Part shown: piece after piece, positions 1-64,000 of the stretch
Position numbering within the stretch: position 1 is the stretch's first letter
Layout of the letters: every line of letters begins with the position of its first letter
Virus record (IMG/VR): IMGVR_UViG_3300044542_000402
Strand: one strand, 5' to 3'
Source: an uncultured virus (IMG/VR IMGVR_UViG_3300044542_000402)
Taxonomy: Duplodnaviria; Heunggongvirae; Uroviricota; Caudoviricetes; Herelleviridae
DNA length: 64,000 nucleotides
The notes under the pieces: model-generated
What the model was told of the DNA's origin: nothing
The model's database searches: none
What the model saw: only the letters and a program-made list of their open reading frames with translations
Translations under genes and position numbers: made by a program

Positions 1-2
1 CC

Positions 3-1307
3 CGCTACGAGGAGCTGAACCGGGTCCACGTCTCCGACCTGTGGTGCTCCAAGATCAGTCAGGCCGGGCTGCTGGGCACCCACTCGGTGGTCCACATCGT
101 GCTCGACGGGGCCGATCTGGATCAGCTGGGGCCCCGGTTCGACCGGCTCACCGCACGGGTCGATCTGGGACGCGGCGATGTCAACATGTTCGAGATGTTC
201 GGCGATGTCGATGACGAGCTGGCGATCTACTCCACTCAGATGGAGAAGCTCAAGCTGATGTTCAACCAGCTCTACGAGTCCAGCGACGGCGCGGTGGCCT
301 CCATCGTCGACTCGGCTCTGGAGCGCACGCTCACCGATTTCTACGTCGATCAGCGGATGTGGGTCCCCAACGCCAAGGCCCATCGCGACAAGTTGCGCGT
401 GGTGGGCATCCCCCACGAGCAGGTGCCCCGCCTGCAGATGTTCCAGTCCTACCTGGACACCCGCTTCAAGGCCCTGTCGTCGAACTCCAGGTCGGCCTAC
501 CAGGATCAGATCCGGGCCTACGACGTGCTGCGCGGCATCGCCCGCAGCATGCTCTCCACCAACGGCGACCTGTTCAACAACTTCACCGCCGACGCCGTCG
601 ACGGGGTGCGCGACTCCCGTCGCGTCGTCTACGACCTGTCGCGGCTCATGCGACGGGGCCGGGGCGTGGCGATGGCCCAGCTCGTCAATGTGCTGGGCTT
701 CGCCGTGGGCAAGCTGGGGCGCGGCGACATGGTCATCATCCACGGCACCGAGCACGTCGACGACCGGGTCAAGGACTACATGCGGACCCAGTTCGAGGCG
801 CTGGCCGATCGCGGAGGACGGGTCGTCTACTCCTACAACAAGATCGACGCGATGATCGCCGACCGGGACTTCAACACCTTCGACGCGGCCGACTACACCG
901 TTCTCGGCCCCATGCGCGACAAGACGGTCGAGGACTATCAGACGGCCCTGGTCCAGAAGATCGCCCCGGATCTCAAGATCGCCATCACCCAGCGCAGCGT
1001 TCCGATCTCGTATGTGCGGCGGGGCTTCACGAACGTGGTCTTCCGGTGGGACCTGGCCCTGGGCATCAATCCGGCCCGGGAGGCCGAGCGCCGCGAGATC
1101 CGGTTCCAGGCCGCGCGCGCCGAGACCGAGCGGCATTTCGCCGATCTGGCCGAGGCCGACCCGCAGACCGGGGCGGGCCCGGCCGGCGGCCGGACCACGC
1201 TGAGGCGCGGCCGGCCGAAGAAGTCGCGGGCGCGTCTGACGGCGCGCGCACAGCAGCGATCCGGGGCCGAGGGCTCTGTGGACGAGCAGAAGGAGAACAG
1301 CCGATGA
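3..1307 (+). CDS. VirB4-like conjugation ATPase-fold protein, 5'-truncated by window, degenerate Walker motifs
   Basis: Frame open from base 3; VirB4/TraC-like segments DVNMFEMF, GDLFNNFT, RVVYDLSRL, MVIIHGTEH; ATGA overlap with next gene. Confidence 0.55.
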   Translation, partial: RYEELNRVHVSDLWCSKISQAGLLGTHSVVHIVLDGADLDQLGPRFDRLTARVDLGRGDVNMFEMFGDVDDELAIYSTQMEKLKLMFNQLYESSDGAVASIVDSALERTLTDFYVDQRMWVPNAKAHRDKLRVVGIPHEQVPRLQMFQSYLDTRFKALSSNSRSAYQDQIRAYDVLRGIARSMLSTNGDLFNNFTADAVDGVRDSRRVVYDLSRLMRRGRGVAMAQLVNVLGFAVGKLGRGDMVIIHGTEHVDDRVKDYMRTQFEALADRGGRVVYSYNKIDAMIADRDFNTFDAADYTVLGPMRDKTVEDYQTALVQKIAPDLKIAITQRSVPISYVRRGFTNVVFRWDLALGINPAREAERREIRFQAARAETERHFADLAEADPQTGAGPAGGRTTLRRGRPKKSRARLTARAQQRSGAEGSVDEQKENSR

Positions 1308-4300
1308 GCACGGTGAACGTGCAGGTCTCGCGCCGGTTCGTCGAACGGCACCGGTGGACCCGGATCACCGGGCTGGCGATCGTCGTGGTGATGATCGTCA
1401 CGGCCCTGGCCGCGGTGCTGGCACCGACGGCCCATGCCGACGACGGGGACGACTTCAGCCTGTACAAGGTGGCGTCCAGTGCCGCCAGCTACTTCAGCGA
1501 TCGGATCACTCCTGACAAGGGCGGTACGATTCCCGGTCTGGAGAACGATTGGCAGGGTATCGGCGACAGCACCTCATCGGGTGGTTCCCTGCTCGGCTAT
1601 GCCGACCAGTCCATCACCAAGGGCTTCAACAAGTGGTTCCAGTCCAACGTCTCCGGTTCCGCGCAGACCATCCAGTACAGCGCGCTGAAGAGCCTGGGCA
1701 GCCATTCCGCCGGTCCGTTGAAGTTCGCCCGCTTCGGGGCCGCCAATGCCGATCTGGGTCTGGACTCGATGCACTCGGGATTCGGCGGGGCCTCGGTCTT
1801 CCACCTCCTTGGCGGCGGGCTCATGCTCATCGTCTACCTGCTGAGCTACGCGGCGTCGTGGATCATGGGCCTGGTCATCCGGCTCCTCCAGCTGCTCAAC
1901 CCGTTCGCATGGTTCCGCACCGGGATTGAGAACACCACGTTCGCCTCGGCGCTGTCCGGCGACACGAAGGTGCCCGGGGTGCTCGGCGGGGCCGTCGGCT
2001 TCATCGGCAACATCTACCGGACCATCACCGACCTGTCGTGGTCGGTCCTCGTACCGGTCTTCCTGGGCGTTCTCATCGTGGGCGTGTTCCTGTTCAAGGA
2101 CAAGCGCGGGTCCCGGATCAAGAACTTCATCATCCGGATCCTGTTCATCGCGCTCGGCGTCCCGCTCATCGGCGGGACGTACACCTCGATCCTCGACCAG
2201 TTCGGAACGGACCTGTCCACCGGTACGAACGGGCCGACCAAGACCGTGCTGTCGACCTATGTCGATTTCGGCCAGTGGATGACCCAGGACCGGCTCGCGG
2301 TGCCGTCCAAGGCTGAGATCTCGTGGGACGCCGATTCCAACCACGCCACCGCCAAGTCGCAGATGCAGGTGCGCAACACCGCGCTGGCCATCAACGTGCA
2401 GTCGTACAGGGGCGCTCTGGACAAGAGCATCCAGGCGGGATCCGCCGATGATACCGCCAAGTCGGCGTGGGCGCAGGGCAATCCCGACGGCTCCGGGGGC
2501 ACCGCCACCAGCGGTCAGTCCATACGGACCGTCACCGGGATGCTGGGCCGCTATATCAAGTCCACGTCCATCAACGCCAGTGATTTCGAGACGGGCATCA
2601 AGAATGCCATCGCCACGACGAAGGTGAACGCTGATCCCAAGAAGGACTGGTTCAAGGATCAGGACGGCAAGGCTGAACCGTCGAAGAATCCGCTCATCTC
2701 GGTGAAGACGGGAACGGGCCTGGCCGGGGCCACGGACGGGGAGACCACCCGGTTCACCACCAATGCCTCGGCCCTCGGTTGCAACTACCGCGTCTCGGAC
2801 AACGGCGACCGCGTCTCGGACAACGAAGGCGCTCCTTCCAACTGCAACCTGGCACCACTGGCCGCCTACAACTATCTCAACAGCTCCTTCGACTCCACGA
2901 GCATGCAGACATTCAGTTCCAACAAGGTGGCCAGTTCCGTCTCCCGCCAGTCCCACAACGCGGTCTCCCAGGTCGGCACCGGTCCCACCGCGTTCCTCTA
3001 CTGGGCCAACGCCATCGCGATGCTCGGCTCCATCGCCGTCATCGGGTTCACCTACGCCCTGGCCATGCTCGTCGGGGTGCTCAAGCGGGGCTTCGCCTCC
3101 ATCGGGGCCGTCCCGCTGGCCGCCCTGGGATCGCTGAGGTCCATCGGCAAGGTCCTGGTCTATGGCATCGTCATGATCGGCGAGGTCATCATGACCGTGT
3201 TCCTGTACCAGCTGGTGAGTATGTTCATCACCAGCGTTCCCGGCATCATCGAGGGGCCGTTCGCCAGCTTCGTCACCGGATCCGGCGTGGGTGCCACCGC
3301 AGGGACGGCGCTGAGCGTGACCGTGACGATCGTCTCCATCCTGCTCATCGCCGGCGTCACCATCGCCCTGCTGAGGATGCGCGAGATGATCCTCAAGGGC
3401 ATCGACGAGGGATCCACCAGGATCGTCGACGGCATCCTCGGGCCCACCACCCCCGACGCCCAGACCGCGGGGCGACTGGCCGCCATGAGCACCGGTGCCG
3501 GAGGCTCCGGTGCCGGGTCGACCGCCGCCCGGATGGCCTCCGGGGCCGGGCGGGGCATGAGGGACAACGCCATCCACGGTGCGATCGCCGGCGCTGCCGG
3601 TGCCATCGGCCGTGATGCCGTCGAGAGCCATGACGGGCACGATGACGATGACGTGTCCGCAGGCGGGCTGGACGGCAGTACCGGCGCGAGCACCAGCACG
3701 TCCATCGACGCGTCCACCTCGTCCGCCGACGCGCCCGATGCCGACGCATCCGCCGTCGATGGCGCGCTGGGAACCGACAGCACGCCCGGTGCCGATGGCA
3801 CGCCCGGAACCAATGGCCGCAACGGCCAGTTGCCCGACACCGGGACGTCGGTGTCGGCACCCGGGTCGGTGACCGCCGGTTCCGACAAGGACGATCAGGC
3901 GCTGGCCAAGCGGGTCGAGAAGCAGGGCGGGCTCACTGACTCCGGGAAGGCCTCCACCCGCACCGGTGAACTGCGCGGCGGGCGGTCGGCCGAGACTCCT
4001 CGGCACCCGAGGGCCACCCGGGTCGCCAATGCCACCAAGGGTGCACTGGCCGGCGGGCTGGCGGGAGCCGGCGTGGGCGCTGTCAAGGGCGCGGCCGACG
4101 AGTTCAGGCACCGCAAGGAGGATCCTAAGAACCGGAACACCGCGTTCGGCGGCCTCGGGCGGGAGTCCCAGGAGTCCCGTCAGAAGGTCCGGAACGCCGC
4201 CACGGCCGCCGGAGCTGCCGCCGGTGCCGGGGTGCGGTCCAGGTCGGACGCCAGGACGATCGACCGGGCCCAGAAGAAGGCCGGTCCGACGCCCGCGGCG

Positions 4301-4525
4301 AGGAGGACCGCCACCCGGAACCAACCGAGCAGCAGGCCCGGTCCCGCACCGAGGCACAGTTCCACCAACCCCGGTGCCACTCCGGCCCGGCCCTCGATGC
4401 CGGCACCGCGCCACAGCGCGCCCGATCCGGAGCCCAGGTCGGCCCAGGGTACGGCCGGCACCGCGCCGAAGCTGAAGCCCGCCGACAGGCCTGCGCCCGG
4501 TGGGCCGAGGCCCGAACAGAAGTGA
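1304..4525 (+). CDS. VirB6/TrbL-like polytopic membrane protein (1073 aa)
   Basis: ATG 1304 with AGGAG RBS; signal/TM helix, two multi-TM clusters, long G/A/D-rich low-complexity C-tail. Confidence 0.65.
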   Translation: MSTVNVQVSRRFVERHRWTRITGLAIVVVMIVTALAAVLAPTAHADDGDDFSLYKVASSAASYFSDRITPDKGGTIPGLENDWQGIGDSTSSGGSLLGYADQSITKGFNKWFQSNVSGSAQTIQYSALKSLGSHSAGPLKFARFGAANADLGLDSMHSGFGGASVFHLLGGGLMLIVYLLSYAASWIMGLVIRLLQLLNPFAWFRTGIENTTFASALSGDTKVPGVLGGAVGFIGNIYRTITDLSWSVLVPVFLGVLIVGVFLFKDKRGSRIKNFIIRILFIALGVPLIGGTYTSILDQFGTDLSTGTNGPTKTVLSTYVDFGQWMTQDRLAVPSKAEISWDADSNHATAKSQMQVRNTALAINVQSYRGALDKSIQAGSADDTAKSAWAQGNPDGSGGTATSGQSIRTVTGMLGRYIKSTSINASDFETGIKNAIATTKVNADPKKDWFKDQDGKAEPSKNPLISVKTGTGLAGATDGETTRFTTNASALGCNYRVSDNGDRVSDNEGAPSNCNLAPLAAYNYLNSSFDSTSMQTFSSNKVASSVSRQSHNAVSQVGTGPTAFLYWANAIAMLGSIAVIGFTYALAMLVGVLKRGFASIGAVPLAALGSLRSIGKVLVYGIVMIGEVIMTVFLYQLVSMFITSVPGIIEGPFASFVTGSGVGATAGTALSVTVTIVSILLIAGVTIALLRMREMILKGIDEGSTRIVDGILGPTTPDAQTAGRLAAMSTGAGGSGAGSTAARMASGAGRGMRDNAIHGAIAGAAGAIGRDAVESHDGHDDDDVSAGGLDGSTGASTSTSIDASTSSADAPDADASAVDGALGTDSTPGADGTPGTNGRNGQLPDTGTSVSAPGSVTAGSDKDDQALAKRVEKQGGLTDSGKASTRTGELRGGRSAETPRHPRATRVANATKGALAGGLAGAGVGAVKGAADEFRHRKEDPKNRNTAFGGLGRESQESRQKVRNAATAAGAAAGAGVRSRSDARTIDRAQKKAGPTPAARRTATRNQPSSRPGPAPRHSSTNPGATPARPSMPAPRHSAPDPEPRSAQGTAGTAPKLKPADRPAPGGPRPEQK

Positions 4526-4534
4526 GGAGAGACG

Positions 4535-4569
4535 CACCGCCCCCGCAGTCATCGACTGCGGGGGCGGTG
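4535..4569. terminator. Bidirectional terminator hairpin
   Basis: 16-bp perfect stem CACCGCCCCCGCAGTC-ATC-GACTGCGGGGGCGGTG between convergent genes. Confidence 0.8.
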
Positions 4570-4593
4570 TCTGTGGTGCGAGGACGTTGGGGA

Positions 4594-5445
4594 TCAGCTG
4601 TTGGAACCCGAGGGGCTGGCGGTCCAGTGGCCGTCGGCCGAGACGTCGACCTCCTGGACGGAGCCCTTGAGGTACATCTCACCGTTGTTGTCCTTGGCCG
4701 CTGTCAGACCGGCCTCGGCGGAGAATCCATGAGCATCTGTGCCAGGCACATAGCCGGGATGTTGCGGATCGACGAATTGAAGATTGGCGAGAACCTTGTT
4801 GCTCTCGTACGACCCTATATCATCCGTGTCGGTGCAGTCGGACACGATCGTGGCTGTGGAGAAATCCTTGGTCATGTAAATCGTGTCGCTCTTGAGCGCA
4901 CTGTCCGACGGTACGTTGTTCACGACATCGGCATCGGCGTGCCGTGCGGGGTCTGAACCGTTCTGGCCAATACTTGTCACAGTGTTGGCCAGCACCCGTG
5001 ACACCACATCTCCGTAGTAATCCTCATTCGTCTCCGCCGGGCCCCTCTGCTTCAGCCTCGCCAGACCGCCCGGCGCGTAGGAGATCTTCGCATCGACGCG
5101 GCACTGACCTGATGGGAGGCTCTTCACCGAGACCGTATAGTGATCCACGGCGATCCTGGTGGACGCCGGCAGGGCCTTCTTCAGCTCCGGCGACAGGCGG
5201 ACCTCCACCGGCCCCGTCTTGAACTTCTGCACCGGCTTGTCGTCGGAACTGCCGGAGCCCGACCCCACGACGGCCTTCTGGTCGTCGAACTGGTAGATCT
5301 GGGTGGCCGGCATTCCTCCGGTGCTGGAGTCCGCCGAGGACCTCGTGCCGGTCGTTCCACCTCCGGAGCAGGCCGTGGCCGTCAGGGTCGCCGCCAGCGC
5401 CAGGCCGACGGCCACACCCCTCTTCGTCGCTGTCGAGATGATCAT
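4594..5445 (-). CDS. Lipoprotein of unknown function (283 aa)
   Basis: ATG 5445 with AAGGAC RBS; signal peptide ending in lipobox LTATAC-SGGG. Confidence 0.75.
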   Translation of the reverse strand: MIISTATKRGVAVGLALAATLTATACSGGGTTGTRSSADSSTGGMPATQIYQFDDQKAVVGSGSGSSDDKPVQKFKTGPVEVRLSPELKKALPASTRIAVDHYTVSVKSLPSGQCRVDAKISYAPGGLARLKQRGPAETNEDYYGDVVSRVLANTVTSIGQNGSDPARHADADVVNNVPSDSALKSDTIYMTKDFSTATIVSDCTDTDDIGSYESNKVLANLQFVDPQHPGYVPGTDAHGFSAEAGLTAAKDNNGEMYLKGSVQEVDVSADGHWTASPSGSNS

Positions 5446-5537
5446 GATGTGTCCTTGTCGATTCGATCGGTGTCCTGTGTACGGTGGTGCCATCCTCGCA
5501 CATTCGGACCGATCGTCGATCGGCGATGCGCTCTGTA

Positions 5538-5579
5538 TGAACAGATGCCACGGATCGGTTGATCCGTGGCATCTGTTCA
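5538..5579. repeat. 19-bp perfect inverted repeat upstream of lipoprotein gene
   Basis: TGAACAGATGCCACGGATC-GGTT-GATCCGTGGCATCTGTTCA. Confidence 0.9.
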
Positions 5580-5856
5580 GGTGATGAGCACATCTTATCA
5601 TGAATCGGTCGTGATGGCCGATCTCGTCATGTGGATTGTCAGTGGATGTCATGGGATGATTCCAGACGCTGAACGCGCCCTGTTTTTCTCACTCGCCCAC
5701 CCGCCCGCTGTCCTGGCAGCGGGCCCTAACCCCGCGCATCACTCGTAGTCATCAGCTGATCGCCCCTGTACGTCGCCGGTTCGATCGTGGCGATCAGATC
5801 GGATCCGGATCATGATGAATGCCACACGCTCCGAATAGGCGCACCCGGGTGCAAGA

Positions 5857-6165
5857 ATGCCCCTCATGACCCGTTATCAGTCCCCTCCCGAGGTCGTCCA
5901 CCACCTCTACCGGCACCCCGGCGATCTGCTGCCGTACTGCGGCACATACCCCGGACGCGACCCCGAGTCCGGCGACTTCGCCATGGGCCATGACCGCGAC
6001 ACGCTGCTGGAGTTCATGGGCGCGGGCATGACGTGCTGCGCCGTGTGTCTGTCGCCGGCCGCTCTGGGCGATGCGCGGACGCTGGGCGAGGTGCCGGCCT
6101 TCGACGACGAGTTCATCGATGTCGACGACGAGGAGGAGTGGGCCCGGTACCATCAGGGCGGTTGA
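5857..6165 (+). CDS. Small acidic Cys-containing hypothetical protein
   Basis: Codon usage like neighbours; C...CCAVC motif; its 3' end recurs twice downstream. Confidence 0.55.
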   Translation: MPLMTRYQSPPEVVHHLYRHPGDLLPYCGTYPGRDPESGDFAMGHDRDTLLEFMGAGMTCCAVCLSPAALGDARTLGEVPAFDDEFIDVDDEEEWARYHQGG

Positions 6166-6166
6166 T
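6070..6166 (+). repeat. Imperfect direct repeat copy A (97 bp)
   Basis: GATGCGCGGACGCTGGGCGAGG...GACGACGAGGAGGAGTGGGCCCGGTACCATCAGGGCGGTTGAT. Confidence 0.9.
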
Positions 6167-6492
6167 CAGGCGTGGGCCAGTCGCTGGGAGATGAGCCGGT
6201 TGAGCGAGATCTTCTGTTCTGCCGCGTCGATGGCCAGTGCGCGGTGCAGTTCCGGTGGGATCCGCAGCGAGATCGTTCCGGAGTAGTGGTGGTCGGCCAT
6301 CGGTGCAGGTACCGGTTCTCCGGTGGCGCGCAGGTCGTCGAGGACCTCGCAGACCAGCGACACAATCCCGTCGATCGCCTGTTGGCGGTCCTCGTCGAGC
6401 CACGACAAGGATCCGAACTCGGCGACGGTGGCGACATAGGCCTGGTCCTCGTCTGACCAACGGACCCGGTAGGTGTAGTGATCGGCGTTCAT
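6166..6492 (-). CDS. hicB: HicB family antitoxin
   Basis: YTYRVRWSDEDQAYVATVAEFGSLSW and YSGTISLRIPPELHRALAIDAAEQKISLN (RHH); ATGA-coupled to hicA. Confidence 0.9.
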   Translation of the reverse strand: MNADHYTYRVRWSDEDQAYVATVAEFGSLSWLDEDRQQAIDGIVSLVCEVLDDLRATGEPVPAPMADHHYSGTISLRIPPELHRALAIDAAEQKISLNRLISQRLAHA

Positions 6493-6746
6493 GACGACTC
6501 CTCCTTCAGTCGCTCGATGGCGGCCAGGACCTGGCGTACTTGGTAGGGCTTGGCCGCGCCGTGGCTGTTCTGGATGTTGACCCGAGGGTCTCCCGGCCAG
6601 GGTGTCCGGTAGACCCGGTGGGAGGATCCGGACTGTCTCGGCGGTCCGAAGAAGTGATCGCACACTCTCGCAAGGTCGTCGAACCGGACCCCCGCCGGAT
6701 TGCGGCGCATCCGGGCCAGGATCTTCTCCGGATCGGAACCTCCCAT
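6489..6746 (-). CDS. hicA: HicA family toxin
   Basis: NPAGVRFDDL, GSSHRVY, AKPYQVRQV motifs. Confidence 0.9.
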   Translation of the reverse strand: MGGSDPEKILARMRRNPAGVRFDDLARVCDHFFGPPRQSGSSHRVYRTPWPGDPRVNIQNSHGAAKPYQVRQVLAAIERLKEESS

Positions 6747-6783
6747 GGAAGTATAGTACCACTATTGATACTGCTTACGGACT

Positions 6784-6880
6784 GACGCGCGGACGCTGGG
6801 CGAGGCGTCCGCCTTCGATGATGAGCTCATCGCCACCGACGACGAGGAGGAGTGGGCCCGCTACCACCAGGGCGGTTGAT
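6784..6880 (+). repeat. Imperfect direct repeat copy B (97 bp)
   Basis: Colinear, ungapped match to 6070-6166, ending CAGGGCGGTTGAT. Confidence 0.9.
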
Positions 6881-6905
6881 ATAATCCCGGTGTTATAATT
6901 GCTCT

Positions 6906-7232
6906 GTGTGGACCGTTACCCGTCATCCGGACGCCGACTCGGAGTTCAAGGCTCTCGGTCCACGCGACGCCGTTGCCGTCACCAACGCCGTTCGGAAGCT
7001 GCAGGCCCTCGGGCCAGGGCTCAGTTATCCCTACAGCAGCGACATCCGGGGTGCTGATCGGCTGCGGGAGCTCAGGCCGCGTGCCGGCAGAAGTACGATA
7101 CGAGTCTTCTACAGGCAGGTCGGGGCAACCTTCGTCATCGGGGCTTTCGGCCCTGAGGCCGGGTACGACCCCACAGGTTTCACGAAGGCCTGCCGGGCGG
7201 CGGAACGACGATTGAACAGGATGGAGGGTTGA
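6906..7232 (+). CDS. RelE/HigB (Gp49-like) toxin
   Basis: GPGLSYPYSSDIRGADRLRELRPRAGRSTIRVFY; TATAAT just upstream of start (possibly leaderless). Confidence 0.85.
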   Translation: MWTVTRHPDADSEFKALGPRDAVAVTNAVRKLQALGPGLSYPYSSDIRGADRLRELRPRAGRSTIRVFYRQVGATFVIGAFGPEAGYDPTGFTKACRAAERRLNRMEG

Positions 7233-7558
7233 TTCACATGAAGGTTTCCGAGTTGACGTCATTCGACCAGATGGAGCATGAGCGCTACGAGAGCGACCCG
7301 GCCTATGCGGCCGAGGCCGACCGGCTGGCGCTGGCCGACGCGGTCTCAGTCGCCGTTCTGGTCTACCGCACCGACCACGGGCTCACCCAGACCGCATTCG
7401 GCCGCCGGCTCGGCATGAAGCAGCCGCAGGTGGCCCGTCTGGAGCGTGGTGACACGCCGCCGTCGGTGGAGACGCTGCAGAGGCTGGCGTCCGCCGGTGT
7501 TCTGGAGGTCACCATCGCCGCCAGCGGCACGACGGTGCGCGAACTGGCAACTGCTTGA
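7229..7558 (+). CDS. XRE-HTH antitoxin (HigA-like)
   Basis: GLTQTAFGRRLGMKQPQVARLERG HTH; overlaps toxin stop. Confidence 0.85.
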   Translation: MIHMKVSELTSFDQMEHERYESDPAYAAEADRLALADAVSVAVLVYRTDHGLTQTAFGRRLGMKQPQVARLERGDTPPSVETLQRLASAGVLEVTIAASGTTVRELATA

Positions 7559-7564
7559 CCGAGT

Positions 7565-7666
7565 TGCTGCGCCGTCTGCAGTCGCCGGCCGTCCTGGGTG
7601 GCTGGACGTTGGGCGACGGCCCCGCTGTCGACGACGAGTTCATCGACACCGACGACGAGGAGGAGG
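7565..7666 (+). repeat. Imperfect direct repeat copy C (frameshifted remnant of 5857-6165 gene)
   Basis: TGCTGCGCCGTCTGCAGTCGCCGGCC...GACGACGAGTTCATCGACACCGACGACGAGGAGGAG matches 6034-6138 with small deletions. Confidence 0.8.
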
Positions 7667-8116
7667 CGGGGCGGTCGAGCACGGTGCGCAGCAGATCGTC
7701 GCACAGCTTCACGATCTGCCGTGGATTCATCCGGGCGCTCGCCGATCCGGACCGGTCATCAATGGACAGCACAATGGCATCGCCGTCGCGGTGCATCCGT
7801 ATTCGGCTCATCATCATCCTGTATCGTCGGCAATTGGATTCTGATCAGTATTATGCCCGGTGGATCGTGACGAGGCTGGGCGGACCGGAGAGCGAGAGGT
7901 TCGTCGGAGATGTCAAGACCTTGCGGCGATATCGAACGAATTTGCGACACGTGCGGCCAGACGTGCAGGGATTGGCCAACCGGTGGAAATGTTCGTTAGC
8001 ACGGATCGACTTCCAGTGGTCGGCTTCCGTGCGGTTCGCGTTCGGCGATCCGGCTTCCGACCGGTCGGATTCCGTCATGTCTGATTATCGCCGGTTGAGA
8101 CGGTAGACTCCATCTC

Positions 8117-9109
8117 ATGGATGAGATGGAGCGGGTCACAGGGTCCGACGCCCCTTACGACCTCGCACGACTCGACCGGCTGGAGGCCGAACGGGTCGTC
8201 GGGGCCATCGTCGACTCGAAGGCGGTTTCGACCCGGCGGGCCTACGCCGCCAAGTGGCACGAGTGGGTGAGGTGGTGCGCCGACCATGACCGGATCGTGA
8301 TGCCGGCCGAGCCGTCGACGGTGGCCGCCTGGTTCACTGAGCTGGCCGACGCCGGTCGCAGCGTCTCGACGATCAACATCGCCGCGGCCGCGTTGCGCGC
8401 CCGTCACGAGATGATCGGGTACCCCGACCCGACGGCCGCCGCGGTGGTCCGGCGCACCCGGGCCGGGCTCACCCGGCGGCTGGGGATCGCGCCCCGGCAC
8501 CAGGCCCACCCCCTGTCGGTGATCGAGCTGCGCCGGATGGTCGAGACCTGCCGCGCCGACGGTGTGCGCGGCGCGCGGGACCGGGCGCTGCTGCTCGTCG
8601 GCTATGCCGCCGCCCTGCGCCGCAGTGAGATCGCCGCGCTGCGCGTGGAGCACCTCACCCGCCTCGACGGTGGGGTCGTGGTCCACCTCCCCCGCTCGAA
8701 GTCCGACCAGGAGGGGCGCGGCGTTGACATCGGTGTGGCCCGCGGCGAGCACACCGACACCTGCCCGGTCACTGCGCTGGCGGCCTGGACCGATCTGCTG
8801 GGCGAGACCAGCGGCCCCCTGTTCCCCCGGATCAACCGGTACAACACCCTGCCCCTGACGCCCCGGCCCATCACCGGGGCCACCGTCGACCAGATCATCA
8901 AGCGCCGGGCCGATGCCGCCGGGCTGAGCGATCTGGCGATCTCGGGGCACTCGCTGCGCGCAGGCCACGCCACCACGGCCGCAGAGCACGGTGTCGATGC
9001 CTCCCGGATTGCCCGGACCACCCGCCACGCCCGCCTGGAGACCCTGGCGCGCTATGTCCGTCCCGCCGAGGTACTGGCCGACACGACGAGCCGGGATCTC
9101 GGGCTGTAG
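8117..9109 (+). CDS. Cre/Xer-like tyrosine recombinase (no arm-binding domain)
   Basis: RDRALLLVGYAAALRRSEI, KSDQEGRG, GHSLRAGHAT, RHARLETLARY catalytic R-K-H-R-H-Y set. Confidence 0.92.
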   Translation: MDEMERVTGSDAPYDLARLDRLEAERVVGAIVDSKAVSTRRAYAAKWHEWVRWCADHDRIVMPAEPSTVAAWFTELADAGRSVSTINIAAAALRARHEMIGYPDPTAAAVVRRTRAGLTRRLGIAPRHQAHPLSVIELRRMVETCRADGVRGARDRALLLVGYAAALRRSEIAALRVEHLTRLDGGVVVHLPRSKSDQEGRGVDIGVARGEHTDTCPVTALAAWTDLLGETSGPLFPRINRYNTLPLTPRPITGATVDQIIKRRADAAGLSDLAISGHSLRAGHATTAAEHGVDASRIARTTRHARLETLARYVRPAEVLADTTSRDLGL

Positions 9110-9183
9110 CGGCGGATCGGCCCGATGCTGACAACAGCCTCGTTTACGAGGCTGTTGTTGGTAATGTCCCGCGTGGATCGATC

Positions 9184-10449
9184 ATGCGGGAGGGCGTCGT
9201 GGGCAGGCCGAGAACTGAACCCGGGCACTGGGGGAACATCCGTTACAAGGTTCTGTCGCGAACGAAGGTCAGGGCCTTCGCCCAGTACGCCACCGGCTCG
9301 GGACGGGTCCGCCAGGTCGAGGCCACCGGGCGGAGCAAGAAGGCCGCCCAGATCCGCCTGGAGAATCATCTGGAGGAGCTGAGGCGCACCGAGGGCGGGG
9401 TCGATCTGGACGCGAGTGCCACGGTCGCCGATCTCGTCGAGGCCTGGCGCGTGGTGGCCGCGGCCGACACGACCCGCCGCCGCGTCCAGTCCATGGACAA
9501 GCACGAGTACGCCATCCGGCACACCATCACCGATCCCAACGTCGGCATCGGCACCTTGCGCGTCTCGGCGGCCACCACCGCACGGCTGCGGGCCTGGCTG
9601 TTCAGCGTTTCCGACCCGGCCCCCAGCCGCGGTCGTGACGCCAGGACCGTGCTCAACATGGCCTTCGACCTGGCCGTGGCCAGCGGTCAGTTGTCCCGCA
9701 ACCCGGTGGCCCCCGTCCATCTGCCCCGCCGGAGTGCCCCGGTCGTGGAGGCGCTGTCGGTCGCCGAGGCCCGTCAGGTGCGCGTGATCCTGCACGACTA
9801 CGCCGATGCGGGTCACTACCGGATGCGCCGGGCCCTCGCCGACATCGTCGATCTCATGCTGGCCACCGGGATGCGGGTCGGGGAGGCCACGGGGCTGCGC
9901 TGGTGCGACGTCGATCTGGATTCCGAGATCCCCACCGTCACGGCGGCCGGCACCACGGTTCACATCCGCCATCAGCCGGTGCGCCGCCAGGATCGGCTCA
10001 AGAGCGACGACGGCTTCCGGACGATCGCTCTCGTCAAGCCCGTGGTGGCGATGATGGAGCGACGCCGCGCCGCGCGCCGTCCCACAACCACTGACGCCGT
10101 GTTCCCCTCATCGGTGGGTACCTGGTGGGACTCCCACAATCTGCGTCGGCTCCTGCGCGACGCCTTCGACTGGGCCGATGCCGACCGTATCCATCCCCAT
10201 CTGCTGCGCAGGACAATGGCCACTCTCATCGATTCGGAGGTCGGCGTCGAGAACGCGTCGAAGATCCTGGGTCACTCCGGCGTGGGGATCACCGAGCAGT
10301 ACTACATCGCCCACGCAGCCGTCGCCCCCGACATGCGCAGCGTCACCGAGGCGCTGTTCGCCGAGCCCGAGGAGGCCTCCGGGCAGAACGGACGGGACGG
10401 GCGAGGACTCGGTGCTGGACCGGAGAGGCGGGATCAAAAGCATGGATAA
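9184..10449 (+). CDS. int: Phage-type tyrosine integrase
   Basis: TGMRVGEATGLRWCDVD, HPHLLRRT, LGHS...TEQYY; N-terminal arm-binding-like region; att site directly downstream. Confidence 0.92.
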   Translation: MREGVVGRPRTEPGHWGNIRYKVLSRTKVRAFAQYATGSGRVRQVEATGRSKKAAQIRLENHLEELRRTEGGVDLDASATVADLVEAWRVVAAADTTRRRVQSMDKHEYAIRHTITDPNVGIGTLRVSAATTARLRAWLFSVSDPAPSRGRDARTVLNMAFDLAVASGQLSRNPVAPVHLPRRSAPVVEALSVAEARQVRVILHDYADAGHYRMRRALADIVDLMLATGMRVGEATGLRWCDVDLDSEIPTVTAAGTTVHIRHQPVRRQDRLKSDDGFRTIALVKPVVAMMERRRAARRPTTTDAVFPSSVGTWWDSHNLRRLLRDAFDWADADRIHPHLLRRTMATLIDSEVGVENASKILGHSGVGITEQYYIAHAAVAPDMRSVTEALFAEPEEASGQNGRDGRGLGAGPERRDQKHG

Positions 10450-10716
10450 GTCATGGATCAGGGCCGACGGCGTCCTTTCCTGTTCGGTGATTTCAGTGCT
10501 GCGACCCTTGTCAGAAGCCATTCATTGGTGCCCCCACTGGGACTCGAACCCAGGACCCACGGATTAAAAGTCGTGGTGATCCGACGACCCTTGTCGTCGG
10601 CCTCTCGACCGCCCCACGACTAGGCCGGACGCCTGAGACCGGGGCCATCGAACTCCAGTCGGGAACAGTCCGGAACGACTCGTTTCGGTTGAAAAGCATG
10701 GATAAAGCATGGATGA
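10436..10716. other. attP site: tRNA-derived core flanked by arm-type repeats
   Basis: AAAAGCATGGATAA at 10436-10449 and 10692-10705, each followed by a second CATGGAT copy; core in between. Confidence 0.75.
10526..10572 (-). pseudogene. 3' half of tRNA-Lys(TTT), att core
   Basis: Minus strand GACTTTTAATCCGTGGGTCCTGGGTTCGAGTCCCAGTGGGGGCACCA: anticodon loop, T-arm, CCA; 5' half absent. Confidence 0.88.
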
Positions 10717-10955
10717 ACGGCGAGGCGACCGGGTGCGCGTTCGGCGGCGGAAGCACCGGATGATGGTCGCCGATGGCATTCATACGGTCATTGATGACGT
10801 GACCCGATCCACGATGTTGCGATGATCATTCTGATGTGATCATAATGGTGTCGACCGGTCATCGGACAGGTCATCGCATCGTACCGGCGGCCCCGGGGCC
10901 GGGATCATCGTGCCCCGCCGCCGCGGCGATCCGATTCGCAGTCTCGGAGGGTTCC

Positions 10956-11198
10956 ATGTCATCCGGATCGACCACTGATCGTCATCGCGGCGACACCCCG
11001 CTGCTCGACTCGCTCATGACACCGGCCGAGCTCGCCCGCCGCCTGGGGGCCACCGAGCGCACGCTGCTGGAGTGGCGGGTCAGGGGCACCGGCCCGGCCT
11101 ATCTTCATGTGGGACGACGGGTCCGCTACTCCCCCGCCGTCGTGGAGGCGTGGCTGGCCGATCAGGTCCATACCTCGACCACAGACGACGTCGTCTAG
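10956..11198 (+). CDS. Excisionase-like HTH protein
   Basis: GGAGG RBS; LMTPAELARRLGATERTLLEWRVRGTGPAYLHVGRRVRY. Confidence 0.85.
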   Translation: MSSGSTTDRHRGDTPLLDSLMTPAELARRLGATERTLLEWRVRGTGPAYLHVGRRVRYSPAVVEAWLADQVHTSTTDDVV

Positions 11199-11602
11199 GT
11201 CTGATCCGGGTGCGACCCGTCAGGCGGTATCGCCCCGCTGGCGATGCTCAGCGCCTTCATGAGCGCGGCCACCTCCGCGGTGTCGGCGTCCCAGCGGGTT
11301 CTGGCGGCGGCGAGTCTCTCGCGGATGGTCTCGATGTGCTGCTGCATCTCGTCGGGGCCGGTCAGCATGCAGGCCAGGGAGACGTCCAGGGTCCTCGCCG
11401 CCGCCACCGCCTCGTCGAGGCGCACCGCCCGGCGGCCCTGCTCCATCCGGGTGATCGTACTGGGATCGATGACGATCCCCAGGAGTGCGCTCATCCGGTC
11501 GGCCAGTTCCGCCTGGCTCAGTCCGGCCTCGATCCGATGGGCGCGCAGCCGTGCAACGAACGTCGTGCTCGGCATGGGATCCATGGGTGCGGAAGTGGCC
11601 AT
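11195..11602 (-). CDS. XRE family transcriptional regulator
   Basis: RLRAHRIEAGLSQAELADRM...STITRMEQGRRAVRLDE. Confidence 0.85.
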   Translation of the reverse strand: MATSAPMDPMPSTTFVARLRAHRIEAGLSQAELADRMSALLGIVIDPSTITRMEQGRRAVRLDEAVAAARTLDVSLACMLTGPDEMQQHIETIRERLAAARTRWDADTAEVAALMKALSIASGAIPPDGSHPDQT

Positions 11603-11870
11603 CGATGTCCTGTCGTGAGGCGTACGGGGGATGAGGGGCCAGCCGTGATGCCGACGCACCGAGTCTAGGGTCGGCGGGCCGGATCGTGCCGTGAATCCAC
11701 CGGTGCGGTGTCGCCCCGGCTCGTATCCGAGCCCGGATCAATGATGTGGATCGCATCCGAATGCTCTGATATGATCCTTTCAAGGATGAGTCCGTTCACC
11801 ATCTGATTCTCATCATCACCGATGGGCGGATCACCAGTCCCGAGCCCGCACTGAAAGGATCACCCCGATC

Positions 11871-12269
11871 ATGATCGGATCGTTCGTGGCCACCCTGGCC
11901 TCACCTCAGCTGTCCACCGCCGCGTGGGACATCCTGAGCCTGCTCAAGAACTCCAAGACCTGGCTGCAGACGGCCGGCGGCCTTCTGCTCATGCTCCTGG
12001 GCGTGGCGGGTCTCGTCGTCGGCGGCGTGTTCCTCATCATCAAGCTCATGGGTTCGGCCCAGAGCGCCCAGAAGCACGGCTGGGGACAGATCGTCATGCT
12101 GCTGCTGGCCGGCGGTGCGCTGGCTGCCGGTGGCCTGGCCCTCATCTCCAAGATGGCCAGTGGGTCCAAGACGACCATCGAGCAGCTGGGCGGCGGTGAC
12201 ATCATCGCCGGCCTCAACCATCTGGGGAATCTGGGGAGCATCCTCCCGTCGATCCCCGGCCTGTTCTGA
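11871..12269 (+). CDS. VirB2/TrbC-like pilin-type membrane protein
   Basis: GAAAGGA RBS; small, two Gly-rich TM helices, heads the transfer gene run. Confidence 0.5.
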   Translation: MIGSFVATLASPQLSTAAWDILSLLKNSKTWLQTAGGLLLMLLGVAGLVVGGVFLIIKLMGSAQSAQKHGWGQIVMLLLAGGALAAGGLALISKMASGSKTTIEQLGGGDIIAGLNHLGNLGSILPSIPGLF

Positions 12270-12297
12270 CCGAGTCCGACCGGCATCGGGGGACGTC

Positions 12298-12516
12298 ATG
12301 ATTCACATGATCGGGCTCATGATGATCGCCCTGGGGGCCGGGACGGCGACAGCGGTCGTGTCCTGGTCCCCGGTGCACATCGTGCTCGGTCTGCCGTGGT
12401 ACCGCCCGGGCCAGGGCACGGCCCTGCTCATGACGGCCGTCGCAAGCATCGGCAGGGGCCTCTGTCTCGTGACCGGACTGCATTCCGTCTCCTCGACAGA
12501 TCCCCTGATCATCTAG
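12298..12516 (+). CDS. Possible small membrane protein
   Basis: Two hydrophobic stretches; weak support. Confidence 0.3.
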   Translation: MIHMIGLMMIALGAGTATAVVSWSPVHIVLGLPWYRPGQGTALLMTAVASIGRGLCLVTGLHSVSSTDPLII

Positions 12517-12565
12517 CGCACCGCACCGTTCCATCCGTCACCTGCACGTAAGGACGCCCCACCTC

Positions 12566-13909
12566 ATGGATTCCCCCGATACCGATCAGGTCAAGCCCGA
12601 CCTGCGAACCCGGGTCAACCGTTTCGCCGCGAGGTTCAAGCTCGACTCCCACCACGCCATGGAGCGCTTCGGCGTGCTGGTGGGCAGCCTGGCCCTGGTC
12701 GGCGTCCTCATCCTGGGCGTCTCCGGGGTCCAGGCGGTCCGTGGCAACTCCGAGCAGATCGACTCCACCGCCGTGTGGACCAAGACGTTCACCACGAGCA
12801 AGACGAAGATGAGCGGCACCGTCGACGGGGTGTACCGCAACCGGCTCGGCAACAAGGCCATGGTGCTCATGCACTTCGACCCCGAGGCCAAGATCGACTA
12901 CAACGCCGATGACTACAAGGCCTTCCTGCTCGGCTCGGATACCGATCTCAACTCCGAACCGGTCTCCACCACCGGGGTCAAGGGCACCTTCGAGGTCTTC
13001 GGCTCCACCGGTTATGTCGGCGTGCTGCTGGAGGCCACCCAGCCGTTCAAGCAGCAGGTTCTCAATCTCACCGTGCGCGCGGGCTCTGAGCTCACCACCT
13101 CCGATGACACCACCGACCCGTCCGATCAGAACGCGGCGCTGCAGGCCGACGACCCCTCGTTCACCAAGCACGACCAGTGGCGGATCTTCCTCAACCCCGC
13201 CGCCTCCACCGCGAAGTACGCCCCCAGTCTCGACCGGGTCCGCCTCGATCCCTCCGACCTCTACTACCAGACGGTGCTCGCCGCCAAGGAGAAGGCGGCC
13301 CGCGCCACGCTCGACAAGAAGCTGCTCGCGCTGCGCGCCGACCGTGCGCAGATCGACTCCTACACCCATCAGCTGGTCACCACGAAGGTCGACGGCCTGT
13401 TCCTGGAGCCCCCGAAGGTCCCCGCCGTCATCGACGGCGACCAGGTCACGGGCCGGTCCTCAGCCGAGAACGGCGGGGGGGCCTCCACGCTGACACTCCA
13501 CTCCAGGAAGACGGTGGCCGGTGGCCTGGACTTCGACTGGCGGAACGGGTCGGTGGAGAAGGGCTATCTCGACCAGGTCGTGCCCAAGGGCCAGTCCTAC
13601 GTCGACTATCTCGCCAAGCTGGCCAGGGCCACCGACACGTCCACCGACTCCACCGACATCGGCAACATCACGTGGAAGCTGTCGAACGGGACGAGCCTGA
13701 CCGAGGACTACGACTCCTCTGACACGACGATGAGACCGCTCACCAGTCTCATGGAGAAGCTCTCCGCCGCCTACGAGTCCTACAGCAGCGACAAGATCGA
13801 GTACCAGACCACCGATCTGCAGGCGCTGCTCAATCTGGACATCGACCTGCGCGATGTGGCGGCCAACTCGTCGACCCGTACCGGCTCGGGATTCCTCACC
13901 GTCTACTGA
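12566..13909 (+). CDS. Membrane-anchored transfer-region protein
   Basis: Single N-terminal TM helix, strong codon bias. Confidence 0.75.
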   Translation: MDSPDTDQVKPDLRTRVNRFAARFKLDSHHAMERFGVLVGSLALVGVLILGVSGVQAVRGNSEQIDSTAVWTKTFTTSKTKMSGTVDGVYRNRLGNKAMVLMHFDPEAKIDYNADDYKAFLLGSDTDLNSEPVSTTGVKGTFEVFGSTGYVGVLLEATQPFKQQVLNLTVRAGSELTTSDDTTDPSDQNAALQADDPSFTKHDQWRIFLNPAASTAKYAPSLDRVRLDPSDLYYQTVLAAKEKAARATLDKKLLALRADRAQIDSYTHQLVTTKVDGLFLEPPKVPAVIDGDQVTGRSSAENGGGASTLTLHSRKTVAGGLDFDWRNGSVEKGYLDQVVPKGQSYVDYLAKLARATDTSTDSTDIGNITWKLSNGTSLTEDYDSSDTTMRPLTSLMEKLSAAYESYSSDKIEYQTTDLQALLNLDIDLRDVAANSSTRTGSGFLTVY

Positions 13910-13938
13910 TCACTCGCCGACCGGCGAAAGGAGCCGTC

Positions 13939-15825
13939 ATGGCTGTCACACCTCCTACTCCGCACCCCCGCTCCACGGGTTCGGCCGGCGGGTTGCCGAA
14001 GAGCACTCCCGGATCCGGAACCGGTGCGCATCCCGGTCGGAGCCGGCACACCGATCCGGATCGGGGACAGACTGAGCCGGGGAGCACCGACGCGCAGAAC
14101 GGGAACCCGCAGGACGCCGGGGACCCCGGCCCCGACCCGCGATCCGATCCGGCACCGACCGCTGACGGCGGATCGCAGGCCACGTCAGGACCGGACTTCC
14201 GGCCCGCCGGCGGCCCGCCGACGTTCTCCGAGGCCGGTGGGCTGTCGGGATCGGCCGCCACCGACGGTACCGGCGGAACCCCCGGTTCCGCCGGAGCCCG
14301 GGGCGTCTCCGGTGGTCCGGGGGCCGGGGCCGGGCACGGACGTGCCGACGTCTCCGGGACCGCCACCGACGTCTCGGCCCCCGACGCCGTCTCCAGGCTG
14401 CGCCACGCCGGCTTCACCGCCGCCGCCGGGGCCCTGGGACTGGGGCGGGCGGCCGGGCATCTGGCCTCCGAGGGGGCGCAGCGGGCCTGGCACTCGATCA
14501 AGAGGCCGTTCATGGCCGGTGGGAGCCGTCTGGCCGTCGTCAACGGCCGCATCTTCGGCAAGGGCTCCCCGTTGGCGAGGGCCACCACCTCGGCCATCGG
14601 GCTCGGGGTGGTCCTCGTGCTGACCCTGCTGCTGGGCACCTCCGTGATCATCACCACTGTCGCCGGTTCGGACGCCGGCGGCGACGATGCCGTCGTGGCC
14701 GACTGCAGGGCGACCGCCGATGCCACCGACGTGGGCGATTACAACGGCAAGGGCGTTCCCGCGACCGCCAAGCCGTGGGTCGCCAACGCCGAGAAGTACT
14801 CCAAGTACCACATCCCGGCCGCCTTCTTCGCCTATATCATGGATCGTGAGAGCGACTTCAACCCCGCCGTCTTCTCCGACGACGTCAACGGGGGCACCTG
14901 GGGGCTGTTCCAGATCAACGCCGAGGAGTGGTCCAAGGTCACCGGCGGAGGATCCTTCAGCTCGCCCGACATCAAGGACCCCATGGTTCACACCCAGTAC
15001 GGCGCGAAGTACTTCGACAACCGGCTCGAGGGCATCAGGGCGATGCGCAAGTCCCACCCCGACGCCGCCTACACCAAGGACCTCACCGAGCTCGAGGACC
15101 TCATGATCGCTCACAACGCCGGCGAGGGGAACCTGCAGAAGTACCCGAACCTCCCGTCGATCACGAAGTCCTACCTGGCCGAGTACAAGCAGAAGTTCCC
15201 CGCCTACGGCGGCGGCGAGGCCTCGGGCTCCGCCGACACGGCGGTCGCCGGCGACGACACGTCGAACGACTCCACCATTCCGACTCTCGACAGTTCCGAC
15301 AGCCAGGGTTGCGACACCTCCAACGCCCAGAACGCCTCCATGAACCTGTCGGCCGCCGGGATGAGCCGGGCCGACGCCCAGAAGCTCATCGACCTCTACA
15401 ACAAGGAGGGCGACGCCTTCCTCGACAAGAAGTACGGCGACGGCGGCGGTCCCGGCAGCTGCGGGTCCAACCACGCCGAGAACTGCGTGTCGTTCAGCGT
15501 CTACTTCCTCAACAAGTACACGACGTTCCAGGGTTACCCTCAGGGCAACGGTGCCGACACCGCCGGGCGTACCGCTGAGATGACCGGACTCACGACGACC
15601 AGCACGCCCAAGCCGTACTCCATCTTCAGCTTCCCCACCTCCAACGTCGGCCACACCGGCGTCGTGCTGGCGGTCAACAATGACGGCTCCCTGCTCATCG
15701 GGCAGGCCGACTACTGCCGCAAGATGGGCAATCTGGAGGTCTACAGCAAGGCGCGTTGGCAGGGGGTCGGGATGAAGTTCGTCGACGTCTCCGGGCTTCT
15801 CAAGAACAAGAACATGGGGAGCTGA
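13939..15825 (+). CDS. Conjugative cell-wall hydrolase: lytic transglycosylase + CHAP domain
   Basis: TM helix; SLT motifs MDRESDFNP, GLFQI, AHNAGEG; CHAP Cys (NCVSF) and His (GHTGVV). Confidence 0.85.
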   Translation: MAVTPPTPHPRSTGSAGGLPKSTPGSGTGAHPGRSRHTDPDRGQTEPGSTDAQNGNPQDAGDPGPDPRSDPAPTADGGSQATSGPDFRPAGGPPTFSEAGGLSGSAATDGTGGTPGSAGARGVSGGPGAGAGHGRADVSGTATDVSAPDAVSRLRHAGFTAAAGALGLGRAAGHLASEGAQRAWHSIKRPFMAGGSRLAVVNGRIFGKGSPLARATTSAIGLGVVLVLTLLLGTSVIITTVAGSDAGGDDAVVADCRATADATDVGDYNGKGVPATAKPWVANAEKYSKYHIPAAFFAYIMDRESDFNPAVFSDDVNGGTWGLFQINAEEWSKVTGGGSFSSPDIKDPMVHTQYGAKYFDNRLEGIRAMRKSHPDAAYTKDLTELEDLMIAHNAGEGNLQKYPNLPSITKSYLAEYKQKFPAYGGGEASGSADTAVAGDDTSNDSTIPTLDSSDSQGCDTSNAQNASMNLSAAGMSRADAQKLIDLYNKEGDAFLDKKYGDGGGPGSCGSNHAENCVSFSVYFLNKYTTFQGYPQGNGADTAGRTAEMTGLTTTSTPKPYSIFSFPTSNVGHTGVVLAVNNDGSLLIGQADYCRKMGNLEVYSKARWQGVGMKFVDVSGLLKNKNMGS

Positions 15826-15830
15826 TCGAC

Positions 15831-16070
15831 ATGGATGCGGATCTGAGGGCGGCCGCCGATGAGCTCGACCGTCAGGCGTCGGCGCTGGACGCGCAGGCCG
15901 AGGAGATCGCCGAGGCGGCCCTGAACCTCGTCGGGCCCACCGCGGTGCACCGGTGCGGGGGCTCCTACGCCTTCGCCCAGTCCAATGCCGAGGCCGCCGA
16001 GCTCAACGAGCGGGCCGAGGCGCTGCGCGGACAGGCCGCTGAACTGAGGGCCCGTGCGGACATCGGGTGA
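15831..16070 (+). CDS. Small Ala-rich helical hypothetical protein
   Basis: ATG 5 nt after upstream stop, followed by terminator. Confidence 0.45.
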   Translation: MDADLRAAADELDRQASALDAQAEEIAEAALNLVGPTAVHRCGGSYAFAQSNAEAAELNERAEALRGQAAELRARADIG

Positions 16071-16092
16071 ATGACGTGATTGATCACAGAAT

Positions 16093-16128
16093 GAACGCCC
16101 CCACGATCGAAGAATCGTGGGGGCGTTC
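16093..16128 (+). terminator. Terminator hairpin
   Basis: 15-bp stem GAACGCCCCCACGAT/ATCGTGGGGGCGTTC. Confidence 0.75.
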
Positions 16129-16233
16129 TTCCATGTCGTCTGTGGCATGGGCATCCGGATCACGATAGAATGATGACGATAGACTCGTCTTCGAGTTCGT
16201 TCTCAGATCATTCATTCGAGATGGGAGGATCCC

Positions 16234-17247
16234 ATGGTGCGGTCCGATCAGGACGGGTCCGGCGACGGGCCGGATGAGGCCGACGGGTCGGGGACGCGGT
16301 CTGGAGACGCCCGGCCGCACGCCCCCACCGCCGATGAGCTCGAGGGCCGCTATCTCACCTGGCGCACCGCCCGCCGCGACATCAGGGCCGCCCGCACATC
16401 CGATGAGAGGAGCCGCGGCCGTCGTCGCGTCGCCGGTGCCCTCGCCGCGGTCGCCCTGATCGGCGTCGTCACCGTCTCGGGCCTGGACGCCCGGTCCCAG
16501 AACACCGCGGTCGCCGCCTCCGACCAGAGCGTCCGGGCGCTGGACGACCGGGCCACCGCCCTGGCGGAGCAGGCCGCCTCGGCCTCGGCCCGCCCCAGCG
16601 CTCTGGTCGATCTCCAGACCCGGGCGGCGGCCGCCGCGAAACGGGTCGCCGCCGGGCAGCAGGCCTACGCGGCCCTGGCGGTCAAGGGCTACACCACGGC
16701 GAGGTCCACGAGTGCCAACGGAGCGCCCGACGCCGTCGCTGCCGCCGTCATCAATCATCGCCGGGCCCTGGCCGCCGACTGGTCGGCCGACTCACTGGTC
16801 GTCGACGACGCCGACGCCTACACGTTCTCCACCCAGGACGCGCTCGGCGGGCAGATGGATCCCCGCTACTCCTGGTTCGTCCGCTACGACGGCGGGCGGC
16901 CCTCGGACCCGGGCACCTGGGGCTGGCGGGTGCGCAGCGTCGCCCCGGCCGCCGTCGACACCACCGACGCTGCCGCCGATCAGGCCGATACGGCCACCGT
17001 GGTGTGGACCGCCACCCAGAAGGACGGCACCGTGCTGGCCTGGGCGAGTGCTCTCTGGCACGCCGACACCCGGGTCTTCGACACCCTGTCGGTGACGCTG
17101 ACGGCCCAGGGGCTCGCCCATGCTCCCTCCGGCAGCGTCCAGACCAGTGCCGATCCCTCCAGGCTCAAGCACTACGTTCAGGTCCCCGACAACAAGATCC
17201 CCGAGCTGAGGACCAGCCCGGCCCCCACGGCGAAGGTGAAGAAGTGA
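16234..17247 (+). CDS. Membrane-anchored transfer-region protein
   Basis: GGGAGG RBS, one TM helix; C-terminal VVWT..GTVLAWA..FD motif shared with 17980-18687. Confidence 0.7.
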   Translation: MVRSDQDGSGDGPDEADGSGTRSGDARPHAPTADELEGRYLTWRTARRDIRAARTSDERSRGRRRVAGALAAVALIGVVTVSGLDARSQNTAVAASDQSVRALDDRATALAEQAASASARPSALVDLQTRAAAAAKRVAAGQQAYAALAVKGYTTARSTSANGAPDAVAAAVINHRRALAADWSADSLVVDDADAYTFSTQDALGGQMDPRYSWFVRYDGGRPSDPGTWGWRVRSVAPAAVDTTDAAADQADTATVVWTATQKDGTVLAWASALWHADTRVFDTLSVTLTAQGLAHAPSGSVQTSADPSRLKHYVQVPDNKIPELRTSPAPTAKVKK

Positions 17248-17897
17248 GCGAGCGCACCGGGTTCTGGTCCCGCAACATCTGGATCATCGTCGCCTGGCTC
17301 GTCGTGGCCGCCGCCACCGTCGTCGCCGTGGTGTCCCACACCGGCCGCGCCGGCGAACTGAACGCCTCACTCGACCGGCAGCAGGCCGCTCGGGCGCAGG
17401 TCACCCGCCACCAGGGCGTCTACGACGACACCACGGCGGCGAACACCATGTCCGGGCTGGGCATGAACCGCACCAGGATCGCCGCCGACCGTTACGCCAT
17501 CAGCGGCTTCGTCGAACTGGTCCTCACCTGGAGCTCCACCGATGAACTGGACCACAACCGCCAGCGCCTCACCGAGCGCTACGACGCGGCGGGGATGACA
17601 ACCGTCATCGCGACCTTCCTGCCCTCCGACCAGAAGCAGCAGGCTTATCTCGACCACGTCGGGATGTCCAGTGCGCTGTCGGGGCTCACCGTCGTCCCGA
17701 CGGGCGTGACCGACGGCCATTACCGCTACACGGTCGCCGCCGATGTCGACTTCACCGCCGGCGGGGCCGCGAACTCCACCTCCGACGCCTCGTCGCAAAG
17801 TCGTCGTCAGCTGTTCGACATCACCATGGACCAGCACTCGCGGATCACTGAGGTCACCGGGATCGCGGCCGCCGCGATCTCCCGCGACTCGAACTGA
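17244..17897 (+). CDS. Membrane-anchored protein, possible VirB8/NTF2-like
   Basis: GTGA overlap; N-terminal TM then helix/strand domain. Confidence 0.6.
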   Translation: MSERTGFWSRNIWIIVAWLVVAAATVVAVVSHTGRAGELNASLDRQQAARAQVTRHQGVYDDTTAANTMSGLGMNRTRIAADRYAISGFVELVLTWSSTDELDHNRQRLTERYDAAGMTTVIATFLPSDQKQQAYLDHVGMSSALSGLTVVPTGVTDGHYRYTVAADVDFTAGGAANSTSDASSQSRRQLFDITMDQHSRITEVTGIAAAAISRDSN

Positions 17898-17979
17898 TCA
17901 TCCGGCTGATGATCCTGATGATGATCTTTGATAGAATCTGATTGGTATTCGAGTCGATCATCAGTGGAAGGGGATTCGT

Positions 17980-18687
17980 ATGACGCAGTCCGTCCCCGGA
18001 CAGCCCGTCGACCTGTCGGGCATGCACTTCGGCGCTGCGGGTGCTGCGGCCGGTCCGGGTCCCGAGCCCGGTTCCGAGGACAGGGATGGATCCGGATCCG
18101 CGGAGCCGCATCGGGCGGCCCCCGGGATGGGAGCCCGGCCCGCGGTCGGCACCCCGACGATCGTGGCCGCCGCCATCATGGTCACCCTCGGCATCATGGC
18201 CCTGCTCATCGGGTCCACCGGCTCGCCCGCCCCGGTCACCGCCTCCGACGCCGACCAGCAGGCGACCCTGGTCCTCCAGGAGCGGATCGCCGCCGCCACC
18301 GGCGACGACGAGTCCCTGCCCACGCCCGATGAGGCGGCCCGCGGTCTCGTCCTGGCCCGGGGGGCCGCGGGATCGGTGGCCCGGCTCCAGAACACCGGGA
18401 CGACGTCTCGCGACCTCCTCCCCTACTTCGACACCACCGTGCCCCGCCGGCTCGTCGACACCTGGTACACCCCCGGGCGCACCGCCGGCCCGGCGACCTG
18501 GACCGCCTCGCGGCCGGTGAGCGTGAACGCCGACGGCACCGTCCCGGTGACCTGGACCCTGACCCGTGGCGGCACGCTGCTGGCCTGGGCCGACGCCGAC
18601 TACGACATCACCCGCCAGGTCTTCACCGGGCTGGGTGTCCACACCACCCTCGCCGGGGCGAGGACCGGAACGGGGGCCACCCGATGA
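17980..18687 (+). CDS. Membrane-anchored transfer-region protein
   Basis: One TM helix; partial similarity to 16234-17247. Confidence 0.65.
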   Translation: MTQSVPGQPVDLSGMHFGAAGAAAGPGPEPGSEDRDGSGSAEPHRAAPGMGARPAVGTPTIVAAAIMVTLGIMALLIGSTGSPAPVTASDADQQATLVLQERIAAATGDDESLPTPDEAARGLVLARGAAGSVARLQNTGTTSRDLLPYFDTTVPRRLVDTWYTPGRTAGPATWTASRPVSVNADGTVPVTWTLTRGGTLLAWADADYDITRQVFTGLGVHTTLAGARTGTGATR

Positions 18688-19295
18688 ACGCCGACTCCAC
18701 GGTCTCCACCGTCGTCCTGCCCTGGCTGCGGGCCCATCTGCGCCCGGTCATCCTCATCGGGGCCGGACTTGTCATGATCGCCGGTCTCGGAGTTCTGTCC
18801 CACGGGCTGGTCGCCACCGGACCCGATCCCCACGCCTCATCGATCGCCCAGCGCAAGGAGCTCTCCGTGACCGCATCATCCGCATCCGCCCGGCTGGCCG
18901 CCGATCACGCCCGGCTCGCTTCGGCCATCGGGGCCCCCGATCCGGTCAGGGTCGCCCGCGACACCGCCGTGGTTCATACCACTCTCGCCGCCTGGGCTGG
19001 CTCCGGGGCCGTCACGCCCGACGTCACGGGCGATTTCCCCGGCCAGTGGCGCGGCATCCGTCCCGATCAGTTGAAGCTGGCGGGTCTGGACGCCCGGGTC
19101 ACCGGCGTCGCGGGACAGGACCTCACCTACGCCGCCACCGCCCGGTTCGTCCCGCTCCACAAGGGCACGAACTCCATCCGGACCGTCGCCCTGACCTGGC
19201 GCGCCGACGCCGCCGGGCACGTCTCGGGCCTTGCAGCCGACCTGGCCGCCACGCCGGTGACCAGCATCACCCCCATTGCGAGCCCCTCGCGATGA
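18684..19295 (+). CDS. Membrane-anchored hypothetical protein
   Basis: ATGA-coupled on both sides; N-terminal TM. Confidence 0.65.
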   Translation: MNADSTVSTVVLPWLRAHLRPVILIGAGLVMIAGLGVLSHGLVATGPDPHASSIAQRKELSVTASSASARLAADHARLASAIGAPDPVRVARDTAVVHTTLAAWAGSGAVTPDVTGDFPGQWRGIRPDQLKLAGLDARVTGVAGQDLTYAATARFVPLHKGTNSIRTVALTWRADAAGHVSGLAADLAATPVTSITPIASPSR

Positions 19296-19795
19296 GCACC
19301 ACCACCACCGACTTGACGAAGGACGCCACTGTGACCACCGCCACCGCCGAACCCGGAACCCGGCACCGGATGCACCTGTCCCGACTCATCCGCCGCGAGC
19401 GGACCGGCGACCGGAGGCGCTCCGTGGCCGGACTGGCCGCCGAGATGACGCTCATCCGCGTGGGCACCGTCGCGGCCGACGCCCTCGTGGCCCTGTTCAC
19501 CGCCACCTCCGTCCTGCCGGTGATCGGGGTCTGGCTGCGCACCCGGCTGCCCGCCGGAACCACCGTCGAGGGTCTCATCACCCTGTGGGGGGTTCCCTTC
19601 GGATTCCTCGCCGTGCTCATCGCGGTCGCCGAGATCGCCGGACTGCGGGGGCTCTGGCGCGCCGGCAGCCGGCGCATCGCCCGGCTGCGCGCCGGCAGGC
19701 GGGACGCGGTGACGACGACCACGACCGCGCAGACGGGCACGAGGACCACCACCACGAAGCGGGCACGGACCCGCACCCGCAGGACCGGCAAGTAA
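19292..19795 (+). CDS. Two-TM membrane protein
   Basis: ATG 19292 overlapping upstream stop; two hydrophobic helices, basic tail. Confidence 0.65.
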   Translation: MSTTTTDLTKDATVTTATAEPGTRHRMHLSRLIRRERTGDRRRSVAGLAAEMTLIRVGTVAADALVALFTATSVLPVIGVWLRTRLPAGTTVEGLITLWGVPFGFLAVLIAVAEIAGLRGLWRAGSRRIARLRAGRRDAVTTTTTAQTGTRTTTTKRARTRTRRTGK

Positions 19796-19805
19796 GGAGC
19801 ACATC

Positions 19806-20726
19806 ATGAAGATCGCAGGACTGTCCCTGTCGAGCCCGTGGGCCGCCGACATTCTCACCGCCCGCGGCGTGGAGGCCTCCCGCGTCTCCGACGTCGAGGC
19901 TGAGATCACCGCCCACGTCGAGCACGCCGACCTCGGCTATCACGGGCCCGGCCTCAACCACCGGCCCTACCTCCATCTGTCGGGCGAGCTGCGCGCGGCC
20001 CGCCCGCTGGCCGCCGCACTGCCCCACGAGGTCGACGGCGTCGTCTTCGCCCCCGGCGTCGGGGACCGTGTCGACGCCTACTACGAGTTCGACGACACCC
20101 AGCTCACCGCACTGGCCGCCAAGGGCTACTTCCGCTCCGGGTTCGCGGTGCCCGACGATCTCACGGACATCGACTGGGTGCTGCCCGCCCGCATCGACGC
20201 CCTCGTCGTGGCCCCCGATCCGGACAACCCGGTTCCGGTGACGTTCATCCGGGTCCACGACATCTCCGATCTGCACCTGGATCTGGAGAACAGCGGTTAC
20301 GACCTCGCCGAGTACTTCCACGACGCGCCGCAGGCCCAGGCACAGGACTCCCGGGGCGTCGTCGACGCGCTGGAGGCCGATGCAGCCGATCTCGTCGCCA
20401 CCGTGTCCGCACCCCGACCCGAGACGGCCCCGCAGGTTGTACAGGATGAGGAGGAGTCCGGGCTCGGCGATCCCGAGGTGGCCCGCCGCCTCGCCGAGAT
20501 CGCCGCCGATCTGGACGCCGGGCGGGTGCCCGGTCAGGATGAGGCCGATGCTCCGCAGGACGGTCCGGCGAACATCGACGGGAACGACGGTGGGTCCGAC
20601 GGGGGGACCGAGTCCGAGCAGGCCCCGGTGCAGCGCTCGGTGCCGCGTCGTGCCGCGTCTCCGGCGACCGATCCGGACCTGGAGCTCGATGATCCGGACA
20701 CCGGCGACATCGAGCCCGAGTTCTGA
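19806..20726 (+). CDS. Acidic hypothetical protein
   Basis: AAGGAG RBS; globular N-half, acidic C-tail ending DIEPEF. Confidence 0.75.
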   Translation: MKIAGLSLSSPWAADILTARGVEASRVSDVEAEITAHVEHADLGYHGPGLNHRPYLHLSGELRAARPLAAALPHEVDGVVFAPGVGDRVDAYYEFDDTQLTALAAKGYFRSGFAVPDDLTDIDWVLPARIDALVVAPDPDNPVPVTFIRVHDISDLHLDLENSGYDLAEYFHDAPQAQAQDSRGVVDALEADAADLVATVSAPRPETAPQVVQDEEESGLGDPEVARRLAEIAADLDAGRVPGQDEADAPQDGPANIDGNDGGSDGGTESEQAPVQRSVPRRAASPATDPDLELDDPDTGDIEPEF

Positions 20727-20739
20727 TCCGATCACCGCG

Positions 20740-20779
20740 ACGAGTGATCCCGGTGAGGTCCCTCACCGGGATCACTCGT
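20740..20779. repeat. 19-bp perfect inverted repeat directly upstream of relaxase (terminator or oriT part)
   Basis: ACGAGTGATCCCGGTGAGG-TC-CCTCACCGGGATCACTCGT. Confidence 0.85.
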
Positions 20780-20806
20780 TCAGCACCAGTGGAAGGGTGA
20801 GCCGCT

Positions 20807-23065
20807 ATGGCCGATCTCAAGTCCAGCATCGTCATCGTCAACGAGTTCTCCGTGCCGAAACCCGGCGGCAGGGGGTCGCGCGGATCCACCCCGGGGGCTT
20901 ATGTCACCCGCTACATGGCCCGTGACGACGCCACTGAGACCCTCGCCCCGGTCCGATACCATCGCACCGACGACTTCATCACCCGTTACATGGCCCGCGC
21001 CTCCGCCACCGAGACGGCCCTCACCCCCGCCCAGCTGCAGAAGGGCCTGCAGCCCACCGGGCTGGGCGGCATCGCCTTCGGCTACGGGTCGATGTCCCTG
21101 TCCCACGACCAGGTGCGGGCCGCTGCGCACGATATCCAGCACCTCTTCGAGTCGGGCCACACCGTCATGAAGACCGTCATGAGTTTCGACGAGGAGTACC
21201 TGCGCACCCACCACCTCATCGACCCCGACTTCCACCTCGTCCACCGGGGGGACTACCGGGGCCACGTCGACCAGATGAAGCTGCGGATGGCCGTGTCCGC
21301 CGGGATGGCCCGGATGTCCCACGCGGGGTTCGACGATCTGAGATGGATCGGGGTCGCGCAGTTCGACACACGCCATGTCCATGTCCATCTGGCCATGGTC
21401 GACGCCGGGGTCGGCCGTCTCATGCCCGACGGCACCCAGCGCGGCAAGCTCCTCGACGTCCACCGGTCACGACTGCGACGGGGCACCGACGCCTTTCTGG
21501 ACGCCAAGTCCAGGGTCGCCCGGCTGTCGGCGGCTTTCGGCTACGAGCGGCGCAACGTCGTCTCCTATGTCAAGCGCTGGGCCCACGAGACGATGGCCAC
21601 TGAGTCCCTGCCCCAGTTCCTGGTCGCCTGCCTGCCCGCCGACAAGCGCCTGTGGCGCGCCGGCTCCCATCACCGGGAGATGCGCAAGGCCGACGCGCTG
21701 GCCCACGACCTCGTCGAACAGGTGCTGGCCCGGCCGGGCTCGCCCATGCCCGCCGCTATGGAGCGGGTCCATGCCTACGCTGACCACCGCCGTGATGCCG
21801 AGGGGCTGTCGTCCCGGCAGTGGTCGAGGCTCGTGGAGCGCGGGCGCGCCGACATCGTGGACCGCGGTGTCAACGGCGTCTACCGGATGATCGCCACCCT
21901 GCCCCCCGATGAGCTGCGGGTGCGCACCCCGATGCTCGATCTCATGAGCACCGACTACCAGCGCCTGGCCGCCCGCACCGGTGCCCGTCACGAGACCGAT
22001 GACGCCGATGACGAGCTCATGGCTTTCGGCATGCGGCTGCGCACCTACGGCTCCCGGCTGCGTCACCATCGCCAGAAGGCCCACGAGTACCGCGAGGCGG
22101 CCCGGGAGTGGGACCGTGCCGACGCCGCCGGCGTCGCCCGGCCCGAGTCGCGTCCCCTGTTCGATCTCTACCGGTTCGAGGAGGAGTATCACGCCGGGCT
22201 GGTGGCCAAGTACCGCCATTTCCTGCCCGTCCTCGGTGCGCTGGACGACTGGCGTCCCCGTATCGAGGCGGCCGCCGATCACGGTCGTGACCTGGTCGGG
22301 CTCATCGAACTGCGGGGCGACACGTCCCTGGGGGCCATGAAGGATCCTGACGTCGCCGAGACCATCGGCCGTCAGGTGTACGGCCGGCCCGGTGGTGCGC
22401 TGCTGACCCGGGGCGCGGCGGGCCGTGCCGTCCTCGACGACCGGATCACCAGGATGCGCGCGTCCCACCGGCGGATGATCACCGACATGGCCGCCGACAT
22501 GGCCGCCGACGGCCTGGTGCTGCGCCCGGCGCGCGACCCGGACGCCGAGGGGCTCATCGCCGTCCTCGACGAGAACGGTGAACCGGCGAGCCCCCTGGAG
22601 GCCGTCGCCGATGACAGTCGAGACTTCTCCCGGGTCCGCGGCCTGGATCTGCATCACATGGGCTACGACTTCTTCTCCGACGTCGAGATCGCCGACGCAG
22701 TCGCCGATCGTTTCACTGCCACGACGCGCCGCCGGCGGGCACTGCTCACCGCCGCCATGGATTATCTGGAGGCCTCCGGGCAGTCCGGAGCCATCGGCAC
22801 CCTGCCGGTCGACGACATCGCCGAGATGGTGCGCTTCGACACCGCCATGGAGGCCCGGCGGCGGCGGACCGGCCGTCCGGTCCTGCTCAGCCGGTTCGCC
22901 GAGCTGCGCGCCGGTGAACAGGCCGACGCCCCGGTCCACCGGCTCGCCGCCACGCCCCTGGACGAGGGGCTGGAGGTGGCGCTGCGCCGGGGCATCGAGG
23001 ACAGTGTGACCCATGAGCCCGAGGACGAGGACGTCGATGAGCCTCGTGGGGAGATTTCAGCGTGA
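20807..23065 (+). CDS. HUH relaxase, MOB_L-like
   Basis: YVTRYMARDDA (candidate catalytic Tyr), VMSFDEEYL, QFDTRHVHVHLAMVD HUH motif. Confidence 0.78.
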   Translation: MADLKSSIVIVNEFSVPKPGGRGSRGSTPGAYVTRYMARDDATETLAPVRYHRTDDFITRYMARASATETALTPAQLQKGLQPTGLGGIAFGYGSMSLSHDQVRAAAHDIQHLFESGHTVMKTVMSFDEEYLRTHHLIDPDFHLVHRGDYRGHVDQMKLRMAVSAGMARMSHAGFDDLRWIGVAQFDTRHVHVHLAMVDAGVGRLMPDGTQRGKLLDVHRSRLRRGTDAFLDAKSRVARLSAAFGYERRNVVSYVKRWAHETMATESLPQFLVACLPADKRLWRAGSHHREMRKADALAHDLVEQVLARPGSPMPAAMERVHAYADHRRDAEGLSSRQWSRLVERGRADIVDRGVNGVYRMIATLPPDELRVRTPMLDLMSTDYQRLAARTGARHETDDADDELMAFGMRLRTYGSRLRHHRQKAHEYREAAREWDRADAAGVARPESRPLFDLYRFEEEYHAGLVAKYRHFLPVLGALDDWRPRIEAAADHGRDLVGLIELRGDTSLGAMKDPDVAETIGRQVYGRPGGALLTRGAAGRAVLDDRITRMRASHRRMITDMAADMAADGLVLRPARDPDAEGLIAVLDENGEPASPLEAVADDSRDFSRVRGLDLHHMGYDFFSDVEIADAVADRFTATTRRRRALLTAAMDYLEASGQSGAIGTLPVDDIAEMVRFDTAMEARRRRTGRPVLLSRFAELRAGEQADAPVHRLAATPLDEGLEVALRRGIEDSVTHEPEDEDVDEPRGEISA

Positions 23066-24078
23066 ACCACCGGCAGCGGTTGCAGAAGATCATTCTTGAG
23101 AACTCTGCCGCCGACGGTTGGGAGGAGGCCAGGGTCGAATGGACGATTGAGCCGCGGGCTCTCGATCTCGGCGAGGATTCCTTCCGGGACGCTCACGTGT
23201 CGTGCATCTGCGGCTACGAGCCCTTGCGCTATCTCTTCACCGCCGTCAACACCGTCACCGGCGTTGATCTTCGCCCGATCGGTAGTCAGTGCATCGGTGA
23301 GATCGACGTTCTGCTGAAACGCCGGGCCGAGCACATGAGGCGTGTGATGGGCACCGCACTGGATCGGCGTCGCCAGGATCGTCTTGACGCCGCGCTGGCC
23401 GCCGATCGCCGGGCGGTCGATGAGGCCGAGGCCCTGGTGCGGGACCGGGCGGCCGATCTGGACGAGATCCAGCATGTCGCCGACCTCTATGACCTGGTCA
23501 CGGTCCGCCATCCCGATCTATTCTGGTCCGGGAGGGCGCTGGACGACATGATGGCCGTTCTGTCCCCATCCGTGATACGACGACTGGCCGATGTCGGCGC
23601 ACTGCCGCCGAGCCGGTACAACTACAACGATCCGGGTCGGGACGCGGACTTTCTGATTCAGACGGGCCGGCAGGTGGTCGCGTTCGGTCATGACTGCCTC
23701 ACCGATGCCCAGCAGAACAAGGCCGGCGTACTGTCGGGTGAGATCGCCCGGTGGTGCTGGCAGCAGACTGCCCGGGCTCTGAACGAGGGTCGGCCCGCGC
23801 CCCGTATGACGTGGGCCGCCCGGGCCGTGGCGCAGAGGTTCACGCTGATCGATTTGCGCGACTGCCTCGCCGCGCTGCGGGCGCGTACCGATCGGCGCGC
23901 CGCAGAACTCACCGCCGCGATCAAACGGGAGGATTCGGCCGATTACCCCGTCCGGACCACCTTCGAGGGCGAGGTACTGGGTCACCTGGAGACCGGTGTG
24001 TCACCTGATTTGGATGCCGATGATCAGACTGAGGACATCGATGAGCTCTCCGGGGAGGATCCGGAGCAGGGCCTGTGA
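23062..24078 (+). CDS. Hypothetical protein with CxC...GxxCI metal-binding motif
   Basis: GTGA-coupled to relaxase; CICG...IGSQCI. Confidence 0.65.
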   Translation: MNHRQRLQKIILENSAADGWEEARVEWTIEPRALDLGEDSFRDAHVSCICGYEPLRYLFTAVNTVTGVDLRPIGSQCIGEIDVLLKRRAEHMRRVMGTALDRRRQDRLDAALAADRRAVDEAEALVRDRAADLDEIQHVADLYDLVTVRHPDLFWSGRALDDMMAVLSPSVIRRLADVGALPPSRYNYNDPGRDADFLIQTGRQVVAFGHDCLTDAQQNKAGVLSGEIARWCWQQTARALNEGRPAPRMTWAARAVAQRFTLIDLRDCLAALRARTDRRAAELTAAIKREDSADYPVRTTFEGEVLGHLETGVSPDLDADDQTEDIDELSGEDPEQGL

Positions 24079-24303
24079 CATGCGACGAACGGCCCGGTGG
24101 ATGATGATCCACCGGGCCGTTCGTCATCCTCGTCGACATGGACCATCCGGATCGTTGCGCCCCGGGCGAACGAATGCTTGAGGAATGATCCATCTATAGG
24201 TTATAGTAGGTTCATCCACATCGGAGGGCGAATGCCTCCCCGGATGGATGCCATACAGCGGCGCGGTTCACAAGGAACCGCCCACCGGATCGAGGAGCAC
24301 CTC

Positions 24304-24885
24304 ATGTCCTACATCTTCCGCGGACAGGGTTCGAAGAAGAACGTCAACCTGCTGGCCCGCGTCTACGACTCCAACGTCACCAAGGACGGGAGTGTCCACT
24401 TCATCGACGTCCAGATCGATCACCGCGACGCCGAGCACGTCACGGGCGATCCCCAGAACGATCGGGATCTCCACCTGTCCAGCGTGAGGGACAAGGGGTC
24501 CAAGAGCGGCTGGAATCACAACGCGCCCTATCAGCAGAGCCAGCTCGACAAGATCGTGGAGAGTGCCGGGCCCAACAATCGCCCCATCCTCAACCAGGAC
24601 GGCGAGAAGATCGGCACCGACTACACCGTCAAGGCCAATGTCATGCCGGGCCGGGCCAAGTACTCCCACATCATCAACACCAAGACTGTGGGCCAGTCGG
24701 ACTTCCAGATGGACGATGACACCGTCCAGGGTCAGTACGACACCATGCACAACGCCAAGGAGGCCATCAAGGCCGCTCAGGCGGCCAAGGCGGCCGAGGC
24801 CAAGGCCGCCCCGGCCGCGGAGGCCGAGGTGGAGGCCGAGCCCGAGGTCGCGGCCGAGGAGGAGGAGCTGGAGGCCGGCGTCTGA
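24304..24885 (+). CDS. Hypothetical protein, beta-rich with Ala/Glu tail, likely highly expressed
   Basis: GAGGAG RBS before ATG 24304; strong codon bias; followed by terminator. Confidence 0.75.
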   Translation: MSYIFRGQGSKKNVNLLARVYDSNVTKDGSVHFIDVQIDHRDAEHVTGDPQNDRDLHLSSVRDKGSKSGWNHNAPYQQSQLDKIVESAGPNNRPILNQDGEKIGTDYTVKANVMPGRAKYSHIINTKTVGQSDFQMDDDTVQGQYDTMHNAKEAIKAAQAAKAAEAKAAPAAEAEVEAEPEVAAEEEELEAGV

Positions 24886-24906
24886 TCCCATCCCTGCCGC
24901 CCCCAC

Positions 24907-24945
24907 CGGAACGACCCCCGGATTATCGATCCGGGGGTCGTTCCG
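24907..24945 (+). terminator. Terminator hairpin
   Basis: 17-bp stem CGGAACGACCCCCGGAT/ATCCGGGGGTCGTTCCG. Confidence 0.75.
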
Positions 24946-25036
24946 CGTCCGGGGATCGTTCATCGGGTCGATGATCCGGATCGTGATTACTGATAGACTT
25001 CTGACTGGTATTCCAGACCAATCGAAAGGATCGGAC

Positions 25037-26839
25037 ATGGCCGTGGATCAGATGGTCGATGACACCGGGACCGCCGATGCCATCGACCCTGTCGTCTACC
25101 CCCAGCTGGCCTCCCTGGCAGCGCCGCTGGCCCGCCCCGAACGCGAGATCGTGGGCCGGGAGCACGAGATCGACACCCTGCTGGCCTCCATGGACCGTCC
25201 TGAACTCTGCAACGCCGTGCTCATCGCCGAGCCGGGGTCCGGCAAGACGGCGCTCGTCCAGGCCACCATGCTGGCTGATCCCGACCGGCGCTACCTGGAG
25301 GTCGACCCGGCCCGGATGATGGCCGAGGCCGGGTCCCCCGAGATCATGGCCAGCCTCCTCAAGGACCTCTTCGACGAGGCCGAGCGCTATGTCCTGGCCG
25401 AGGGCCGTCAGCTCGTCATGTTCATCGACGAGTTCCATCAGATCGTCCAGCTCTCCGGGGCCGCGGTGGAGGCCATCAAGCCCATCCTCGCCGCCTCCGG
25501 GGCCCGCGGCATCCGGGTCATCGCCGCCACGACCTTCGACGAGTTCCACAAGTACATCAGCCCCAACCAGCCACTGGTCGAGCGCCTGCAGCGCATCAAC
25601 CTCGCCCCGCCCGACGAGGCCGCCACCGTGCGCATCCTGCGCGGCATGGCCGAGCGCTACGGGGTCGCCGACCAGTTCCCCGACGACCGGCTGTTCCAGC
25701 TCATCTACGCCGACACCGAGCGCTTCCAGCCCGCCAGCGTCCAGCCCCGCAAGTCGATCCTCGTGCTGGACGCCATGGTCGGCTGGCACCGTCACAGCGG
25801 GGTCCGTATCGACCGGGCCCTGCTCTCCCGGGTTCTCGAGGAGTCGGTGGGCGTCAATGTCGCCATGACGGTCGACGGTGCGGGCATCAAGACCGAGCTG
25901 GACAGGAGGGTCATCGCCCAGGATCTGGCCACCAGTGTGTTGAGCCGCCGGCTCCAGTTGTCGGTGGCCGATCTCAACAATCCGGGCCGTCCCCAGGCGA
26001 GCTTGTTGTTCGCGGGGTCCTCGGGGGTCGGCAAGACCGAGACCACCAAGCAGCTGGCCCGGCTCATGTTCGGCGACGACCAGCGCCATCTCATCCGCAT
26101 GGACATGACCGAGTTCAGCGAGGACGCCAGCCTGCAGACCTTCCGCTCCGTTCTCACCCAGGCCGTGTGGAACACGCCCTACGCCGTCGTCCTGCTCGAT
26201 GAGGTCGAGAAGGCCAGTGCTCTGGTCACCCGCCTGCTTCTGCAGGTCCTCGACGACGGCCGGTTGTCCGACGACAACGGTCGCGAGGTCTCCTTCCTCA
26301 ACACCTACATCGTCATGACCACCAACGCCGGCAGCGAGATCTTCGCCACCATCGCTGACTACGAGGCCAGCGACACCGGCTCGGGCGAGAACCTCGCCGA
26401 CTACGACAAGCTCATCCGCACCTCGCTCACCGAGACCACCGGCGAGAACCGGTTCCCACCCGAGCTGCTGGGCCGCGTCGACGCCATCGTGCCCTTCCAG
26501 CCGCTGTCGCCAGCCACCCAGAAGAAGATCGTCACCGGCAAGGTGCAGGCCCTCATCAACACCGTGCTCGTCAAGCACGGCGTGCGGGTGCGGGTCTCCC
26601 CCCGGGTCATCGACTATCTCATCGAGGACAAGGGCGACACCGACTCCAACGCCGGCGGCGCACGCGCCGCGGTGGCCCGGCTCACCAGCGATGTCACCAC
26701 CGAGATCGCCGTCCATCTCAACCAGCACCCCGCAGACCGCGACATCCGTGTCGACGTGGCCGGGGAACTGGTGAGCAGCAACAAGACGCTGCGGACCTCC
26801 GACGCCCACATCGTCGTCGCCCCCACGGCGTCCCGATGA
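25037..26839 (+). CDS. ClpA/ClpB-like double AAA+ ATPase (600 aa)
   Basis: GREHEI, AEPGSGKT, MFIDEFH, IAATT; GSSGVGKTE, RMDMTEF, LLDEVEKA, LLQVLDDGRL, FPPELLGRVD. Confidence 0.92.
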   Translation: MAVDQMVDDTGTADAIDPVVYPQLASLAAPLARPEREIVGREHEIDTLLASMDRPELCNAVLIAEPGSGKTALVQATMLADPDRRYLEVDPARMMAEAGSPEIMASLLKDLFDEAERYVLAEGRQLVMFIDEFHQIVQLSGAAVEAIKPILAASGARGIRVIAATTFDEFHKYISPNQPLVERLQRINLAPPDEAATVRILRGMAERYGVADQFPDDRLFQLIYADTERFQPASVQPRKSILVLDAMVGWHRHSGVRIDRALLSRVLEESVGVNVAMTVDGAGIKTELDRRVIAQDLATSVLSRRLQLSVADLNNPGRPQASLLFAGSSGVGKTETTKQLARLMFGDDQRHLIRMDMTEFSEDASLQTFRSVLTQAVWNTPYAVVLLDEVEKASALVTRLLLQVLDDGRLSDDNGREVSFLNTYIVMTTNAGSEIFATIADYEASDTGSGENLADYDKLIRTSLTETTGENRFPPELLGRVDAIVPFQPLSPATQKKIVTGKVQALINTVLVKHGVRVRVSPRVIDYLIEDKGDTDSNAGGARAAVARLTSDVTTEIAVHLNQHPADRDIRVDVAGELVSSNKTLRTSDAHIVVAPTASR

Positions 26840-26958
26840 ATCGTCATCCGGATCATCATCTGCTTGTTGCATCCGATGATGATCTCAGAGTATCTTCATA
26901 TATGAGAACAATCGTGAGACCAATCGCGTATCGGATCGACTGAAGGGACGCCCGCGCC

Positions 26959-29088
26959 ATGGCTTTCGGTAAGAAGAAGAAGGACCGGTCGGCACCCGCC
27001 ACCGAATCCGCGTCGACCCCTGCGCCGCGTCGACGCCGCGACGAGCACCTCGCCTCGGTCGTGCCCGAGACCACCACTTCGGCCGCCATCGATCTCATGC
27101 GCACCGCCGATCGCTTCGCCCTGCCCGGCGGGACGGCCTGGGCGGTGCCGCTGCTCGCCGCCTCCGACATCGGCGGGCTGTCCAAGAAGGACAACCGTGA
27201 TCCCGACAAGGGCTCGATCATCGAGGACATCTCCGGCGACCGGATCGCCACCGTGGCGACCCCCGACATGCTCGAGGCCGAGATCTTCGGCATCATCCCC
27301 ACGACCGACACCCTGGCCACCGTCAGCGAGTACATCCTGCTCACCGGCGCGTCCTACACGTGGGCCGTGGTCACCGCCCGCCCCGGCGGCGGGCTGAGCC
27401 TGGACACCGGGGCGACCGCCCGGACCACCGGTTTCAAGGACATCGCCGCGATCGCCGGCGGCAACGCCGTGCTGGCCGACGCCCTGGGATCCGAGCTGTG
27501 GTCGCACTACGCCGTCACCCAGACCCCCGGCCAGTCGTCCGAGGCCCCTGTGGAGACCGATGTGCTCGACTCCGAGCCCACCGACACTGTCTCTGACACC
27601 ACTTCCGAGTCCTCCGATGCGACTGCGGTCAACCCCATCGTCCCCGACTTCGACGAGGGCGGTCCCGCCTCCCCGGACTCTCCCGATTTCGAGGGCGAGT
27701 CAGCCGGGACCGGTGACGCCGTCGAGCCCGATGAGGAACTGGAGCCCGATCTCGACGACGTCTACGACGAGCCCTACGACACCGAGCTTCTCGACGACGG
27801 TGAGGACGCCGACTGGGTCTCCGTCGATGACGAGGACGATCAGACGATGAGCGCCGAGGAGTTCGAGAACGCGCCCCTGGACGCCGACGGCGCAACCGTC
27901 AACTCCACCGTCGTGCGCCGCTTCGCCCCCGACGACCTGGACCTGGAACTGGACGTGGCGGGCTTCCGCACCGCCTACAGCATCGGGAGCCCCAGTGTGG
28001 AGATCGCGGTGCCCGACGACGTGTCGGGGTGGCTCGGCGATCAGATCGCCGTCCTCGTCCGTCAGGCCAATGCCGAGCTCGCCGAGCTCCACACCTCGGG
28101 CGAGGCCGGGCTGCAGGCGCTCTACACCGAGCTCATGAGCACCCACATCGACCATGTGGTGGCCGATGTCTCCCTCACCGACGATGACGGGGCCTACAAG
28201 CCGATCGCCGAGGCGATCCTGGCCGATCGTGACAAGCGCAACGCCGCCAAGGAGGAGGTCATCGTCGCCCGGCGCGACAGGATCGTCGCCGATTTCGAGG
28301 CCGCTGCCAAGAAGTTCGCCGCCGATGCCGCCACCGAGGCCGAGGCCCGTTACCGGTCCCGTCACGACGCCGACCTGCGCCGCGATCAGGCCGAGGCCGC
28401 CGCCGAGATCGACGCCTCCATCGAGACGACCTACCACCGGGCCCGGGCCGCCATGCTGGAGGCCCGCCGGCGCGACGCCTTCACCCGTCTGGAGCGGGGC
28501 CAGACCCGCATCTTCGAGATCATCGGGGAGCATCAGGCCGATCAGCTGTCCCGCGAGCAGGCGGCCCTTCACGACTGGACGGCGCGCATCGACAAGCTCG
28601 TCGCCGATCACCGCGCTGACGATATCGATCGCACCAAGGCCCTGGAGCGTGAGCAGGCCACCGTCAACAAGATCGCCGATCTCAAGACCGAGCAGGAGGC
28701 CACGCTCGCCGCGATCCGTGCCGACGCCGATCACCGCATCGCCGAGGTCAACGCCGAGCTCGACCGGGCCCACGCCGAGGCCGAGACCCGGCTGGCCGCC
28801 CACGAGTCCGAGTGGAACCACAACCTGGAGCTCGAGCGGGCGCGCACCGCCTCGGCCGACAGCCGCGCCGATAACCTCAAGGCACAGATCGGCGACCTGG
28901 AGGAGTCCTACCGGCGGCGCGACGAGGAGCATACCGCCGAGGTCGAGCGGACCAGGGCCGCCGCCCACGAGGAGGCCGTGCACAGTCACGAGCTCCAGAC
29001 GCGGGCCACCCGGGTGCTCACCAGCCTCATCATCGCCCTCTCCCTGTTCTTCGGGATGGCGGGCTTCATCGTCGGCTCCGTGTGGTGA
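26959..29088 (+). CDS. Acidic/coiled-coil protein with C-terminal membrane anchor
   Basis: D/E-rich linker, long helical region, terminal TM helix. Confidence 0.75.
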   Translation: MAFGKKKKDRSAPATESASTPAPRRRRDEHLASVVPETTTSAAIDLMRTADRFALPGGTAWAVPLLAASDIGGLSKKDNRDPDKGSIIEDISGDRIATVATPDMLEAEIFGIIPTTDTLATVSEYILLTGASYTWAVVTARPGGGLSLDTGATARTTGFKDIAAIAGGNAVLADALGSELWSHYAVTQTPGQSSEAPVETDVLDSEPTDTVSDTTSESSDATAVNPIVPDFDEGGPASPDSPDFEGESAGTGDAVEPDEELEPDLDDVYDEPYDTELLDDGEDADWVSVDDEDDQTMSAEEFENAPLDADGATVNSTVVRRFAPDDLDLELDVAGFRTAYSIGSPSVEIAVPDDVSGWLGDQIAVLVRQANAELAELHTSGEAGLQALYTELMSTHIDHVVADVSLTDDDGAYKPIAEAILADRDKRNAAKEEVIVARRDRIVADFEAAAKKFAADAATEAEARYRSRHDADLRRDQAEAAAEIDASIETTYHRARAAMLEARRRDAFTRLERGQTRIFEIIGEHQADQLSREQAALHDWTARIDKLVADHRADDIDRTKALEREQATVNKIADLKTEQEATLAAIRADADHRIAEVNAELDRAHAEAETRLAAHESEWNHNLELERARTASADSRADNLKAQIGDLEESYRRRDEEHTAEVERTRAAAHEEAVHSHELQTRATRVLTSLIIALSLFFGMAGFIVGSVW

Positions 29089-29109
29089 GCCGGCGCTGAG
29101 CACTCCGGA

Positions 29110-29141
29110 TCAGAGCGGGGGTCCCCGGACCCCCGCTCTGA
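29110..29141 (+). terminator. Terminator hairpin
   Basis: TCAGAGCGGGGGTCC/GGACCCCCGCTCTGA. Confidence 0.7.
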
Positions 29142-29225
29142 GTCGTATCAGGATCACCACGAACAGGACCGACATGACTGACAGCGCACGAGGAACATCA
29201 CGATCCGGCACGGACAAGGACTGAC

Positions 29226-32200
29226 ATGACTCGCAGCAGGCGACGGGCCAACCGACCCGATGCGACCACCTCGGAGAAGCTGGCCGCCCAGACACCCGCC
29301 GAACGGCGCGCCAACCAGGACGTCTTCTCCCACCAGCAGTTGGACCGGGGCGAGCGCCCTACCGCGCGCACCACCCGCAGTGCCACGATCGCCGGTGTGC
29401 TCGTCGGAGCGCTCGTGGCGGGAGGGGCCTGGATCCTCATCAGCATCCTGATCGTCGTGATCGGCATGATCGGCTCCACGTCCGGATCCGACGATGGTGG
29501 TCAGGACGGGTACTGGGCCTCGACCCCCAAGCTCGGTGCCGACGGGACGATGCACGACTGCTACCAGCAGACCGATGAGAACGGCATCGGGCACGGCACC
29601 TGCTACACCGAAGCCTCCCAGGTGCCCCGGCCCGCCTGGTGGACCGCCCAGCACAAGAACGAGCCCGCTGACAGCACGGGGGCCGGTCAGGCCGATCACC
29701 GGGGGCCGGGGGCCGAGCTCGTCCACCCCGGACTCGTCAAGACCGGCATGAGCCTGTTCGCCGGGGTCCTCGTCGGCCTCGTCGTCAACGCCGGGGTCCG
29801 CAAGACCATCGGCAAGTCCAACCTGCTCGCCGATACGAGCGACATCAACCAGCACGTCGGCGATCAGCACATCGCCACTCCGGAGGAGATCGCTGAGAAG
29901 TTCGACTGGTTCCCCGACGCGGGGGCCCACTCGGGGGTCGAGGTGAGCTCGATGATCTCCCACGTCATGCTGAGCCGCAAGGGATTGCCCGCCGTCGATG
30001 TCATCCGGTTCGCCGCGAAGGACGACCCCGATCACGACGTGCTGGCCGGCGAGGTGCTGACGGGCGACGACGGCGAACCGCTGGTGACTCATGAGCCGAT
30101 CATCGACGAGACGTTCGGTGAGGACCTGTTCACCGCCTCCGGACTGCCCGGCGGGCGGGAGGGCAGGAGTCTGCGCAAGCGCTTCAACGCCTCCGCCGTC
30201 CGGTACCGGCCCGAGGCCGGCGACCGCGACAAGCTCGGTGATCACAAGACGGTCGCCGATCTCATCAGCGCCGACTGGCATCTGCCCGACTACGAGCCCC
30301 AGCGCCCCGCCGGGGCCTATCTCGTCGATACCGCTCCGGTCAATACGATGGTTCTCGCCATCACCCGCGCGGGTAAGGGCCAGACCTACATCGAACCCGT
30401 GATCGATATGTGGAGCCGGGAGGACCGGCCCTCCAACATGGTCATCAACGACCCCAAGGGCGAGCTCCTCGTCAAGTTCTACGAGCGCCTGGTCGTCCGC
30501 GGCTTCGAGCCCATCCAGTTCAATCTCATCAACGATCAGAAGACCGATATCTACAACCCGCTCGGCCTGGCCGCGGAGGCCGCCCGGGAGGGCGATCAGA
30601 CCAAGTGCTCCACCTACGTCGACTCCATCGCCGATATTTTCTTCCCCGCCGACGCCGGCGACGACCCTATGTGGAACAACGCCGCCAGCAACGCGTTCAA
30701 GCGAGCCGCATACGGACTCATCGACTACTACATGGAGGAGGAGCGCGAGCTGCGGGCCCATGCCGAGTCGGTCGATATGGATCCCGAGGTTCTCGAGCAG
30801 AAGCTCGACGTCATGTGGGGCCACGTCACGCTCTACAACTGCTACCAGTTGTTCGTCTCGCTGAGCTCGAAGAAGCTCAAGAGCCCGATGACCCTCATCA
30901 AGGCCCGCGACGACGCCGCGGCCAAGGCCGGCGAGGAGTCCGACGTCACCCAGGAGGAGCGCGATGACGCCGAGGCCCGCGAGCCTCTGTGGGAGGGCAA
31001 GGGCGAGGCCGACATGCTCACCCTGTTCTTCAACGCCACCGAGGCGCTACCGGTCAACATGATCCGCACCCTGGTCGCCAATGCCAACAACTCGTTGCGC
31101 TCGATGGCCGGGGCCGAGAAGATGCTGTCCAGCGTCTACGGAATCGCGATCACGCAGATGTCGTTCTTCACGACTCCGGTCATCGCCGCGCTCACCAGCG
31201 GCCGGCCCAGCCAGAACGCCGATCTGGGCGGATTGAGCTTCCCCCGCCGTTTCGGTGTCCGGTTCGGCCAGAACTATGTCGCCCGCCATCACCTGGCGGG
31301 GATGAGGGCGGTGTGGAGCGCCTACGGCGACCAGGACTACACCCGGCCTCTGGGGCCCGACTTCGACCATGCCGACCTCATCGGGCGCGACGGCTGGGCC
31401 CGGTACTACTTCAAGGGCATCTTCGCCTCTGAGACCGCCTGGCTGCGCCTGGAGATCGTCAATCCCCGGACCGGGATGCTCACCCGCCGGCTCCACTTCC
31501 GGTTCCGCAAGGGGTATCAGCTGACGCTCAACGGCCGCCACTACGTCACCGAACCGGTCACCGGACGCAAGATCGTGCGCGGGGGCACCCTCGTCGAACT
31601 CGTCGAGACCCACGACGACCCGGACGACGCGAAGAAGATCACCGGTTACCGGCCCGGGCATCTCACCTATTCCGCAGAGCGGTTGCGCGTCACCGAGGAT
31701 CCGGCGCACGCGCCGCTGGGCACCGAGCCCGTTCAGAAGGAGACGGCCGACATCCGGGCCATCATCTCCACCAGTGTCCGGTACTCCGAGCAGCCCAAGG
31801 CGGTGTTCATGGTGACGCCCCCTCATCTCAGCAAGTACGCCAAGCTTCTGCTCATCCTCATCAAGCAGCTCGTCGACCTCAACTTCGACAAGTCCTATAT
31901 GACCAAGAGCTCGCAGAAGCCGTTGTACCGGACCCGGTTCATGCTCGATGAGCTCGGCAACCTGCAGAGCGATGGTCACGGGATTTCGAATTTCGAGACG
32001 ATGCTCTCCATCGGTCTCGGGCAGGAGCAGCAGTTCACGCTCATCCTCCAGACGCTGCAGCAGCTCCGCTCGGTCTACGGGGAGGACGTCGACAAGATCG
32101 TCCAGGGCAACGTCAGCAACATCATCTACCTCAAGTCGACCGACGACGCCATGATCGAGACCCTGGAGAAGATGAGCGGTAAGCGTCACGTCTCCTACAC

Positions 32201-33239
32201 CGACTCCAAGACCGTCAGTCGCGATCTGGAGAAGATGATCGGTGGCGATGTGGATGCCCGGGTGTCCTACAATATGAGCACCGTCGAGGAACCGGTCATC
32301 ACCTACAACGACATGGCCTTCATCCCCGAGCGCAATTCCATCGTCCTGCGCGCTGGTGATGCACCGGTGTGGAATCGCAACGAGACGATCCTGCCGATGA
32401 GCTGGAGGCTGTTCAAGAACACGATCCGCGACCCCGGCCACGACTACTCGCTCCAGACGATCCCCACCACCAGTTCCACGCTGGACTTCGACGTGCGGAC
32501 CAACCAGCCCGACTTCCAGGCCATGCTCGGCAAACGCATGAGCCAGGCCGCGCAGGCCACCCGGGCCGCTGAGACCTACAAGGAGATGTACGACTACGAG
32601 GACGTCGACATCGAGCGTTTGGACCCCGATGTCTATGCCGACGAGGTGATGGCCCTGGTCACCATGCTCGTCAACATCGAGGCGGGCCTGGATCCCGAGG
32701 CCCCCGCTGATCCCGACTACGAGGGGGCGTCTTATCGTCCCGATCCGGCCGATGTGGAGGACAACACGGATGTGATGCGCGAGGCCGCCCGGCTGCAGGC
32801 TGATCAGAAGGAGATGGAGAAGAAGCGCTACGCCTCGGGGCAGGTGTCCCGCGACGACCTTGTCGATCATGACGGACACGGCAAGACGGGCTACCTCGAC
32901 GCCCAGATCTCCCGGGCCTATCAGCGGGCCCGGACTGACATGAACCGCGACGAGCAGTACTTCCGGTTCACCGACGGGATGCTCCTGAGCGCGGACGGCT
33001 CGCAGGTCTACATCGCACCCGGCGACTCGGTGATCCACCAGCGGTCGATGAACGCCCTCAACAGGGCCTCCAAGGATCCGGCCAGCCGGGTGGCGGCCGA
33101 CGCCGAGGCCGGCGATGAGCTTCGCGAGCTCGACATCCGACCCGAGTTCTACGAGTTCCTCGCCTCGCTGGAGACCTGGGAGGTGCTGGCCCGCGGCGAG
33201 TTCGAGCGGGCCATGACCACCGAGATGGCTGGCAACTGA
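29226..33239 (+). CDS. virD4: VirD4/TraG type IV coupling protein
   Basis: Two N-terminal TM helices; ITRAGKG Walker A, NDPKGEL, YNPL, FMLDELGNL Walker B, ILQTLQQLRSVYG. Confidence 0.9.
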   Translation: MTRSRRRANRPDATTSEKLAAQTPAERRANQDVFSHQQLDRGERPTARTTRSATIAGVLVGALVAGGAWILISILIVVIGMIGSTSGSDDGGQDGYWASTPKLGADGTMHDCYQQTDENGIGHGTCYTEASQVPRPAWWTAQHKNEPADSTGAGQADHRGPGAELVHPGLVKTGMSLFAGVLVGLVVNAGVRKTIGKSNLLADTSDINQHVGDQHIATPEEIAEKFDWFPDAGAHSGVEVSSMISHVMLSRKGLPAVDVIRFAAKDDPDHDVLAGEVLTGDDGEPLVTHEPIIDETFGEDLFTASGLPGGREGRSLRKRFNASAVRYRPEAGDRDKLGDHKTVADLISADWHLPDYEPQRPAGAYLVDTAPVNTMVLAITRAGKGQTYIEPVIDMWSREDRPSNMVINDPKGELLVKFYERLVVRGFEPIQFNLINDQKTDIYNPLGLAAEAAREGDQTKCSTYVDSIADIFFPADAGDDPMWNNAASNAFKRAAYGLIDYYMEEERELRAHAESVDMDPEVLEQKLDVMWGHVTLYNCYQLFVSLSSKKLKSPMTLIKARDDAAAKAGEESDVTQEERDDAEAREPLWEGKGEADMLTLFFNATEALPVNMIRTLVANANNSLRSMAGAEKMLSSVYGIAITQMSFFTTPVIAALTSGRPSQNADLGGLSFPRRFGVRFGQNYVARHHLAGMRAVWSAYGDQDYTRPLGPDFDHADLIGRDGWARYYFKGIFASETAWLRLEIVNPRTGMLTRRLHFRFRKGYQLTLNGRHYVTEPVTGRKIVRGGTLVELVETHDDPDDAKKITGYRPGHLTYSAERLRVTEDPAHAPLGTEPVQKETADIRAIISTSVRYSEQPKAVFMVTPPHLSKYAKLLLILIKQLVDLNFDKSYMTKSSQKPLYRTRFMLDELGNLQSDGHGISNFETMLSIGLGQEQQFTLILQTLQQLRSVYGEDVDKIVQGNVSNIIYLKSTDDAMIETLEKMSGKRHVSYTDSKTVSRDLEKMIGGDVDARVSYNMSTVEEPVITYNDMAFIPERNSIVLRAGDAPVWNRNETILPMSWRLFKNTIRDPGHDYSLQTIPTTSSTLDFDVRTNQPDFQAMLGKRMSQAAQATRAAETYKEMYDYEDVDIERLDPDVYADEVMALVTMLVNIEAGLDPEAPADPDYEGASYRPDPADVEDNTDVMREAARLQADQKEMEKKRYASGQVSRDDLVDHDGHGKTGYLDAQISRAYQRARTDMNRDEQYFRFTDGMLLSADGSQVYIAPGDSVIHQRSMNALNRASKDPASRVAADAEAGDELRELDIRPEFYEFLASLETWEVLARGEFERAMTTEMAGN

Positions 33240-33343
33240 GGGCGTTCATCATCGAGCCGGAGGAGTGACATGCTCGTCCGGCTCGATGCGATTCACAATC
33301 CGGATGGGAATGGGAGTCGTGGATTCCTCGGCGCATTACGACT

Positions 33344-35401
33344 ATGATTACAAGCATGGCGTATTTGTCAGATGCCCGACCTGATCTGGTGGACCAGTTG
33401 ATGGATCAGTCGCTGGCCGTATCACTGACCACCGGGTCGAACAGGATGGTGGAGTGGCGCTGCCCCGACTATCCAGGCACCCACCGGTGGAGTGCTGTCG
33501 TGGCCTCCCGGGTCACGGGGTCCGGCTGTCCGATCTGCGCCGGGCGGCGGGTTCTGGCCGGCTTCAACGACCTGGCCACCGTTCGCCCCGAGGTTGCAGC
33601 CCTGCTGGTCGATCCGCAGGTCGCGACGAGGGTGACCGTCGGATCCAACAGAACAGTGGACTGGCGGTGCGATCGGGGACACACCTGGTCTGCCAAGATC
33701 GTCTCGCTCACCGTTCTGGGACAGGGTTGCCCCTACTGCGCCGGACGCAGGGTCTGGCCCGGGTTCAACGACATGGCCACCACCCATCCGGACCTCGCGG
33801 TCCAGCTGGTCGATCCGGAGCTGGCCACCCGGTTGTCCGCCGGCTCCGGTAAGAAGGTCCGATGGCGCTGTCCCGCCGACCCCCGGCACGTCTGGACCTC
33901 CAGCCCCAACGCGAGGACGGCGGGACGGCCTGCGCCCACGTTCACCGGGTGCCCGGTCTGCTCGGGCCGCGCCGTTGTGGCCGGTGTCAATGATCTGGCG
34001 ACGGTGCGGCCCGATCTTGCAGCCCAGCTGGCGGACCCCCAGCCTGACGGCTCCCCGGCAGGCGCACTCGCGACGAGGTTGCGCCCGGGGTCCAACCGGA
34101 TCGTGACCTGGACCTGTGAGAAGCACGCTCATCGGTACACCTGGGCCGCCAGCCCGAACAATCGGCGGTCCACCGGATGCCCGGTATGTTCCCAGAGGGT
34201 CGTCGTGCCCGGTCTCAACGATCTGACCACGACCCACCCTGAGCTGGTCGCCCAGCTGGCCGACATCCAGCCGGACGGTACGCCGGCGGCCGGTATCGCG
34301 GCCAGGGTCAGTCGCGGATCCCATGAGATCGTGTCGTGGGTCTGTGGGAAGGGTCATACCTGGACCGCGAGCGTCAAGGACAGGGTGCGCGGCACCGGTT
34401 GCCCGGTGTGCGCCTGTTCCGGCACATCGGTGCTGGAGTCCGGGCTCATCGACACCGTGAGGGCACTGGCCGGCGATCGGATCGTCGTCGAGCACGGGCT
34501 TCTGGCCGGGCGCACCGGCCGGCGCGGGGGATCGCCCAGCGCCGATGTCGTCGTGCCCGGATCATTGTTGGCCGTCGAGTTCAACGGTCTGTACTGGCAC
34601 TCCGAGGCGTTCATCGGTGATCACAGTCACCATCGGGACAAGTCCCGTCTGGCCGAGGCTCACGGACTGTGCCTGGTCCACGTCTGGGAGGATGAGTGGC
34701 TCGATCGCAGGGCGGTCGTGGTCCGGGAACTGGCGCATCGCCTCGGGTGCATCGATCGTCTGCCCGAGGGGTTCACAGCGGCCGGTATCGCCGATCAGTA
34801 TGACCCGTTGTTCGCCGAACGCCTCTCGGCCCGCTCGATGACTGTGACCGAGGTGTCCCGGGACGAGGCGACGGCGTTTCTGAGAGCGCATCATGTCCAG
34901 GGTCCGGTGTCATTGTCACGAGGCTTCGGTCTGACCGACGATCAGGGTCGGCTGCGTGCCCTGATCGGTTTGAGATCGCCTCGGAGCAATGCCCGCGCCC
35001 ACAGGGGCGACGGCGAGTGGGAGATTCAGCGCTATGCGACGTACGGGCTGGTCAGAGGCGGGTTCACGCGGTTGCTGGCCCACGCCGAGCGCATCCTGGC
35101 CGGGCAGGGCGTACCGGTACGCCGGTGGATCTCTTTCTCCGACGACGGGTTGAGTGACGGCGGTCTCTACCGGAAGGCCGGTTTTCGTGTCGAGGCCCGG
35201 ATCAGGCCCGATTACCGCTACACCGGTGGGATCGTCGGGAGGCATCGGGTGCCCAAGGAGCGGTTTCAGTTGCGCCGTTTCCGTACCGATGACGCTCTGA
35301 CTTATGAGGAGGGCTGGACTGAGCACGAGGCTGCACTGGCCAACGGCCTGTTCAGGATCTATGACGCCGGGAAGACCCGGTGGGTGAAAGACGTCATGTG
35401 A
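33344..35401 (+). CDS. Zinc-ribbon repeat (5x) protein with PD-(D/E)XK-like nuclease and Hef-like C-terminal domain
   Basis: WxC..H.W...GCPxC repeats linked by NDLATxxPxLA; AVEFNGLYWHS, VWEDEW, HHVQG, WEIQRYA, RIYDAGKTRW. Confidence 0.8.
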   Translation: MITSMAYLSDARPDLVDQLMDQSLAVSLTTGSNRMVEWRCPDYPGTHRWSAVVASRVTGSGCPICAGRRVLAGFNDLATVRPEVAALLVDPQVATRVTVGSNRTVDWRCDRGHTWSAKIVSLTVLGQGCPYCAGRRVWPGFNDMATTHPDLAVQLVDPELATRLSAGSGKKVRWRCPADPRHVWTSSPNARTAGRPAPTFTGCPVCSGRAVVAGVNDLATVRPDLAAQLADPQPDGSPAGALATRLRPGSNRIVTWTCEKHAHRYTWAASPNNRRSTGCPVCSQRVVVPGLNDLTTTHPELVAQLADIQPDGTPAAGIAARVSRGSHEIVSWVCGKGHTWTASVKDRVRGTGCPVCACSGTSVLESGLIDTVRALAGDRIVVEHGLLAGRTGRRGGSPSADVVVPGSLLAVEFNGLYWHSEAFIGDHSHHRDKSRLAEAHGLCLVHVWEDEWLDRRAVVVRELAHRLGCIDRLPEGFTAAGIADQYDPLFAERLSARSMTVTEVSRDEATAFLRAHHVQGPVSLSRGFGLTDDQGRLRALIGLRSPRSNARAHRGDGEWEIQRYATYGLVRGGFTRLLAHAERILAGQGVPVRRWISFSDDGLSDGGLYRKAGFRVEARIRPDYRYTGGIVGRHRVPKERFQLRRFRTDDALTYEEGWTEHEAALANGLFRIYDAGKTRWVKDVM

Positions 35402-35480
35402 TGTGGATGAGTGATCTGAATGGAAACGGCATTGTCATGTGAATGTGGCATGATGATCAATATCGGCGTAAACTGATGAT

Positions 35481-37451
35481 ATGACACATCAGACCATGTC
35501 ACCTGGGCTCATCGCCCAGCTCGTCGATCCCGCTGATGCCACGTTGTCGGCCGGCTCCAACGTCGAGGTGGACTGGCGCTGTGACGTCGACTCTCGCCAC
35601 GTGTGGCGTGCCAGCCCCAGCACTCGGCGACGCAGCCCCCGGTGCCCGGTGTGCCTCAACAAGATCGTCATCCCCGGTGTCAATGATCTCGCCACCACCG
35701 ATCCCGATCTTGCAGGGCAGCTGATCGACCCGCAGGACGGCCGCCTGGTGCACCGCGGATCTCACAGGACTGTGACGTGGCGGTGTTCGGAGGGTCATCA
35801 GTGGCCGGCCTCGGTGGTCTCGCGGGTCCGTCTGGGGTCGGGGTGTCCCTACTGCTCGGGCCGGTTGCCCGTCCCTGGTGTCAATGATCTGGCCACGACC
35901 CATCCGGATCTGGCGGCCCAGTTGGCCGACCCCGAACAGGCCAGGACTGTGGGGGCCGGATCGGGCAAGAAGTTGGTGTGGCGCTGCACCGCTGATCCGA
36001 GTCACACCTGGGCCGCACCGGTGCGCAATAGAACTGGCAAGGGCACCGGGTGTTCGATCTGCTCGAAGCATGGGCACAGATCATCACGACGCCATTCCAC
36101 GCTCGGTGAGCTCGGATCACCGTTGCTCGCCGACGCCGTCGACCCGGAGATGGCGGCCGGACTGTCGAGCGGGTCGGGCCGGGTCATCGCCTGGCACTGC
36201 CGTACCTGTTCGGTGCCGCACGAGTACCAGATGAGTGTGCGGCACCGCGTGCGCGGCCAGGGATGTCCCGTGGCGGCTGGGGTCCAGATTCTTCCCGGCG
36301 TCAATGACCTGGCCACCACGCATCCTGATTTGGCGGATCAACTGGCCGATCCCAGTTCAGCGACCAGGCTCTCGCGAGGGTCGACAGTCATTGTCGAGTG
36401 GCGCTGTGGCAAGGGCCATGTGTGGTCAGCCCCCGTCTACGCCCGTGTCGCCGGCAACGGCTGCCCGCAGTGCTGCCCGATCGGCTCCTCCTACGGGGAG
36501 CAGGAGGTGCTGGCGACGCTTCGCGAGCTGGACCCGCAGGCCTGTCATCGTGCTCGGGTTCCGCGATCAGGACGTCATCCGATGGAGATCGATATCGTGG
36601 CCGGGGATCTGGGCGTGGAGTTCAACGGCACCTTCTGGCACAGCGAGGCAACCGATCCCAGCCGAACCAGATGCGCGGGAAAGGTCGCCGCCATCCGGAA
36701 CGCCGGACTGCGCCCATTGATCGTCTGGGAGGACGATTGGGCGGATATGGATCGTCGTGCTGTCCTGGTGACGATGATGGCTCATCGGCTGGGACGTCTC
36801 GACCGGTTGGCCGACGCTATGACGGTCGCCGGCGTCGGGGATCACTTCGATCCCCGATTCGCTGAACACCGCGGAGCCCGGACGCTCGATGTGGTCAGGA
36901 TTCCCGCGGCTCAGGCCGATGAGTTCTTCACCCGCACCCATGTCCAGGGCCCGGTGAGGTTGTCGATCGCCTATGCCCTTCTCGATGAGAACGATGAGCC
37001 CCGCGCCGTTCTCGGCCTGCGCTCGTTCCGGCACAACGCTCGGGCCCACCGGGCCTCGGGGCAGTGGGAGATCCAGCGCTATGCCACGCTCGGCATCATT
37101 CCGGGTGGCTTCACCCGTCTTCTGACCCATGCGGCAGCAGATCTCCGGAATCAGGGCGAGGACATTCGGCAATGGGTCACCCTCTCGGCCAACGACTCGT
37201 CGCAGGGCGATCTCTACGCCGTGTCCGGGTTCAGCATCGACGGTGCCGTACCTCCTTCCTACTGGTACACCGGCGGTCCGCTGAGATCCCGTCGCGCGGC
37301 CAAGGAGGGCTTCCAGCGCCGTCGGTTCCGTGAGGATCCCAAGCTCGTCTGGGACGAGTCGTGGACCGAGCACGAGGCGGCGGCCGCCAATGGCCTGTTC
37401 CGCATCTACGACGCCGGGAAGACCCGATGGGTCAAAGACGTCGTCACATGA
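35481..37451 (+). CDS. Paralogous zinc-ribbon repeat (5x) / Hef-like nuclease protein
   Basis: Same architecture; GVEFNGTFWHS, VWEDDW, near-identical C-terminus. Confidence 0.8.
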   Translation: MTHQTMSPGLIAQLVDPADATLSAGSNVEVDWRCDVDSRHVWRASPSTRRRSPRCPVCLNKIVIPGVNDLATTDPDLAGQLIDPQDGRLVHRGSHRTVTWRCSEGHQWPASVVSRVRLGSGCPYCSGRLPVPGVNDLATTHPDLAAQLADPEQARTVGAGSGKKLVWRCTADPSHTWAAPVRNRTGKGTGCSICSKHGHRSSRRHSTLGELGSPLLADAVDPEMAAGLSSGSGRVIAWHCRTCSVPHEYQMSVRHRVRGQGCPVAAGVQILPGVNDLATTHPDLADQLADPSSATRLSRGSTVIVEWRCGKGHVWSAPVYARVAGNGCPQCCPIGSSYGEQEVLATLRELDPQACHRARVPRSGRHPMEIDIVAGDLGVEFNGTFWHSEATDPSRTRCAGKVAAIRNAGLRPLIVWEDDWADMDRRAVLVTMMAHRLGRLDRLADAMTVAGVGDHFDPRFAEHRGARTLDVVRIPAAQADEFFTRTHVQGPVRLSIAYALLDENDEPRAVLGLRSFRHNARAHRASGQWEIQRYATLGIIPGGFTRLLTHAAADLRNQGEDIRQWVTLSANDSSQGDLYAVSGFSIDGAVPPSYWYTGGPLRSRRAAKEGFQRRRFREDPKLVWDESWTEHEAAAANGLFRIYDAGKTRWVKDVVT

Positions 37452-37597
37452 CTCCTGACAGGTGTGCTGTCTGATCGCGACTCGCCTCATATACGAGAAT
37501 GATCCGAAACACGATCCGAATGGGTGTAGGATCTGACCATCAGGATCGCAGCGGAACGCCGCATTGACGATCATCGGATCGGTCAGGAGAGTCACTG

Positions 37598-40500
37598 ATG
37601 GAGAACAGCCACGGAATGCTCCGCTACCAGCGCGAGTTCATCGTCCACCAGGTCATCACGAGGGCCCGCCGGCAGACCCGCACCACCCTGCCGCTGTCGA
37701 CGGGCCGGGCCGTGCGCGAGCGCGTGGAGCAGCTCGGCGGGCCCCGGGTCATGACCGGGGACCGGGAGGCCGACGACAAGGGGTTGGGCGACTTCCTCGA
37801 CGCCCTCGACCAGGCCATGACCGAGATCGTCCCCGGCTACATCTCCCCGTTCGCCACCCACGATCGCACCGACCCCGCTCTGCGATCCATGACGCAGGCC
37901 TTCAACAAGGGCACGGATCTCCATCGAGGCCCCGACGGGCGGGTCGTCGCCAGCGGATCATTGCCCTTGTCGCCCTACGACCCCCGGTGGTCCGGACGGG
38001 CCAGTGTCCGGGCCGCCGGCACCGCGCTGTCCTACATCCATGCCGACGACATCGACGTCCTGGCAGACGGCCGTCCCGATCTGGCCTGTGAGGAGGTCGC
38101 CGACAACGCCCGGGTCTTCCACACCGAGGTCGACCGTGACGGCATCCGCAGGTCCGTGGCGGCCGGGACCGCCCGTTCCGATGAGGACGCCGCCGGTCTC
38201 ACCGAGCTGGCGACCCACATGAGCGAGCGCGAGTACGCCCGGTGCCGCGACTGGGTCCTCGACGGCGGCCGGACGCTCGACTCCGACGGGCGCACCGGCC
38301 CTGTCGACCGCACCCGGTTCATGAGCCGGGCCGCGCTGCGCCGCTCGCTGGCCGTCCTCGACGATCTGGACGCCCAGGGCATCGACTACGAGATCAGCCC
38401 CGATCTTCATCCCGGGCAGATCAAGGCCCGGCTGGCCGACTCCGGCATCGAGATCCGCCTGTCCGACGTCGTCGATCCCACCCGTCCCGGCGGGCGCAAT
38501 GCCGAGACCTACGTGGGATCGCGCATCTACGACGACGGCGTCGTGAGCTACTACGCGGTCTCCGGGGGACGCGGCCAGGCCACCACCAACTACTCCCCCA
38601 CCCCTGCCGAGGCCGTGGACCTGCTCCATGTCGCCCAGGGCCGCCCGGTCGCCCGGCACGATCGCCCCGACATCACGATCGGGACGGCCGTCGCACCCAC
38701 CGGCGGAACGCGTTCGGGCACCCGGCGGCGCAGTGACGCCTACCTCGATCCGTCCCGCGGCAAGACGGCCATGTTCGCCGCCACCACGACCCGGGGCCGT
38801 ACCGGGCGCGAGACCGTCTTCATCCATCGCGACGCCGCCGACCACACCCTGCCCGAGTACCGCAGCCCGGAGACGACCCGGGACTACCTGCAGACCATGG
38901 TCTCCAGCGCCCGGGCCAACTTCATCGCCGAACTGGGTGTCGACCGGCTCATCGAGGACTACCGCCGTCAGGTGCGCGACGAGCTGGCCAGCCCCGATCA
39001 GGTCGAGATGCCCGAGTTCTCCGGCGACACCGAGATCGCCGCCATCCAGCGCTCCTACTGGGACGTGCTCACCGGGGCCCGCACCACCCTGCTGCGACCC
39101 GGGGCCACCACCGAGATGGCCGAGGCCCGTCTCGGCGAGATCGGCGAGACGACGCCCGACCTGGGCAATCTGGCCTACACCGGATCGGCCGAGGAGCAGA
39201 TCCGGGCCCACGCCTTTGACGCGGTGGGCGAGCTCATCGGCACCTTCGAGCCCGAGCCCCACCTGGTCGGCGACCAGTGGGTCGACCAGCGGTTCGATCC
39301 GATCCGCGTCGTCCGGTACGCCGACTCCTCGGAGAACCGGTGGACCACGCTGGACTCCCTGGCCGCGGCCTGCCGCGACCTGTCCGCGGAGCCCGAGACG
39401 ATCGACGGCGTCGAGATCACCCGTCCCCGTCCCATCGGTCCCGGCGAACTGCTGGGCACCGGGTTCGAGCACGACCGCTTCGCCGACCGCCTCGTCCGCT
39501 TCTCCCCCACCGACGCCCATCCGATCGAGACCGACCCCTCCCCGTTCATCCGTGCGATGGGCGAGGAGGTCCGCGGTGCACTGGAGCGCAACGCCGTGAC
39601 CCCCGGCGACATCCTCATCGACGACTCCGGGGTCATCGAGTGGCACGGTCGCAAGGTCTTCAACCGCGACGTCGCCCGCTCGGCCTCCGGACGCGACCCG
39701 GTCGAGGTCACCGGGGTCATCGGCCAGGTCTTCGCCCCTGGCGACCACGGCGAGATCGCCACCCGCTTCGCCTCCGGGGACAACTCCCTCATCGTGCCCG
39801 GGTACCGGGCCCGTATCGCCGCCCAGCGGCCCGGGGAGCATTTGTCCGTCGAGGAGCGTACCCTGCTGCGCGGCTACCGCCAGGAGATGGCCGAGGCCAT
39901 CTCACACCGCATCGGTGTCGACGTCCTGTCGGGCCGCGGGTCGGTCGGCGACCCGACCGTTCTCAACCGGGTCTACTCCCGGCTCTACGGCACCGCGCAT
40001 CCTCTCGATCATCTCGAGCGCCACACCGGTCCTGACGGCGAGCTGGATCCCATGACCGCCGCCGTCATCGACACCGAGGCCCGTCGCATCCGCTACGGTA
40101 CCGAGATCGGCGAGGGCTCGACCATCTATGCCGAGTACGCCGCCGCGCACAACAGGGGCACCGATCCGGCAGATGACAACCATCGCGATCCGTGGATGCT
40201 CACCGAGGGCCGCAACATGGTCGTCCTCACCGGTCCGGACCGCGACGGCGTCGCGCCCCCGGCCGGCTATCTCGACCCGATGATGACCGGATCGGCCACC
40301 AATCAGGGCGTCGTGCGCTACCTCACCGCCGGTGCCGAGGTCGCCCCCGACGGGCACATCACCCCCGGCGATCCGGATACCGCGGAGGGCACCCGCGCCC
40401 CGCTCATGCTGCGTCCCGAGCTCGGTACCGTCGGCCACGACGCCTTCGATCGTCAGCTCATGGCCACCACCAACCTCATGGCCGCCTCGCAGGTCACCGG

Positions 40501-43500
40501 GCCGACCGGCACCGCTCTGATGACGTTCGGCGGATGGGGAGCCGATGACGGCATCGTCGTGAGCCGTGAGTTCGCCGAGAGCCACGCCATCAACGGGGCC
40601 GACGACGAGCCCCGGTCCCTGGTTGTCGGTGACAAGCTGTCCGACCTCCACGGCAACAAGGGTGTCATCAGCCTCATCGTCGACCGCCAGATGGACCCGG
40701 ATGCCGCCCGCGAGCAGGGCTTGGAGACCGAGGTCGCCTGGTTCGCCGCCAATCCGGGTATGGATGTCGTGATGAGTCCGTTCAGCCTCATCAGCCGGCG
40801 CAACGCCGGTGCCGGGCGCGAGCTCATCGACAGGCCGGACGACGAGATCGGTCGAGAGCGGGCCCGGCGCGTCTACGAGAACATCGCCGCCGGGCGCATC
40901 GAGTCCGACCCCTACGACGATGATGACGAGGCCACCGTTCTGCTCACCGAGCTGGAGCCCGGCGAGACGATCACCATCACCGACCCCGATGGGACGAGCG
41001 TCGAGGGCACCGTCGTCGGCGATCGCGACGATGCGGCCGGCACCCTGCCGGTCGCCGGGCCCGATGGCGTCCGGTTCGACGTCGAGGCGATCAGCGGCCG
41101 GTCCGTCGACGACCCGGGACGCACCGTCGCCTCGGCCACGCGCCTGGCCGACCGGGTACGGGTCGCGGCCCGCTCGGGTGTGTCCTTCGACGCCTTCGAG
41201 GCCTCCGGGGTCGGTCAGGACTTCGTCGTACCCCACGTCCGGTCTGCCGCGGCAGGGTTCCGCGGCGATCTCGTCGCCCCCGACGGCACCGTTCAGGAGG
41301 CATCCGTCGCCCCGATGCGGTTCATCGTCACCCATATGGCCGTCGACGAGAAGACCCAGATCTACGACGATGAGGCCGTTCTGGCCGGCAAGGGCCGGCG
41401 CGCCAGCTCCCAGCTCGCCTGGGCGCTGGAGAGTGCCGGGGCCGATGCCGTGATGCGCGAGTTCTACGGATCGAACTCGGGCACCGAGGCCGACCTGAGG
41501 GAGTACCTGAGGGTGGCCGGGCTCACCATGGACGCCACCGGGACCCTCGGGGTGCTGGGCACCGACACCGATCTGCTTGACGACCGCACCCTCATCCGCA
41601 CCCCCGAGCTCATCCATCGCCTCGACCGTGACGGCCGCGAGACCGGCCGGGTCGACGTGGCGGCCATGCGGCGCGACTTCGGGGCTCTCATCGGAGCCTC
41701 CGGGGGCGATCTGGAGATTCCGTTCCCGCTCACCACCCCGGCCGGGCAGACCCTGCCGGCCGGCGAGACGCCCGGGACCTACAGGCTGCCGGTGCTCTCC
41801 AGTCATCTGCGGGCCGGGATGGAGTTCGCCGACGGCTCGACGATCACCCACGACTACACCCGCAACTACCTCGACATCTACAACCATGTCGTGGCCTGGC
41901 GGGCCAACCAGGAGCGTCTGGACGCCAACCGCGCCGCGGTGGAGGCCGATGATCAGCCGCTGCTGTCCAACCGGGATCTCGATCGGCTGAGCGGTGACCA
42001 GGCGCGTCACCGGGCCGGTGCCGAACGGGCCTACCGGAGCCTGACCCGCGACATCACCGAACGGGTGCTCAACGGGGCCGAGAAGCGGAACTTCTTCCGC
42101 ACCGGGCTCATGGCCAACCGACTGCCCGACTCGGCCACCGCTGTGTGGACCGCCGACCCCCGCCTGGACATCGACCAGATCGCCGTCGGTTCCGACATGG
42201 CCCGCGAACTCGATCTGAGCGACGGCGACACCACTCTGGTGTGGCGCGATCCGATCCTGCGCGACTCCGGGGTCCGTGCCATGAGGGTCGCCGTCCACGA
42301 CGGTCTCACCGGCGTGGCCATCAACCCGGTGAGCGACAAGAGCTTCGACGGCGACTTCGACGGCGACTCGGTCGCGGTGGTCAAGCTCCATTCGAAGGCC
42401 GCCATCGCCCAGGCCACCGAGAAGCTCGGTGTGGCGGCCAACCTCGTCGACCGCGGAGTCGTCGATGAGAACGACGCGCATCCGCTGGCCACCCAGGTGT
42501 CCCTGGACACGAAGGTGGCGCTGCACCGCAACCCGGAGCTGGCCGACGAGTTCGACTCGGCGGTCCGGGAGGCCAATCGTCTGGCCGCATGGCGCGATCG
42601 GTCCGAGGCCGTCGCCGAACTCCCCGACGACCGGAGCGAGGAACTGGCGGTTCGTGCCGGCCTGTCCGAGATCCGGGCGTCGGCCGCCGATCTCACCGAT
42701 CAGCTCTCGGACCTGTACCGGAGCGCTCAGCGCGGCGAGTTCGGTTCGGCGCTGAGCTTCGCCGACGAGGCCCGGCACGTGGCGTCCATGCAGCGGGTCT
42801 GCGTCGATACCGGGGCCAAGGGCAACAGCGCCAAGCTCGATGATTATGAGAAGGCGCTCCGGTACGGGCTCACCCGCACCGACCAGGAGCAGGCCATGTA
42901 CGCCACCGCCGTCAAGGCCCAGGGCACCGGGCTGGGGGGCTCCTACTCCCAGCGCGCCGTCCGCGCCCTGCGCGACACCGATCTCAAGGCGGTGCTGGAG
43001 CTCACCCAGCCCGTCACCCAGTCCATCCTCCAGGTGAAGCACAACGCCGCCGAGGCCCGCGGCAAGTACGAGGCCCTCCAGGGACCCGGGCGGGCCCTGT
43101 GGCGCGGACAGGCGCTGGCTCATGACCAGGGTCGTTGGGCGGTCGTCCGCGATGCGCAGGGCGAGCCCGTCGCGGCCACCACCGAGGGGTGGAAGCAGCA
43201 GGTCCGCGAGTTCTACACCTCGTCCGACGGGTTCCACGTCCCCTTCGATCCCGAGTACGTCGACCGGATCGCCACGGCGCTGTCCGACGACCAGGGCCGC
43301 ATGCGCAACCTCGAGGAGGATCCCGACCTGGCCGGTCACCTGTTGGATCGGATGGCCTACGGCGGCTCCTTCGAGGACCTCGCGAAGGCCGCGAAGAACC
43401 ATGAGAACCTCTTCGACGGGCACGGGGCCGAGCTGTTCGCCTGTGCCACCACCCGCCGGGCCCGTGAGCAGGCCGCCCGTGACGTGGCGATCCGGGAGGC

Positions 43501-43735
43501 GATCGATGACATCCCGCCGTGGGAGCGTGACCTCGATCAGGCCGCGCTCGACACCCCGGTGAGTGCGCCGGTCGCACCCTCGCCGGCCGTCACCGCCCCT
43601 GACACCCGTGACGGCGGCACCCTGCGCGGCGCGAACCGGCGCAGCCGGTACGCACCCACCCTGTCGATGGCCGGGACACGGACTCCTGTGTTCACCGACA
43701 CCGAGTCCGAGGACGACCAGGAGATGGAACTGTGA
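37598..43735 (+). CDS. Single-chain two-barrel DNA-dependent RNA polymerase (fused minimal beta+beta', NCgl1702-like)
   Basis: beta motifs GWGADDGIVVS, GDKLSDLHGNKGVIS (40628-40672), DVVMSPFSLISRRNAG, HMAVDEK, AWALES; beta' motifs FFRTGLMANR, WRDPIL, SFDGDFDGD (DFDGD 42353-42367), TGAKGN, bridge-helix-like TAVKAQGTG, trigger-loop-like QPVTQSILQVKH. Confidence 0.9.
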   Translation: MENSHGMLRYQREFIVHQVITRARRQTRTTLPLSTGRAVRERVEQLGGPRVMTGDREADDKGLGDFLDALDQAMTEIVPGYISPFATHDRTDPALRSMTQAFNKGTDLHRGPDGRVVASGSLPLSPYDPRWSGRASVRAAGTALSYIHADDIDVLADGRPDLACEEVADNARVFHTEVDRDGIRRSVAAGTARSDEDAAGLTELATHMSEREYARCRDWVLDGGRTLDSDGRTGPVDRTRFMSRAALRRSLAVLDDLDAQGIDYEISPDLHPGQIKARLADSGIEIRLSDVVDPTRPGGRNAETYVGSRIYDDGVVSYYAVSGGRGQATTNYSPTPAEAVDLLHVAQGRPVARHDRPDITIGTAVAPTGGTRSGTRRRSDAYLDPSRGKTAMFAATTTRGRTGRETVFIHRDAADHTLPEYRSPETTRDYLQTMVSSARANFIAELGVDRLIEDYRRQVRDELASPDQVEMPEFSGDTEIAAIQRSYWDVLTGARTTLLRPGATTEMAEARLGEIGETTPDLGNLAYTGSAEEQIRAHAFDAVGELIGTFEPEPHLVGDQWVDQRFDPIRVVRYADSSENRWTTLDSLAAACRDLSAEPETIDGVEITRPRPIGPGELLGTGFEHDRFADRLVRFSPTDAHPIETDPSPFIRAMGEEVRGALERNAVTPGDILIDDSGVIEWHGRKVFNRDVARSASGRDPVEVTGVIGQVFAPGDHGEIATRFASGDNSLIVPGYRARIAAQRPGEHLSVEERTLLRGYRQEMAEAISHRIGVDVLSGRGSVGDPTVLNRVYSRLYGTAHPLDHLERHTGPDGELDPMTAAVIDTEARRIRYGTEIGEGSTIYAEYAAAHNRGTDPADDNHRDPWMLTEGRNMVVLTGPDRDGVAPPAGYLDPMMTGSATNQGVVRYLTAGAEVAPDGHITPGDPDTAEGTRAPLMLRPELGTVGHDAFDRQLMATTNLMAASQVTGPTGTALMTFGGWGADDGIVVSREFAESHAINGADDEPRSLVVGDKLSDLHGNKGVISLIVDRQMDPDAAREQGLETEVAWFAANPGMDVVMSPFSLISRRNAGAGRELIDRPDDEIGRERARRVYENIAAGRIESDPYDDDDEATVLLTELEPGETITITDPDGTSVEGTVVGDRDDAAGTLPVAGPDGVRFDVEAISGRSVDDPGRTVASATRLADRVRVAARSGVSFDAFEASGVGQDFVVPHVRSAAAGFRGDLVAPDGTVQEASVAPMRFIVTHMAVDEKTQIYDDEAVLAGKGRRASSQLAWALESAGADAVMREFYGSNSGTEADLREYLRVAGLTMDATGTLGVLGTDTDLLDDRTLIRTPELIHRLDRDGRETGRVDVAAMRRDFGALIGASGGDLEIPFPLTTPAGQTLPAGETPGTYRLPVLSSHLRAGMEFADGSTITHDYTRNYLDIYNHVVAWRANQERLDANRAAVEADDQPLLSNRDLDRLSGDQARHRAGAERAYRSLTRDITERVLNGAEKRNFFRTGLMANRLPDSATAVWTADPRLDIDQIAVGSDMARELDLSDGDTTLVWRDPILRDSGVRAMRVAVHDGLTGVAINPVSDKSFDGDFDGDSVAVVKLHSKAAIAQATEKLGVAANLVDRGVVDENDAHPLATQVSLDTKVALHRNPELADEFDSAVREANRLAAWRDRSEAVAELPDDRSEELAVRAGLSEIRASAADLTDQLSDLYRSAQRGEFGSALSFADEARHVASMQRVCVDTGAKGNSAKLDDYEKALRYGLTRTDQEQAMYATAVKAQGTGLGGSYSQRAVRALRDTDLKAVLELTQPVTQSILQVKHNAAEARGKYEALQGPGRALWRGQALAHDQGRWAVVRDAQGEPVAATTEGWKQQVREFYTSSDGFHVPFDPEYVDRIATALSDDQGRMRNLEEDPDLAGHLLDRMAYGGSFEDLAKAAKNHENLFDGHGAELFACATTRRAREQAARDVAIREAIDDIPPWERDLDQAALDTPVSAPVAPSPAVTAPDTRDGGTLRGANRRSRYAPTLSMAGTRTPVFTDTESEDDQEMEL

Positions 43736-45462
43736 GTACCGATCGCCAGGAGCCCCGCGACGGGCTCACCGCCGCCGACTGGCAGGCCATGAATGGTGCC
43801 GAGGACGCCCGCCAGTCCCGATGGCTGGCCAATCAGCGGGTGATGAACGGCGACGACGAGCCGAACGTGCCGGCACCGGTACGCACGCGCCGTGGGCCGT
43901 CCCGTCGTGGGAGTGACGGCCCGGGTCCCGGGGAGGAGGCTGGAAAGATTCCAGCCCCCGACTGGGAGAGACTGTGGGACAGGTGGGGCCTCCCCTCTCA
44001 GAAGGGATGGGCCGAGGCGCGCGATCTCCGCGCGAGAGAGGCCATCGCCGCCAAGCGCCGCGAGGATCGGAGTCCCTCCGAGTCGCTGCTGCTGGCCCGG
44101 TCCCGGGCCAGCGACACCGGGCGGCGCTACGTCGCCGCCCTGGCGGCCGCCGGCCAGTTCGTCCCCGGGGTGACCCGCGATCAGCGCCGTGAGACGATCC
44201 GGGCGAATCACGACCGGTACGCCCGGGCCATGATGGCGGTGGCCATGGAGCCGCTCAAGGACGGGGTGGACACCGATTCCCTCATCGAGAGCCTCGGCAT
44301 CATGACCGTCATGTCGGCGCTCTCCCCCACCTTCCGTCACCAGGTCGGCGATCATTTCAATCCTGTCCGCCGCGCCGTCGTGCGCCGCATTGACCGCCAG
44401 GCCGCGATCGACATGTACAACCGGCGCACCGACGACAAGTCCCCCTCGAAGGTCCTGCGCCGGCGCTACGACGCCATGATGGAGCGCAACCCCGATTACG
44501 TGGAGCCCCTCACCCCCACGGCCGTCGGTCTCACCGAGGTCGCGCTGCTGCGCGACGCCGCCGACCGGATGCGCCGTCCCGGCGTCGACGCCGACGAGAT
44601 CCGTCGTATCGACGGCGAGTACCGGGCCACCGTCGCCGAGCTCTACGAGCAGGCCGCCGCCGACGGCCTGGACCCCGAGCGGACCGTCGCGGTGAGCCGC
44701 CGGGTCCTGGCCGAGCAGATGATCCAGGACCCGGATCTCGCGCCTCTCATCACGGGGCTGTCCGAGGGATCCGTACGGGTGCATGTCGAACAGATCCCTC
44801 AGCGCGGGCGTCATCACAGGACTGTCGCCACGCTCGTCCACGACGACGGGACCGAGGCCGACCTGTCGACGCGCGGCGTCTCGGAGCGGGGATCCCGTAT
44901 CGAGTCGGGCTACACGCTGCGTCCGCCCCGGTCGATCGACGCCCACGAGCGCGTCATCGAGGCCACCGTCGTGGATCAGATCGTGCCGTCCAGCGTCACG
45001 AGGGGCACCGCCGATCCTGTGCGCACCCCGGTGTCGGTCCGTACCGATGTCCTTGAGAACTACGTGTGCGGACGCACCGCCGACGGGGCGGCCTTCGGGC
45101 CGGCCGGAGCGCTGATGGCGGCCATGAGGGCCGACGGGCAGGATGCCGGGGCGGCCCGGCGCGCCTACAGCCACGGTCTCGTCGCCGCCGTCCGGGCCGC
45201 CAGGTCGGTTGAGCCCGAGCGCATCGACGCCTGGCTGGGGGACCTCGGCACATTCACCGACGAGTTCGAGGCCCGTGCCGAGGCCGACTCCCGGACCGCC
45301 ACGGATCTTCTCGCGGCCCATATCAGGGACCGTCGCGACCGGACCGCCGGGATGCCGCGGTCCGGACTCACGCCGGTCGAGCCGTCGGACGTCGAGGCAG
45401 CCGATGACGAGCCCACCGTCATCATCCCCACCGTCGAGGATCCCGGACCCGACATCGCCTGA
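43732..45462 (+). CDS. Hypothetical helical protein translationally coupled to RNAP gene
   Basis: GTGA overlap; 576 aa with element-like codon usage. Confidence 0.7.
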   Translation: MSTDRQEPRDGLTAADWQAMNGAEDARQSRWLANQRVMNGDDEPNVPAPVRTRRGPSRRGSDGPGPGEEAGKIPAPDWERLWDRWGLPSQKGWAEARDLRAREAIAAKRREDRSPSESLLLARSRASDTGRRYVAALAAAGQFVPGVTRDQRRETIRANHDRYARAMMAVAMEPLKDGVDTDSLIESLGIMTVMSALSPTFRHQVGDHFNPVRRAVVRRIDRQAAIDMYNRRTDDKSPSKVLRRRYDAMMERNPDYVEPLTPTAVGLTEVALLRDAADRMRRPGVDADEIRRIDGEYRATVAELYEQAAADGLDPERTVAVSRRVLAEQMIQDPDLAPLITGLSEGSVRVHVEQIPQRGRHHRTVATLVHDDGTEADLSTRGVSERGSRIESGYTLRPPRSIDAHERVIEATVVDQIVPSSVTRGTADPVRTPVSVRTDVLENYVCGRTADGAAFGPAGALMAAMRADGQDAGAARRAYSHGLVAAVRAARSVEPERIDAWLGDLGTFTDEFEARAEADSRTATDLLAAHIRDRRDRTAGMPRSGLTPVEPSDVEAADDEPTVIIPTVEDPGPDIA

Positions 45463-45554
45463 TCGGGCATCCGGAATGCCATCATATCGTATTTCGAATC
45501 AGCATCCGGTAGAATCAGATTGACTGATCTACGAGGCCGACGACAGGAGAGACG

Positions 45555-45911
45555 ATGAGCGCGGAACGGGTGGATGACCGGATGTCCGGCACGACGTCGG
45601 GGGACCGTGTCACCCGGCGGGAGTTTCTCATGCGCGTCGCCGAGCGCAGCGGGCGCAGTCTTGAGGACGTCACTGAGGTCTATGAAACGTTCATCAACGA
45701 GCTCGTCGACGACGTCGTGGCCGGTGATGTCATCGTGCTCACCGGTTTCGGCAAGTTCTACCGCCAGGACCACAAGGGCCATCGCGTTCACTTCGGACGG
45801 ACCGCCATCGCCGACTACGAGGTCTTCAAGTTCTCCGCGGCCCGTGGGGTCAATCGCAGTGTCAACAGCGCCCCCGCCGAGGATCCCGAGACGGTCTTCT
45901 GGCCGGCCTGA
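45555..45911 (+). CDS. HU/IHF family DNA-binding protein
   Basis: TRREFLMRVAERSG, IVLTGFGKFY, FKFSA. Confidence 0.85.
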   Translation: MSAERVDDRMSGTTSGDRVTRREFLMRVAERSGRSLEDVTEVYETFINELVDDVVAGDVIVLTGFGKFYRQDHKGHRVHFGRTAIADYEVFKFSAARGVNRSVNSAPAEDPETVFWPA

Positions 45912-45922
45912 GGCACAGTCCC

Positions 45923-46636
45923 ATGACTCGTTCAACGTTCCGGCGACAGGACTCGTGGGCGGCCATGACCGTCACTCTGGTCCTCGTCGCACTGTCGATC
46001 GTCGGACTGGGCGTGGCCCGGGCGGTGGCCCTGGACCGCCCGACCCGCCCCGGCTCCGTGACGTCGGTGTCGTCGACCCCTGTCCCCACGTCCAGCGTGT
46101 CCAGCGTCACCACGTCGCCGACCCCCACTCTCGATCTGGCCGGTAACCGTGTTCATGTCGACCAGGCGTCGCGCCCCGATCCCAGGGCACTGGCCTCGGG
46201 CCGGGGCCGTCTCGTCGTCCCGGCGGCGAATCTGAACGTACCTCTGGGCAGTGTGAGCATCATCGACGGGGCCGTCACACCGCCCGGCTTCCGCTCGGCC
46301 TATCTGCTGGCCAACAAGGGAGTCGCCCCGGCCGAGGCGGATCGGGGCACCGTCTTCGTCATCACCCATTCCGTCCACGGCGGCGGGGACGCCCCCGGGA
46401 ACAGACTCATCACTAATGCGGGGACCTCCAGACTGTGGACCGGCGACGCCATCACCGCGGGCGGGGCCTCCTACCGGGTCACCGGATCCCGCACCGTTCC
46501 CAAGGCCGGACTGGCCGGTGACGCCCGCACCTGGGCCGCCGTACCGGGACGTCTCATCGTCATCACCTGCATGCTCGGGCCCGACGGCGGGCTCACCGAC
46601 CGCAACCTCGTTGTCGAGGCCCGGCTGGTGTCGTAG
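45923..46636 (+). CDS. Class F sortase
   Basis: TM anchor; TVFVITHS (His), LIVITC (Cys), DRNLVVEA (Arg/Asn). Confidence 0.8.
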   Translation: MTRSTFRRQDSWAAMTVTLVLVALSIVGLGVARAVALDRPTRPGSVTSVSSTPVPTSSVSSVTTSPTPTLDLAGNRVHVDQASRPDPRALASGRGRLVVPAANLNVPLGSVSIIDGAVTPPGFRSAYLLANKGVAPAEADRGTVFVITHSVHGGGDAPGNRLITNAGTSRLWTGDAITAGGASYRVTGSRTVPKAGLAGDARTWAAVPGRLIVITCMLGPDGGLTDRNLVVEARLVS

Positions 46637-46642
46637 AAGGAA

Positions 46643-46678
46643 GAACCCCGTACGGAGTGGAGGCTCCGTACGGGGTTC
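46643..46678. terminator. Bidirectional terminator at + to - strand switch
   Basis: 15-bp stem GAACCCCGTACGGAG/CTCCGTACGGGGTTC. Confidence 0.8.
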
Positions 46679-46696
46679 GTGATGAATGAAGTCGTA

Positions 46697-46945
46697 TCAG
46701 AGATCGTCGATGATGACGACTAGTGCGATGATCCCGATGATCGGGATCAGCAGTGCACCACCCGCCTTCAGCAGATGGGTGAAGTCCCACGGCTCGTTCA
46801 GCCAGCCGACGATCTGGTGCCACAGGCCCGGCAGGAACCCGGTGGCGAACCCGGCGACGAGCAGCCCGACGACCACCAGGATGAGCACGAGCCCGACCGT
46901 GCGACGTACCGGATGAGGGCCGTCGACGACGATCTGACGGGCCAT
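46697..46945 (-). CDS. Small two-TM membrane protein
   Basis: GAGGAAAG RBS; two hydrophobic helices. Confidence 0.65.
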   Translation of the reverse strand: MARQIVVDGPHPVRRTVGLVLILVVVGLLVAGFATGFLPGLWHQIVGWLNEPWDFTHLLKAGGALLIPIIGIIALVVIIDDL

Positions 46946-46999
46946 GATCTTTCTTTCCTCTCGTATTCGAATCAGGTCTGAACACCTATTGTATCGTGA

Positions 47000-47416
47000 T
47001 CAGGATCGGCGATCATGCACCCGGGTGGCGCGCCGGTTCCGGTCGTGACGCTGCCGCTGTTCATGGTCGTGCCGCTTCCGCCCGCGCTCGCGCCGGTCAC
47101 GTTCGCGCTGACGCCGATCGCCGCGACGGGCGGGTCCCCGGTTCGGATCGTCGGCGATGACGGCGATCGCCGTGGCGTCCTCGACGATGACCGCCACGCC
47201 GTGGCCGCAGTAGCGGTACCGAACGGCCCGGGAGTCGGTGTCGGGCTGATGACGGACCTCGTTGATCCAGCGGGGGTCCGACAGGGCCGCCCGCATCTGT
47301 TCGAGCGTGAAGCCGACGAGCTCGGCGTGGGCGAGCAGCGACGGGGTGAAGGTCACCTCGTCGGGATCCAGAGGTCCCGGCGCGGTCCTGGTCCCGGTGG
47401 CGGTGGCAATGGACAT
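47000..47416 (-). CDS. Hypothetical protein with Arg-rich tail
   Basis: AAGGAG RBS before ATG. Confidence 0.6.
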   Translation of the reverse strand: MSIATATGTRTAPGPLDPDEVTFTPSLLAHAELVGFTLEQMRAALSDPRWINEVRHQPDTDSRAVRYRYCGHGVAVIVEDATAIAVIADDPNRGPARRGDRRQRERDRRERGRKRHDHEQRQRHDRNRRATRVHDRRS

Positions 47417-47435
47417 GGGTGTGCTCCTTGTGCGG

Positions 47436-47846
47436 TCAGGGATGGTAATGGGTCCGCCGGCGCGTCAGTCGGGTGTGATAGCCGGGCGACGGCCACTTGT
47501 TCGATTTGGCGATGTTGTGACGCCGGCACAGCAACTGGGCGTTGTCCAGGTCGGTGCGCCCGCCGCGGCTCCAGGGGAGGATGTGGTCGGCCTGGGTGCC
47601 GGCCCGGCGGCAGCGGTGGCCCAGCAGGACGTGTTCGCAGCGTCCGTGCGCCCGGTCACGGATGATCTGCTTCTGCGTGCTGGTGAACAGCCGTTGTGGA
47701 TCGCGATGCCGATGACGGCTCACGATGTCGATGGCGGCGGCTGTGACGATGAGGGCGGCGATGACGATCACGACCGGTCCGAGCCAGGCCGGGGGTCCGG
47801 CCGCGACCACCGACAGCAGTCGGCCCAGTAGGTCTTCGGGACTCAT
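47436..47846 (-). CDS. HNH endonuclease with N-terminal TM helix
   Basis: RCEH...RC...QADHILPWSRGGRTDLDNAQLLCRRHNIAK. Confidence 0.88.
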   Translation of the reverse strand: MSPEDLLGRLLSVVAAGPPAWLGPVVIVIAALIVTAAAIDIVSRHRHRDPQRLFTSTQKQIIRDRAHGRCEHVLLGHRCRRAGTQADHILPWSRGGRTDLDNAQLLCRRHNIAKSNKWPSPGYHTRLTRRRTHYHP

Positions 47847-48163
47847 CGGACGGTTCTGGCGTGGACGCCGGTTGTGGCGACCAGTGCCGTGGAGATCACG
47901 ATGGCGACGGTGGCCACGACGACCGCCACAGTGAGCCCGCGACTCATGAGGCGGGCCGTCCGGCCGTCGGAGCCGCCGCCGGGGCGGAACCGATCGGCGG
48001 TCTCGGCGTCGGCGCGGACGTGACGGATCACCGGCAGGGCCATGAGGGTCATGACGAGAGTGAGGATCCCGGCGAGGATGAGAACGTGATGGAGGGCGTC
48101 GGTGTGTGATGCCGGGATCGCCGCCCAGGAGGCCAGCACATCATGGATCGGACGGGGTGTCAT
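47843..48163 (-). CDS. Two-TM membrane protein
   Basis: AAGGAG RBS before ATG 48163; ATGA-coupled to HNH. Confidence 0.6.
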   Translation of the reverse strand: MTPRPIHDVLASWAAIPASHTDALHHVLILAGILTLVMTLMALPVIRHVRADAETADRFRPGGGSDGRTARLMSRGLTVAVVVATVAIVISTALVATTGVHARTVR

Positions 48164-48574
48164 GACGGCTCCTTGCGGATCAGCATTCGGATGACGATCC
48201 AATTGTCTCACAGATGAGGAGATCAGGGAACGGGGCAGGCATGACAACGGACTCCGGTTGATGTCGGGGACCGTGACGGACCGGCGGGGGGATGTGGGAC
48301 AGCCCTGCGTACACGGGGACAGCCGTGCCGCGAGGAAGGCCGTCGACGATTTGCCGTAATAATCCCCGTGCCCGCCTGCCCTGGTGAAGGAGGACGTGGG
48401 GAACCGCGATGATCAGTGTAAGGGAGTGATGGAGAGTGCTGGTCTCGCATATATGAGAATGATGATTTTGTAGTACCATTTACGATCTGCGGGACGACGG
48501 ATTGATCATCACGGAGGTCTTTTCCACAGGGAGGGGCAATTTATACGGAATGAATGAGCTTTGCTAATCCAGGC

Positions 48575-49115
48575 ATTTCAATGAAGAGCTTCGTCATACA
48601 ACGAAGCAATGGCTCCTCATGCACATCATGACATGAGCCTACCCAAACCTCAATGAAGGGCTTCGTCATACAACGAAGCAATATCCCGGTCATCCAGCGG
48701 TCGGGACGAGACCACTCACCTCAATGAAGGGCTTCGTCATACAACGAAGCAATCCGGGGGACGCTCGCACCGATCGCGGAGGCGGCCACACCTCAATGAA
48801 GGGCTTCGTCATACAACGAAGCAATCCGCATCCGTGCGGCGTGCATCGAGCACAGGCCATAGACCTCAATGAAGGGCTTCGTCATACAACGAAGCAATAC
48901 TCTGGGCCGAGTCGACGCCGTGGACCTCGGTAGTTCACCTCAATGAAGGGCTTCGTCATACAACGAAGCAATGCTCCTGCTTGACGGCGTGCTCGCTGTC
49001 CTTCCACGAACCTCAATGAAGGGCTTCGTCATACAACGAAGCAATCCCACGACGCCTTCAAGACACTGGGGGCCAAGCGACCTCAATGAAGGGCTTCGTC
49101 ATACAACGAAGCAAT
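48575..49115 (-). CRISPR. CRISPR array 1: 8 repeats (36 bp), 7 spacers (34-38 bp), type I-G
   Basis: + strand ACCTCAATGAAGGGCTTCGTCATACAACGAAGCAAT at 48647, 48718, 48790, 48863, 48937, 49010, 49080; degenerate trailer at 48575; 7-bp hairpin GCTTCGT/ACGAAGC. Confidence 0.98.
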
Positions 49116-49299
49116 AGCGGGTCTGAGAAACCAGTTCTCATAAGGAACGACCCACCTCGTTCGCGAGAGGTGGCGTGTGACTGAGCACAAGACCGTCGGT
49201 GTCTATCGCAGAACTGATGTTAATGTGGTTCTGACAAGGGACGATGACACCGCGAGCGGTCCCCGGCTCTCACCGGGGCCTACCACCGCTCGCGGTGCG
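49116..49299 (-). promoter_or_regulatory. CRISPR leader 1
   Basis: Opposite the degenerate end; motifs shared in register with leader 2. Confidence 0.8.
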
Positions 49300-50337
49300 T
49301 CACACTGGTGCAAAGAGTGTCGCCAACGGTTGGAACGTACCGTCGAGGATCATACGCTCCGGGGCGCTGAGCTTGCTGTTCTTCACCGTTCGGATGGGGA
49401 ACGTGCACGCTCCGATGACGCCCCGGGCCGACAGTTCATCGGCTGCGAGCTGTCGTCGTTCCCTGTTGTTCGAGGCGAGGTCGGCGACAACGCGAGATGC
49501 CATCATCGCCCGCCAGAATGCGATCGACACAGGGTGTTCCAGAACGGGGATGACGGCGCTGGCGGGGTGCTCGGCGTAGTGAGGATGAGCGCCCGCCGTC
49601 GCATTGACCTGCCCGACGAGCGGAACAAGTGTGAAGCTCGAGATGCCCCACAGGCCGCACCAGGCCAGTGCCGCGTCGGTGGGACGGGGAGTTGTCAGGC
49701 CGGTCGAGGTCCGCGAGGTCAGCCGGTTCTGGCCTGTAGCGATATCATGACGTTGTCGGCCGGTGATTCCGTCGAGGATCTTATCGGGCTCCCATGTGGA
49801 AATCGCGTCAGCGAGTTTGGCGAGTCTGCTCCAAGTGAAGGTTTTCCCCCGGCTTCTCGACACCATTTCCCACCGGGACGCCGCCCAGTCTGTTTTGAGT
49901 TCTCCTTTCTTGTCGATGATCCAACGACCCGGTTCACCCAGACCGGCGATCATGAGTCGATCCAGATCGGTGAGATCATCGCCGTCCAGGGCGGAATTGC
50001 GCATCCGGTCCAACTGTGCCCACCAGTCGATGGCCACGGTTGGATCATCATTATCCTCGGCGGGCTTGACTCGTGGGCTGAAGACGCCCTGAGGGACCTT
50101 TCCGCCCGAGAGTGTCAACTGCACCCACGAGTCCTTGCCGGTGTGACGCCGGGCGTGGGCCTTGACCGCCTCTCCCGTGTCGGGGCCGTCCCAGGACAGC
50201 CGGGCCCCGGCGGGATCGCCGTCGGTCCATCCGAGACGGACGTGCCGGGCACCGGCCTCCTCCAGGATGCCGGCGAGCCCGGCGAGGGCGAAGTGGGTGA
50301 GGGCGGATTCCAGTCCTCCGATGATGTCGATGATCAT
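49300..50337 (-). CDS. cas8g: Type I-G large subunit Cas8g (short Csb3-type, 345 aa)
   Basis: ATGA-coupled after cas3; ALTHFALAGLA, ASRWEM, TDAALAWCGLWG. Confidence 0.75.
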   Translation of the reverse strand: MIIDIIGGLESALTHFALAGLAGILEEAGARHVRLGWTDGDPAGARLSWDGPDTGEAVKAHARRHTGKDSWVQLTLSGGKVPQGVFSPRVKPAEDNDDPTVAIDWWAQLDRMRNSALDGDDLTDLDRLMIAGLGEPGRWIIDKKGELKTDWAASRWEMVSRSRGKTFTWSRLAKLADAISTWEPDKILDGITGRQRHDIATGQNRLTSRTSTGLTTPRPTDAALAWCGLWGISSFTLVPLVGQVNATAGAHPHYAEHPASAVIPVLEHPVSIAFWRAMMASRVVADLASNNRERRQLAADELSARGVIGACTFPIRTVKNSKLSAPERMILDGTFQPLATLFAPV

Positions 50338-52958
50338 GATCCCTCCCGGGAGACACGGCAGTCCGCTGCACGCAGGACGGCCTCGAGATAGCAACAGGCC
50401 CATGGGCCGATCCGGTGATCCGTGCGATCGATGAGCGAACACCACTCTCCGTCGGCGAACAGGTCGCCGATGAGGCGTCGGAGATCCTCGTCGTCACCAC
50501 TGTTGACCAGTGAGGTGGCGTCGGTCTGCGGCAGGACGCGGCCGTGGCCGTGACTCGTTCCGATGAGGCGCGCCACCAGTTCCGGATCGGCGGCCGCCGT
50601 CAGATACGGCCAGGCCACCGCCACTGAGCGCAGTTCGTGACGCCAGCCGGCGGGCAGCCCGGAGGCCCATCGGTCCCATCGCGCCCTCTGGGCGCTGACG
50701 ATGCTCTTGGCCAGCGGCACTGAACCCTCCGGTGCGTGCAGACGGTATCTCTGGAACCGGTCGTCGGCCTTCCCGTCGTCATGGTGGAGACCCGCCAGTC
50801 CCAGGTCGGTGCAGACGTCGGGGACCAGCCCGAGACTGCGGGCCAGTTGTTCGGCGAGATCGGCGACCGCACTTTGGTGGGCCTCCAGTGTCACCGTGTG
50901 ACCGGACCGGGTCCAGGTCTGGGCCAGCGACTCGTCGGACGCCATGACATCTGCGGGGCTGACGACCAGCCACGGCAGACTCGTACCGTCATCGGGGCAC
51001 GGACCGCAGATGACGACCTGTGCGCCGCTCGGATCGAAGAGTTCCTGGGCCTCGTCCCTGCCGATACCGGCGAGATCGGTGAGCCAGTGATCGTCGGGGT
51101 CCCCGTCCAGGATGACGCGGGTGCCGTCCGGCCCCCAGACGGGGTCGGCGAGGTGCTCGGACTGACTCGCGTCGGCGACGACGACGCCTCCCCGTGTGAG
51201 GGAGTGCCCGTTATCGACGACGACCAGGTCGCCCGCCCTCAGATGCACGTGGCCGTCCGCCTCGGTCGTGATGGGCGACACGTCGCCGTCCCGTTCCAGG
51301 AAGGCACGGGCACGCAGACCGTCGGCGTCCAGGATCTGTGCGACGACGGTCTGCAGGGTGCCCAGGGCCACGGGGAAGATCTCGGCGTCGCACGGTGGTG
51401 TCACGGTCAGTAGGGGCAGCGTCAGCGCGTCGTCGTCGGGCATCCGGTCGCGGATCACCAGTCCTGCCCGGATCTGATCGGGCTCCAGCGAGTCCCGGAT
51501 CCACAACGAGAGCTCCTCGTCGACAAATGCCTGGTCGCTGGTGGCGCGCCACCGCCACACGTCGCCGACGTGGGGAGTCTTGATGAACTCCCGCTGCGGA
51601 GTCGAGGCCGGCGGTGTGACCGCCATGATCGCAGCCGGGCTCGCCCCCTCGGACTCCGGCAGCCGCTCCAGCCACTCCAGTCCGGTCTGCAGGTCGGCGG
51701 CGGGGTATGGGAGTTGGTCGGTGATGTGGTCGGTGTCGGGGCCGACCACGATGATCGGCCCCGCGGCGCGCAGTCCTCGGCGGTTCACCCGCCCGAATCG
51801 CTGCGCGAGAGCGGTGGCCGGTGCCAGTTCGGTGACCAGCCCCGCAAGGTCCGTGTCGATGCCGACCTCGGCGGTCTGTGTCGCCACGAGGAACGACGGC
51901 ACCGTGGCGTCGGACGTCGCATCGAATCCGAACAGCGTGGGATGGCGTCGTTTGAGGGCCTCCAGATCCAACGGTCGCATGGGGCCGGTCCAGCACGGGC
52001 AGTGGCCCAGGGCCTCGGCGAGGCGCGTGGCGGTGTCGATGCGGTTGACGATGCACCCGATCACCCCGTCGGGCATCGTCTCCCGCAGAGCTCTCGCCTC
52101 ATCGGCGAGAGCCGTGATGTATTTCTTGGCAGTTTTCTTGCCGGTCCAGGCCGGGGAGACGATCATCTGCACGGGCTTCCGGCGGGTCAGTCTCGGCGCG
52201 AGACCGGGGTCGGCGAGATCGCCGGACGACAGCCCGATCACCGTCGTGGAGTCCTCGACGCGTGCGGTGGCCGAGGACTCCACGACCTGCAGTCCCGGCA
52301 CGCCGAGATTCTCCGCGGCCCGGGTGGTGTACCGGGAGACCCATCGAGCACTTGCCAGAAGCTGACGCGACAGGTGCGCCTCGTCGATGACGACTGCCGA
52401 GTCGAGGCCCAGCAGCCCGGCCTCGCGTGGACGGGCTGCGCGCGACGTGCCGTAGCCGCGCATGAGGAGCCGGCTGCCCCACATGTCCGGGGTGGCCGCG
52501 ATGACGGCGCATGCACCCGGATCGTCAATCCATGCCCGGTCGATGCCGAGACCGCCCCGCAGGTCGGTCACCACGAGGGGCCGGGCTGCTGGGTCCATGG
52601 CCAGCGATCGCAGCACCCGGCTCATCTCGTCGGCCAGGGGATCTGCGGAGGTCTCCAGCCAGTCCCGGACACGAGTGGCCCGGTCGGCCTGGGAGTCGAC
52701 CAGGGCCCGCCGGTCCACGACGGTGCACAGACGCCGAGGCAGTCGCGGCCCGGCACCGTCGGCCGACAGCGCCGTGGCGAAGATGTGCACCTCCACCACG
52801 GCGCTCTTGCCCGAGCCGGTCGGCGCGGTGATCGCGTCGGGCCACCGTCCCTGCTCGATCAGTGAGGCTAGCAGCCTCGTCTGCCAGTCGAACGGCGTGT
52901 GGTCATTGTTGATGGCGGCAAAGAACGCCGGGAAGTCGGCGATGGACAGTGATGTCAT
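50334..52958 (-). CDS. cas3: Type I-G Cas3 helicase with C-terminal HD nuclease (874 aa)
   Basis: PFDWQ, APTGSGKS, VDRRALVD, IDEAHL, SAT, VATQTAEVG, QRFGRVNRRG; HQ, HHDDGK, WRHE, SHGHGR. Confidence 0.95.
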   Translation of the reverse strand: MTSLSIADFPAFFAAINNDHTPFDWQTRLLASLIEQGRWPDAITAPTGSGKSAVVEVHIFATALSADGAGPRLPRRLCTVVDRRALVDSQADRATRVRDWLETSADPLADEMSRVLRSLAMDPAARPLVVTDLRGGLGIDRAWIDDPGACAVIAATPDMWGSRLLMRGYGTSRAARPREAGLLGLDSAVVIDEAHLSRQLLASARWVSRYTTRAAENLGVPGLQVVESSATARVEDSTTVIGLSSGDLADPGLAPRLTRRKPVQMIVSPAWTGKKTAKKYITALADEARALRETMPDGVIGCIVNRIDTATRLAEALGHCPCWTGPMRPLDLEALKRRHPTLFGFDATSDATVPSFLVATQTAEVGIDTDLAGLVTELAPATALAQRFGRVNRRGLRAAGPIIVVGPDTDHITDQLPYPAADLQTGLEWLERLPESEGASPAAIMAVTPPASTPQREFIKTPHVGDVWRWRATSDQAFVDEELSLWIRDSLEPDQIRAGLVIRDRMPDDDALTLPLLTVTPPCDAEIFPVALGTLQTVVAQILDADGLRARAFLERDGDVSPITTEADGHVHLRAGDLVVVDNGHSLTRGGVVVADASQSEHLADPVWGPDGTRVILDGDPDDHWLTDLAGIGRDEAQELFDPSGAQVVICGPCPDDGTSLPWLVVSPADVMASDESLAQTWTRSGHTVTLEAHQSAVADLAEQLARSLGLVPDVCTDLGLAGLHHDDGKADDRFQRYRLHAPEGSVPLAKSIVSAQRARWDRWASGLPAGWRHELRSVAVAWPYLTAAADPELVARLIGTSHGHGRVLPQTDATSLVNSGDDEDLRRLIGDLFADGEWCSLIDRTDHRIGPWACCYLEAVLRAADCRVSREGS

Positions 52959-54517
52959 GGTTCCTCCGGGGTATCGACGGGGACGAGCAGGCCCCCGCCC
53001 AGGTGGCGGGACTGCCCGATGGCCAGCAGGGCGCGGTCGGTGATGAAGTTCCCCAGATCGAGACTGGCCTCGTAGGGCTGGACGACGCCGAGCGAGTCGG
53101 GGATTCTGTGGACATAGCGCTCGACCCTCGAGTCCGGGATCCGGCGGGTCGCCAGAACGCGGGGCGCGTTCTCGGTGGCCGACACCACATCGGTCATGGA
53201 CCAGTAGTCGCGGGCCGGTACGGGATCGAACCGGTCGCGGCCGACATGGAACAACGACAGCAGGGCGGCCCGTTCGAAGTCCCACCGGTCTCCATTCGGA
53301 CGACTCGGTTGACGTCGGGTCTCCGGTACCAGCCCGTGCAGACTGCGCCATGTGCGGTGCCAGCCAGGCTGGACCTGCGGCCAGAAGGTTCTCAGGTCGA
53401 TGCCGGACGCCCGGCCCAGATGCAGCCGGCCCAGGGTGCGCGACCACACCTGAAGATGGGGAGCGTCGAGCGTGTGGATGAGCCGGGCGCGATCGGTGAC
53501 GGGCAGATCCCGCGGCAGCATCAGGAGCAGAGCACCGTGAGGGAAGTCCTCGACCGGTCTGGTCACCGGTGCCAGGCCGGGCGCGATGTACTGGATGGCG
53601 ATGTTGTTGGCCGGTCGGGCCGCGCCCTCGGTGCGATGCCCCGTGATGCTGGAGGGAACGTCGGGGGCCATTCTGGCCACCAGCATCCTGTGGAGGGCCG
53701 TGCACCAGGCGACGACGTCGTCGGCGCGGATCCGGCGCGACGTCGTCACGATGGGCAGCAGGATACCGGACGGCCAGGGCTCCGGCGGTGGAGGGGGCGC
53801 GGGACGCTCGTACTGGATGTTCCGCAACCCTTTCGTGGGGACGGATGAGGCTTTCGTGGATTCCTTACTTTTCACCGCATCGTTGGCCGACGTGGGCAGC
53901 TTCTTCGGATGGGCCGTGCTCCAGATGTCCTGCAGGGCGTCCAGACGCCCTGCAGCAGGCGTTCGCACAGCGATCCCCCGGGGATGGAGCTGGGACGGAT
54001 GCGCCACGAGGCAATGGGTGATCTCTATCGGACCGGTCTCCAGGATCACGGGCGAGTCCGTCTCCCCCAGGCAGGACACGTCGGCGCAGAGCCGTGCGAC
54101 GGTCTCGGCCACCTCGTCGGGAACCTCCGGCCAGAGCCATCCGAGGGCTCCGGCCAGAGCCGTGGCCCCACCGGTCGCCCGGGACGCGATATCGATATCA
54201 CGGATGTGCGTCTTCGGATCGAGCTTCTTGAGAACACCCTGGTTGCGATAGGCGATGAGGCCGCTGGCGAATCGTGCGTGATCGGGAATCATGAGCGCGG
54301 CCGGTGGGTGGGCCTCCAGCCATGTCAACGCCGTGGCAGACGCATCGGAGACGACCAGCCGCCCGCCACGACTGTCCGCGGCGGTCCCGGACCCGGCCGC
54401 ATTGACCAGGGCCGAGTACAGCCGGGCCGTGTCGGGCAGTTCGGCGATCGAACCGTCCTTGGCATGACCCTGGAAGACGCCCAGCGGGAAACGGGCCGTG
54501 ATGGACAACCGGGTCAT
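52955..54517 (-). CDS. csb2: Type I-G Csb2 (Cas5/Cas6 fusion, 520 aa)
   Basis: ELPDTARLYSALV, CLGETDS, C-terminal Gly loop IGQSRHLGGGLLVP. Confidence 0.92.
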   Translation of the reverse strand: MTRLSITARFPLGVFQGHAKDGSIAELPDTARLYSALVNAAGSGTAADSRGGRLVVSDASATALTWLEAHPPAALMIPDHARFASGLIAYRNQGVLKKLDPKTHIRDIDIASRATGGATALAGALGWLWPEVPDEVAETVARLCADVSCLGETDSPVILETGPIEITHCLVAHPSQLHPRGIAVRTPAAGRLDALQDIWSTAHPKKLPTSANDAVKSKESTKASSVPTKGLRNIQYERPAPPPPPEPWPSGILLPIVTTSRRIRADDVVAWCTALHRMLVARMAPDVPSSITGHRTEGAARPANNIAIQYIAPGLAPVTRPVEDFPHGALLLMLPRDLPVTDRARLIHTLDAPHLQVWSRTLGRLHLGRASGIDLRTFWPQVQPGWHRTWRSLHGLVPETRRQPSRPNGDRWDFERAALLSLFHVGRDRFDPVPARDYWSMTDVVSATENAPRVLATRRIPDSRVERYVHRIPDSLGVVQPYEASLDLGNFITDRALLAIGQSRHLGGGLLVPVDTPEEP

Positions 54518-54519
54518 GA

Positions 54520-55764
54520 TCAGGACTCCTCCTGCGCGTCGTCGTCCGCCTCGGCGGTCATACCGCCGAGAACGATGGGGTTGCCGGTCACCTCGAAGAT
54601 CCGGCCGTCCCAGGTGATCCCGGCCGTGGTGCGTGCGGTCTCGACGGCGGCCTGGAGCATCGGTCCGGTGACCTCCGGCTTGAGCTGGGCGAGGTCGCGG
54701 TGCGTGCCGTGACGGGTGTCCAGCTCGACATGGGCCGGACCGGCCTCCCTGAGGTCGCAGTTCGCCCGGAGCGCCAGCTCTTCGTCGGACAGGGCGATGC
54801 CGTGGAGCACCAGGGCGGCCAGCAGGGCGCGGCACGCCACAGTGGCCTCCTCGTCGTCGCCGAACCGGATCTGGCGCAGGGCGGCGAACGACAGCACGTG
54901 CGACCGGATGATCTGACTGCAGGACACCAGCCCCAGGGCCTCTAGGTTCGGGGGGATGGACCCCAGGCCGAACTTTGAGGCGGAGAGCTTCTCGCCCTTC
55001 TTCGCCGCCGTGGCCTTCTTCGTGATCTCATCGACCGTGCTCTTGCTCATCCAGGCTTTCTGGACGTCGAGCACCCCCAGTGTCTCGGGGCCGGTGAGGT
55101 GCACGCCGGAGGCCACGGTGTCGGTACGGGCCGCTCCGCGATGGCCCGGGTGACGGCCTCGGCCGGTCTGATCGGCCAGGACGCCGATGATCTCCCCGAC
55201 TGCCGTCGAACGGTACCGGTTCTGGTGGGATCCGCGGGTGGAGTCCCAGGACCCCAGGGCCAGGCTCAACGGGCTCAGCGCCAGTAGAGCGGTGGCGTCG
55301 GCGGGACCGGCGTTGCGGGCCGCGATGTAGTCGGGGCATTCAATGACCGGCTTGCCGTCGTGGGTGCCGACACGAATATGGGCGTCGGTGTAGCGGTGCG
55401 GCAGCTGGTAGTCGAAGAAGGTGAGATCCGGGTCGTCATCCCTGTAGTAGGTGACCCGGATGCTCGGCATCCCGGCCAGAGCGGGGTCGCCGGCGCGGAT
55501 GGCCGCGGCGACGGCGCTCTCGATCCGGTTGAGCTGGCTGGCTTTTCCGTCGACGAGGACCGTGTCGCGGGCCTCGCCGTCGATGTAGCGGGGCTCGAAG
55601 TCATAAACGCCCTTGGAGCTCCGGCCCTTGCCGGTGGTGTAGCGGGCCGGGGCGATACCGGCGTGCGGCCCGGCGGCCGGGACGAGGTCGGTGATCGAGG
55701 AGAGGCAGGTCGAACCTCCGGCGCGACAGGCGGCGTCGAGATCGGCGTAGGTGAGGGTGTCCAT
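54520..55764 (-). CDS. csb1: Type I-G Csb1 (Cas7)
   Basis: IAPARY, VDGKASQLNRIE, LPHRYTDAHIR, SLALGSWDS, LSFAALRQIRFG, LRANCDL. Confidence 0.93.
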   Translation of the reverse strand: MDTLTYADLDAACRAGGSTCLSSITDLVPAAGPHAGIAPARYTTGKGRSSKGVYDFEPRYIDGEARDTVLVDGKASQLNRIESAVAAAIRAGDPALAGMPSIRVTYYRDDDPDLTFFDYQLPHRYTDAHIRVGTHDGKPVIECPDYIAARNAGPADATALLALSPLSLALGSWDSTRGSHQNRYRSTAVGEIIGVLADQTGRGRHPGHRGAARTDTVASGVHLTGPETLGVLDVQKAWMSKSTVDEITKKATAAKKGEKLSASKFGLGSIPPNLEALGLVSCSQIIRSHVLSFAALRQIRFGDDEEATVACRALLAALVLHGIALSDEELALRANCDLREAGPAHVELDTRHGTHRDLAQLKPEVTGPMLQAAVETARTTAGITWDGRIFEVTGNPIVLGGMTAEADDDAQEES

Positions 55765-55845
55765 GAAATGGATCCTTTCCGGTGGTGATAGTCCTCACAT
55801 ATCCCGGAACGGCTGTGCCGTTCCGTCGAGAGCTGAGGACTGAAT

Positions 55846-56315
55846 ATGTGAGTGAAGGGCTCCGTTGGAAGACGGAGCGATGGCGTGTAATACATGCCCT
55901 ATCCCGAAACTCCCAACACCTCAATGAAGGATCTTCTTAGAAGAATGGGTGACTCATTAACTGGCCTGAATCCGCTGAGCCTTCCTATCCCGATGAAGGG
56001 CTCCGTCAGAAGAAAGAGCAACACCTGAACCCCACAATTCCCCACAATTCGAGAGGAAACCTCAATGAAGGACTCCTTCAGAAGAAGGAGCAACAGCCAG
56101 ATAACGACGTTATCGCGGACCTGGCCAAGACCTCAATGAAGGACCCCTTCAGAAGAAGGAGCAGCTACAGGCCATCCCTGATCTTGGCCTTCCCGTTGAG
56201 GCCACCTCGATGAAGGACCCCTTCAGAAGAAGGAGCAGCCCGCCGGACTGGCCAGGTGGTAGATGGAATCCGTATCGCAACCTCAATGAAGGACCCCTTC
56301 AGAAGAAGGAGCAGC
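55846..56315 (-). CRISPR. CRISPR array 2: 7 repeats (36 bp, progressively degenerate), 6 spacers (33-40 bp)
   Basis: + strand ACCTCAATGAAGGACCCCTTCAGAAGAAGGAGCAGC at 56130, 56204 (1 mismatch), 56280; variants at 56059, 55987, 55918, 55846. Confidence 0.93.
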
Positions 56316-56498
56316 AGCGGTCGTTGTAAACGGGTCTTGACAAGGTTGCGAACACATCCTCTGCGAGAGGTTTGATGATGCGGCGTTGTCGCGCTCGATG
56401 ATGCCCGGTGCATCATTATTCAATATGTGTCCGACAAGGGGTGATGGTAACGCGAGCGGTCCTCGGGGCTCATTGGATGATATGACCGCTCGCGTTAC
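56316..56498 (-). promoter_or_regulatory. CRISPR leader 2 (probably also drives cas operon)
   Basis: Same motif phasing as leader 1; same strand as and upstream of csb1. Confidence 0.75.
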
Positions 56499-56503
56499 AG
56501 GGC

Positions 56504-56749
56504 TCACCACCTGGCGACGAGGTCCCGGGGTCGGGACTGGCGCTCAGCCAGGAACGCGCTCAGATCCTCGGGGTCGACGCGCCATTTGGCGCTGGTTCCG
56601 GGGCCGGACACATTGACGGCGCGCAGTTCGCCGCTGTGGATGAGTCGGCGCACCCACCACGGGGTGACGCCGAGTGTCTCGGCGACGGTTGTCGTGTCGA
56701 GCAGGGCGTTGCGAGTGGCCAGTTCGTGGAGGTCGGCGTCCAGGGTCAT
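56504..56749 (-). CDS. Excisionase-family HTH DNA-binding protein
   Basis: LLDTTTVAETLGVTPWWVRRLIHSGELRA...WRVDPEDL. Confidence 0.82.
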   Translation of the reverse strand: MTLDADLHELATRNALLDTTTVAETLGVTPWWVRRLIHSGELRAVNVSGPGTSAKWRVDPEDLSAFLAERQSRPRDLVARW

Positions 56750-56771
56750 GATGTGGTCTCTTTCTGATATG

Positions 56772-57431
56772 TCAGTGCCGTAGCAGATGATTGGGCCCCG
56801 GTGCGCCGTCCAGAGCCTCGGTGAGCACGAGTCGACCCTTGGCGTTCAGGCCGATCCGGTAGAGCAGGGTGTGTCCGTCCTCGGTCGTCACCGCCGCCGA
56901 GACGGGTCCCGGGTATCCCCGTCCGGGGTCGGCCAGCCCGTCGAGCCGGTCCGTGTAAGTGCCCCATGGTGCGAGGTCGCAGGTGCTGAACAGGTCCCCC
57001 TCCAGGTGCGTACATCCACCGGAACCGCCGGTGTGGTCGATCACGCTGATGACCTCGGTGTCGGACACCCTGGTGATCGCGTATCGGCTGACGAGATCGT
57101 GACGGGCAGACTCTGCCATGCGGGTCGCCGCTCGGTTCCGGACCTGTTCGGAAGCACCGGGGATCCAGTGGGATGAGGCGACAGCGCCGGCCACTCCGAT
57201 GAGGACGAAGCCGGACAGCATGCAGACGATCATGACTGTCGTGAGGACGATGAGGGAACGGTGGAACGGGCGACGTGGAGGTCCGGAGGGGTTGCGGGCG
57301 AGGACCACGAGGAATGCCATGCACGCGATAACGACGAGGACGAGTCCGGTGACGGCGAGACCGGTGCCATCGTCGCCGACGGAGTGTCCGAGGGTGCGGA
57401 GATGGGCTTCGATGGCGTCGCGGGTCGTCAC
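56772..57431 (-). CDS. Two-TM membrane protein
   Basis: GTG 57431 overlapping upstream stop; two TM helices. Confidence 0.55.
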   Translation of the reverse strand: MTTRDAIEAHLRTLGHSVGDDGTGLAVTGLVLVVIACMAFLVVLARNPSGPPRRPFHRSLIVLTTVMIVCMLSGFVLIGVAGAVASSHWIPGASEQVRNRAATRMAESARHDLVSRYAITRVSDTEVISVIDHTGGSGGCTHLEGDLFSTCDLAPWGTYTDRLDGLADPGRGYPGPVSAAVTTEDGHTLLYRIGLNAKGRLVLTEALDGAPGPNHLLRH

Positions 57432-57757
57432 GCGGCGGCGCTCACATCGAGCAGCTCCCGTTCGGGGGCCAGGATGACGCGGGTCCCGGTGAAGGACAGC
57501 CACTGGTCGCCGTGCTGCGGCGAGCGGTACCACGTGCGGATCCGCCCGTTGCGGCCATGCCGGGCGCGGATGACCCCGATGTCGTCGCCGACGAAGGGGG
57601 TGGGATCGATGAGTTCGTCGAGGAACCGGATCGACCCGGAGGCGTCGCGCCACTGGAAGGCGTTGTGCGGATTGCGGTACCAGCGGGCCGGGTCGCCTCC
57701 CGGCGTCTCGGAGGCCAGGACGACCTCGGTGGACTCGGTGATGACGGGCGTGATCAT
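57428..57757 (-). CDS. Hypothetical protein
   Basis: GAAAG RBS; operon-like arrangement. Confidence 0.6.
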   Translation of the reverse strand: MITPVITESTEVVLASETPGGDPARWYRNPHNAFQWRDASGSIRFLDELIDPTPFVGDDIGVIRARHGRNGRIRTWYRSPQHGDQWLSFTGTRVILAPERELLDVSAAA

Positions 57758-57797
57758 GATGTGCGCTTTCTCGAACAGGGTCGCGAGGGTGGGAGGA

Positions 57798-57905
57798 TCA
57801 GAACGGCGGCAGGAGCTTGCGAGCCGTCTCGACGGCCTTGCTGATGGCCTCCTGCCTGGCGTTGTGGTTCTCGACGGTCTCGGCGTCGATTGAGACGTGA
57901 GTCAT
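57798..57905 (-). CDS. 35-aa small protein
   Basis: CAGGAG RBS; MTHVSIDAETVENHNARQEAISKAVETARKLLPPF. Confidence 0.45.
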   Translation of the reverse strand: MTHVSIDAETVENHNARQEAISKAVETARKLLPPF

Positions 57906-58283
57906 GGTGTTCTCCTGATGATGGGATGATGAACAGTGGTGCCGGGTATTACTCCTGATGGAGGGACCAGCCCCCGGATTCGCCGATCCATTCAGTGATG
58001 ACAGTGGGTTCGGACAGATGGAGGACACCGTGATCGGTTCGGGCGTCCACAAGGAGATCGCCGGACACGACGGTTCTGTCGAGGTGGATGTCACCGCCGA
58101 TGACAGCCCTGTCGGTGACACGAATGTTTCCGGTCACGGTGCCGCCGGTGATGACGAGATCGTTGCCGATCCGGGTGGTCGTGTCCACAACGAGATCACC
58201 GGAGACGTATGTCCCTGAAATGGGCCGCGGGGAAGAAAGGAGGAGATAATCCGCGGCGGCCGAGAGGAACGAGCGTGCGGGTC

Positions 58284-58538
58284 TCAGGCAGCCTCGGCGG
58301 CCACCGGGACGGGAGCCCGGCTGATGAGCGGCCAGTAGACACCGGCCTGGACGACTCCGCGGGGCCGGGGCATGGTCGCGGTCCAGGCCTGGCAGACCGC
58401 CAGTACCGGGCAGTTCCGGCACACCTCGACGGCCTCGTCCCTGTCGGCCTTGCGATCCACCTCGGTGAACCCGGACAGCTGGAGGCAGGTGCCGTCCGCC
58501 AGAGCGCGCGGCGGCGGTGTGATCGCGGTGATGCGCAT
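58284..58538 (-). CDS. WhiB-like Fe-S transcription factor
   Basis: C-x21-CxxC-x5-C then GVVQAGV turn variant. Confidence 0.8.
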   Translation of the reverse strand: MRITAITPPPRALADGTCLQLSGFTEVDRKADRDEAVEVCRNCPVLAVCQAWTATMPRPRGVVQAGVYWPLISRAPVPVAAEAA

Positions 58539-58783
58539 CAGGCCTCCTCGGTGATCCTGTAGTGGAACAGGGTCCCGTCGGGCTTCAGGGTGAACCGCCA
58601 GGCGGTGATGGTGCCGCCCGAGGTTTCGGTGACAGCGATGGCGTCGTGCCAGTTCTCGGCACCGGGGACGTCGTCGGCACCCTGGCCGTCGCCGGCGTAG
58701 AGCGAGTAGTCGTCGGTCTTCAGAGTCGCCTGGATGTAGTCGTGCAGCTTCTGGGGGATGTGACTGGCGGGTGCGTGGGCCAT
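58538..58783 (-). CDS. Hypothetical protein
   Basis: GAAAGG RBS; TGATG overlap with whiB-like gene. Confidence 0.6.
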   Translation of the reverse strand: MAHAPASHIPQKLHDYIQATLKTDDYSLYAGDGQGADDVPGAENWHDAIAVTETSGGTITAWRFTLKPDGTLFHYRITEEA

Positions 58784-58905
58784 GGGAATACCTTTCGGGG
58801 GAGCTGGATGGAGGATCGGCACCTCGCTGTGCAGGAGGTGCCCGATCATGGAGGGGATGCGGTGTACGGTCACGCCGTCCTGAGCGGGGTGTACGGGTCC
58901 GGGCC

Positions 58906-59613
58906 TCAGGCGACGGCGTCCCGGCGCTCGTACCACAGGCGCGTGGTGAGTTCCAGGGCGTAGCAGGTCAGGACGAAGTGATGATCGAAGCCGGTGAGAT
59001 CCCACTCCCACCAGTTGTCGCCCACGATGTCCTCGTGATCGGACAGGAACCGCTGAGCGCCCACCAGCCCCTCGTCGGGGTCGGTGTCGACCAGATCAGT
59101 CAGGAACTCGTCGCGACGGACCCGGAGCCGGTCGGCCTCGGTGGGGTCGGGATCGATGAGGATATCTCCATCGCCGGAGCGCAGGGCTGAGATGGCCTCG
59201 GTGCTCAGATCCTCGTGCTCCTCCAGGGCAGCCCGGCACTGCGCCAGGAAGCTCTCGTGATCGTAGTGACGCACCCGGGTGTACGAGTCGTGTCCGACGA
59301 GCTTCTCGGCCCAGTACGAGATGTCGATGCACGGCGCACCGTCGGCGTAGTAGTGCCGCAGGTGCTCCGACACGCTGAAGAACGCGAGCATGTCAGTGTC
59401 ACGGGTGAACACGTAGCCGTCGGCGATGTCACCGGAGGTGGCCAGATGACCCGGCCAGGTGATGACATCCCAGCCCCACATCATGGTGCCGGGTGCGCGC
59501 ATCCGCAGATGGCGGTACAGACCGTCGTCGTGGAGCACGGTCAGTTCGTGGTCGGTCGTCGCGCTGGAGAACTCGGCGTAGGCGCGGGCGTAGGGATTGA
59601 CGCGGCTGGACAT
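58906..59613 (-). CDS. Phage-type hypothetical protein
   Basis: VLHDDGLYRHLR, ITWPGHL..GD...YVF, YWAEKL motifs resemble phage hypotheticals (from memory). Confidence 0.7.
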   Translation of the reverse strand: MSSRVNPYARAYAEFSSATTDHELTVLHDDGLYRHLRMRAPGTMMWGWDVITWPGHLATSGDIADGYVFTRDTDMLAFFSVSEHLRHYYADGAPCIDISYWAEKLVGHDSYTRVRHYDHESFLAQCRAALEEHEDLSTEAISALRSGDGDILIDPDPTEADRLRVRRDEFLTDLVDTDPDEGLVGAQRFLSDHEDIVGDNWWEWDLTGFDHHFVLTCYALELTTRLWYERRDAVA

Positions 59614-59626
59614 ATGATGACCTCTC

Positions 59627-59872
59627 TCAGTGGGCCGGCGCGGCGGCCGGCCAGTACGGCTCCAGATCGGCGATCGGGCCGTGGTGCCCGTCGCAGTCCA
59701 GCGGCCGGCCGTCGGTGTGGACGATCGGCGACAGGGACGCGAGGACGGTGCCGGCCGGCACGTCGCACGAGGGATGCGTGTGACCGTAGTAGTCGCGGCA
59801 TCCGGACTCGTCGTCGTTGGTGAGTTTCAGGGCGCAGCAGGAGCACAGCGCCAGGGATTCGGTGCCGGGCAC
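59627..59872 (-). CDS. Small Cys/His-rich protein
   Basis: GGAGG RBS; CSCC, C, C, CDGHH. Confidence 0.5.
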   Translation of the reverse strand: MPGTESLALCSCCALKLTNDDESGCRDYYGHTHPSCDVPAGTVLASLSPIVHTDGRPLDCDGHHGPIADLEPYWPAAAPAH

Positions 59873-59874
59873 GG

Positions 59875-60345
59875 TCAGACCTCCTGGGAGCCGGGCTCGG
59901 GGAGAACGGATTCGGTGTTGCGCTCGATCAGGTCATCGAGGGCCCGCCGGTGATCGAATCCGAGACGACCACGGATCTCAGAGATCGCGTCAGGGTTCTG
60001 CCGTACGATCTCGGCGAGGGCCAGCGCAGCGGTCGTGGTGACCAACGGCTGGCCCAGGTCGTTGCAGTCGGCGGTGAACAGGCCCAGGGCGGGCGTGTAC
60101 ATCATGGCGATGCCCAGGTACTCGTAGGCGGGCTGCTCGACAAGTTCCCAGGACGCGCCCGGAGCGGCGTCCGGCAGTCGTTCACCGACGTCGTGGGCGG
60201 TGCCGCAGATGATCTCGTCGGCGGTGAATTCGTTGTGATCATCGACCTTGCTCAGGCCCAGATCGATGAGGGTCCAGGTGAGAGCCTCGATCTGGGCGGG
60301 CGGGCAGTCAGCGACTGTCACTGACATGGAGGTGCGATCGGACAT
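59875..60345 (-). CDS. DUF3145-like protein
   Basis: YTPALGLFTADCNDLGQPLV resembles DUF3145; AAGGAA RBS. Confidence 0.55.
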   Translation of the reverse strand: MSDRTSMSVTVADCPPAQIEALTWTLIDLGLSKVDDHNEFTADEIICGTAHDVGERLPDAAPGASWELVEQPAYEYLGIAMMYTPALGLFTADCNDLGQPLVTTTAALALAEIVRQNPDAISEIRGRLGFDHRRALDDLIERNTESVLPEPGSQEV

Positions 60346-60377
60346 GATGTTCCTTCTGAACGGGTACGGTGCGGGGC

Positions 60378-60701
60378 TCAGGCCTCGCCGAGAGTGACGC
60401 CGCGCCAGCAGCCGGCCTCGACGTCGCGATCGATGATCACCAGGGCGGGCATCGACGCCCGCACCCGGTGCTCGGCGGTCTCACGGGTCTCCCACGTCTT
60501 CTGCTCCCGGACGGTGAGCTCGGCGACGATCGCGTCGCGGGCCGCGGTCCGGATGCGCGGCCAGTGGGTGGCCAGGGTGAAGGCCGGCATCGCTCCGGTC
60601 GTGAACAGGGGACGGGTGAAGGTGATGTGCGCCCGCCAGGCACCGAAGCCATCGGTGTAGGTGACGATGCCGGCGATGAGTGAATCGATGGTGGTGGGCA
60701 C
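60378..60701 (-). CDS. Hypothetical protein
   Basis: AAGGAG RBS before GTG. Confidence 0.6.
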   Translation of the reverse strand: MPTTIDSLIAGIVTYTDGFGAWRAHITFTRPLFTTGAMPAFTLATHWPRIRTAARDAIVAELTVREQKTWETRETAEHRVRASMPALVIIDRDVEAGCWRGVTLGEA

Positions 60702-60807
60702 GGGTACTCCTTATGAGTGGTCATCGGGCGAAGACAGTCCCAGGGTCCGGTGGGGAGATGCGCCCGGCCGTGGTGGTGGCCCGGGCCTCCGGCCAGGCCC
60801 GCTCATC

Positions 60808-61170
60808 TCACAGGCCCTTCGTCAGCAGGCCGGGGTACCAGTCGCGCCGGTCGATCCGCTCGTTGATCGATCGGCACGGCTCGGCATCGCACATGTCGGG
60901 ACGACCCGGGCCGTGATGGTCCCGGTGGAACTCCTCGAGGATCTCGTCGAGGAGACGCTCGCGCACCAGGGCCTGGGTGCCGACGTGCACGAGGCGGTAA
61001 CCGCGCTCGACGGCCTCCTCGTACAATTGCTGGTCGGAGCACTGATCGAGCAGGTGCTCGGGTCCGGAGAGCCCCAGGGCGTCGACGAGGGCGTCGGCGT
61101 CATCGGGGTCCACGTAGTCGAAACGTTCGGTATTGGTGCTGTTGTTGATGGTGGCGGTCATGATCATCAC
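60808..61170 (-). CDS. Hypothetical protein with H/C tail motif
   Basis: AAGGAG RBS; H..HH...C...PC. Confidence 0.6.
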   Translation of the reverse strand: MMIMTATINNSTNTERFDYVDPDDADALVDALGLSGPEHLLDQCSDQQLYEEAVERGYRLVHVGTQALVRERLLDEILEEFHRDHHGPGRPDMCDAEPCRSINERIDRRDWYPGLLTKGL

Positions 61171-61195
61171 TCCTTGTACTGTGTCGGTCCCTCAC

Positions 61196-61232
61196 CGCCC
61201 GCCCCGGTGCCGGTGTGGCACCGGGGCGGGCG
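61196..61232 (-). terminator. Terminator hairpin after helicase gene
   Basis: 16-bp stem CGCCCGCCCCGGTGCC/GGCACCGGGGCGGGCG. Confidence 0.75.
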
Positions 61233-61241
61233 ACAGGCATC

Positions 61242-63998
61242 TCAGGCCGCCGGTGCCCCCACGGGGGCGTCATCGGGGTCCGGGGCGTCCGGGTCTCCCC
61301 CGGCCGCGATGATCGCGGCCCGGGCCTCGGCCTTCTCCAGGGCGTCGACGACGAGCTCGTAGTCGGAGACGATCGGCGAGTCCTTCTGGCTGCCGTAGGA
61401 CAGGACGTACTCGGTGCCGGCGGCCCGGGTGAACGCCACGTAGAACAGCCGGCGCATCTCCTGGCTCATGTCGGGCGAATCCCGGTGGATCACCACGACG
61501 TTGTCGAACTCGAGGCCCTTGACACCGTGGATCGTCGAGACGATGAGTTGCGCGTCGGCGTTCTGGTTGCGCTCCTTGCGTTCCCGGTTGCGCTGATTGA
61601 CCATGTTCTGGTGGACCGAGTTGTGACGGATCTCGAAGTCCAGGACATTGCTCCGCAGCCGGGCGAAGAACTCCCGGGCCGTGATGCGCCCGGCGGCCAC
61701 GAGCTTCACCCAGCCGTTGACGGCCGCGGCGTTCTGGATCCACCACTGGCTCACCAGGGCGCGCATCGCCTTCTCGGCGGCCGGTGACATGCGCCCGCGG
61801 GACAGCCTGCCCAGATTGGACATGATGTCCTGGGTCATCGTGAACGCCGCGTCGGCGGGCTGCACCATGAGCACGTCGTTCCACAGCAGCTTGACGTAAT
61901 TGCTGAAGATCGTCGTGTCGAAGGGCCGCTCGCTCACCAGGTTGGCGATCGTCCGGCCCGGGTAGCGCTGTTCCAGCGCGGCCTCGACGGCATCGACCTC
62001 CCGGCGCGAGTACGCCAGGAACGCCACCTTCTCACCCCGGTCCAGGGCCGGATCGATGTAGTCGCGGGCCACCGTGGAGGCGATGATGCCCGCCAGCTCC
62101 TCGCCGACGAACTTGTACACCTGCGGGGTGAACCGGTGATCCAGCGTCACCTTCTGGGTGAAGGAGGCGGCGGTGGGGACGGCCAGCGAGTTGGCCCGCA
62201 GCTGGATGCCGGCGAACCGGTTGGTCTCCAGCCCGCCCAGGGCCACGTTGGCGAAGTCCAGGATCTCCTGGTTGCTCCGGTAGTTCGTCGTGAGCCGGTA
62301 GGTCGCGAAGACCCCGGAGGCCTCCAGTGTGTTGAGGGCCCGCGGGTTGGCCGCCCGGAACTCGTAGAGCGTCTGGCTCGCGTCGCCGACCATGAACAGG
62401 CTCGTGGAGTGCTTGGCGGCGAACTTGAGAAGATAGACGAACTCGAAGATCGAGGTGTCCTGGACCTCGTCGACGATGAGGTGGTGGCAGGCCGCCCGGG
62501 GCGGCTCGGCCATGGAGTCGATCCGCTGGTAGCAGATGATGATCTCCAGCTCCAGCGAGGTCTGGCCGATGCCGTCCAGCAGCGCCATGACATCGTCGAA
62601 GTGCGTCTCGACGAAGTTGTTGAGCTCCGTGGTCGCCCCGACCTCCTTGTTCTCCAGATCGAGGAGATGGCGCTTGAGGCGCGCCGCCAGGTCCGAGCCG
62701 GGGAAGTAGATGTCCAGGCTGTTGCGGATCGTGGGGATGCTGCTGATCTCGTGGGTCGGATGATTGAGACGGTAGATGTCGTTGATCATCGCGGCGATCG
62801 TCATCGAGCCCACGCCGGGATTCTTCTCGCAGATGTGGTCAGCGGCGGCGTTGGTGAAGGACAGCACCGTGATGTCGGACGGGTCGACGCCGCAGGCCGC
62901 CATGTGGTCGATGCGCGCCAGGATCACCGAACTGTTGTGCGTGACCAGGAAGTCCTTCGTCACATACAGCGAGTCCTCGGCCTCCACGACGATGCAGCGC
63001 ATCGGCAGCGAATCAATCTTCTCGGCCGACTTCAGCGCCCTGCGCATGGGCCGGACGGATCCAGATACCAGACCGCGATAGCGCGCGGCCCAGAACGGGT
63101 CGTAGTCCGACAACAGGCTGATGATCCAGTAGTCACCACGCTTGTGCCGATTGAGATGCTTGGTGGCCGACAGACCGAGGGACCACAGAAGCTGGAGTAC
63201 GTCGTCGGCGAGCCGGTCGCTCGTCGTGGAGTACTGGGCGTAGGCCCGTCCGGTACGGATCCTGCCGTCACCGTCGAACAGTCCCGCAACAAGACGGCGG
63301 CGCTGATCGACGCTCGCGGTGAGATAGACGGTGGGAATGAACTTCTCCGCGGACAGGACGTCCAGCCCGAGTGCGCGCAGCCGATTACGGAACTCACTGT
63401 GATGCCCACCGATGTCATTGGAATGACGGAAGCCCCAGTGACGAGCCGTTGCCGTACGGCATGTGGTCTCGTACATCGTGAATCCGTCATGAGCCGCGGC
63501 CTCACCGACGGCGTCGCTGACCGACTGCTCGGACTTCGTGTAGCCGGCACTGTTGTGAAGATTGCCGTCAGCGATGAGCGCACCCAGCAGATATGGATCC
63601 AGCGGCAGCTCCTTCTCAGAGAACTGTACCGGTTCCACGACCGGGAGATAGCGCTTGTCCTGAGAGGGTGAGTCGATCCATTCCTGGGTTGTCATCACCC
63701 GGGACTGCTCACCGGTGCGGGACTGGTTGAGCAGCGTCCACAGATGGTCGGCCGCGACTCGTGTCGAGGACCCGTCACGAAATGTGAGACGGTAGCCGTC
63801 AAGCGGGCCCCGATCGAAGATGTTCTGGACACGGGTAGGGCGTCCATCGGAGCCGATGACGAGGTCACCGACCTTCAAGTCGCCCATGGCCACCCATCCG
63901 TCGGGGGTCAGGACGGGTTCGTCAAGGGGCTGCGCCTTACCAGTCCCGGCCCCCGCCTGGGCCAGGGCGAGCGGTTCGCGGGTGGTCACCGCGGCCCG
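61242..63998 (-). CDS. UvrD/Rep superfamily 1 helicase with intein, 5' end outside window
   Basis: AGAGTGK|S, LSFTNAAA, IVDEVQD, VGDASQTLYEFR, NYRS, STIHGVKGLEFD, FYVAFTRA. Confidence 0.93.
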   Translation of the reverse strand, partial: RAAVTTREPLALAQAGAGTGKAQPLDEPVLTPDGWVAMGDLKVGDLVIGSDGRPTRVQNIFDRGPLDGYRLTFRDGSSTRVAADHLWTLLNQSRTGEQSRVMTTQEWIDSPSQDKRYLPVVEPVQFSEKELPLDPYLLGALIADGNLHNSAGYTKSEQSVSDAVGEAAAHDGFTMYETTCRTATARHWGFRHSNDIGGHHSEFRNRLRALGLDVLSAEKFIPTVYLTASVDQRRRLVAGLFDGDGRIRTGRAYAQYSTTSDRLADDVLQLLWSLGLSATKHLNRHKRGDYWIISLLSDYDPFWAARYRGLVSGSVRPMRRALKSAEKIDSLPMRCIVVEAEDSLYVTKDFLVTHNSSVILARIDHMAACGVDPSDITVLSFTNAAADHICEKNPGVGSMTIAAMINDIYRLNHPTHEISSIPTIRNSLDIYFPGSDLAARLKRHLLDLENKEVGATTELNNFVETHFDDVMALLDGIGQTSLELEIIICYQRIDSMAEPPRAACHHLIVDEVQDTSIFEFVYLLKFAAKHSTSLFMVGDASQTLYEFRAANPRALNTLEASGVFATYRLTTNYRSNQEILDFANVALGGLETNRFAGIQLRANSLAVPTAASFTQKVTLDHRFTPQVYKFVGEELAGIIASTVARDYIDPALDRGEKVAFLAYSRREVDAVEAALEQRYPGRTIANLVSERPFDTTIFSNYVKLLWNDVLMVQPADAAFTMTQDIMSNLGRLSRGRMSPAAEKAMRALVSQWWIQNAAAVNGWVKLVAAGRITAREFFARLRSNVLDFEIRHNSVHQNMVNQRNRERKERNQNADAQLIVSTIHGVKGLEFDNVVVIHRDSPDMSQEMRRLFYVAFTRAAGTEYVLSYGSQKDSPIVSDYELVVDALEKAEARAAIIAAGGDPDAPDPDDAPVGAPAA
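62934..63935 (-). mobile_element. Intein with LAGLIDADG homing endonuclease (334 aa)
   Basis: Begins AQPLDEPVLTPDGW, ends FLVTHN|S; LLGALIADG and LVAGLFDGDG motifs. Confidence 0.93.
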
Positions 63999-64000
63999 CT

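Follow-up and report, generated by a model that had tools for sequence, protein, structure and literature searches.

A single-chain homologue of multisubunit RNA polymerases encoded next to the coupling-protein gene of a putative conjugation module

Why would an actinobacterial mobile element that seems equipped for conjugation carry an RNA polymerase of the multisubunit type, drawn together into one polypeptide? The question arises from a 2045-residue protein encoded in a 64,000-nucleotide stretch of DNA (the window), whose ORF has an AGGAG-like ribosome site about 8 nt upstream of its start, and whose stop codon shares bases with the GTG start codon of the gene that follows (GTGA). A sequence-only reading had listed in this ORF a series of beta motifs followed by beta' motifs, and all of them were found, in that order (Table 1). 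Pfam RNA_pol_Rpb1_2 matches the protein at 29.7 bits, with a curated cut-off of 25.3 (E 9.4e-7), Rpb2_6 lies slightly under its cut-off (22.1 bits vs 23.4, E 9.4e-5), and hhalign aligns the beta-like part with host RpoB at E 1.2e-4. Because of the Pfam scores, the 195 full-length homologues that were found, the invariance of the catalytic residues and models that match solved RNA polymerase subunits, the motif set is far past chance.

Table 1. Coordinates of the polymerase-like gene, of its neighbours in the window and of the parts of its product (residue numbers are those of the polymerase-like protein)
Feature	Position	Strand	Residues	Basis
SLT + CHAP cell-wall hydrolase of transfer region	13939..15825	+		Pfam SLT E 1.6e-10, CHAP E 5.8e-9
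MobL-family relaxase	20807..23065	+		Pfam MobL E 1e-68
ClpB/ClpV-like double AAA+ ATPase	24563..26839	+		Pfam AAA_2 E 1.5e-36; 73/76 loci
709-aa coiled-coil protein, C-terminal TM helix	26959..29088	+		73/76 loci; TM scan
VirD4/TraG-type coupling protein, 1337 aa	29226..33239	+		Pfam T4SS-DNA_transf, TraG-D_C, TrwB_AAD_bind
Single-chain RNA polymerase-like protein (P0001), 2045 aa	37598..43735	+		ATG-started ORF
N-terminal module	37598..39538	+	1-647	Family-specific, confident fold, no recognised relative
Beta (second-largest subunit)-like module	39539..41530	+	648-1311	Structure matches, hhalign, invariant residues
Beta motif GDKLSDLHGNKGVIS			1011-1025
Beta motif SPFSLISRRNAG			1060-1071
Variable insert between SRRN and HMAVDEK	40826..41299	+	1077-1234	Alignment columns 1201-1420, low pLDDT
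Beta motif THMAVDEK			1245-1252
Beta' (largest subunit)-like module	41531..43456	+	1312-1953	Pfam RNA_pol_Rpb1_2, Foldseek, VIA, invariant residues
Beta' motif WRDPILRD			1549-1556
Beta' motif FDGDFDGDS			1583-1591
Bridge-helix stretch			1767-1793
Trigger-loop motif PVTQSILQVKH			1805-1815
Pro-rich tail	43457..43732	+	1954-2045	Composition; outside both models
576-aa protein, conserved downstream neighbour	43732..45462	+		73/76 loci; start overlaps polymerase stop

Does the rest of the chain fold like a polymerase? The protein was modelled by AlphaFold in two halves (pLDDT 88.4 and pTM 0.82; pLDDT 87.3 and pTM 0.86), and the DSSP strand patterns near the catalytic residues of the model are compatible with two six-stranded barrels. 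From the letters, about 950 N-terminal residues had appeared unrecognisable. This holds for some 647 of them, but residues 648-960 have the predicted fold of the N-terminal half of beta (VIA against beta 36-686, Z 12.0, rmsd 3.6, 248 residues aligned), of whose approximately 650 residues about 245 are kept. In a structure search of 48,161 chains, independent of Foldseek, the top nine matches for this region were all second-largest subunits. Further along, VIA matched residues 950-1327 to E. coli beta 676-1341 (Z 14.4, 24% identity, only 212 residues aligned) and the beta'-like module to Rpb1, Rpo147 and Pol IV (Z ~15 over about 500 residues). Foldseek gave at least 500 matches to the latter module at E<=1e-3, and the 50 listed are largest-subunit chains, nearly all of them bacterial beta'. 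The structure comparison with RpoB and RpoC that had been proposed as a check thus found both barrel halves (Z 12-15), alongside the hhalign match to RpoB.

The N-terminal module is conserved across the family in the alignment and has high pLDDT; nothing among the 48,161 representative chains exceeded Z 4.5 with it, and the Atlas held no usable match. This third of the protein is without explanation in the reading that we favour. At the other extremity, the C-terminus is acidic and hydrophobic-tipped. Such an acidic tip is found in 134 of 265 family proteins, against 8.7% of internal 10-mers, and an RG..RRS motif in the tail in only 12 of 51.

The beta-like module contains an Asp at 983/984, both lysines (1013 and 1021), SRRN and HMAVDEK. 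Its barrel is devoid of the flap (SBHM) insert, just 29 residues lying between D984 and K1013, and the variable insert of Table 1 is missing in most homologues of the family alignment. The beta'-like module contains R-x-P (1550-1552), DFDGD (1586-1590), the bridge helix and the trigger-loop motif; residues 1498-1521, compared by eye with beta' motifs, we take to be a switch-2-like stretch. In both the model and the sequence the bridge helix passes nearly straight into the trigger loop, PVTQSILQVKH being placed by the model at the end of a long bridge-like helix that is followed by a second helix. Across 52 aligned homologues, with identity down to 32%, D984, K1013, K1021, R1550, P1552, D1586, D1588 and D1590 are invariant, as is K1814 of the trigger-loop motif, while T1807, Q1808 and H1815 are conserved in at least 90% of the sequences. 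We equated the eight residues, by motif context, with the eight universally invariant two-barrel residues listed in the pertinent part of Ruprich-Robert and Thuriaux (PMC2919709). The protein has the structural marks of the two-barrel superfamily, a beta' barrel with DxDxD and a beta barrel with an Asp and two basic residues. Models, structure matches and invariant residues therefore uphold the proposal of a two-barrel polymerase homologue in one chain, beta before beta', whose catalytic set is intact; judged from alignment and prediction, the fold and the complete invariant set, trigger-loop motif included, are in place.

The family comprises 517 clusters at 50% identity, and relatives are carried by plasmids of Streptomyces, Gordonia, Rhodococcus, Staphylococcus and Lactococcus; numerous other copies lie in chromosomes, their contigs being several megabases long. 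The gene is sporadic, being present in one of 401 sampled genomes, which is the behaviour expected of a mobile gene. With what does it travel? It had been placed in a co-oriented run with VirD4 and a relaxase, and Pfam indeed identified a MobL gene and a VirD4-type gene there. Of 76 related loci, 75 have a VirD4 homologue as the immediate upstream neighbour in the same orientation (the sole exception is a 5.5-kb contig), so that the linkage is no local accident; it is tight and phylum-wide. The conserved order is MobL relaxase, ClpB-like ATPase, coiled-coil protein, VirD4, polymerase and 576-aa partner. The Gordonia plasmid pGKT2 has the same arrangement, and a 55-kb S. aureus plasmid carries, two genes downstream of one for a 1292-aa coupling protein, a homologue with 27% identity in which the catalytic motifs are kept. 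In the most distant branch, linkage to VirD4 is not a constant feature: on the Lactococcus plasmid pJM4A, no coupling protein is annotated within 14 kb of the gene for the 2382-aa homologue.

Among the neighbours in the window, the coupling protein has two TM helices (TM scan) and a long C-terminal extension conserved in the alignment, and is of the CD1115-type VirD4-like class by NCBIfam. The MobL gene matches NCBIfam MobP2 (E 2.4e-16) and the ATPase matches ClpV1/ClpB (E ~4e-73), in each case under the cut-offs. For the 576-aa downstream protein, no match was found in Pfam, NCBIfam, PADLOC, PHROG or the Atlas. As had also been remarked, there is no alpha or sigma gene: at the sensitivity of Pfam, the window's 130 ORFs of at least 140 aa yielded neither of these, nor an omega subunit, nor a conventional primase domain (Toprim, DnaG, primase-polymerase).

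A relaxase and a VirD4-type coupling protein, the pair by which a type IV secretion-based conjugative element is recognised, are thus present. Pfam recognised no VirB4-type ATPase family among the 130 ORFs of the window, past whose left end the element continues, and in the genomes of two relatives no AAA_10 (VirB4-type) match turned up close to the loci; the transfer apparatus is therefore unusual, or only partly in view. In pGKT2, the region that corresponds to the part past the window's left end encodes an 835-aa conserved protein of no recognised family. Since VirB4 was not recognised and the element runs off that end, the label 'conjugative' rests on the predicted products of four genes, namely the relaxase, the coupling protein, the SLT/CHAP hydrolase and a polytopic membrane protein.

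What could such a protein do in a transfer module? The reading that we favour, with a confidence that only slightly outweighs our doubt, is that it would be an active, sigma- and alpha-independent, single-chain DNA-templated two-barrel RNA polymerase and a core component of a Gram-positive conjugation module, as its conserved residues, its modelled fold and its linkage to VirD4 suggest. It would serve DNA transfer, not housekeeping, and most likely would make RNA on the transferred element, as primers for the complementary strand and/or as early transcripts, independently of the host polymerase. It might act in the donor, or in the recipient after being delivered there itself. In other elements it is the host RNA polymerase that makes such RNA, at single-strand origins or at single-strand (Frpo-type) promoters. 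According to PMC11541004 and PMC9849209, single-strand promoters allow early expression from the plasmid strand that has been transferred, and this strand has to become duplex. Nothing in the polymerase sequence points specifically to single-stranded templates, and the switch-2-like stretch and a beta'-like module that spans most of Rpb1 suit transcription of duplex DNA in the donor equally well.

One may go further and see in the protein what a virion RNA polymerase is to a phage, but for conjugation, recruited by VirD4 and exported with the strand to prime and transcribe single-stranded DNA in the recipient, which we consider conceivable but doubtful. Recruitment by VirD4 could involve the conserved acidic C-terminal tip, the ClpB-like ATPase could be the unfoldase for export, and priming of the complementary strand on the recipient side would be accompanied by transcription of the first genes from single-stranded DNA. 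If this were true, establishment would not depend on the new host's RNA polymerase, on its sigma factors or on the drugs that block them.

We give similarly tentative credence to a transcriptase restricted to the donor, which would, in the manner of YonO, use element-specific promoters to express the element's own transfer and establishment operons uncoupled from host sigma factors, and would neither be transferred nor prime. The bridge helix, trigger-loop motif and switch-2-like stretch that are kept are typical of duplex-transcribing enzymes, the long co-oriented gene run around the gene is a possible template, and the translationally coupled 576-aa partner a possible specificity factor. There is also a precedent in YonO, a proven single-chain two-barrel RNA polymerase that transcribes a prophage late operon, according to the part of PMC5467207 that concerns it. 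However, a search of the element for a repeated promoter-like motif found none, the polymerase gene would first need expression by the host enzyme, and the tie to VirD4, rather than to regulators, would be left unexplained.

The third scenario, a replication primase that lays down lagging- or complementary-strand primers in vegetative or rolling-circle maintenance rather than specifically in transfer, appears improbable. The lack of a conventional primase among the ORFs searched in the window would leave room for it, and homologues do reside on autonomously replicating plasmids; but the gene moves with the relaxase/VirD4 module and not with replication genes, and the many chromosomal copies fit it poorly. 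A role in conflict on entering a new host, by RNA decoys, RNA-templated synthesis, defence or anti-defence, is very unlikely: the two-barrel group does include RNA-dependent silencing enzymes and bacterial relatives of unknown role (PMC2919709, in its relevant part), but no PADLOC family matches, and the fold matches are all DNA-dependent beta/beta' with trigger loop and bridge helix, with no RdRP chain among the matches listed. Finally, a catalytically dead scaffold or pilot protein with a retained polymerase fold, to which the large unexplained N-terminal module and the long coupling-protein neighbour might lend themselves, is hardly credible, given that the eight catalytic residues and the trigger-loop Lys are invariant in the 52 sequences and that the catalytic residues are retained even in the staphylococcal homologue.

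Such polymerases have already been noted in silico: the NCgl1702-like single-chain RNA polymerases are named, and stated to lack the flap, in the part of PMC7824862 that treats them. Our literature searches found no functional study of NCgl1702-like proteins, in agreement with the sequence-only reading, and no report of a VirD4 linkage. The enzyme family is widespread and may enable elements to copy or transcribe their DNA with no need of the host polymerase; an element-borne polymerase could explain host-independent establishment. If active, the protein would open to experiment a second lineage of single-chain enzymes that follow the multisubunit plan, a natural test of what the universal core of transcription requires in order to assemble and work. 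It would also bring a new core function to a transfer module found across Actinomycetota and, beyond them, on plasmids of Bacillota. It might further be put to use in high-GC bacteria for orthogonal transcription.

How does our favoured candidate, a transfer-associated single-chain polymerase, compare with known systems? Compared by description, it resembles the NCgl1702-like enzymes in that it is one protein whose beta-type barrel, devoid of the SBHM/flap insert, precedes the beta'-type one, and in its occurrence on mobile elements; the part of PMC7824862 dealing with them makes no mention of a VirD4/MobL module, a 647-aa N-terminal module or a trigger loop. With YonO of the Bacillus prophage SPbeta it shares the presence of both barrels in one polypeptide, the lack of an alpha or sigma gene nearby and a mobile-element origin. 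YonO, as described in the pertinent part of PMC5467207, is a proven DNA-dependent RNA polymerase of about 100 kDa with no detectable trigger-loop homology. The present 2045-aa protein, unlike YonO, has a trigger-loop motif and can be aligned over long stretches with beta and beta', yet is without alpha, omega, flap or sigma, and its context is conjugation instead of a prophage late operon. The protein does not show the marks of the YonO-like class: a tblastn search with its full-length sequence gave no match at E<=1e-3 among 50,697 phage records, and the conserved trigger-loop motif contradicts the minimal centre of YonO as that article part presents it.

RpoB and RpoC, naturally fused forms included, share with it the order of conserved regions, the catalytic residues, the bridge helix and the trigger loop (Z 12-15), and differ in having a flap, a full beta N-terminal half and no extra 647-aa module, as well as in working with the alpha, omega and sigma partners that the 130 ORFs of the window did not yield. 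Identity with the cellular enzymes was discarded on NCBIfam scores, which lie far under each curated cut-off (A', 28.4 bits against 819; rpoB, 12.1 against 801; fused form, 16.8 against 5372).

The best PDB sequence match, spanning only the 71 residues 1525-1595 around DFDGD (E 4.2e-5), is the tape-measure-fused virion RNA polymerase of Thermus phage P23-45 (PDB 8h2n), a divergent two-barrel enzyme that accompanies the DNA into the cell and there transcribes pre-early genes, as reported in bioRxiv 10.1101/2022.12.01.518664. Here the vehicle for a still hypothetical delivery would be a type IV coupling protein and not a phage tail. In function, the nearest parallels would be priming by the host RNA polymerase and the conjugative primases. 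The latter, Sog of ColIb-P9 and TraC of RP4, synthesize RNA on the incoming single strand. The proposed job would be the same, namely to turn the incoming strand into duplex and to allow early expression, but the protein has no Toprim, AEP or primase-polymerase domain matched by Pfam or NCBIfam, and its chemistry would be that of a two-barrel RNA polymerase.

By its predicted structure and its alignment with homologues, the polymerase has a two-barrel fold with a full and conserved active centre. The gene is a single open frame of 2045 codons with an ATG start and an AGGAG-like site about 8 nt 5' of it, and its stop overlaps the GTG start of the downstream gene (GTGA). All motifs named in the sequence-only reading were found in the checked translation, in the order given there (see the table). 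In a 52-sequence alignment, D984, K1013, K1021, R1550, P1552, D1586, D1588 and D1590, together with R1067, K1741 and K1814, are invariant, and T1807, Q1808, L1811, Q1812 and H1815 are at least 90% conserved. Equated by motif context, the first eight are the residues that Ruprich-Robert and Thuriaux report as invariant across all two-barrel polymerases (PMC2919709, accessible part). Predicted strands in the 950-1960 model fit two small barrels around the catalytic residues, which is the barrel pair that the sequence-only reading expected. Model and sequence also place a long helix with the bridge-helix motif that leads almost straight into the trigger-loop motif, followed by a second helix. Because only 29 residues separate D984 and K1013, the polymerase lacks the flap insert known from cellular beta. 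By motif, we take residues 1498-1521 to be, presumably, a switch-2-like stretch and 890-909 a fork-loop-2-like one; the latter naming had a single test, in which GYLDPMMTGSATNQG aligned locally with fork loop 2 of RpoB without reaching significance (E 0.46).

Pfam RNA_pol_Rpb1_2 matches residues 1538-1608 with 29.7 bits, above its curated cut-off of 25.3, and Rpb2_6 matches 1005-1030 with 22.1 bits, slightly below its cut-off of 23.4. Among PDB sequences, 16 distinct chains have a match at E<=1, and every match falls around DFDGD; 8h2n ranks first (E 4.2e-5) and archaeal Rpo1N next (E 1.3e-4). With the NCBIfam rpoB, rpoC and fused-form models the polymerase scores nowhere near real members, and PADLOC and PHROGs gave no match. 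In a comparison aimed at the rifampicin pocket, the family was aligned by hhalign with a 28-sequence RpoB alignment, and similarity was significant only around GDK..HMAVDEK; a forced long alignment was unreliable (probability 35%). Insensitivity to rifampicin, suggested in the sequence-only reading, would thus be conjecture.

Two fragments, residues 950-1960 and 1-960, were folded, each aligned with 51 homologues hand-picked for spread among 269 (identities down to 32% and 20%, respectively), and both models are confident (pLDDT 88.4 and pTM 0.82; pLDDT 87.3 and pTM 0.86). For the 950-1960 model, Foldseek gave at least 500 matches in the PDB (E<=0.001; best 5x22_D, E 7e-12); each of the 50 listed is a largest-subunit chain, in nearly every case bacterial beta'. 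In VIA-align, residues 1312-1953 superimpose on Rpb1, vaccinia Rpo147, Pol IV NRPD1 and related chains (Z 14.3-15.1, rmsd 3-4.5 Å, about 400-530 residues aligned, nearly the whole target spanned) and residues 950-1327 on E. coli beta 676-1341 (Z 14.4, 212 aligned, 24% identity). The comparison of a predicted structure with RNA polymerase subunits, proposed earlier as a check, thus came out in favour of the identification. For the 1-960 model, Foldseek matches are weak (best E 1e-3, E. coli beta), and VIA-align reaches Z>=8 in 207 of 995 chains, with residues 648-960 lying on beta 36-686 (Z 12.0, rmsd 3.6 Å, 248 aligned). The top nine chains of a Foldseek-independent search over 48,161 representative chains are all second-largest subunits, all on 648-960: bacterial, vaccinia, Pol IV, Pol III, Pol I, plastid, phage AR9, phage phiKZ and ASFV. 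The stretch of about 950 N-terminal residues first described as unrecognisable is therefore cut to about 647, since 648-960 matches beta. As a piece of the 960-residue model, residues 1-647 have no match above Z 4.5 among the representative chains, nor a usable one in the protein atlas.

A variable insert of about 150 residues lies between SRRN and HMAVDEK. It is absent from most homologues, and P0003, a 90%-identical relative, carries a different one; its model is of low confidence and shows a few strands and helices.

Features of the polymerase, the transfer module and other parts of the window (aa, residues of the polymerase; other positions are nucleotides of the window unless stated; last column, number of the 76 confirmed loci)
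Feature	Position	Strand	Loci
Module, family-specific, without recognised relative	aa 1-647		
Module, beta-like	aa 648-1311		
Module, beta'-like	aa 1312-1953		
Pro-rich tail, outside both models	aa 1954-2045		
Predicted first-barrel strands	21-28, 36-40, 64-67, 72-79 (fragment numbering)		
Predicted second-barrel strands	558-570, 578-582, 596-600, 610-618, 624-626, 642-647 (fragment numbering)		
Motif GDKLSDLHGNKGVIS	aa 1011-1025		
Motif SPFSLISRRNAG	aa 1060-1071		
Variable insert	aa 1077-1234; 40826-41299	+	
Motif THMAVDEK	aa 1245-1252		
Motif WRDPILRD	aa 1549-1556		
Motif FDGDFDGDS	aa 1583-1591		
Bridge-helix stretch	aa 1767-1793		
Motif PVTQSILQVKH	aa 1805-1815		
Seven-TM protein gene	359-4525		
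HicB antitoxin-like and XRE-type HTH genes	6166-6762, 11195-11659	-	
Two tyrosine recombinase genes	8117-9109, 9184-10449	+	
SLT+CHAP hydrolase	13939-15825	+	
MobL relaxase (E 1e-68)	20807-23065	+	19
ClpB/ClpV-like double AAA+ ATPase	24563-26839	+	73
709-aa coiled-coil protein, C-terminal TM helix	26959-29088	+	73
VirD4-type coupling protein, 1337 aa	29226-33239	+	75 (directly upstream, same strand)
Two DUF4379 zinc-finger genes, between VirD4 and polymerase genes	33344-35401, 35481-37451	+	4
Polymerase gene	37598-43735	+	
576-aa protein of no known family	after polymerase gene	+	73
262-aa ORF			36
CRISPR array	48574-49126		
Cas3	50334-53705	-	
GSU0053 family	54520-55764	-	
UvrD-family helicase gene	61242-63989	-	
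Polymerase homologue (L079) on S. aureus plasmid NZ_CP150776.1	11775-17138 (plasmid)		

Gene order in relatives places the polymerase within a conserved transfer module. Our scan took one genome per species, and 76 of 100 pattern matches were confirmed as loci. Besides many genera of actinomycetes, these include a Coriobacteriia MAG (32%) and Kurthia sibirica (27%). Counts at these loci (see the table) come from tblastn with the window's proteins, those for the 262-aa ORF and MobL being limited by the 10-kb flank. The sole exception to an adjacent VirD4 gene, L021, is a 5.5-kb contig with the polymerase gene alone. In the window, the polymerase, VirD4 and relaxase genes all lie on the + strand, as in the earlier description of a co-oriented run. 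The Gordonia plasmid pGKT2 has, in its own annotation, the same order: mobL ... AAA ATPase, hypothetical, coupling protein, polymerase homologue. On the S. aureus plasmid the coupling protein is followed by two small genes and then the polymerase homologue, and Lactococcus pJM4A has no annotated coupling protein within 14 kb of its homologue. The protein atlas holds no usable match for the 576-aa neighbour. The coupling protein itself is unusually long: its N-terminal part of 590 residues contains two TM helices, and a C-terminal extension, about 290 residues long and highly conserved, follows the recognised ATPase domain. The zinc-finger genes are tandem paralogues with five DUF4379 treble-clef zinc fingers each. 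Their products resemble PHROG families of HNH/homing endonucleases (E 2.8e-52), which suggests that both genes are selfish endonuclease inserts. Alignment of contigs from two other studies with the window starts only at 37424, about the end of these genes. Of 20 sequencing runs listed for the sequence, none was of RNA, and the four compared consist of contigs, which say nothing on expression.

Of 8000 candidates scored in a word-indexed search, 195 proteins are related to the polymerase at E<=0.001. The 120 homologues listed are 1764-2092 aa long, and every organism named by the source is an actinomycete, with Cutibacterium avidum closest (97%) and Kribbella, Actinomadura, Streptomyces, Arthrobacter, Amycolatopsis, Kocuria and others near 48%. 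Most are annotated 'hypothetical protein', some 'DNA-directed RNA polymerase' in UniRef. Exhaustive HMMER with residues 950-1960 gave 517 clusters (50% identity) at E<=0.001, of which 353 pass E<=1e-30; most of the 150 listed have 1700-2500 aa. Conservation extends to the N-terminal module in each of the 15 full-length sequences that were aligned. Distribution of the gene is sporadic: of 401 genomes sampled evenly over the phylum (including G003 and G020, flagged unpublished and both without a match), only the centre genome has a match at E<=1e-20. By tblastn, none of 50,697 phage records matches, and a search of 72,556 plasmids gave 13 matching records. Matches are nearly full length in Streptomyces (49%), Gordonia pGKT2 (36%) and Rhodococcus fascians (36%), and cover the core only, at 26-28%, in five Staphylococcus and five Lactococcus plasmids. 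One 55-kb S. aureus plasmid encodes a 1787-aa homologue (E 6e-40) that retains GDK..HGNK, DFDGD and the trigger-loop motif.

The label 'conjugative' holds within limits. The window's first, 5'-open frame and its 1388-aa seven-TM protein each match a gene of pGKT2 (48% and 31% identity), and both of these genes lie upstream of mobL; the element therefore runs past the window's left end. A block of two adjoining tyrosine recombinase genes with HicB antitoxin-like and XRE-type HTH genes separates the seven-TM protein gene from the rest of the transfer region; it may be an insertion, since the corresponding pGKT2 genes have no integrases between them. Pfam recognised no VirB4-type ATPase among the window's 130 ORFs of at least 140 aa, and AAA_10 has no match near the polymerase loci of two genomes (G001 and G002). 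An 'AAA ATPase' upstream in pGKT2, considered as VirB4, was rejected as UvrD-like. Sigma, alpha and primase domains are found in none of the same 130 ORFs, which agrees with the earlier statement that the window holds no alpha or sigma gene. The transfer machine itself may be unusual, with a conserved ClpB-like ATPase and no VirB4-type ATPase recognised in the window or near the loci of two relatives.

NZ_CP150776.1 and four other Staphylococcus plasmids of 55-65 kb are typed as non-mobilizable in PLSDB. A single run of genes in one orientation encodes their giant coupling protein, polymerase homologue, topoisomerase and lysozyme. These five may be unrecognised conjugative plasmids. The accessible text on pWBG4-type staphylococcal plasmids (PMC4993578) mentions no polymerase, and the staphylococcal matches are not assigned to that type.

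Promoter-like repeats were sought in 10400-49200, where coding repeats and a CRISPR array were found, and nothing intergenic. The array (8 repeats, period about 72 nt) lies directly right of where relatives' contigs cease matching (about 47.8-48.1 kb), beside type I-U-like cas genes. In the UvrD-family helicase, a LAGLIDADG domain at residues 229-288, within the helicase, is probably an intein.

We propose that the polymerase would serve transfer by making RNA on the element's DNA. In well-studied systems, either host RNA polymerase or a transferred plasmid primase reads or primes the strand that enters. Transcription of this single strand starts at single-strand promoters, and complementary-strand synthesis needs priming (PMC11541004, PMC9849209, accessible parts). 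With a polymerase of the element's own, early reading and priming would become independent of the host.

Two variants of this proposal fit the data. Like YonO of the Bacillus prophage SPbeta, the polymerase may be a transcriptase specific to its element and work in the donor, or it may be exported with the DNA and act in the recipient. The hints for export are circumstantial: the polymerase gene adjoins the coupling-protein gene, a ClpB-like ATPase lies within the module, and the C-terminal tip is acidic, with few basic residues and a hydrophobic last residue, in 134 of 265 family proteins, a count that ignores relatedness and compares with 8.7% of random internal 10-mers. The tape-measure-fused virion RNA polymerase of phage P23-45, the best PDB sequence match, enters the cell with the DNA, according to the accessible part of its description (bioRxiv 10.1101/2022.12.01.518664). 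Complex prediction for VirD4 593-1337 with polymerase 1945-2045 (score 0.00, mark 0.32) speaks neither for nor against binding. An RG..RRS tail motif was rejected as a family-wide signal, being present in only 12 of 51 homologues.

To our knowledge, no bacterial single-chain two-barrel RNA polymerase other than YonO has been characterised. YonO is much smaller than the polymerase and lacks trigger-loop homology (PMC5467207, accessible part). The polymerase family fits the published account of the NCgl1702-like RNA polymerases, compared by description only and from the accessible text. In the literature on NCgl1702, YonO, two-barrel polymerases and conjugation, with most subscription journals outside reach, we found no report of VirD4 linkage and no functional study, in line with the statement of the sequence-only reading that none was known for NCgl1702-like proteins. 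By term search, the accessible texts of two surveys of actinobacterial ICEs (PMC9513070, PMC3218068) do not mention RNA polymerase. The interpretation offered in that reading is supported in part, for the identity of the polymerase (fold and motifs) and for its transfer-module context (VirD4 at 75 of 76 loci). Single-chain two-barrel RNA polymerases of mobile elements were known already; what appears new is the conserved place in a conjugation module, the retained trigger loop and the large N-terminal module without recognised relative. The earlier observation is thus confirmed and extended.

Follow-up and report, generated by a model that had tools for sequence, protein, structure and literature searches.

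The window analyzed herein, meaning the whole stretch of DNA with its length of 64 kb, carries a type I-G CRISPR-Cas module on its minus strand. Its components follow one another in the order leader 2, array 2, csb1 (cas7g), csb2 (cas5-6g), cas3g, csb3 (short cas8g), leader 1, and array 1. This layout had been proposed in a first-pass annotation of the sequence, and the gene, array, and leader coordinates bear it out:

56504..56749, minus strand: small HTH_17 (excisionase/MerR-like) gene upstream of leader 2 (PF12728, 2.8e-9)
56316..56503, minus strand: leader 2, between the stop of the HTH_17 gene and the first repeat of array 2
55846..56315, minus strand: CRISPR array 2, 7 repeats (the last 3 degenerate) and 6 spacers
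54520..55764, minus strand: csb1/cas7g, 414 aa (PF09617, 9.4e-26; PADLOC Cas7g, 2.8e-22)
52955..54517, minus strand: csb2, a cas5-cas6 fusion, 520 aa (TIGR02165, 7.9e-81; PADLOC Cas56g, 8.7e-160)
50334..52958, minus strand: cas3g, 874 aa, helicase and C-terminal HD nuclease (TIGR02621, 3.1e-196)
49300..50337, minus strand: csb3, a short Cas8g, 345 aa (PADLOC Cas8g PDLC01374, 3.3e-84)
49116..49299, minus strand: leader 1, beginning right after the csb3 stop
48575..49115, minus strand: CRISPR array 1, 8 repeats (the trailer copy degenerate) and 7 spacers

Csb1/Cas7g matches PF09617 with 91.2 bits (cut-off 25) and scores 31.1 bits with NCBIfam TIGR02570, which is under the 38-bit cut-off of that profile. 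Csb2 is the protein on which the I-G subtype call rests, an adaptation module being unnecessary for it according to PMC9638904. It matches TIGR02165 with 272.7 bits (cut-off 45) over profile positions 2–492 of 492. Cas3g covers positions 1–854 of 854 of TIGR02621 with 654.9 bits (cut-off 400), and the HD match lies at residues 940–1066 within the 1123-aa ORF of cas3g. The csb3 product has zero Pfam or NCBIfam matches and is recognized as a large subunit of the Cas8g family by PDLC01374 over positions 2–325 of 327; in one source, its homologues carry the name Csb3. For its predicted structure (AF2, pLDDT 84), the best Foldseek match is 8b2x (E 3.2e-4). The comparison with the Cas8g chain of 8b2x gives a VIA Z of 14.9 and an rmsd of 4.1 Å for 256 residues, with an aligned span of residues 9–385 of the 649-residue chain.

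The structure 8b2x represents the type I-G system of Thioalkalivibrio sulfidiphilus, in which the Cas6 domain of Csb2 binds the repeat hairpin and generates an 8-nt handle, and the effector includes Cas3 as a stable component (PMC9638904; PDB 8b2x). As in that description, Csb2 is a Cas5–Cas6 fusion, and the Csb3 model aligns to the N-terminal part of the T. sulfidiphilus Cas8g. The latter is described as a 649-residue protein whose C-terminal bundle is Cas11-like, whereas Csb3 consists of 345 residues here.

Conserved columns, meaning those kept in at least 95% of the relatives, are retained in 61/61 cases for Csb1, 40/41 for Csb2, and 108/109 for Cas3, and the C-terminal block of Csb2 (G501, Q502, R504, H505, and G507–G509) is present. 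The csb2 stop and the cas3 start, as well as the cas3 stop and the csb3 start, overlap in ATGA. All four cas genes look intact and translationally coupled. The contig of the cas operon differs at 7 of 7073 positions (0.1%) between runs from two studies, with no frame breaks reported. The earlier statements that the helicase and HD motifs of Cas3 look intact and that the module is an interference-competent type I-G set agree with these columns and with the full-length TIGR02621 match; judged from its sequence, the module looks interference-competent. The order csb1–csb2–cas3–csb3 is common to 59 of 80 related loci. Identity of the proteins to their nearest relatives does not exceed 52–66%, and the best Csb3 match among 401 family genomes shows 54% identity.

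The two arrays contain 13 spacers in total, with lengths of 34–38 nt in array 1 and 33–40 nt in array 2. The repeats of array 1 are 36 nt long and identical in seven of eight copies. As the first-pass annotation had noted, the arrays differ in their repeats and share a common end, which is ACCTCAATGAAGG on the plus strand at both 48575–49115 and 55846–56315. Nucleotides 4–23 of each repeat are predicted to fold into an 8-bp stem capped by a 4-nt loop; the hairpin sequences differ between the two arrays, and the 3′ tail is the same. Both repeats thereby show the stem-loop and conserved 3′ tail of the 36-nt type I-G repeat, and their cleavage is predicted. Across 55 distinct related I-G repeats, hairpin pairing is found in 85.9% of cells compared with 55.3% in shuffles; 0 of 500 shuffles reach the 85.9%, and sliding the stem partner lowers it to 34.5–47.0%. 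In the same set, 133 cells are changed on both sides of the stem, and T26, C28, T30, and G32–G35 of the tail are invariant. Because of this stem covariation and the invariant tail, a single Csb2 should process both arrays. The earlier suggestion that one Csb2 serves both repeat types is thus supported by covariation and should be read as a prediction. No array with the repeat of array 1 or of array 2 was found among the 401 family genomes, and the repeat of array 2 has one relative there (86–88% identity, in G093). A degenerate pattern spanning both repeats matched neither metagenome_contigs nor viral_contigs (0 hits each).

Leader 1 and leader 2 are homologous. Together with the post-cas2 leaders of two relatives (L001 and G093), they have in common the inverted repeat GCGAGCGGT...ACCGCTCGCG, a CCCTTGTC box, a ACCTCTCGC box, and a CCGCT junction. 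A promoter and terminator scan of 48200–56900 did not rise above shuffles, and an Rfam scan of the window found no match.

The module is without adaptation genes in the window, as the first-pass annotation had claimed, and the search for cas1 and cas2 that it had proposed was run by three methods. Across the 64 kb, tblastn revealed neither Cas4/1 nor Cas2, nor did Pfam or PADLOC scans of 44 and 48 window ORFs, and clade-specific HMMs for Cas4/1 and Cas2 reached best E-values of only 3.2 and 0.63 in 1018 six-frame segments of the window. Of the 80 related loci, 71 have cas4/1-cas2. At the downstream end, the csb3 stop (49302–49300) is followed within ~10 nt by the conserved inverted repeat of the leader; therefore, there is no room for a gene between them, just as had been stated for the junction of cas8g and leader 1. 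At the upstream end, the HTH_17 gene sits where relatives have cas2. Other adaptation-less I-G loci (L007, L011, L053, and L071) were considered as a mobile lineage and rejected; their neighbors are housekeeping or defense genes, and the examined DNA around them shows none for conjugation.

The remainder of the window is occupied by features of a mobile element:

6885..7555, plus strand: HigB/Gp49-like toxin and HTH antitoxin (PF05973, PF01381)
10527..10572, minus strand: att-like site, the 46-nt 3′ end of tRNA-Lys(UUU), adjoining the integrase ORF 8728–10446
12509..45459, plus strand: conjugative backbone (Pfam; synteny with contig C43 of genome G019, 26–67% protein identity)

The backbone encodes an SLT/CHAP hydrolase, a MobL relaxase (20801–23062), a ClpB-like AAA+ protein, a coupling protein (29178–33236), and a 2055-aa RNA-polymerase-like protein. 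The att fragment shows 100% identity to the 3′ end of the intact tRNA-Lys in G047, the Propionibacteriaceae-family genome described below; it occurs in one copy in the window, in which a tRNA scan found no complete tRNA. From extent and placement, a single metagenome contig would span from 48676 back to ~10543 in each of two runs (X1 and X7). Right-hand contigs extend ~14.4–14.6 kb past 58500, to ~72.9–73.1 kb on the window scale, and the right end of the element lies beyond the window. Relaxase, coupling protein, SLT/CHAP hydrolase, integrase, att fragment, and contig linkage in two studies are all found, and the first-pass placement of the module on a mobile element stands with the relaxase, the coupling protein, the G019 synteny, and this linkage. 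Within a conjugative backbone next to a tRNA-Lys att fragment, the CRISPR module occupies the cargo region. The element is actinobacterial and present in sludge and digester metagenomes.

In G047, one integrated mobile element is matched by five of the 13 spacers over ~24 kb, all inside 588.6–612.8 kb of a single contig. The matches of A1_s2 (37/37), A1_s4 (37/37), and A1_s5 (36/36) are perfect, which amounts to 110/110 nt, and share the same 5′ TAC flank. Both matches from array 2 are imperfect: A2_s6 matches at 31/36 with a TAG flank, and A2_s4 partially with an indel. The targeted genes are the relaxase, the coupling protein, HsdM, and an HNH gene; the region contains an rve integrase, PolA, a MobA/VirD2-like relaxase, a TraG-like coupling protein, HsdM/HsdR, a resolvase, and IS200. 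This element differs from the CRISPR-bearing element, and both belong to the same bacterial family. Four further spacers are matched in metagenome run X13 at contig loose ends, namely A1_s6 (TAC), A1_s1 (TAG), A2_s1 (TAC, 1 mismatch), and A2_s2, whose TTC flank departs from TAN. No target was found for the other four of 13 (A1_s3, A1_s7, A2_s3, and A2_s5). From these flanks, we infer 5′-TAN as the PAM of this system. A 33-nt match of A1_s4 on a 7.6-kb contig in X7 has seed mismatches and a GAC flank and is therefore not counted as a target. All five G047 matches lie on one strand (two-sided p ~0.06); hence, the strand bias only hints at priming.

None of the 13 spacers matched the phage collection (0/13), and the plasmid collection gave chance-level matches only in a distant-mode search (E 0.1–0.5). 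A megablast of the locus against plasmid records gave no match, and the spacers have no further match within the window or the 80 related loci. The spacer search and PAM reading proposed with the first-pass annotation thus yield a target element with three perfect, TAC-flanked protospacers, and its assignment of the module to competition between mobile elements is supported as a probable role by the hits in relaxase, coupling protein, HsdM, and HNH genes. The spacer matches to the G047 element are new in this analysis.

The targeted element also carries a HigB/HTH pair (G047, 607289–608172), to which the toxin–antitoxin (TA) pair of the window shows 95% nucleotide identity; the proteins are 95.7% (toxin) and 98.5% (antitoxin) identical, and both ORFs are open. 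The att fragment separates the integrase and the TA pair from the module; both may therefore be part of a neighboring tandem element.

The module is, with good probability, an interference-only I-G cargo (csb1–csb2–cas3–csb3, with a short Cas8g) of a conjugative element, acting on a rival element. Each leader would drive its own array, and the Cas6 domain of Csb2 would recognize the hairpin and the invariant 3′ tail in both repeat types, releasing crRNAs with the 8-nt handle ATTGAGGT. Cas7g, Csb2, Csb3, and Cas3g would then locate DNA flanked by 5′-TAN and degrade it. The module would thereby exclude the rival element, or clear it, from cells carrying the CRISPR-bearing element. The spacers would have been acquired by a PAM-selecting Cas4/1-Cas2, which would either have belonged to a host and worked in trans on the conserved leaders or have been encoded by the element itself and later lost.

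A complete but split system, with its cognate cas4/1-cas2 on the same contig or element beyond the 64-kb window as in loci of Rothia and Nocardia, is unlikely. Such an arrangement exists, as 12 of the 80 related loci have cas4/1-cas2 upstream, separated by an array or several kilobases, and a protein search gives the csb3 of the window on contigs of up to 157 kb. However, the adaptation genes of those 12 loci lie within ~4 kb of csb1, whereas 7.5 kb upstream and 48 kb downstream of the module are without them here, and the HTH gene fills the usual place of cas2 before leader 2. Rated as very unlikely is a decaying, inactive remnant, in which erosion would have begun with the loss of the adaptation genes and the spacer matches would be fossils. 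The three degenerate repeats at the end of array 2, the imperfect matches of older spacers to the target, and the sporadic occurrence of adaptation-less I-G loci in chromosomes (L007, L053, and L071) would fit such a decay. It is opposed by the nearly complete set of conserved residues, the kept ATGA coupling, the three perfect array 1 spacers (110/110 nt) with a consistent PAM, and an operon that differs by 0.1% between two studies without a reported frame break.

The module might also serve host defense from an island of the chromosome adjacent to the element and not be borne by the element, which is the most improbable of these readings and would be a surprise. The sole att-like site seen (10527–10572) is 38 kb distant, the right boundary lies outside the window, and the related backbone contig of G019 is without cas genes, with no Csb3 homologue found in that genome. 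Against this stand a contig that would span 48676 to ~10543 in two studies, right-hand contigs reaching ~72.9–73.1 kb, and the lack of any housekeeping family among the 44 scanned window ORFs. Moreover, a rival mobile element is what the spacers match, with no hits in the phage collection.

The interference-only cargo can be compared with systems already described. The csb1–csb2–cas3–csb3 (cas8u1) arrangement is reported for Bifidobacterium animalis subsp. lactis, with a predicted 5′-TAN PAM, interference at TAT and TAC, and an 8-nt handle (PMC9335239), and Propionibacterium freudenreichii carries a system named 'type IU' (PMC5644110). As far as these sources describe them, the four interference genes, the 36-nt hairpin repeat, and the ...CTTCATTGAGG tail are the same here, and the 5′-TAN PAM deduced from the spacer flanks is alike; the complete system of G093 has a consensus repeat identical to the published P. 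freudenreichii repeat (PMC5644110). Unlike these systems, the module has no cas4/1-cas2 in the window, a conjugative carrier, and two arrays with distinct hairpin sequences. For another I-G system, PMC9638904 gives a TTN PAM, in contrast to the TAN suggested here. Myxobacterial I-G loci show csb1–csb2 followed by cas3–cas8u1, a sometimes missing adaptation module, and arrays scattered from the cas genes (PMC11237760). As described there, they are chromosomal with the repeat tail TTGAAGC, whereas the present module lies on a mobile element with identified targets.

According to Pinilla-Redondo et al. (PMC9071438), adaptation modules accompany 36% of plasmid systems compared with 88% of chromosomal ones, and type IV-A3 is reported to take up spacers in trans (bioRxiv 10.1101/2023.06.23.546257). 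The module resembles the plasmid-borne systems of PMC9071438 in its conjugative carrier, the absence of adaptation genes, and spacers against core transfer genes of another element. It differs from these and the type IV-A3 cases, as far as they are described, in being a nucleolytic type I-G system on a tRNA-integrating actinobacterial element. Nucleolytic plasmid CRISPR systems are reported to avoid TA-carrying plasmids as targets or to carry TA systems of compatible families (Sunderhauf et al. 2026, PMC12945316). The HigB/HTH pair of the target and its near-identical copy on the CRISPR-bearing contig follow this pattern. Unlike that work, this is a single natural case in Actinomycetota, with the TA pair beyond the att fragment and a hypothetical neutralization.

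The literature already contains adaptation-less systems borne by mobile elements, I-G loci that lack adaptation genes, and the carriage of matching TA pairs, and because every ingredient has been reported elsewhere, the general picture is unchanged. The locus adds a natural pair for warfare among mobile elements in Actinomycetota—a type I-G conjugative element and its identified target element—together with a putative 5′-TAN PAM, target genes (relaxase, coupling protein, and restriction–modification methylase), and a matching TA pair. It makes testable whether a type I-G module that lacks a Cas4/1-Cas2 of its own can still gain spacers, whether a single Csb2 handles two repeat sequences, and whether a shared antitoxin lifts the TA barrier to offensive CRISPR.

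An extended version, in which each leader–repeat unit fits Cas4/1-Cas2 from a separate I-G lineage of hosts and the antitoxin of the rival has been copied, is a speculative combination with a low joint probability. If true, the two units would be two intake points, and the memory of rivals would be updated in more than one host as the element moves; a resident addictive rival would be evicted, with the new host surviving thanks to the copied antitoxin.

Four tightly packed minus-strand genes lie between two CRISPR arrays. By its signature gene the module is assigned to type I-G, with the adaptation module missing. The repeat finder places both arrays on the same strand, and their 13 spacers (7 + 6) measure 33–40 nt.

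The CRISPR module in the window:
48575-49115, minus strand, array 1: eight 36-nt repeats, seven identical and the trailer copy degenerate; seven spacers
50337-49300, minus strand, fourth gene, csb3: short Cas8g by PADLOC and structure
52958-50334, minus strand, cas3: Cas3g by TIGR02621 (3.1e-196, full length), with a C-terminal HD match
54517-52955, minus strand, csb2: TIGR02165 (7.9e-81)
55764-54520, minus strand, csb1: Csb1/Cas7g by PF09617 (9.4e-26)
55846-56315, minus strand, array 2: seven repeats, the last three degenerate; six spacers

ATGA overlaps occur at the junctions of csb2 with cas3 and of cas3 with the fourth gene. The fourth protein has no match among Pfam or NCBIfam models; the PADLOC Cas8g model matches its whole length (3.3e-84), and one of its 26 relatives in a protein search is named Csb3 by a source. 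Its AlphaFold model (mean pLDDT 84) matches the Cas8g chain of 8b2x, a solved type I-G effector, with a Foldseek E of 3.2e-4. The VIA alignment to this chain has a Z of 14.9 and an rmsd of 4.1 Å over 256 residues and covers residues 9-385 of 649, and the runner-up entry, a type I-A Cascade chain, reaches Z 8.3. Hence, the cas8g label of the first-pass annotation holds for what is predicted to be a short variant without the C-terminal part. Intactness was counted over columns conserved in at least 95% of 59–67 relatives, for Csb1, Csb2, and Cas3. Csb1 retains 61/61 columns, Csb2 40/41 (exception Y295R) along with the C-terminal G-Q-x-R-H-x-G-G-G block, and Cas3 108/109 (exception V300I). Walker A, DExH, and HD-region residues are retained, so that the Cas3 helicase and HD motifs appear intact, as had been proposed.

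The two arrays had been described as differing in their hairpins and agreeing at the repeat end, which is the case: read on the minus strand, each repeat has an 8-bp stem with a 4-nt loop at nt 4–23, followed by the same 13-nt tail. One repeat per array was aligned without gaps for 55 distinct clade arrays, both window repeats included. Stem positions pair in 85.9% of 440 cells, compared with 55.3% in a shuffle control that reached the observed value in 0 of 500 trials and 34.5–47.0% when the 3′ partner was slid. Two-sided changes fill 133 cells and are spread over seven of the eight pairs, and tail positions T26, C28, T30, and G32–G35 are invariant. The repeat family therefore conserves hairpin shape and tail sequence, and the window repeats look like two ordinary versions of the clade's repeat plan. 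This pattern agrees with the passages of PMC9638904 in which Csb2, through its Cas6 domain, binds the hairpin and cuts 4 nt past it, leaving an 8-nt handle. That one Csb2 would serve both repeat types, as suggested earlier, is thus predicted from the covarying hairpin and the invariant tail. Leaders 1 and 2 are homologous to each other; they have an inverted repeat, two boxes, and the junction in common with the post-cas2 leaders of two relatives (L001, G093). Spacer 4 of array 2 (56023-56058) contains a tandem duplication, with GAATTGTGGGG present twice. In a contig of metagenome run X13 (depth 8.6), position 49044, within an array-1 repeat, is joined to 56240 on the opposite strand, where array-2 spacer 1 has its edge; the join may reflect either an alternative arrangement of the arrays or an artefact of the assembly graph.

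The first-pass annotation had called the module adaptation-less. Leader 1 begins within about 10 nt of the csb3 stop, and no adaptation gene fits at this junction. Within the window, tblastn with Cas4/1 and Cas2 from two relatives found no adaptation gene; clade profiles (56 Cas4/1 and 55 Cas2 sequences), run on 1018 six-frame segments of at least 30 aa, gave best E-values of only 3.2 and 0.63; and neither Pfam (44 ORFs) nor PADLOC (48 ORFs) detected Cas1, Cas2, or Cas4. The term is borne out for the locus and the 64-kb window, and for these only, the window being part of a longer contig. In 80 related loci from one-genome-per-species contigs, cas4/1 directly follows csb3 in 59, lies upstream in 12, and is absent from the examined DNA in nine, of which only L007, L053, and L071 span 10 kb downstream and about 4 kb upstream. 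Lacking cas4/1 is therefore unusual in this clade, yet the window is not the only case. The adaptation-less locus L007, from Nocardia transvalensis, adjoins UvrD-like, CoiA-nuclease, and Mrr genes and has a QueC/PTPS/radical-SAM/GTP cyclohydrolase I cluster nearby (1-3226, 16573-19642); its surroundings resemble a defence island that includes a 7-deazaguanine pathway.

The module is carried by DNA with mobile-element genes, namely an SLT/CHAP hydrolase, a MobL relaxase, a ClpB-like ATPase, a TraG/VirD4-like coupling protein, and a recombinase adjoined by a tRNA fragment.

Integration features in the window:
8728-10446, tyrosine recombinase ORF
10527-10572, 46-nt copy of the 3′ end of tRNA-Lys(UUU)

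The intact tRNA-Lys gene of G047, a Propionibacteriaceae-family genome, ends in exactly this sequence (100% identity), and no complete tRNA was found in the window; the fragment is probably an att site. Leftward of it may lie either a tandem neighbour or, were the element circular, its own continuation. Two studies each have a run in which a 38-kb contig, placed by one end on 46000-48676, would by its length extend back to about 10543, within the fragment. A contig of genome G019 carries a backbone syntenic with window 12.5–45.5 kb and no cas genes, which places the CRISPR module outside the conserved part, as cargo. A 2055-aa protein (37568-43732, plus strand), 49–54% identical to its G019 counterpart, weakly matches RNA polymerase Rpb1 domain 2 (9.5e-7) and Rpb2 domain 6 (9.5e-5) and looks like a fused two-barrel RNA-polymerase-like protein of the transfer backbone. 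Two adjacent plus-strand proteins (33269-35398 and 35472-37448), each with five DUF4379 treble-clef zinc-finger repeats, have no counterpart in the otherwise syntenic G019 backbone. A UvrD-like helicase running off the window (61245-63998, minus strand), with a LAGLIDADG_3 domain inserted at residues 232–291 and GajB-like matches in PADLOC, may be an intein-bearing or defence helicase.

Searched against the window, the 80 related loci, and plasmid and phage collections, the 13 spacers gave nothing above chance. When 401 genomes from the family to which locus L002 belongs were searched with each array, matches occurred in one, G047, and all spacers were then compared by BLAST with 60 kb of its contig.

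Spacer matches in G047 (5′ flank on the crRNA-sense strand):
588615, array-1 spacer 5, 36/36, flank TAC, in a MobA/VirD2-like relaxase
591899, array-2 spacer 6, 31/36, flank TAG, in a TraG-like coupling protein
597399, array-1 spacer 2, 37/37, flank TAC, in HsdM, beside HsdR
610500, array-1 spacer 4, 37/37, flank TAC, in a zinc-finger/HNH protein
near 612795, array-2 spacer 4, partial, with an indel

All five lie on one strand. By Pfam on 45 ORFs the region is a mobile element, which also has an rve integrase, PolA, a resolvase, IS200, Lsr2, and a Gp49-like toxin; G047 gave no Cas1 family match and no Csb3 homologue. Relative to array-2 spacer 4, its counterpart there has a 3-nt indel and several mismatches. 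Contigs of X13 match whole spacers and then continue into dissimilar sequence, with flanks TAC (array-1 spacer 6), TAG (array-1 spacer 1), TAC with one mismatch (array-2 spacer 1), and TTC (array-2 spacer 2). Readable flanks are thus TAN in seven of eight cases. The same motif is predicted as the PAM of the B. lactis csb3-type I-G system, in which, according to PMC9335239, TAT and TAC support interference. A search of plasmid, ICE, and phage sets had been proposed; the plasmid and phage collections gave nothing above chance, and the integrated element in G047 matched five of 13 spacers and pointed to a putative PAM. With matches in relaxase, coupling protein, HsdM, and HNH genes, the proposed competition between mobile elements is supported.

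Window and target region resemble each other in DNA only at 5890-7659 (94–95% identity), over a toxin-antitoxin (TA) pair.

Shared genes:
window 5839-7555 and G047:C1:607077-608172, TA genes and a small neighbour

The Gp49/HigB-like toxin is 95.7%, the HTH antitoxin 98.5%, and the small protein 93% identical in amino acids, and all three reading frames are open in both copies. According to the portion of PMC12945316 (2026) cited, nucleolytic plasmid CRISPR systems either spare TA-bearing targets or have compatible TA families of their own; the gene content of the window would fit the second route. The att fragment stands between this pair and the CRISPR module, and the pair may be part of a tandem neighbour.

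Every notable trait of the module already has a published precedent. Adaptation modules accompany 36% of plasmid systems versus 88% of chromosomal ones (PMC9071438), so that their absence, as in the window, is common on plasmids; PMC11237760 reports myxobacterial I-G loci that lack adaptation genes, and spacer uptake in trans is described for plasmid type IV-A3 (bioRxiv 10.1101/2023.06.23.546257). The value of the locus would lie in being a well-resolved natural case, with putative target, PAM, and TA pair identified.

The window region occurs in 15 runs from 11 studies, for the most part metagenomes of sludge and digesters, with no run on record as RNA. Contigs of four public runs were compared over 46000-58500. 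In X1 and X7, which come from different studies, one contig covers the whole cas operon, with no differences in X1 and 7/7073 in X7, and another continues from array 2 to about 73 kb. Between X1 and X7, 31/2274 positions differ left of array 1 (46000-48273) and only 7/7073 in the cas operon (49087-56159), which would fit recent exchange or a sweep of the cas cassette. In the X1 and X7 contigs continuing from array 2, the 33-nt stretch 46840-46872 recurs on the same strand ~11 kb past 58500, outside the window; the two copies may flank, as direct repeats, a cargo segment of roughly 23 kb in which the CRISPR module lies.
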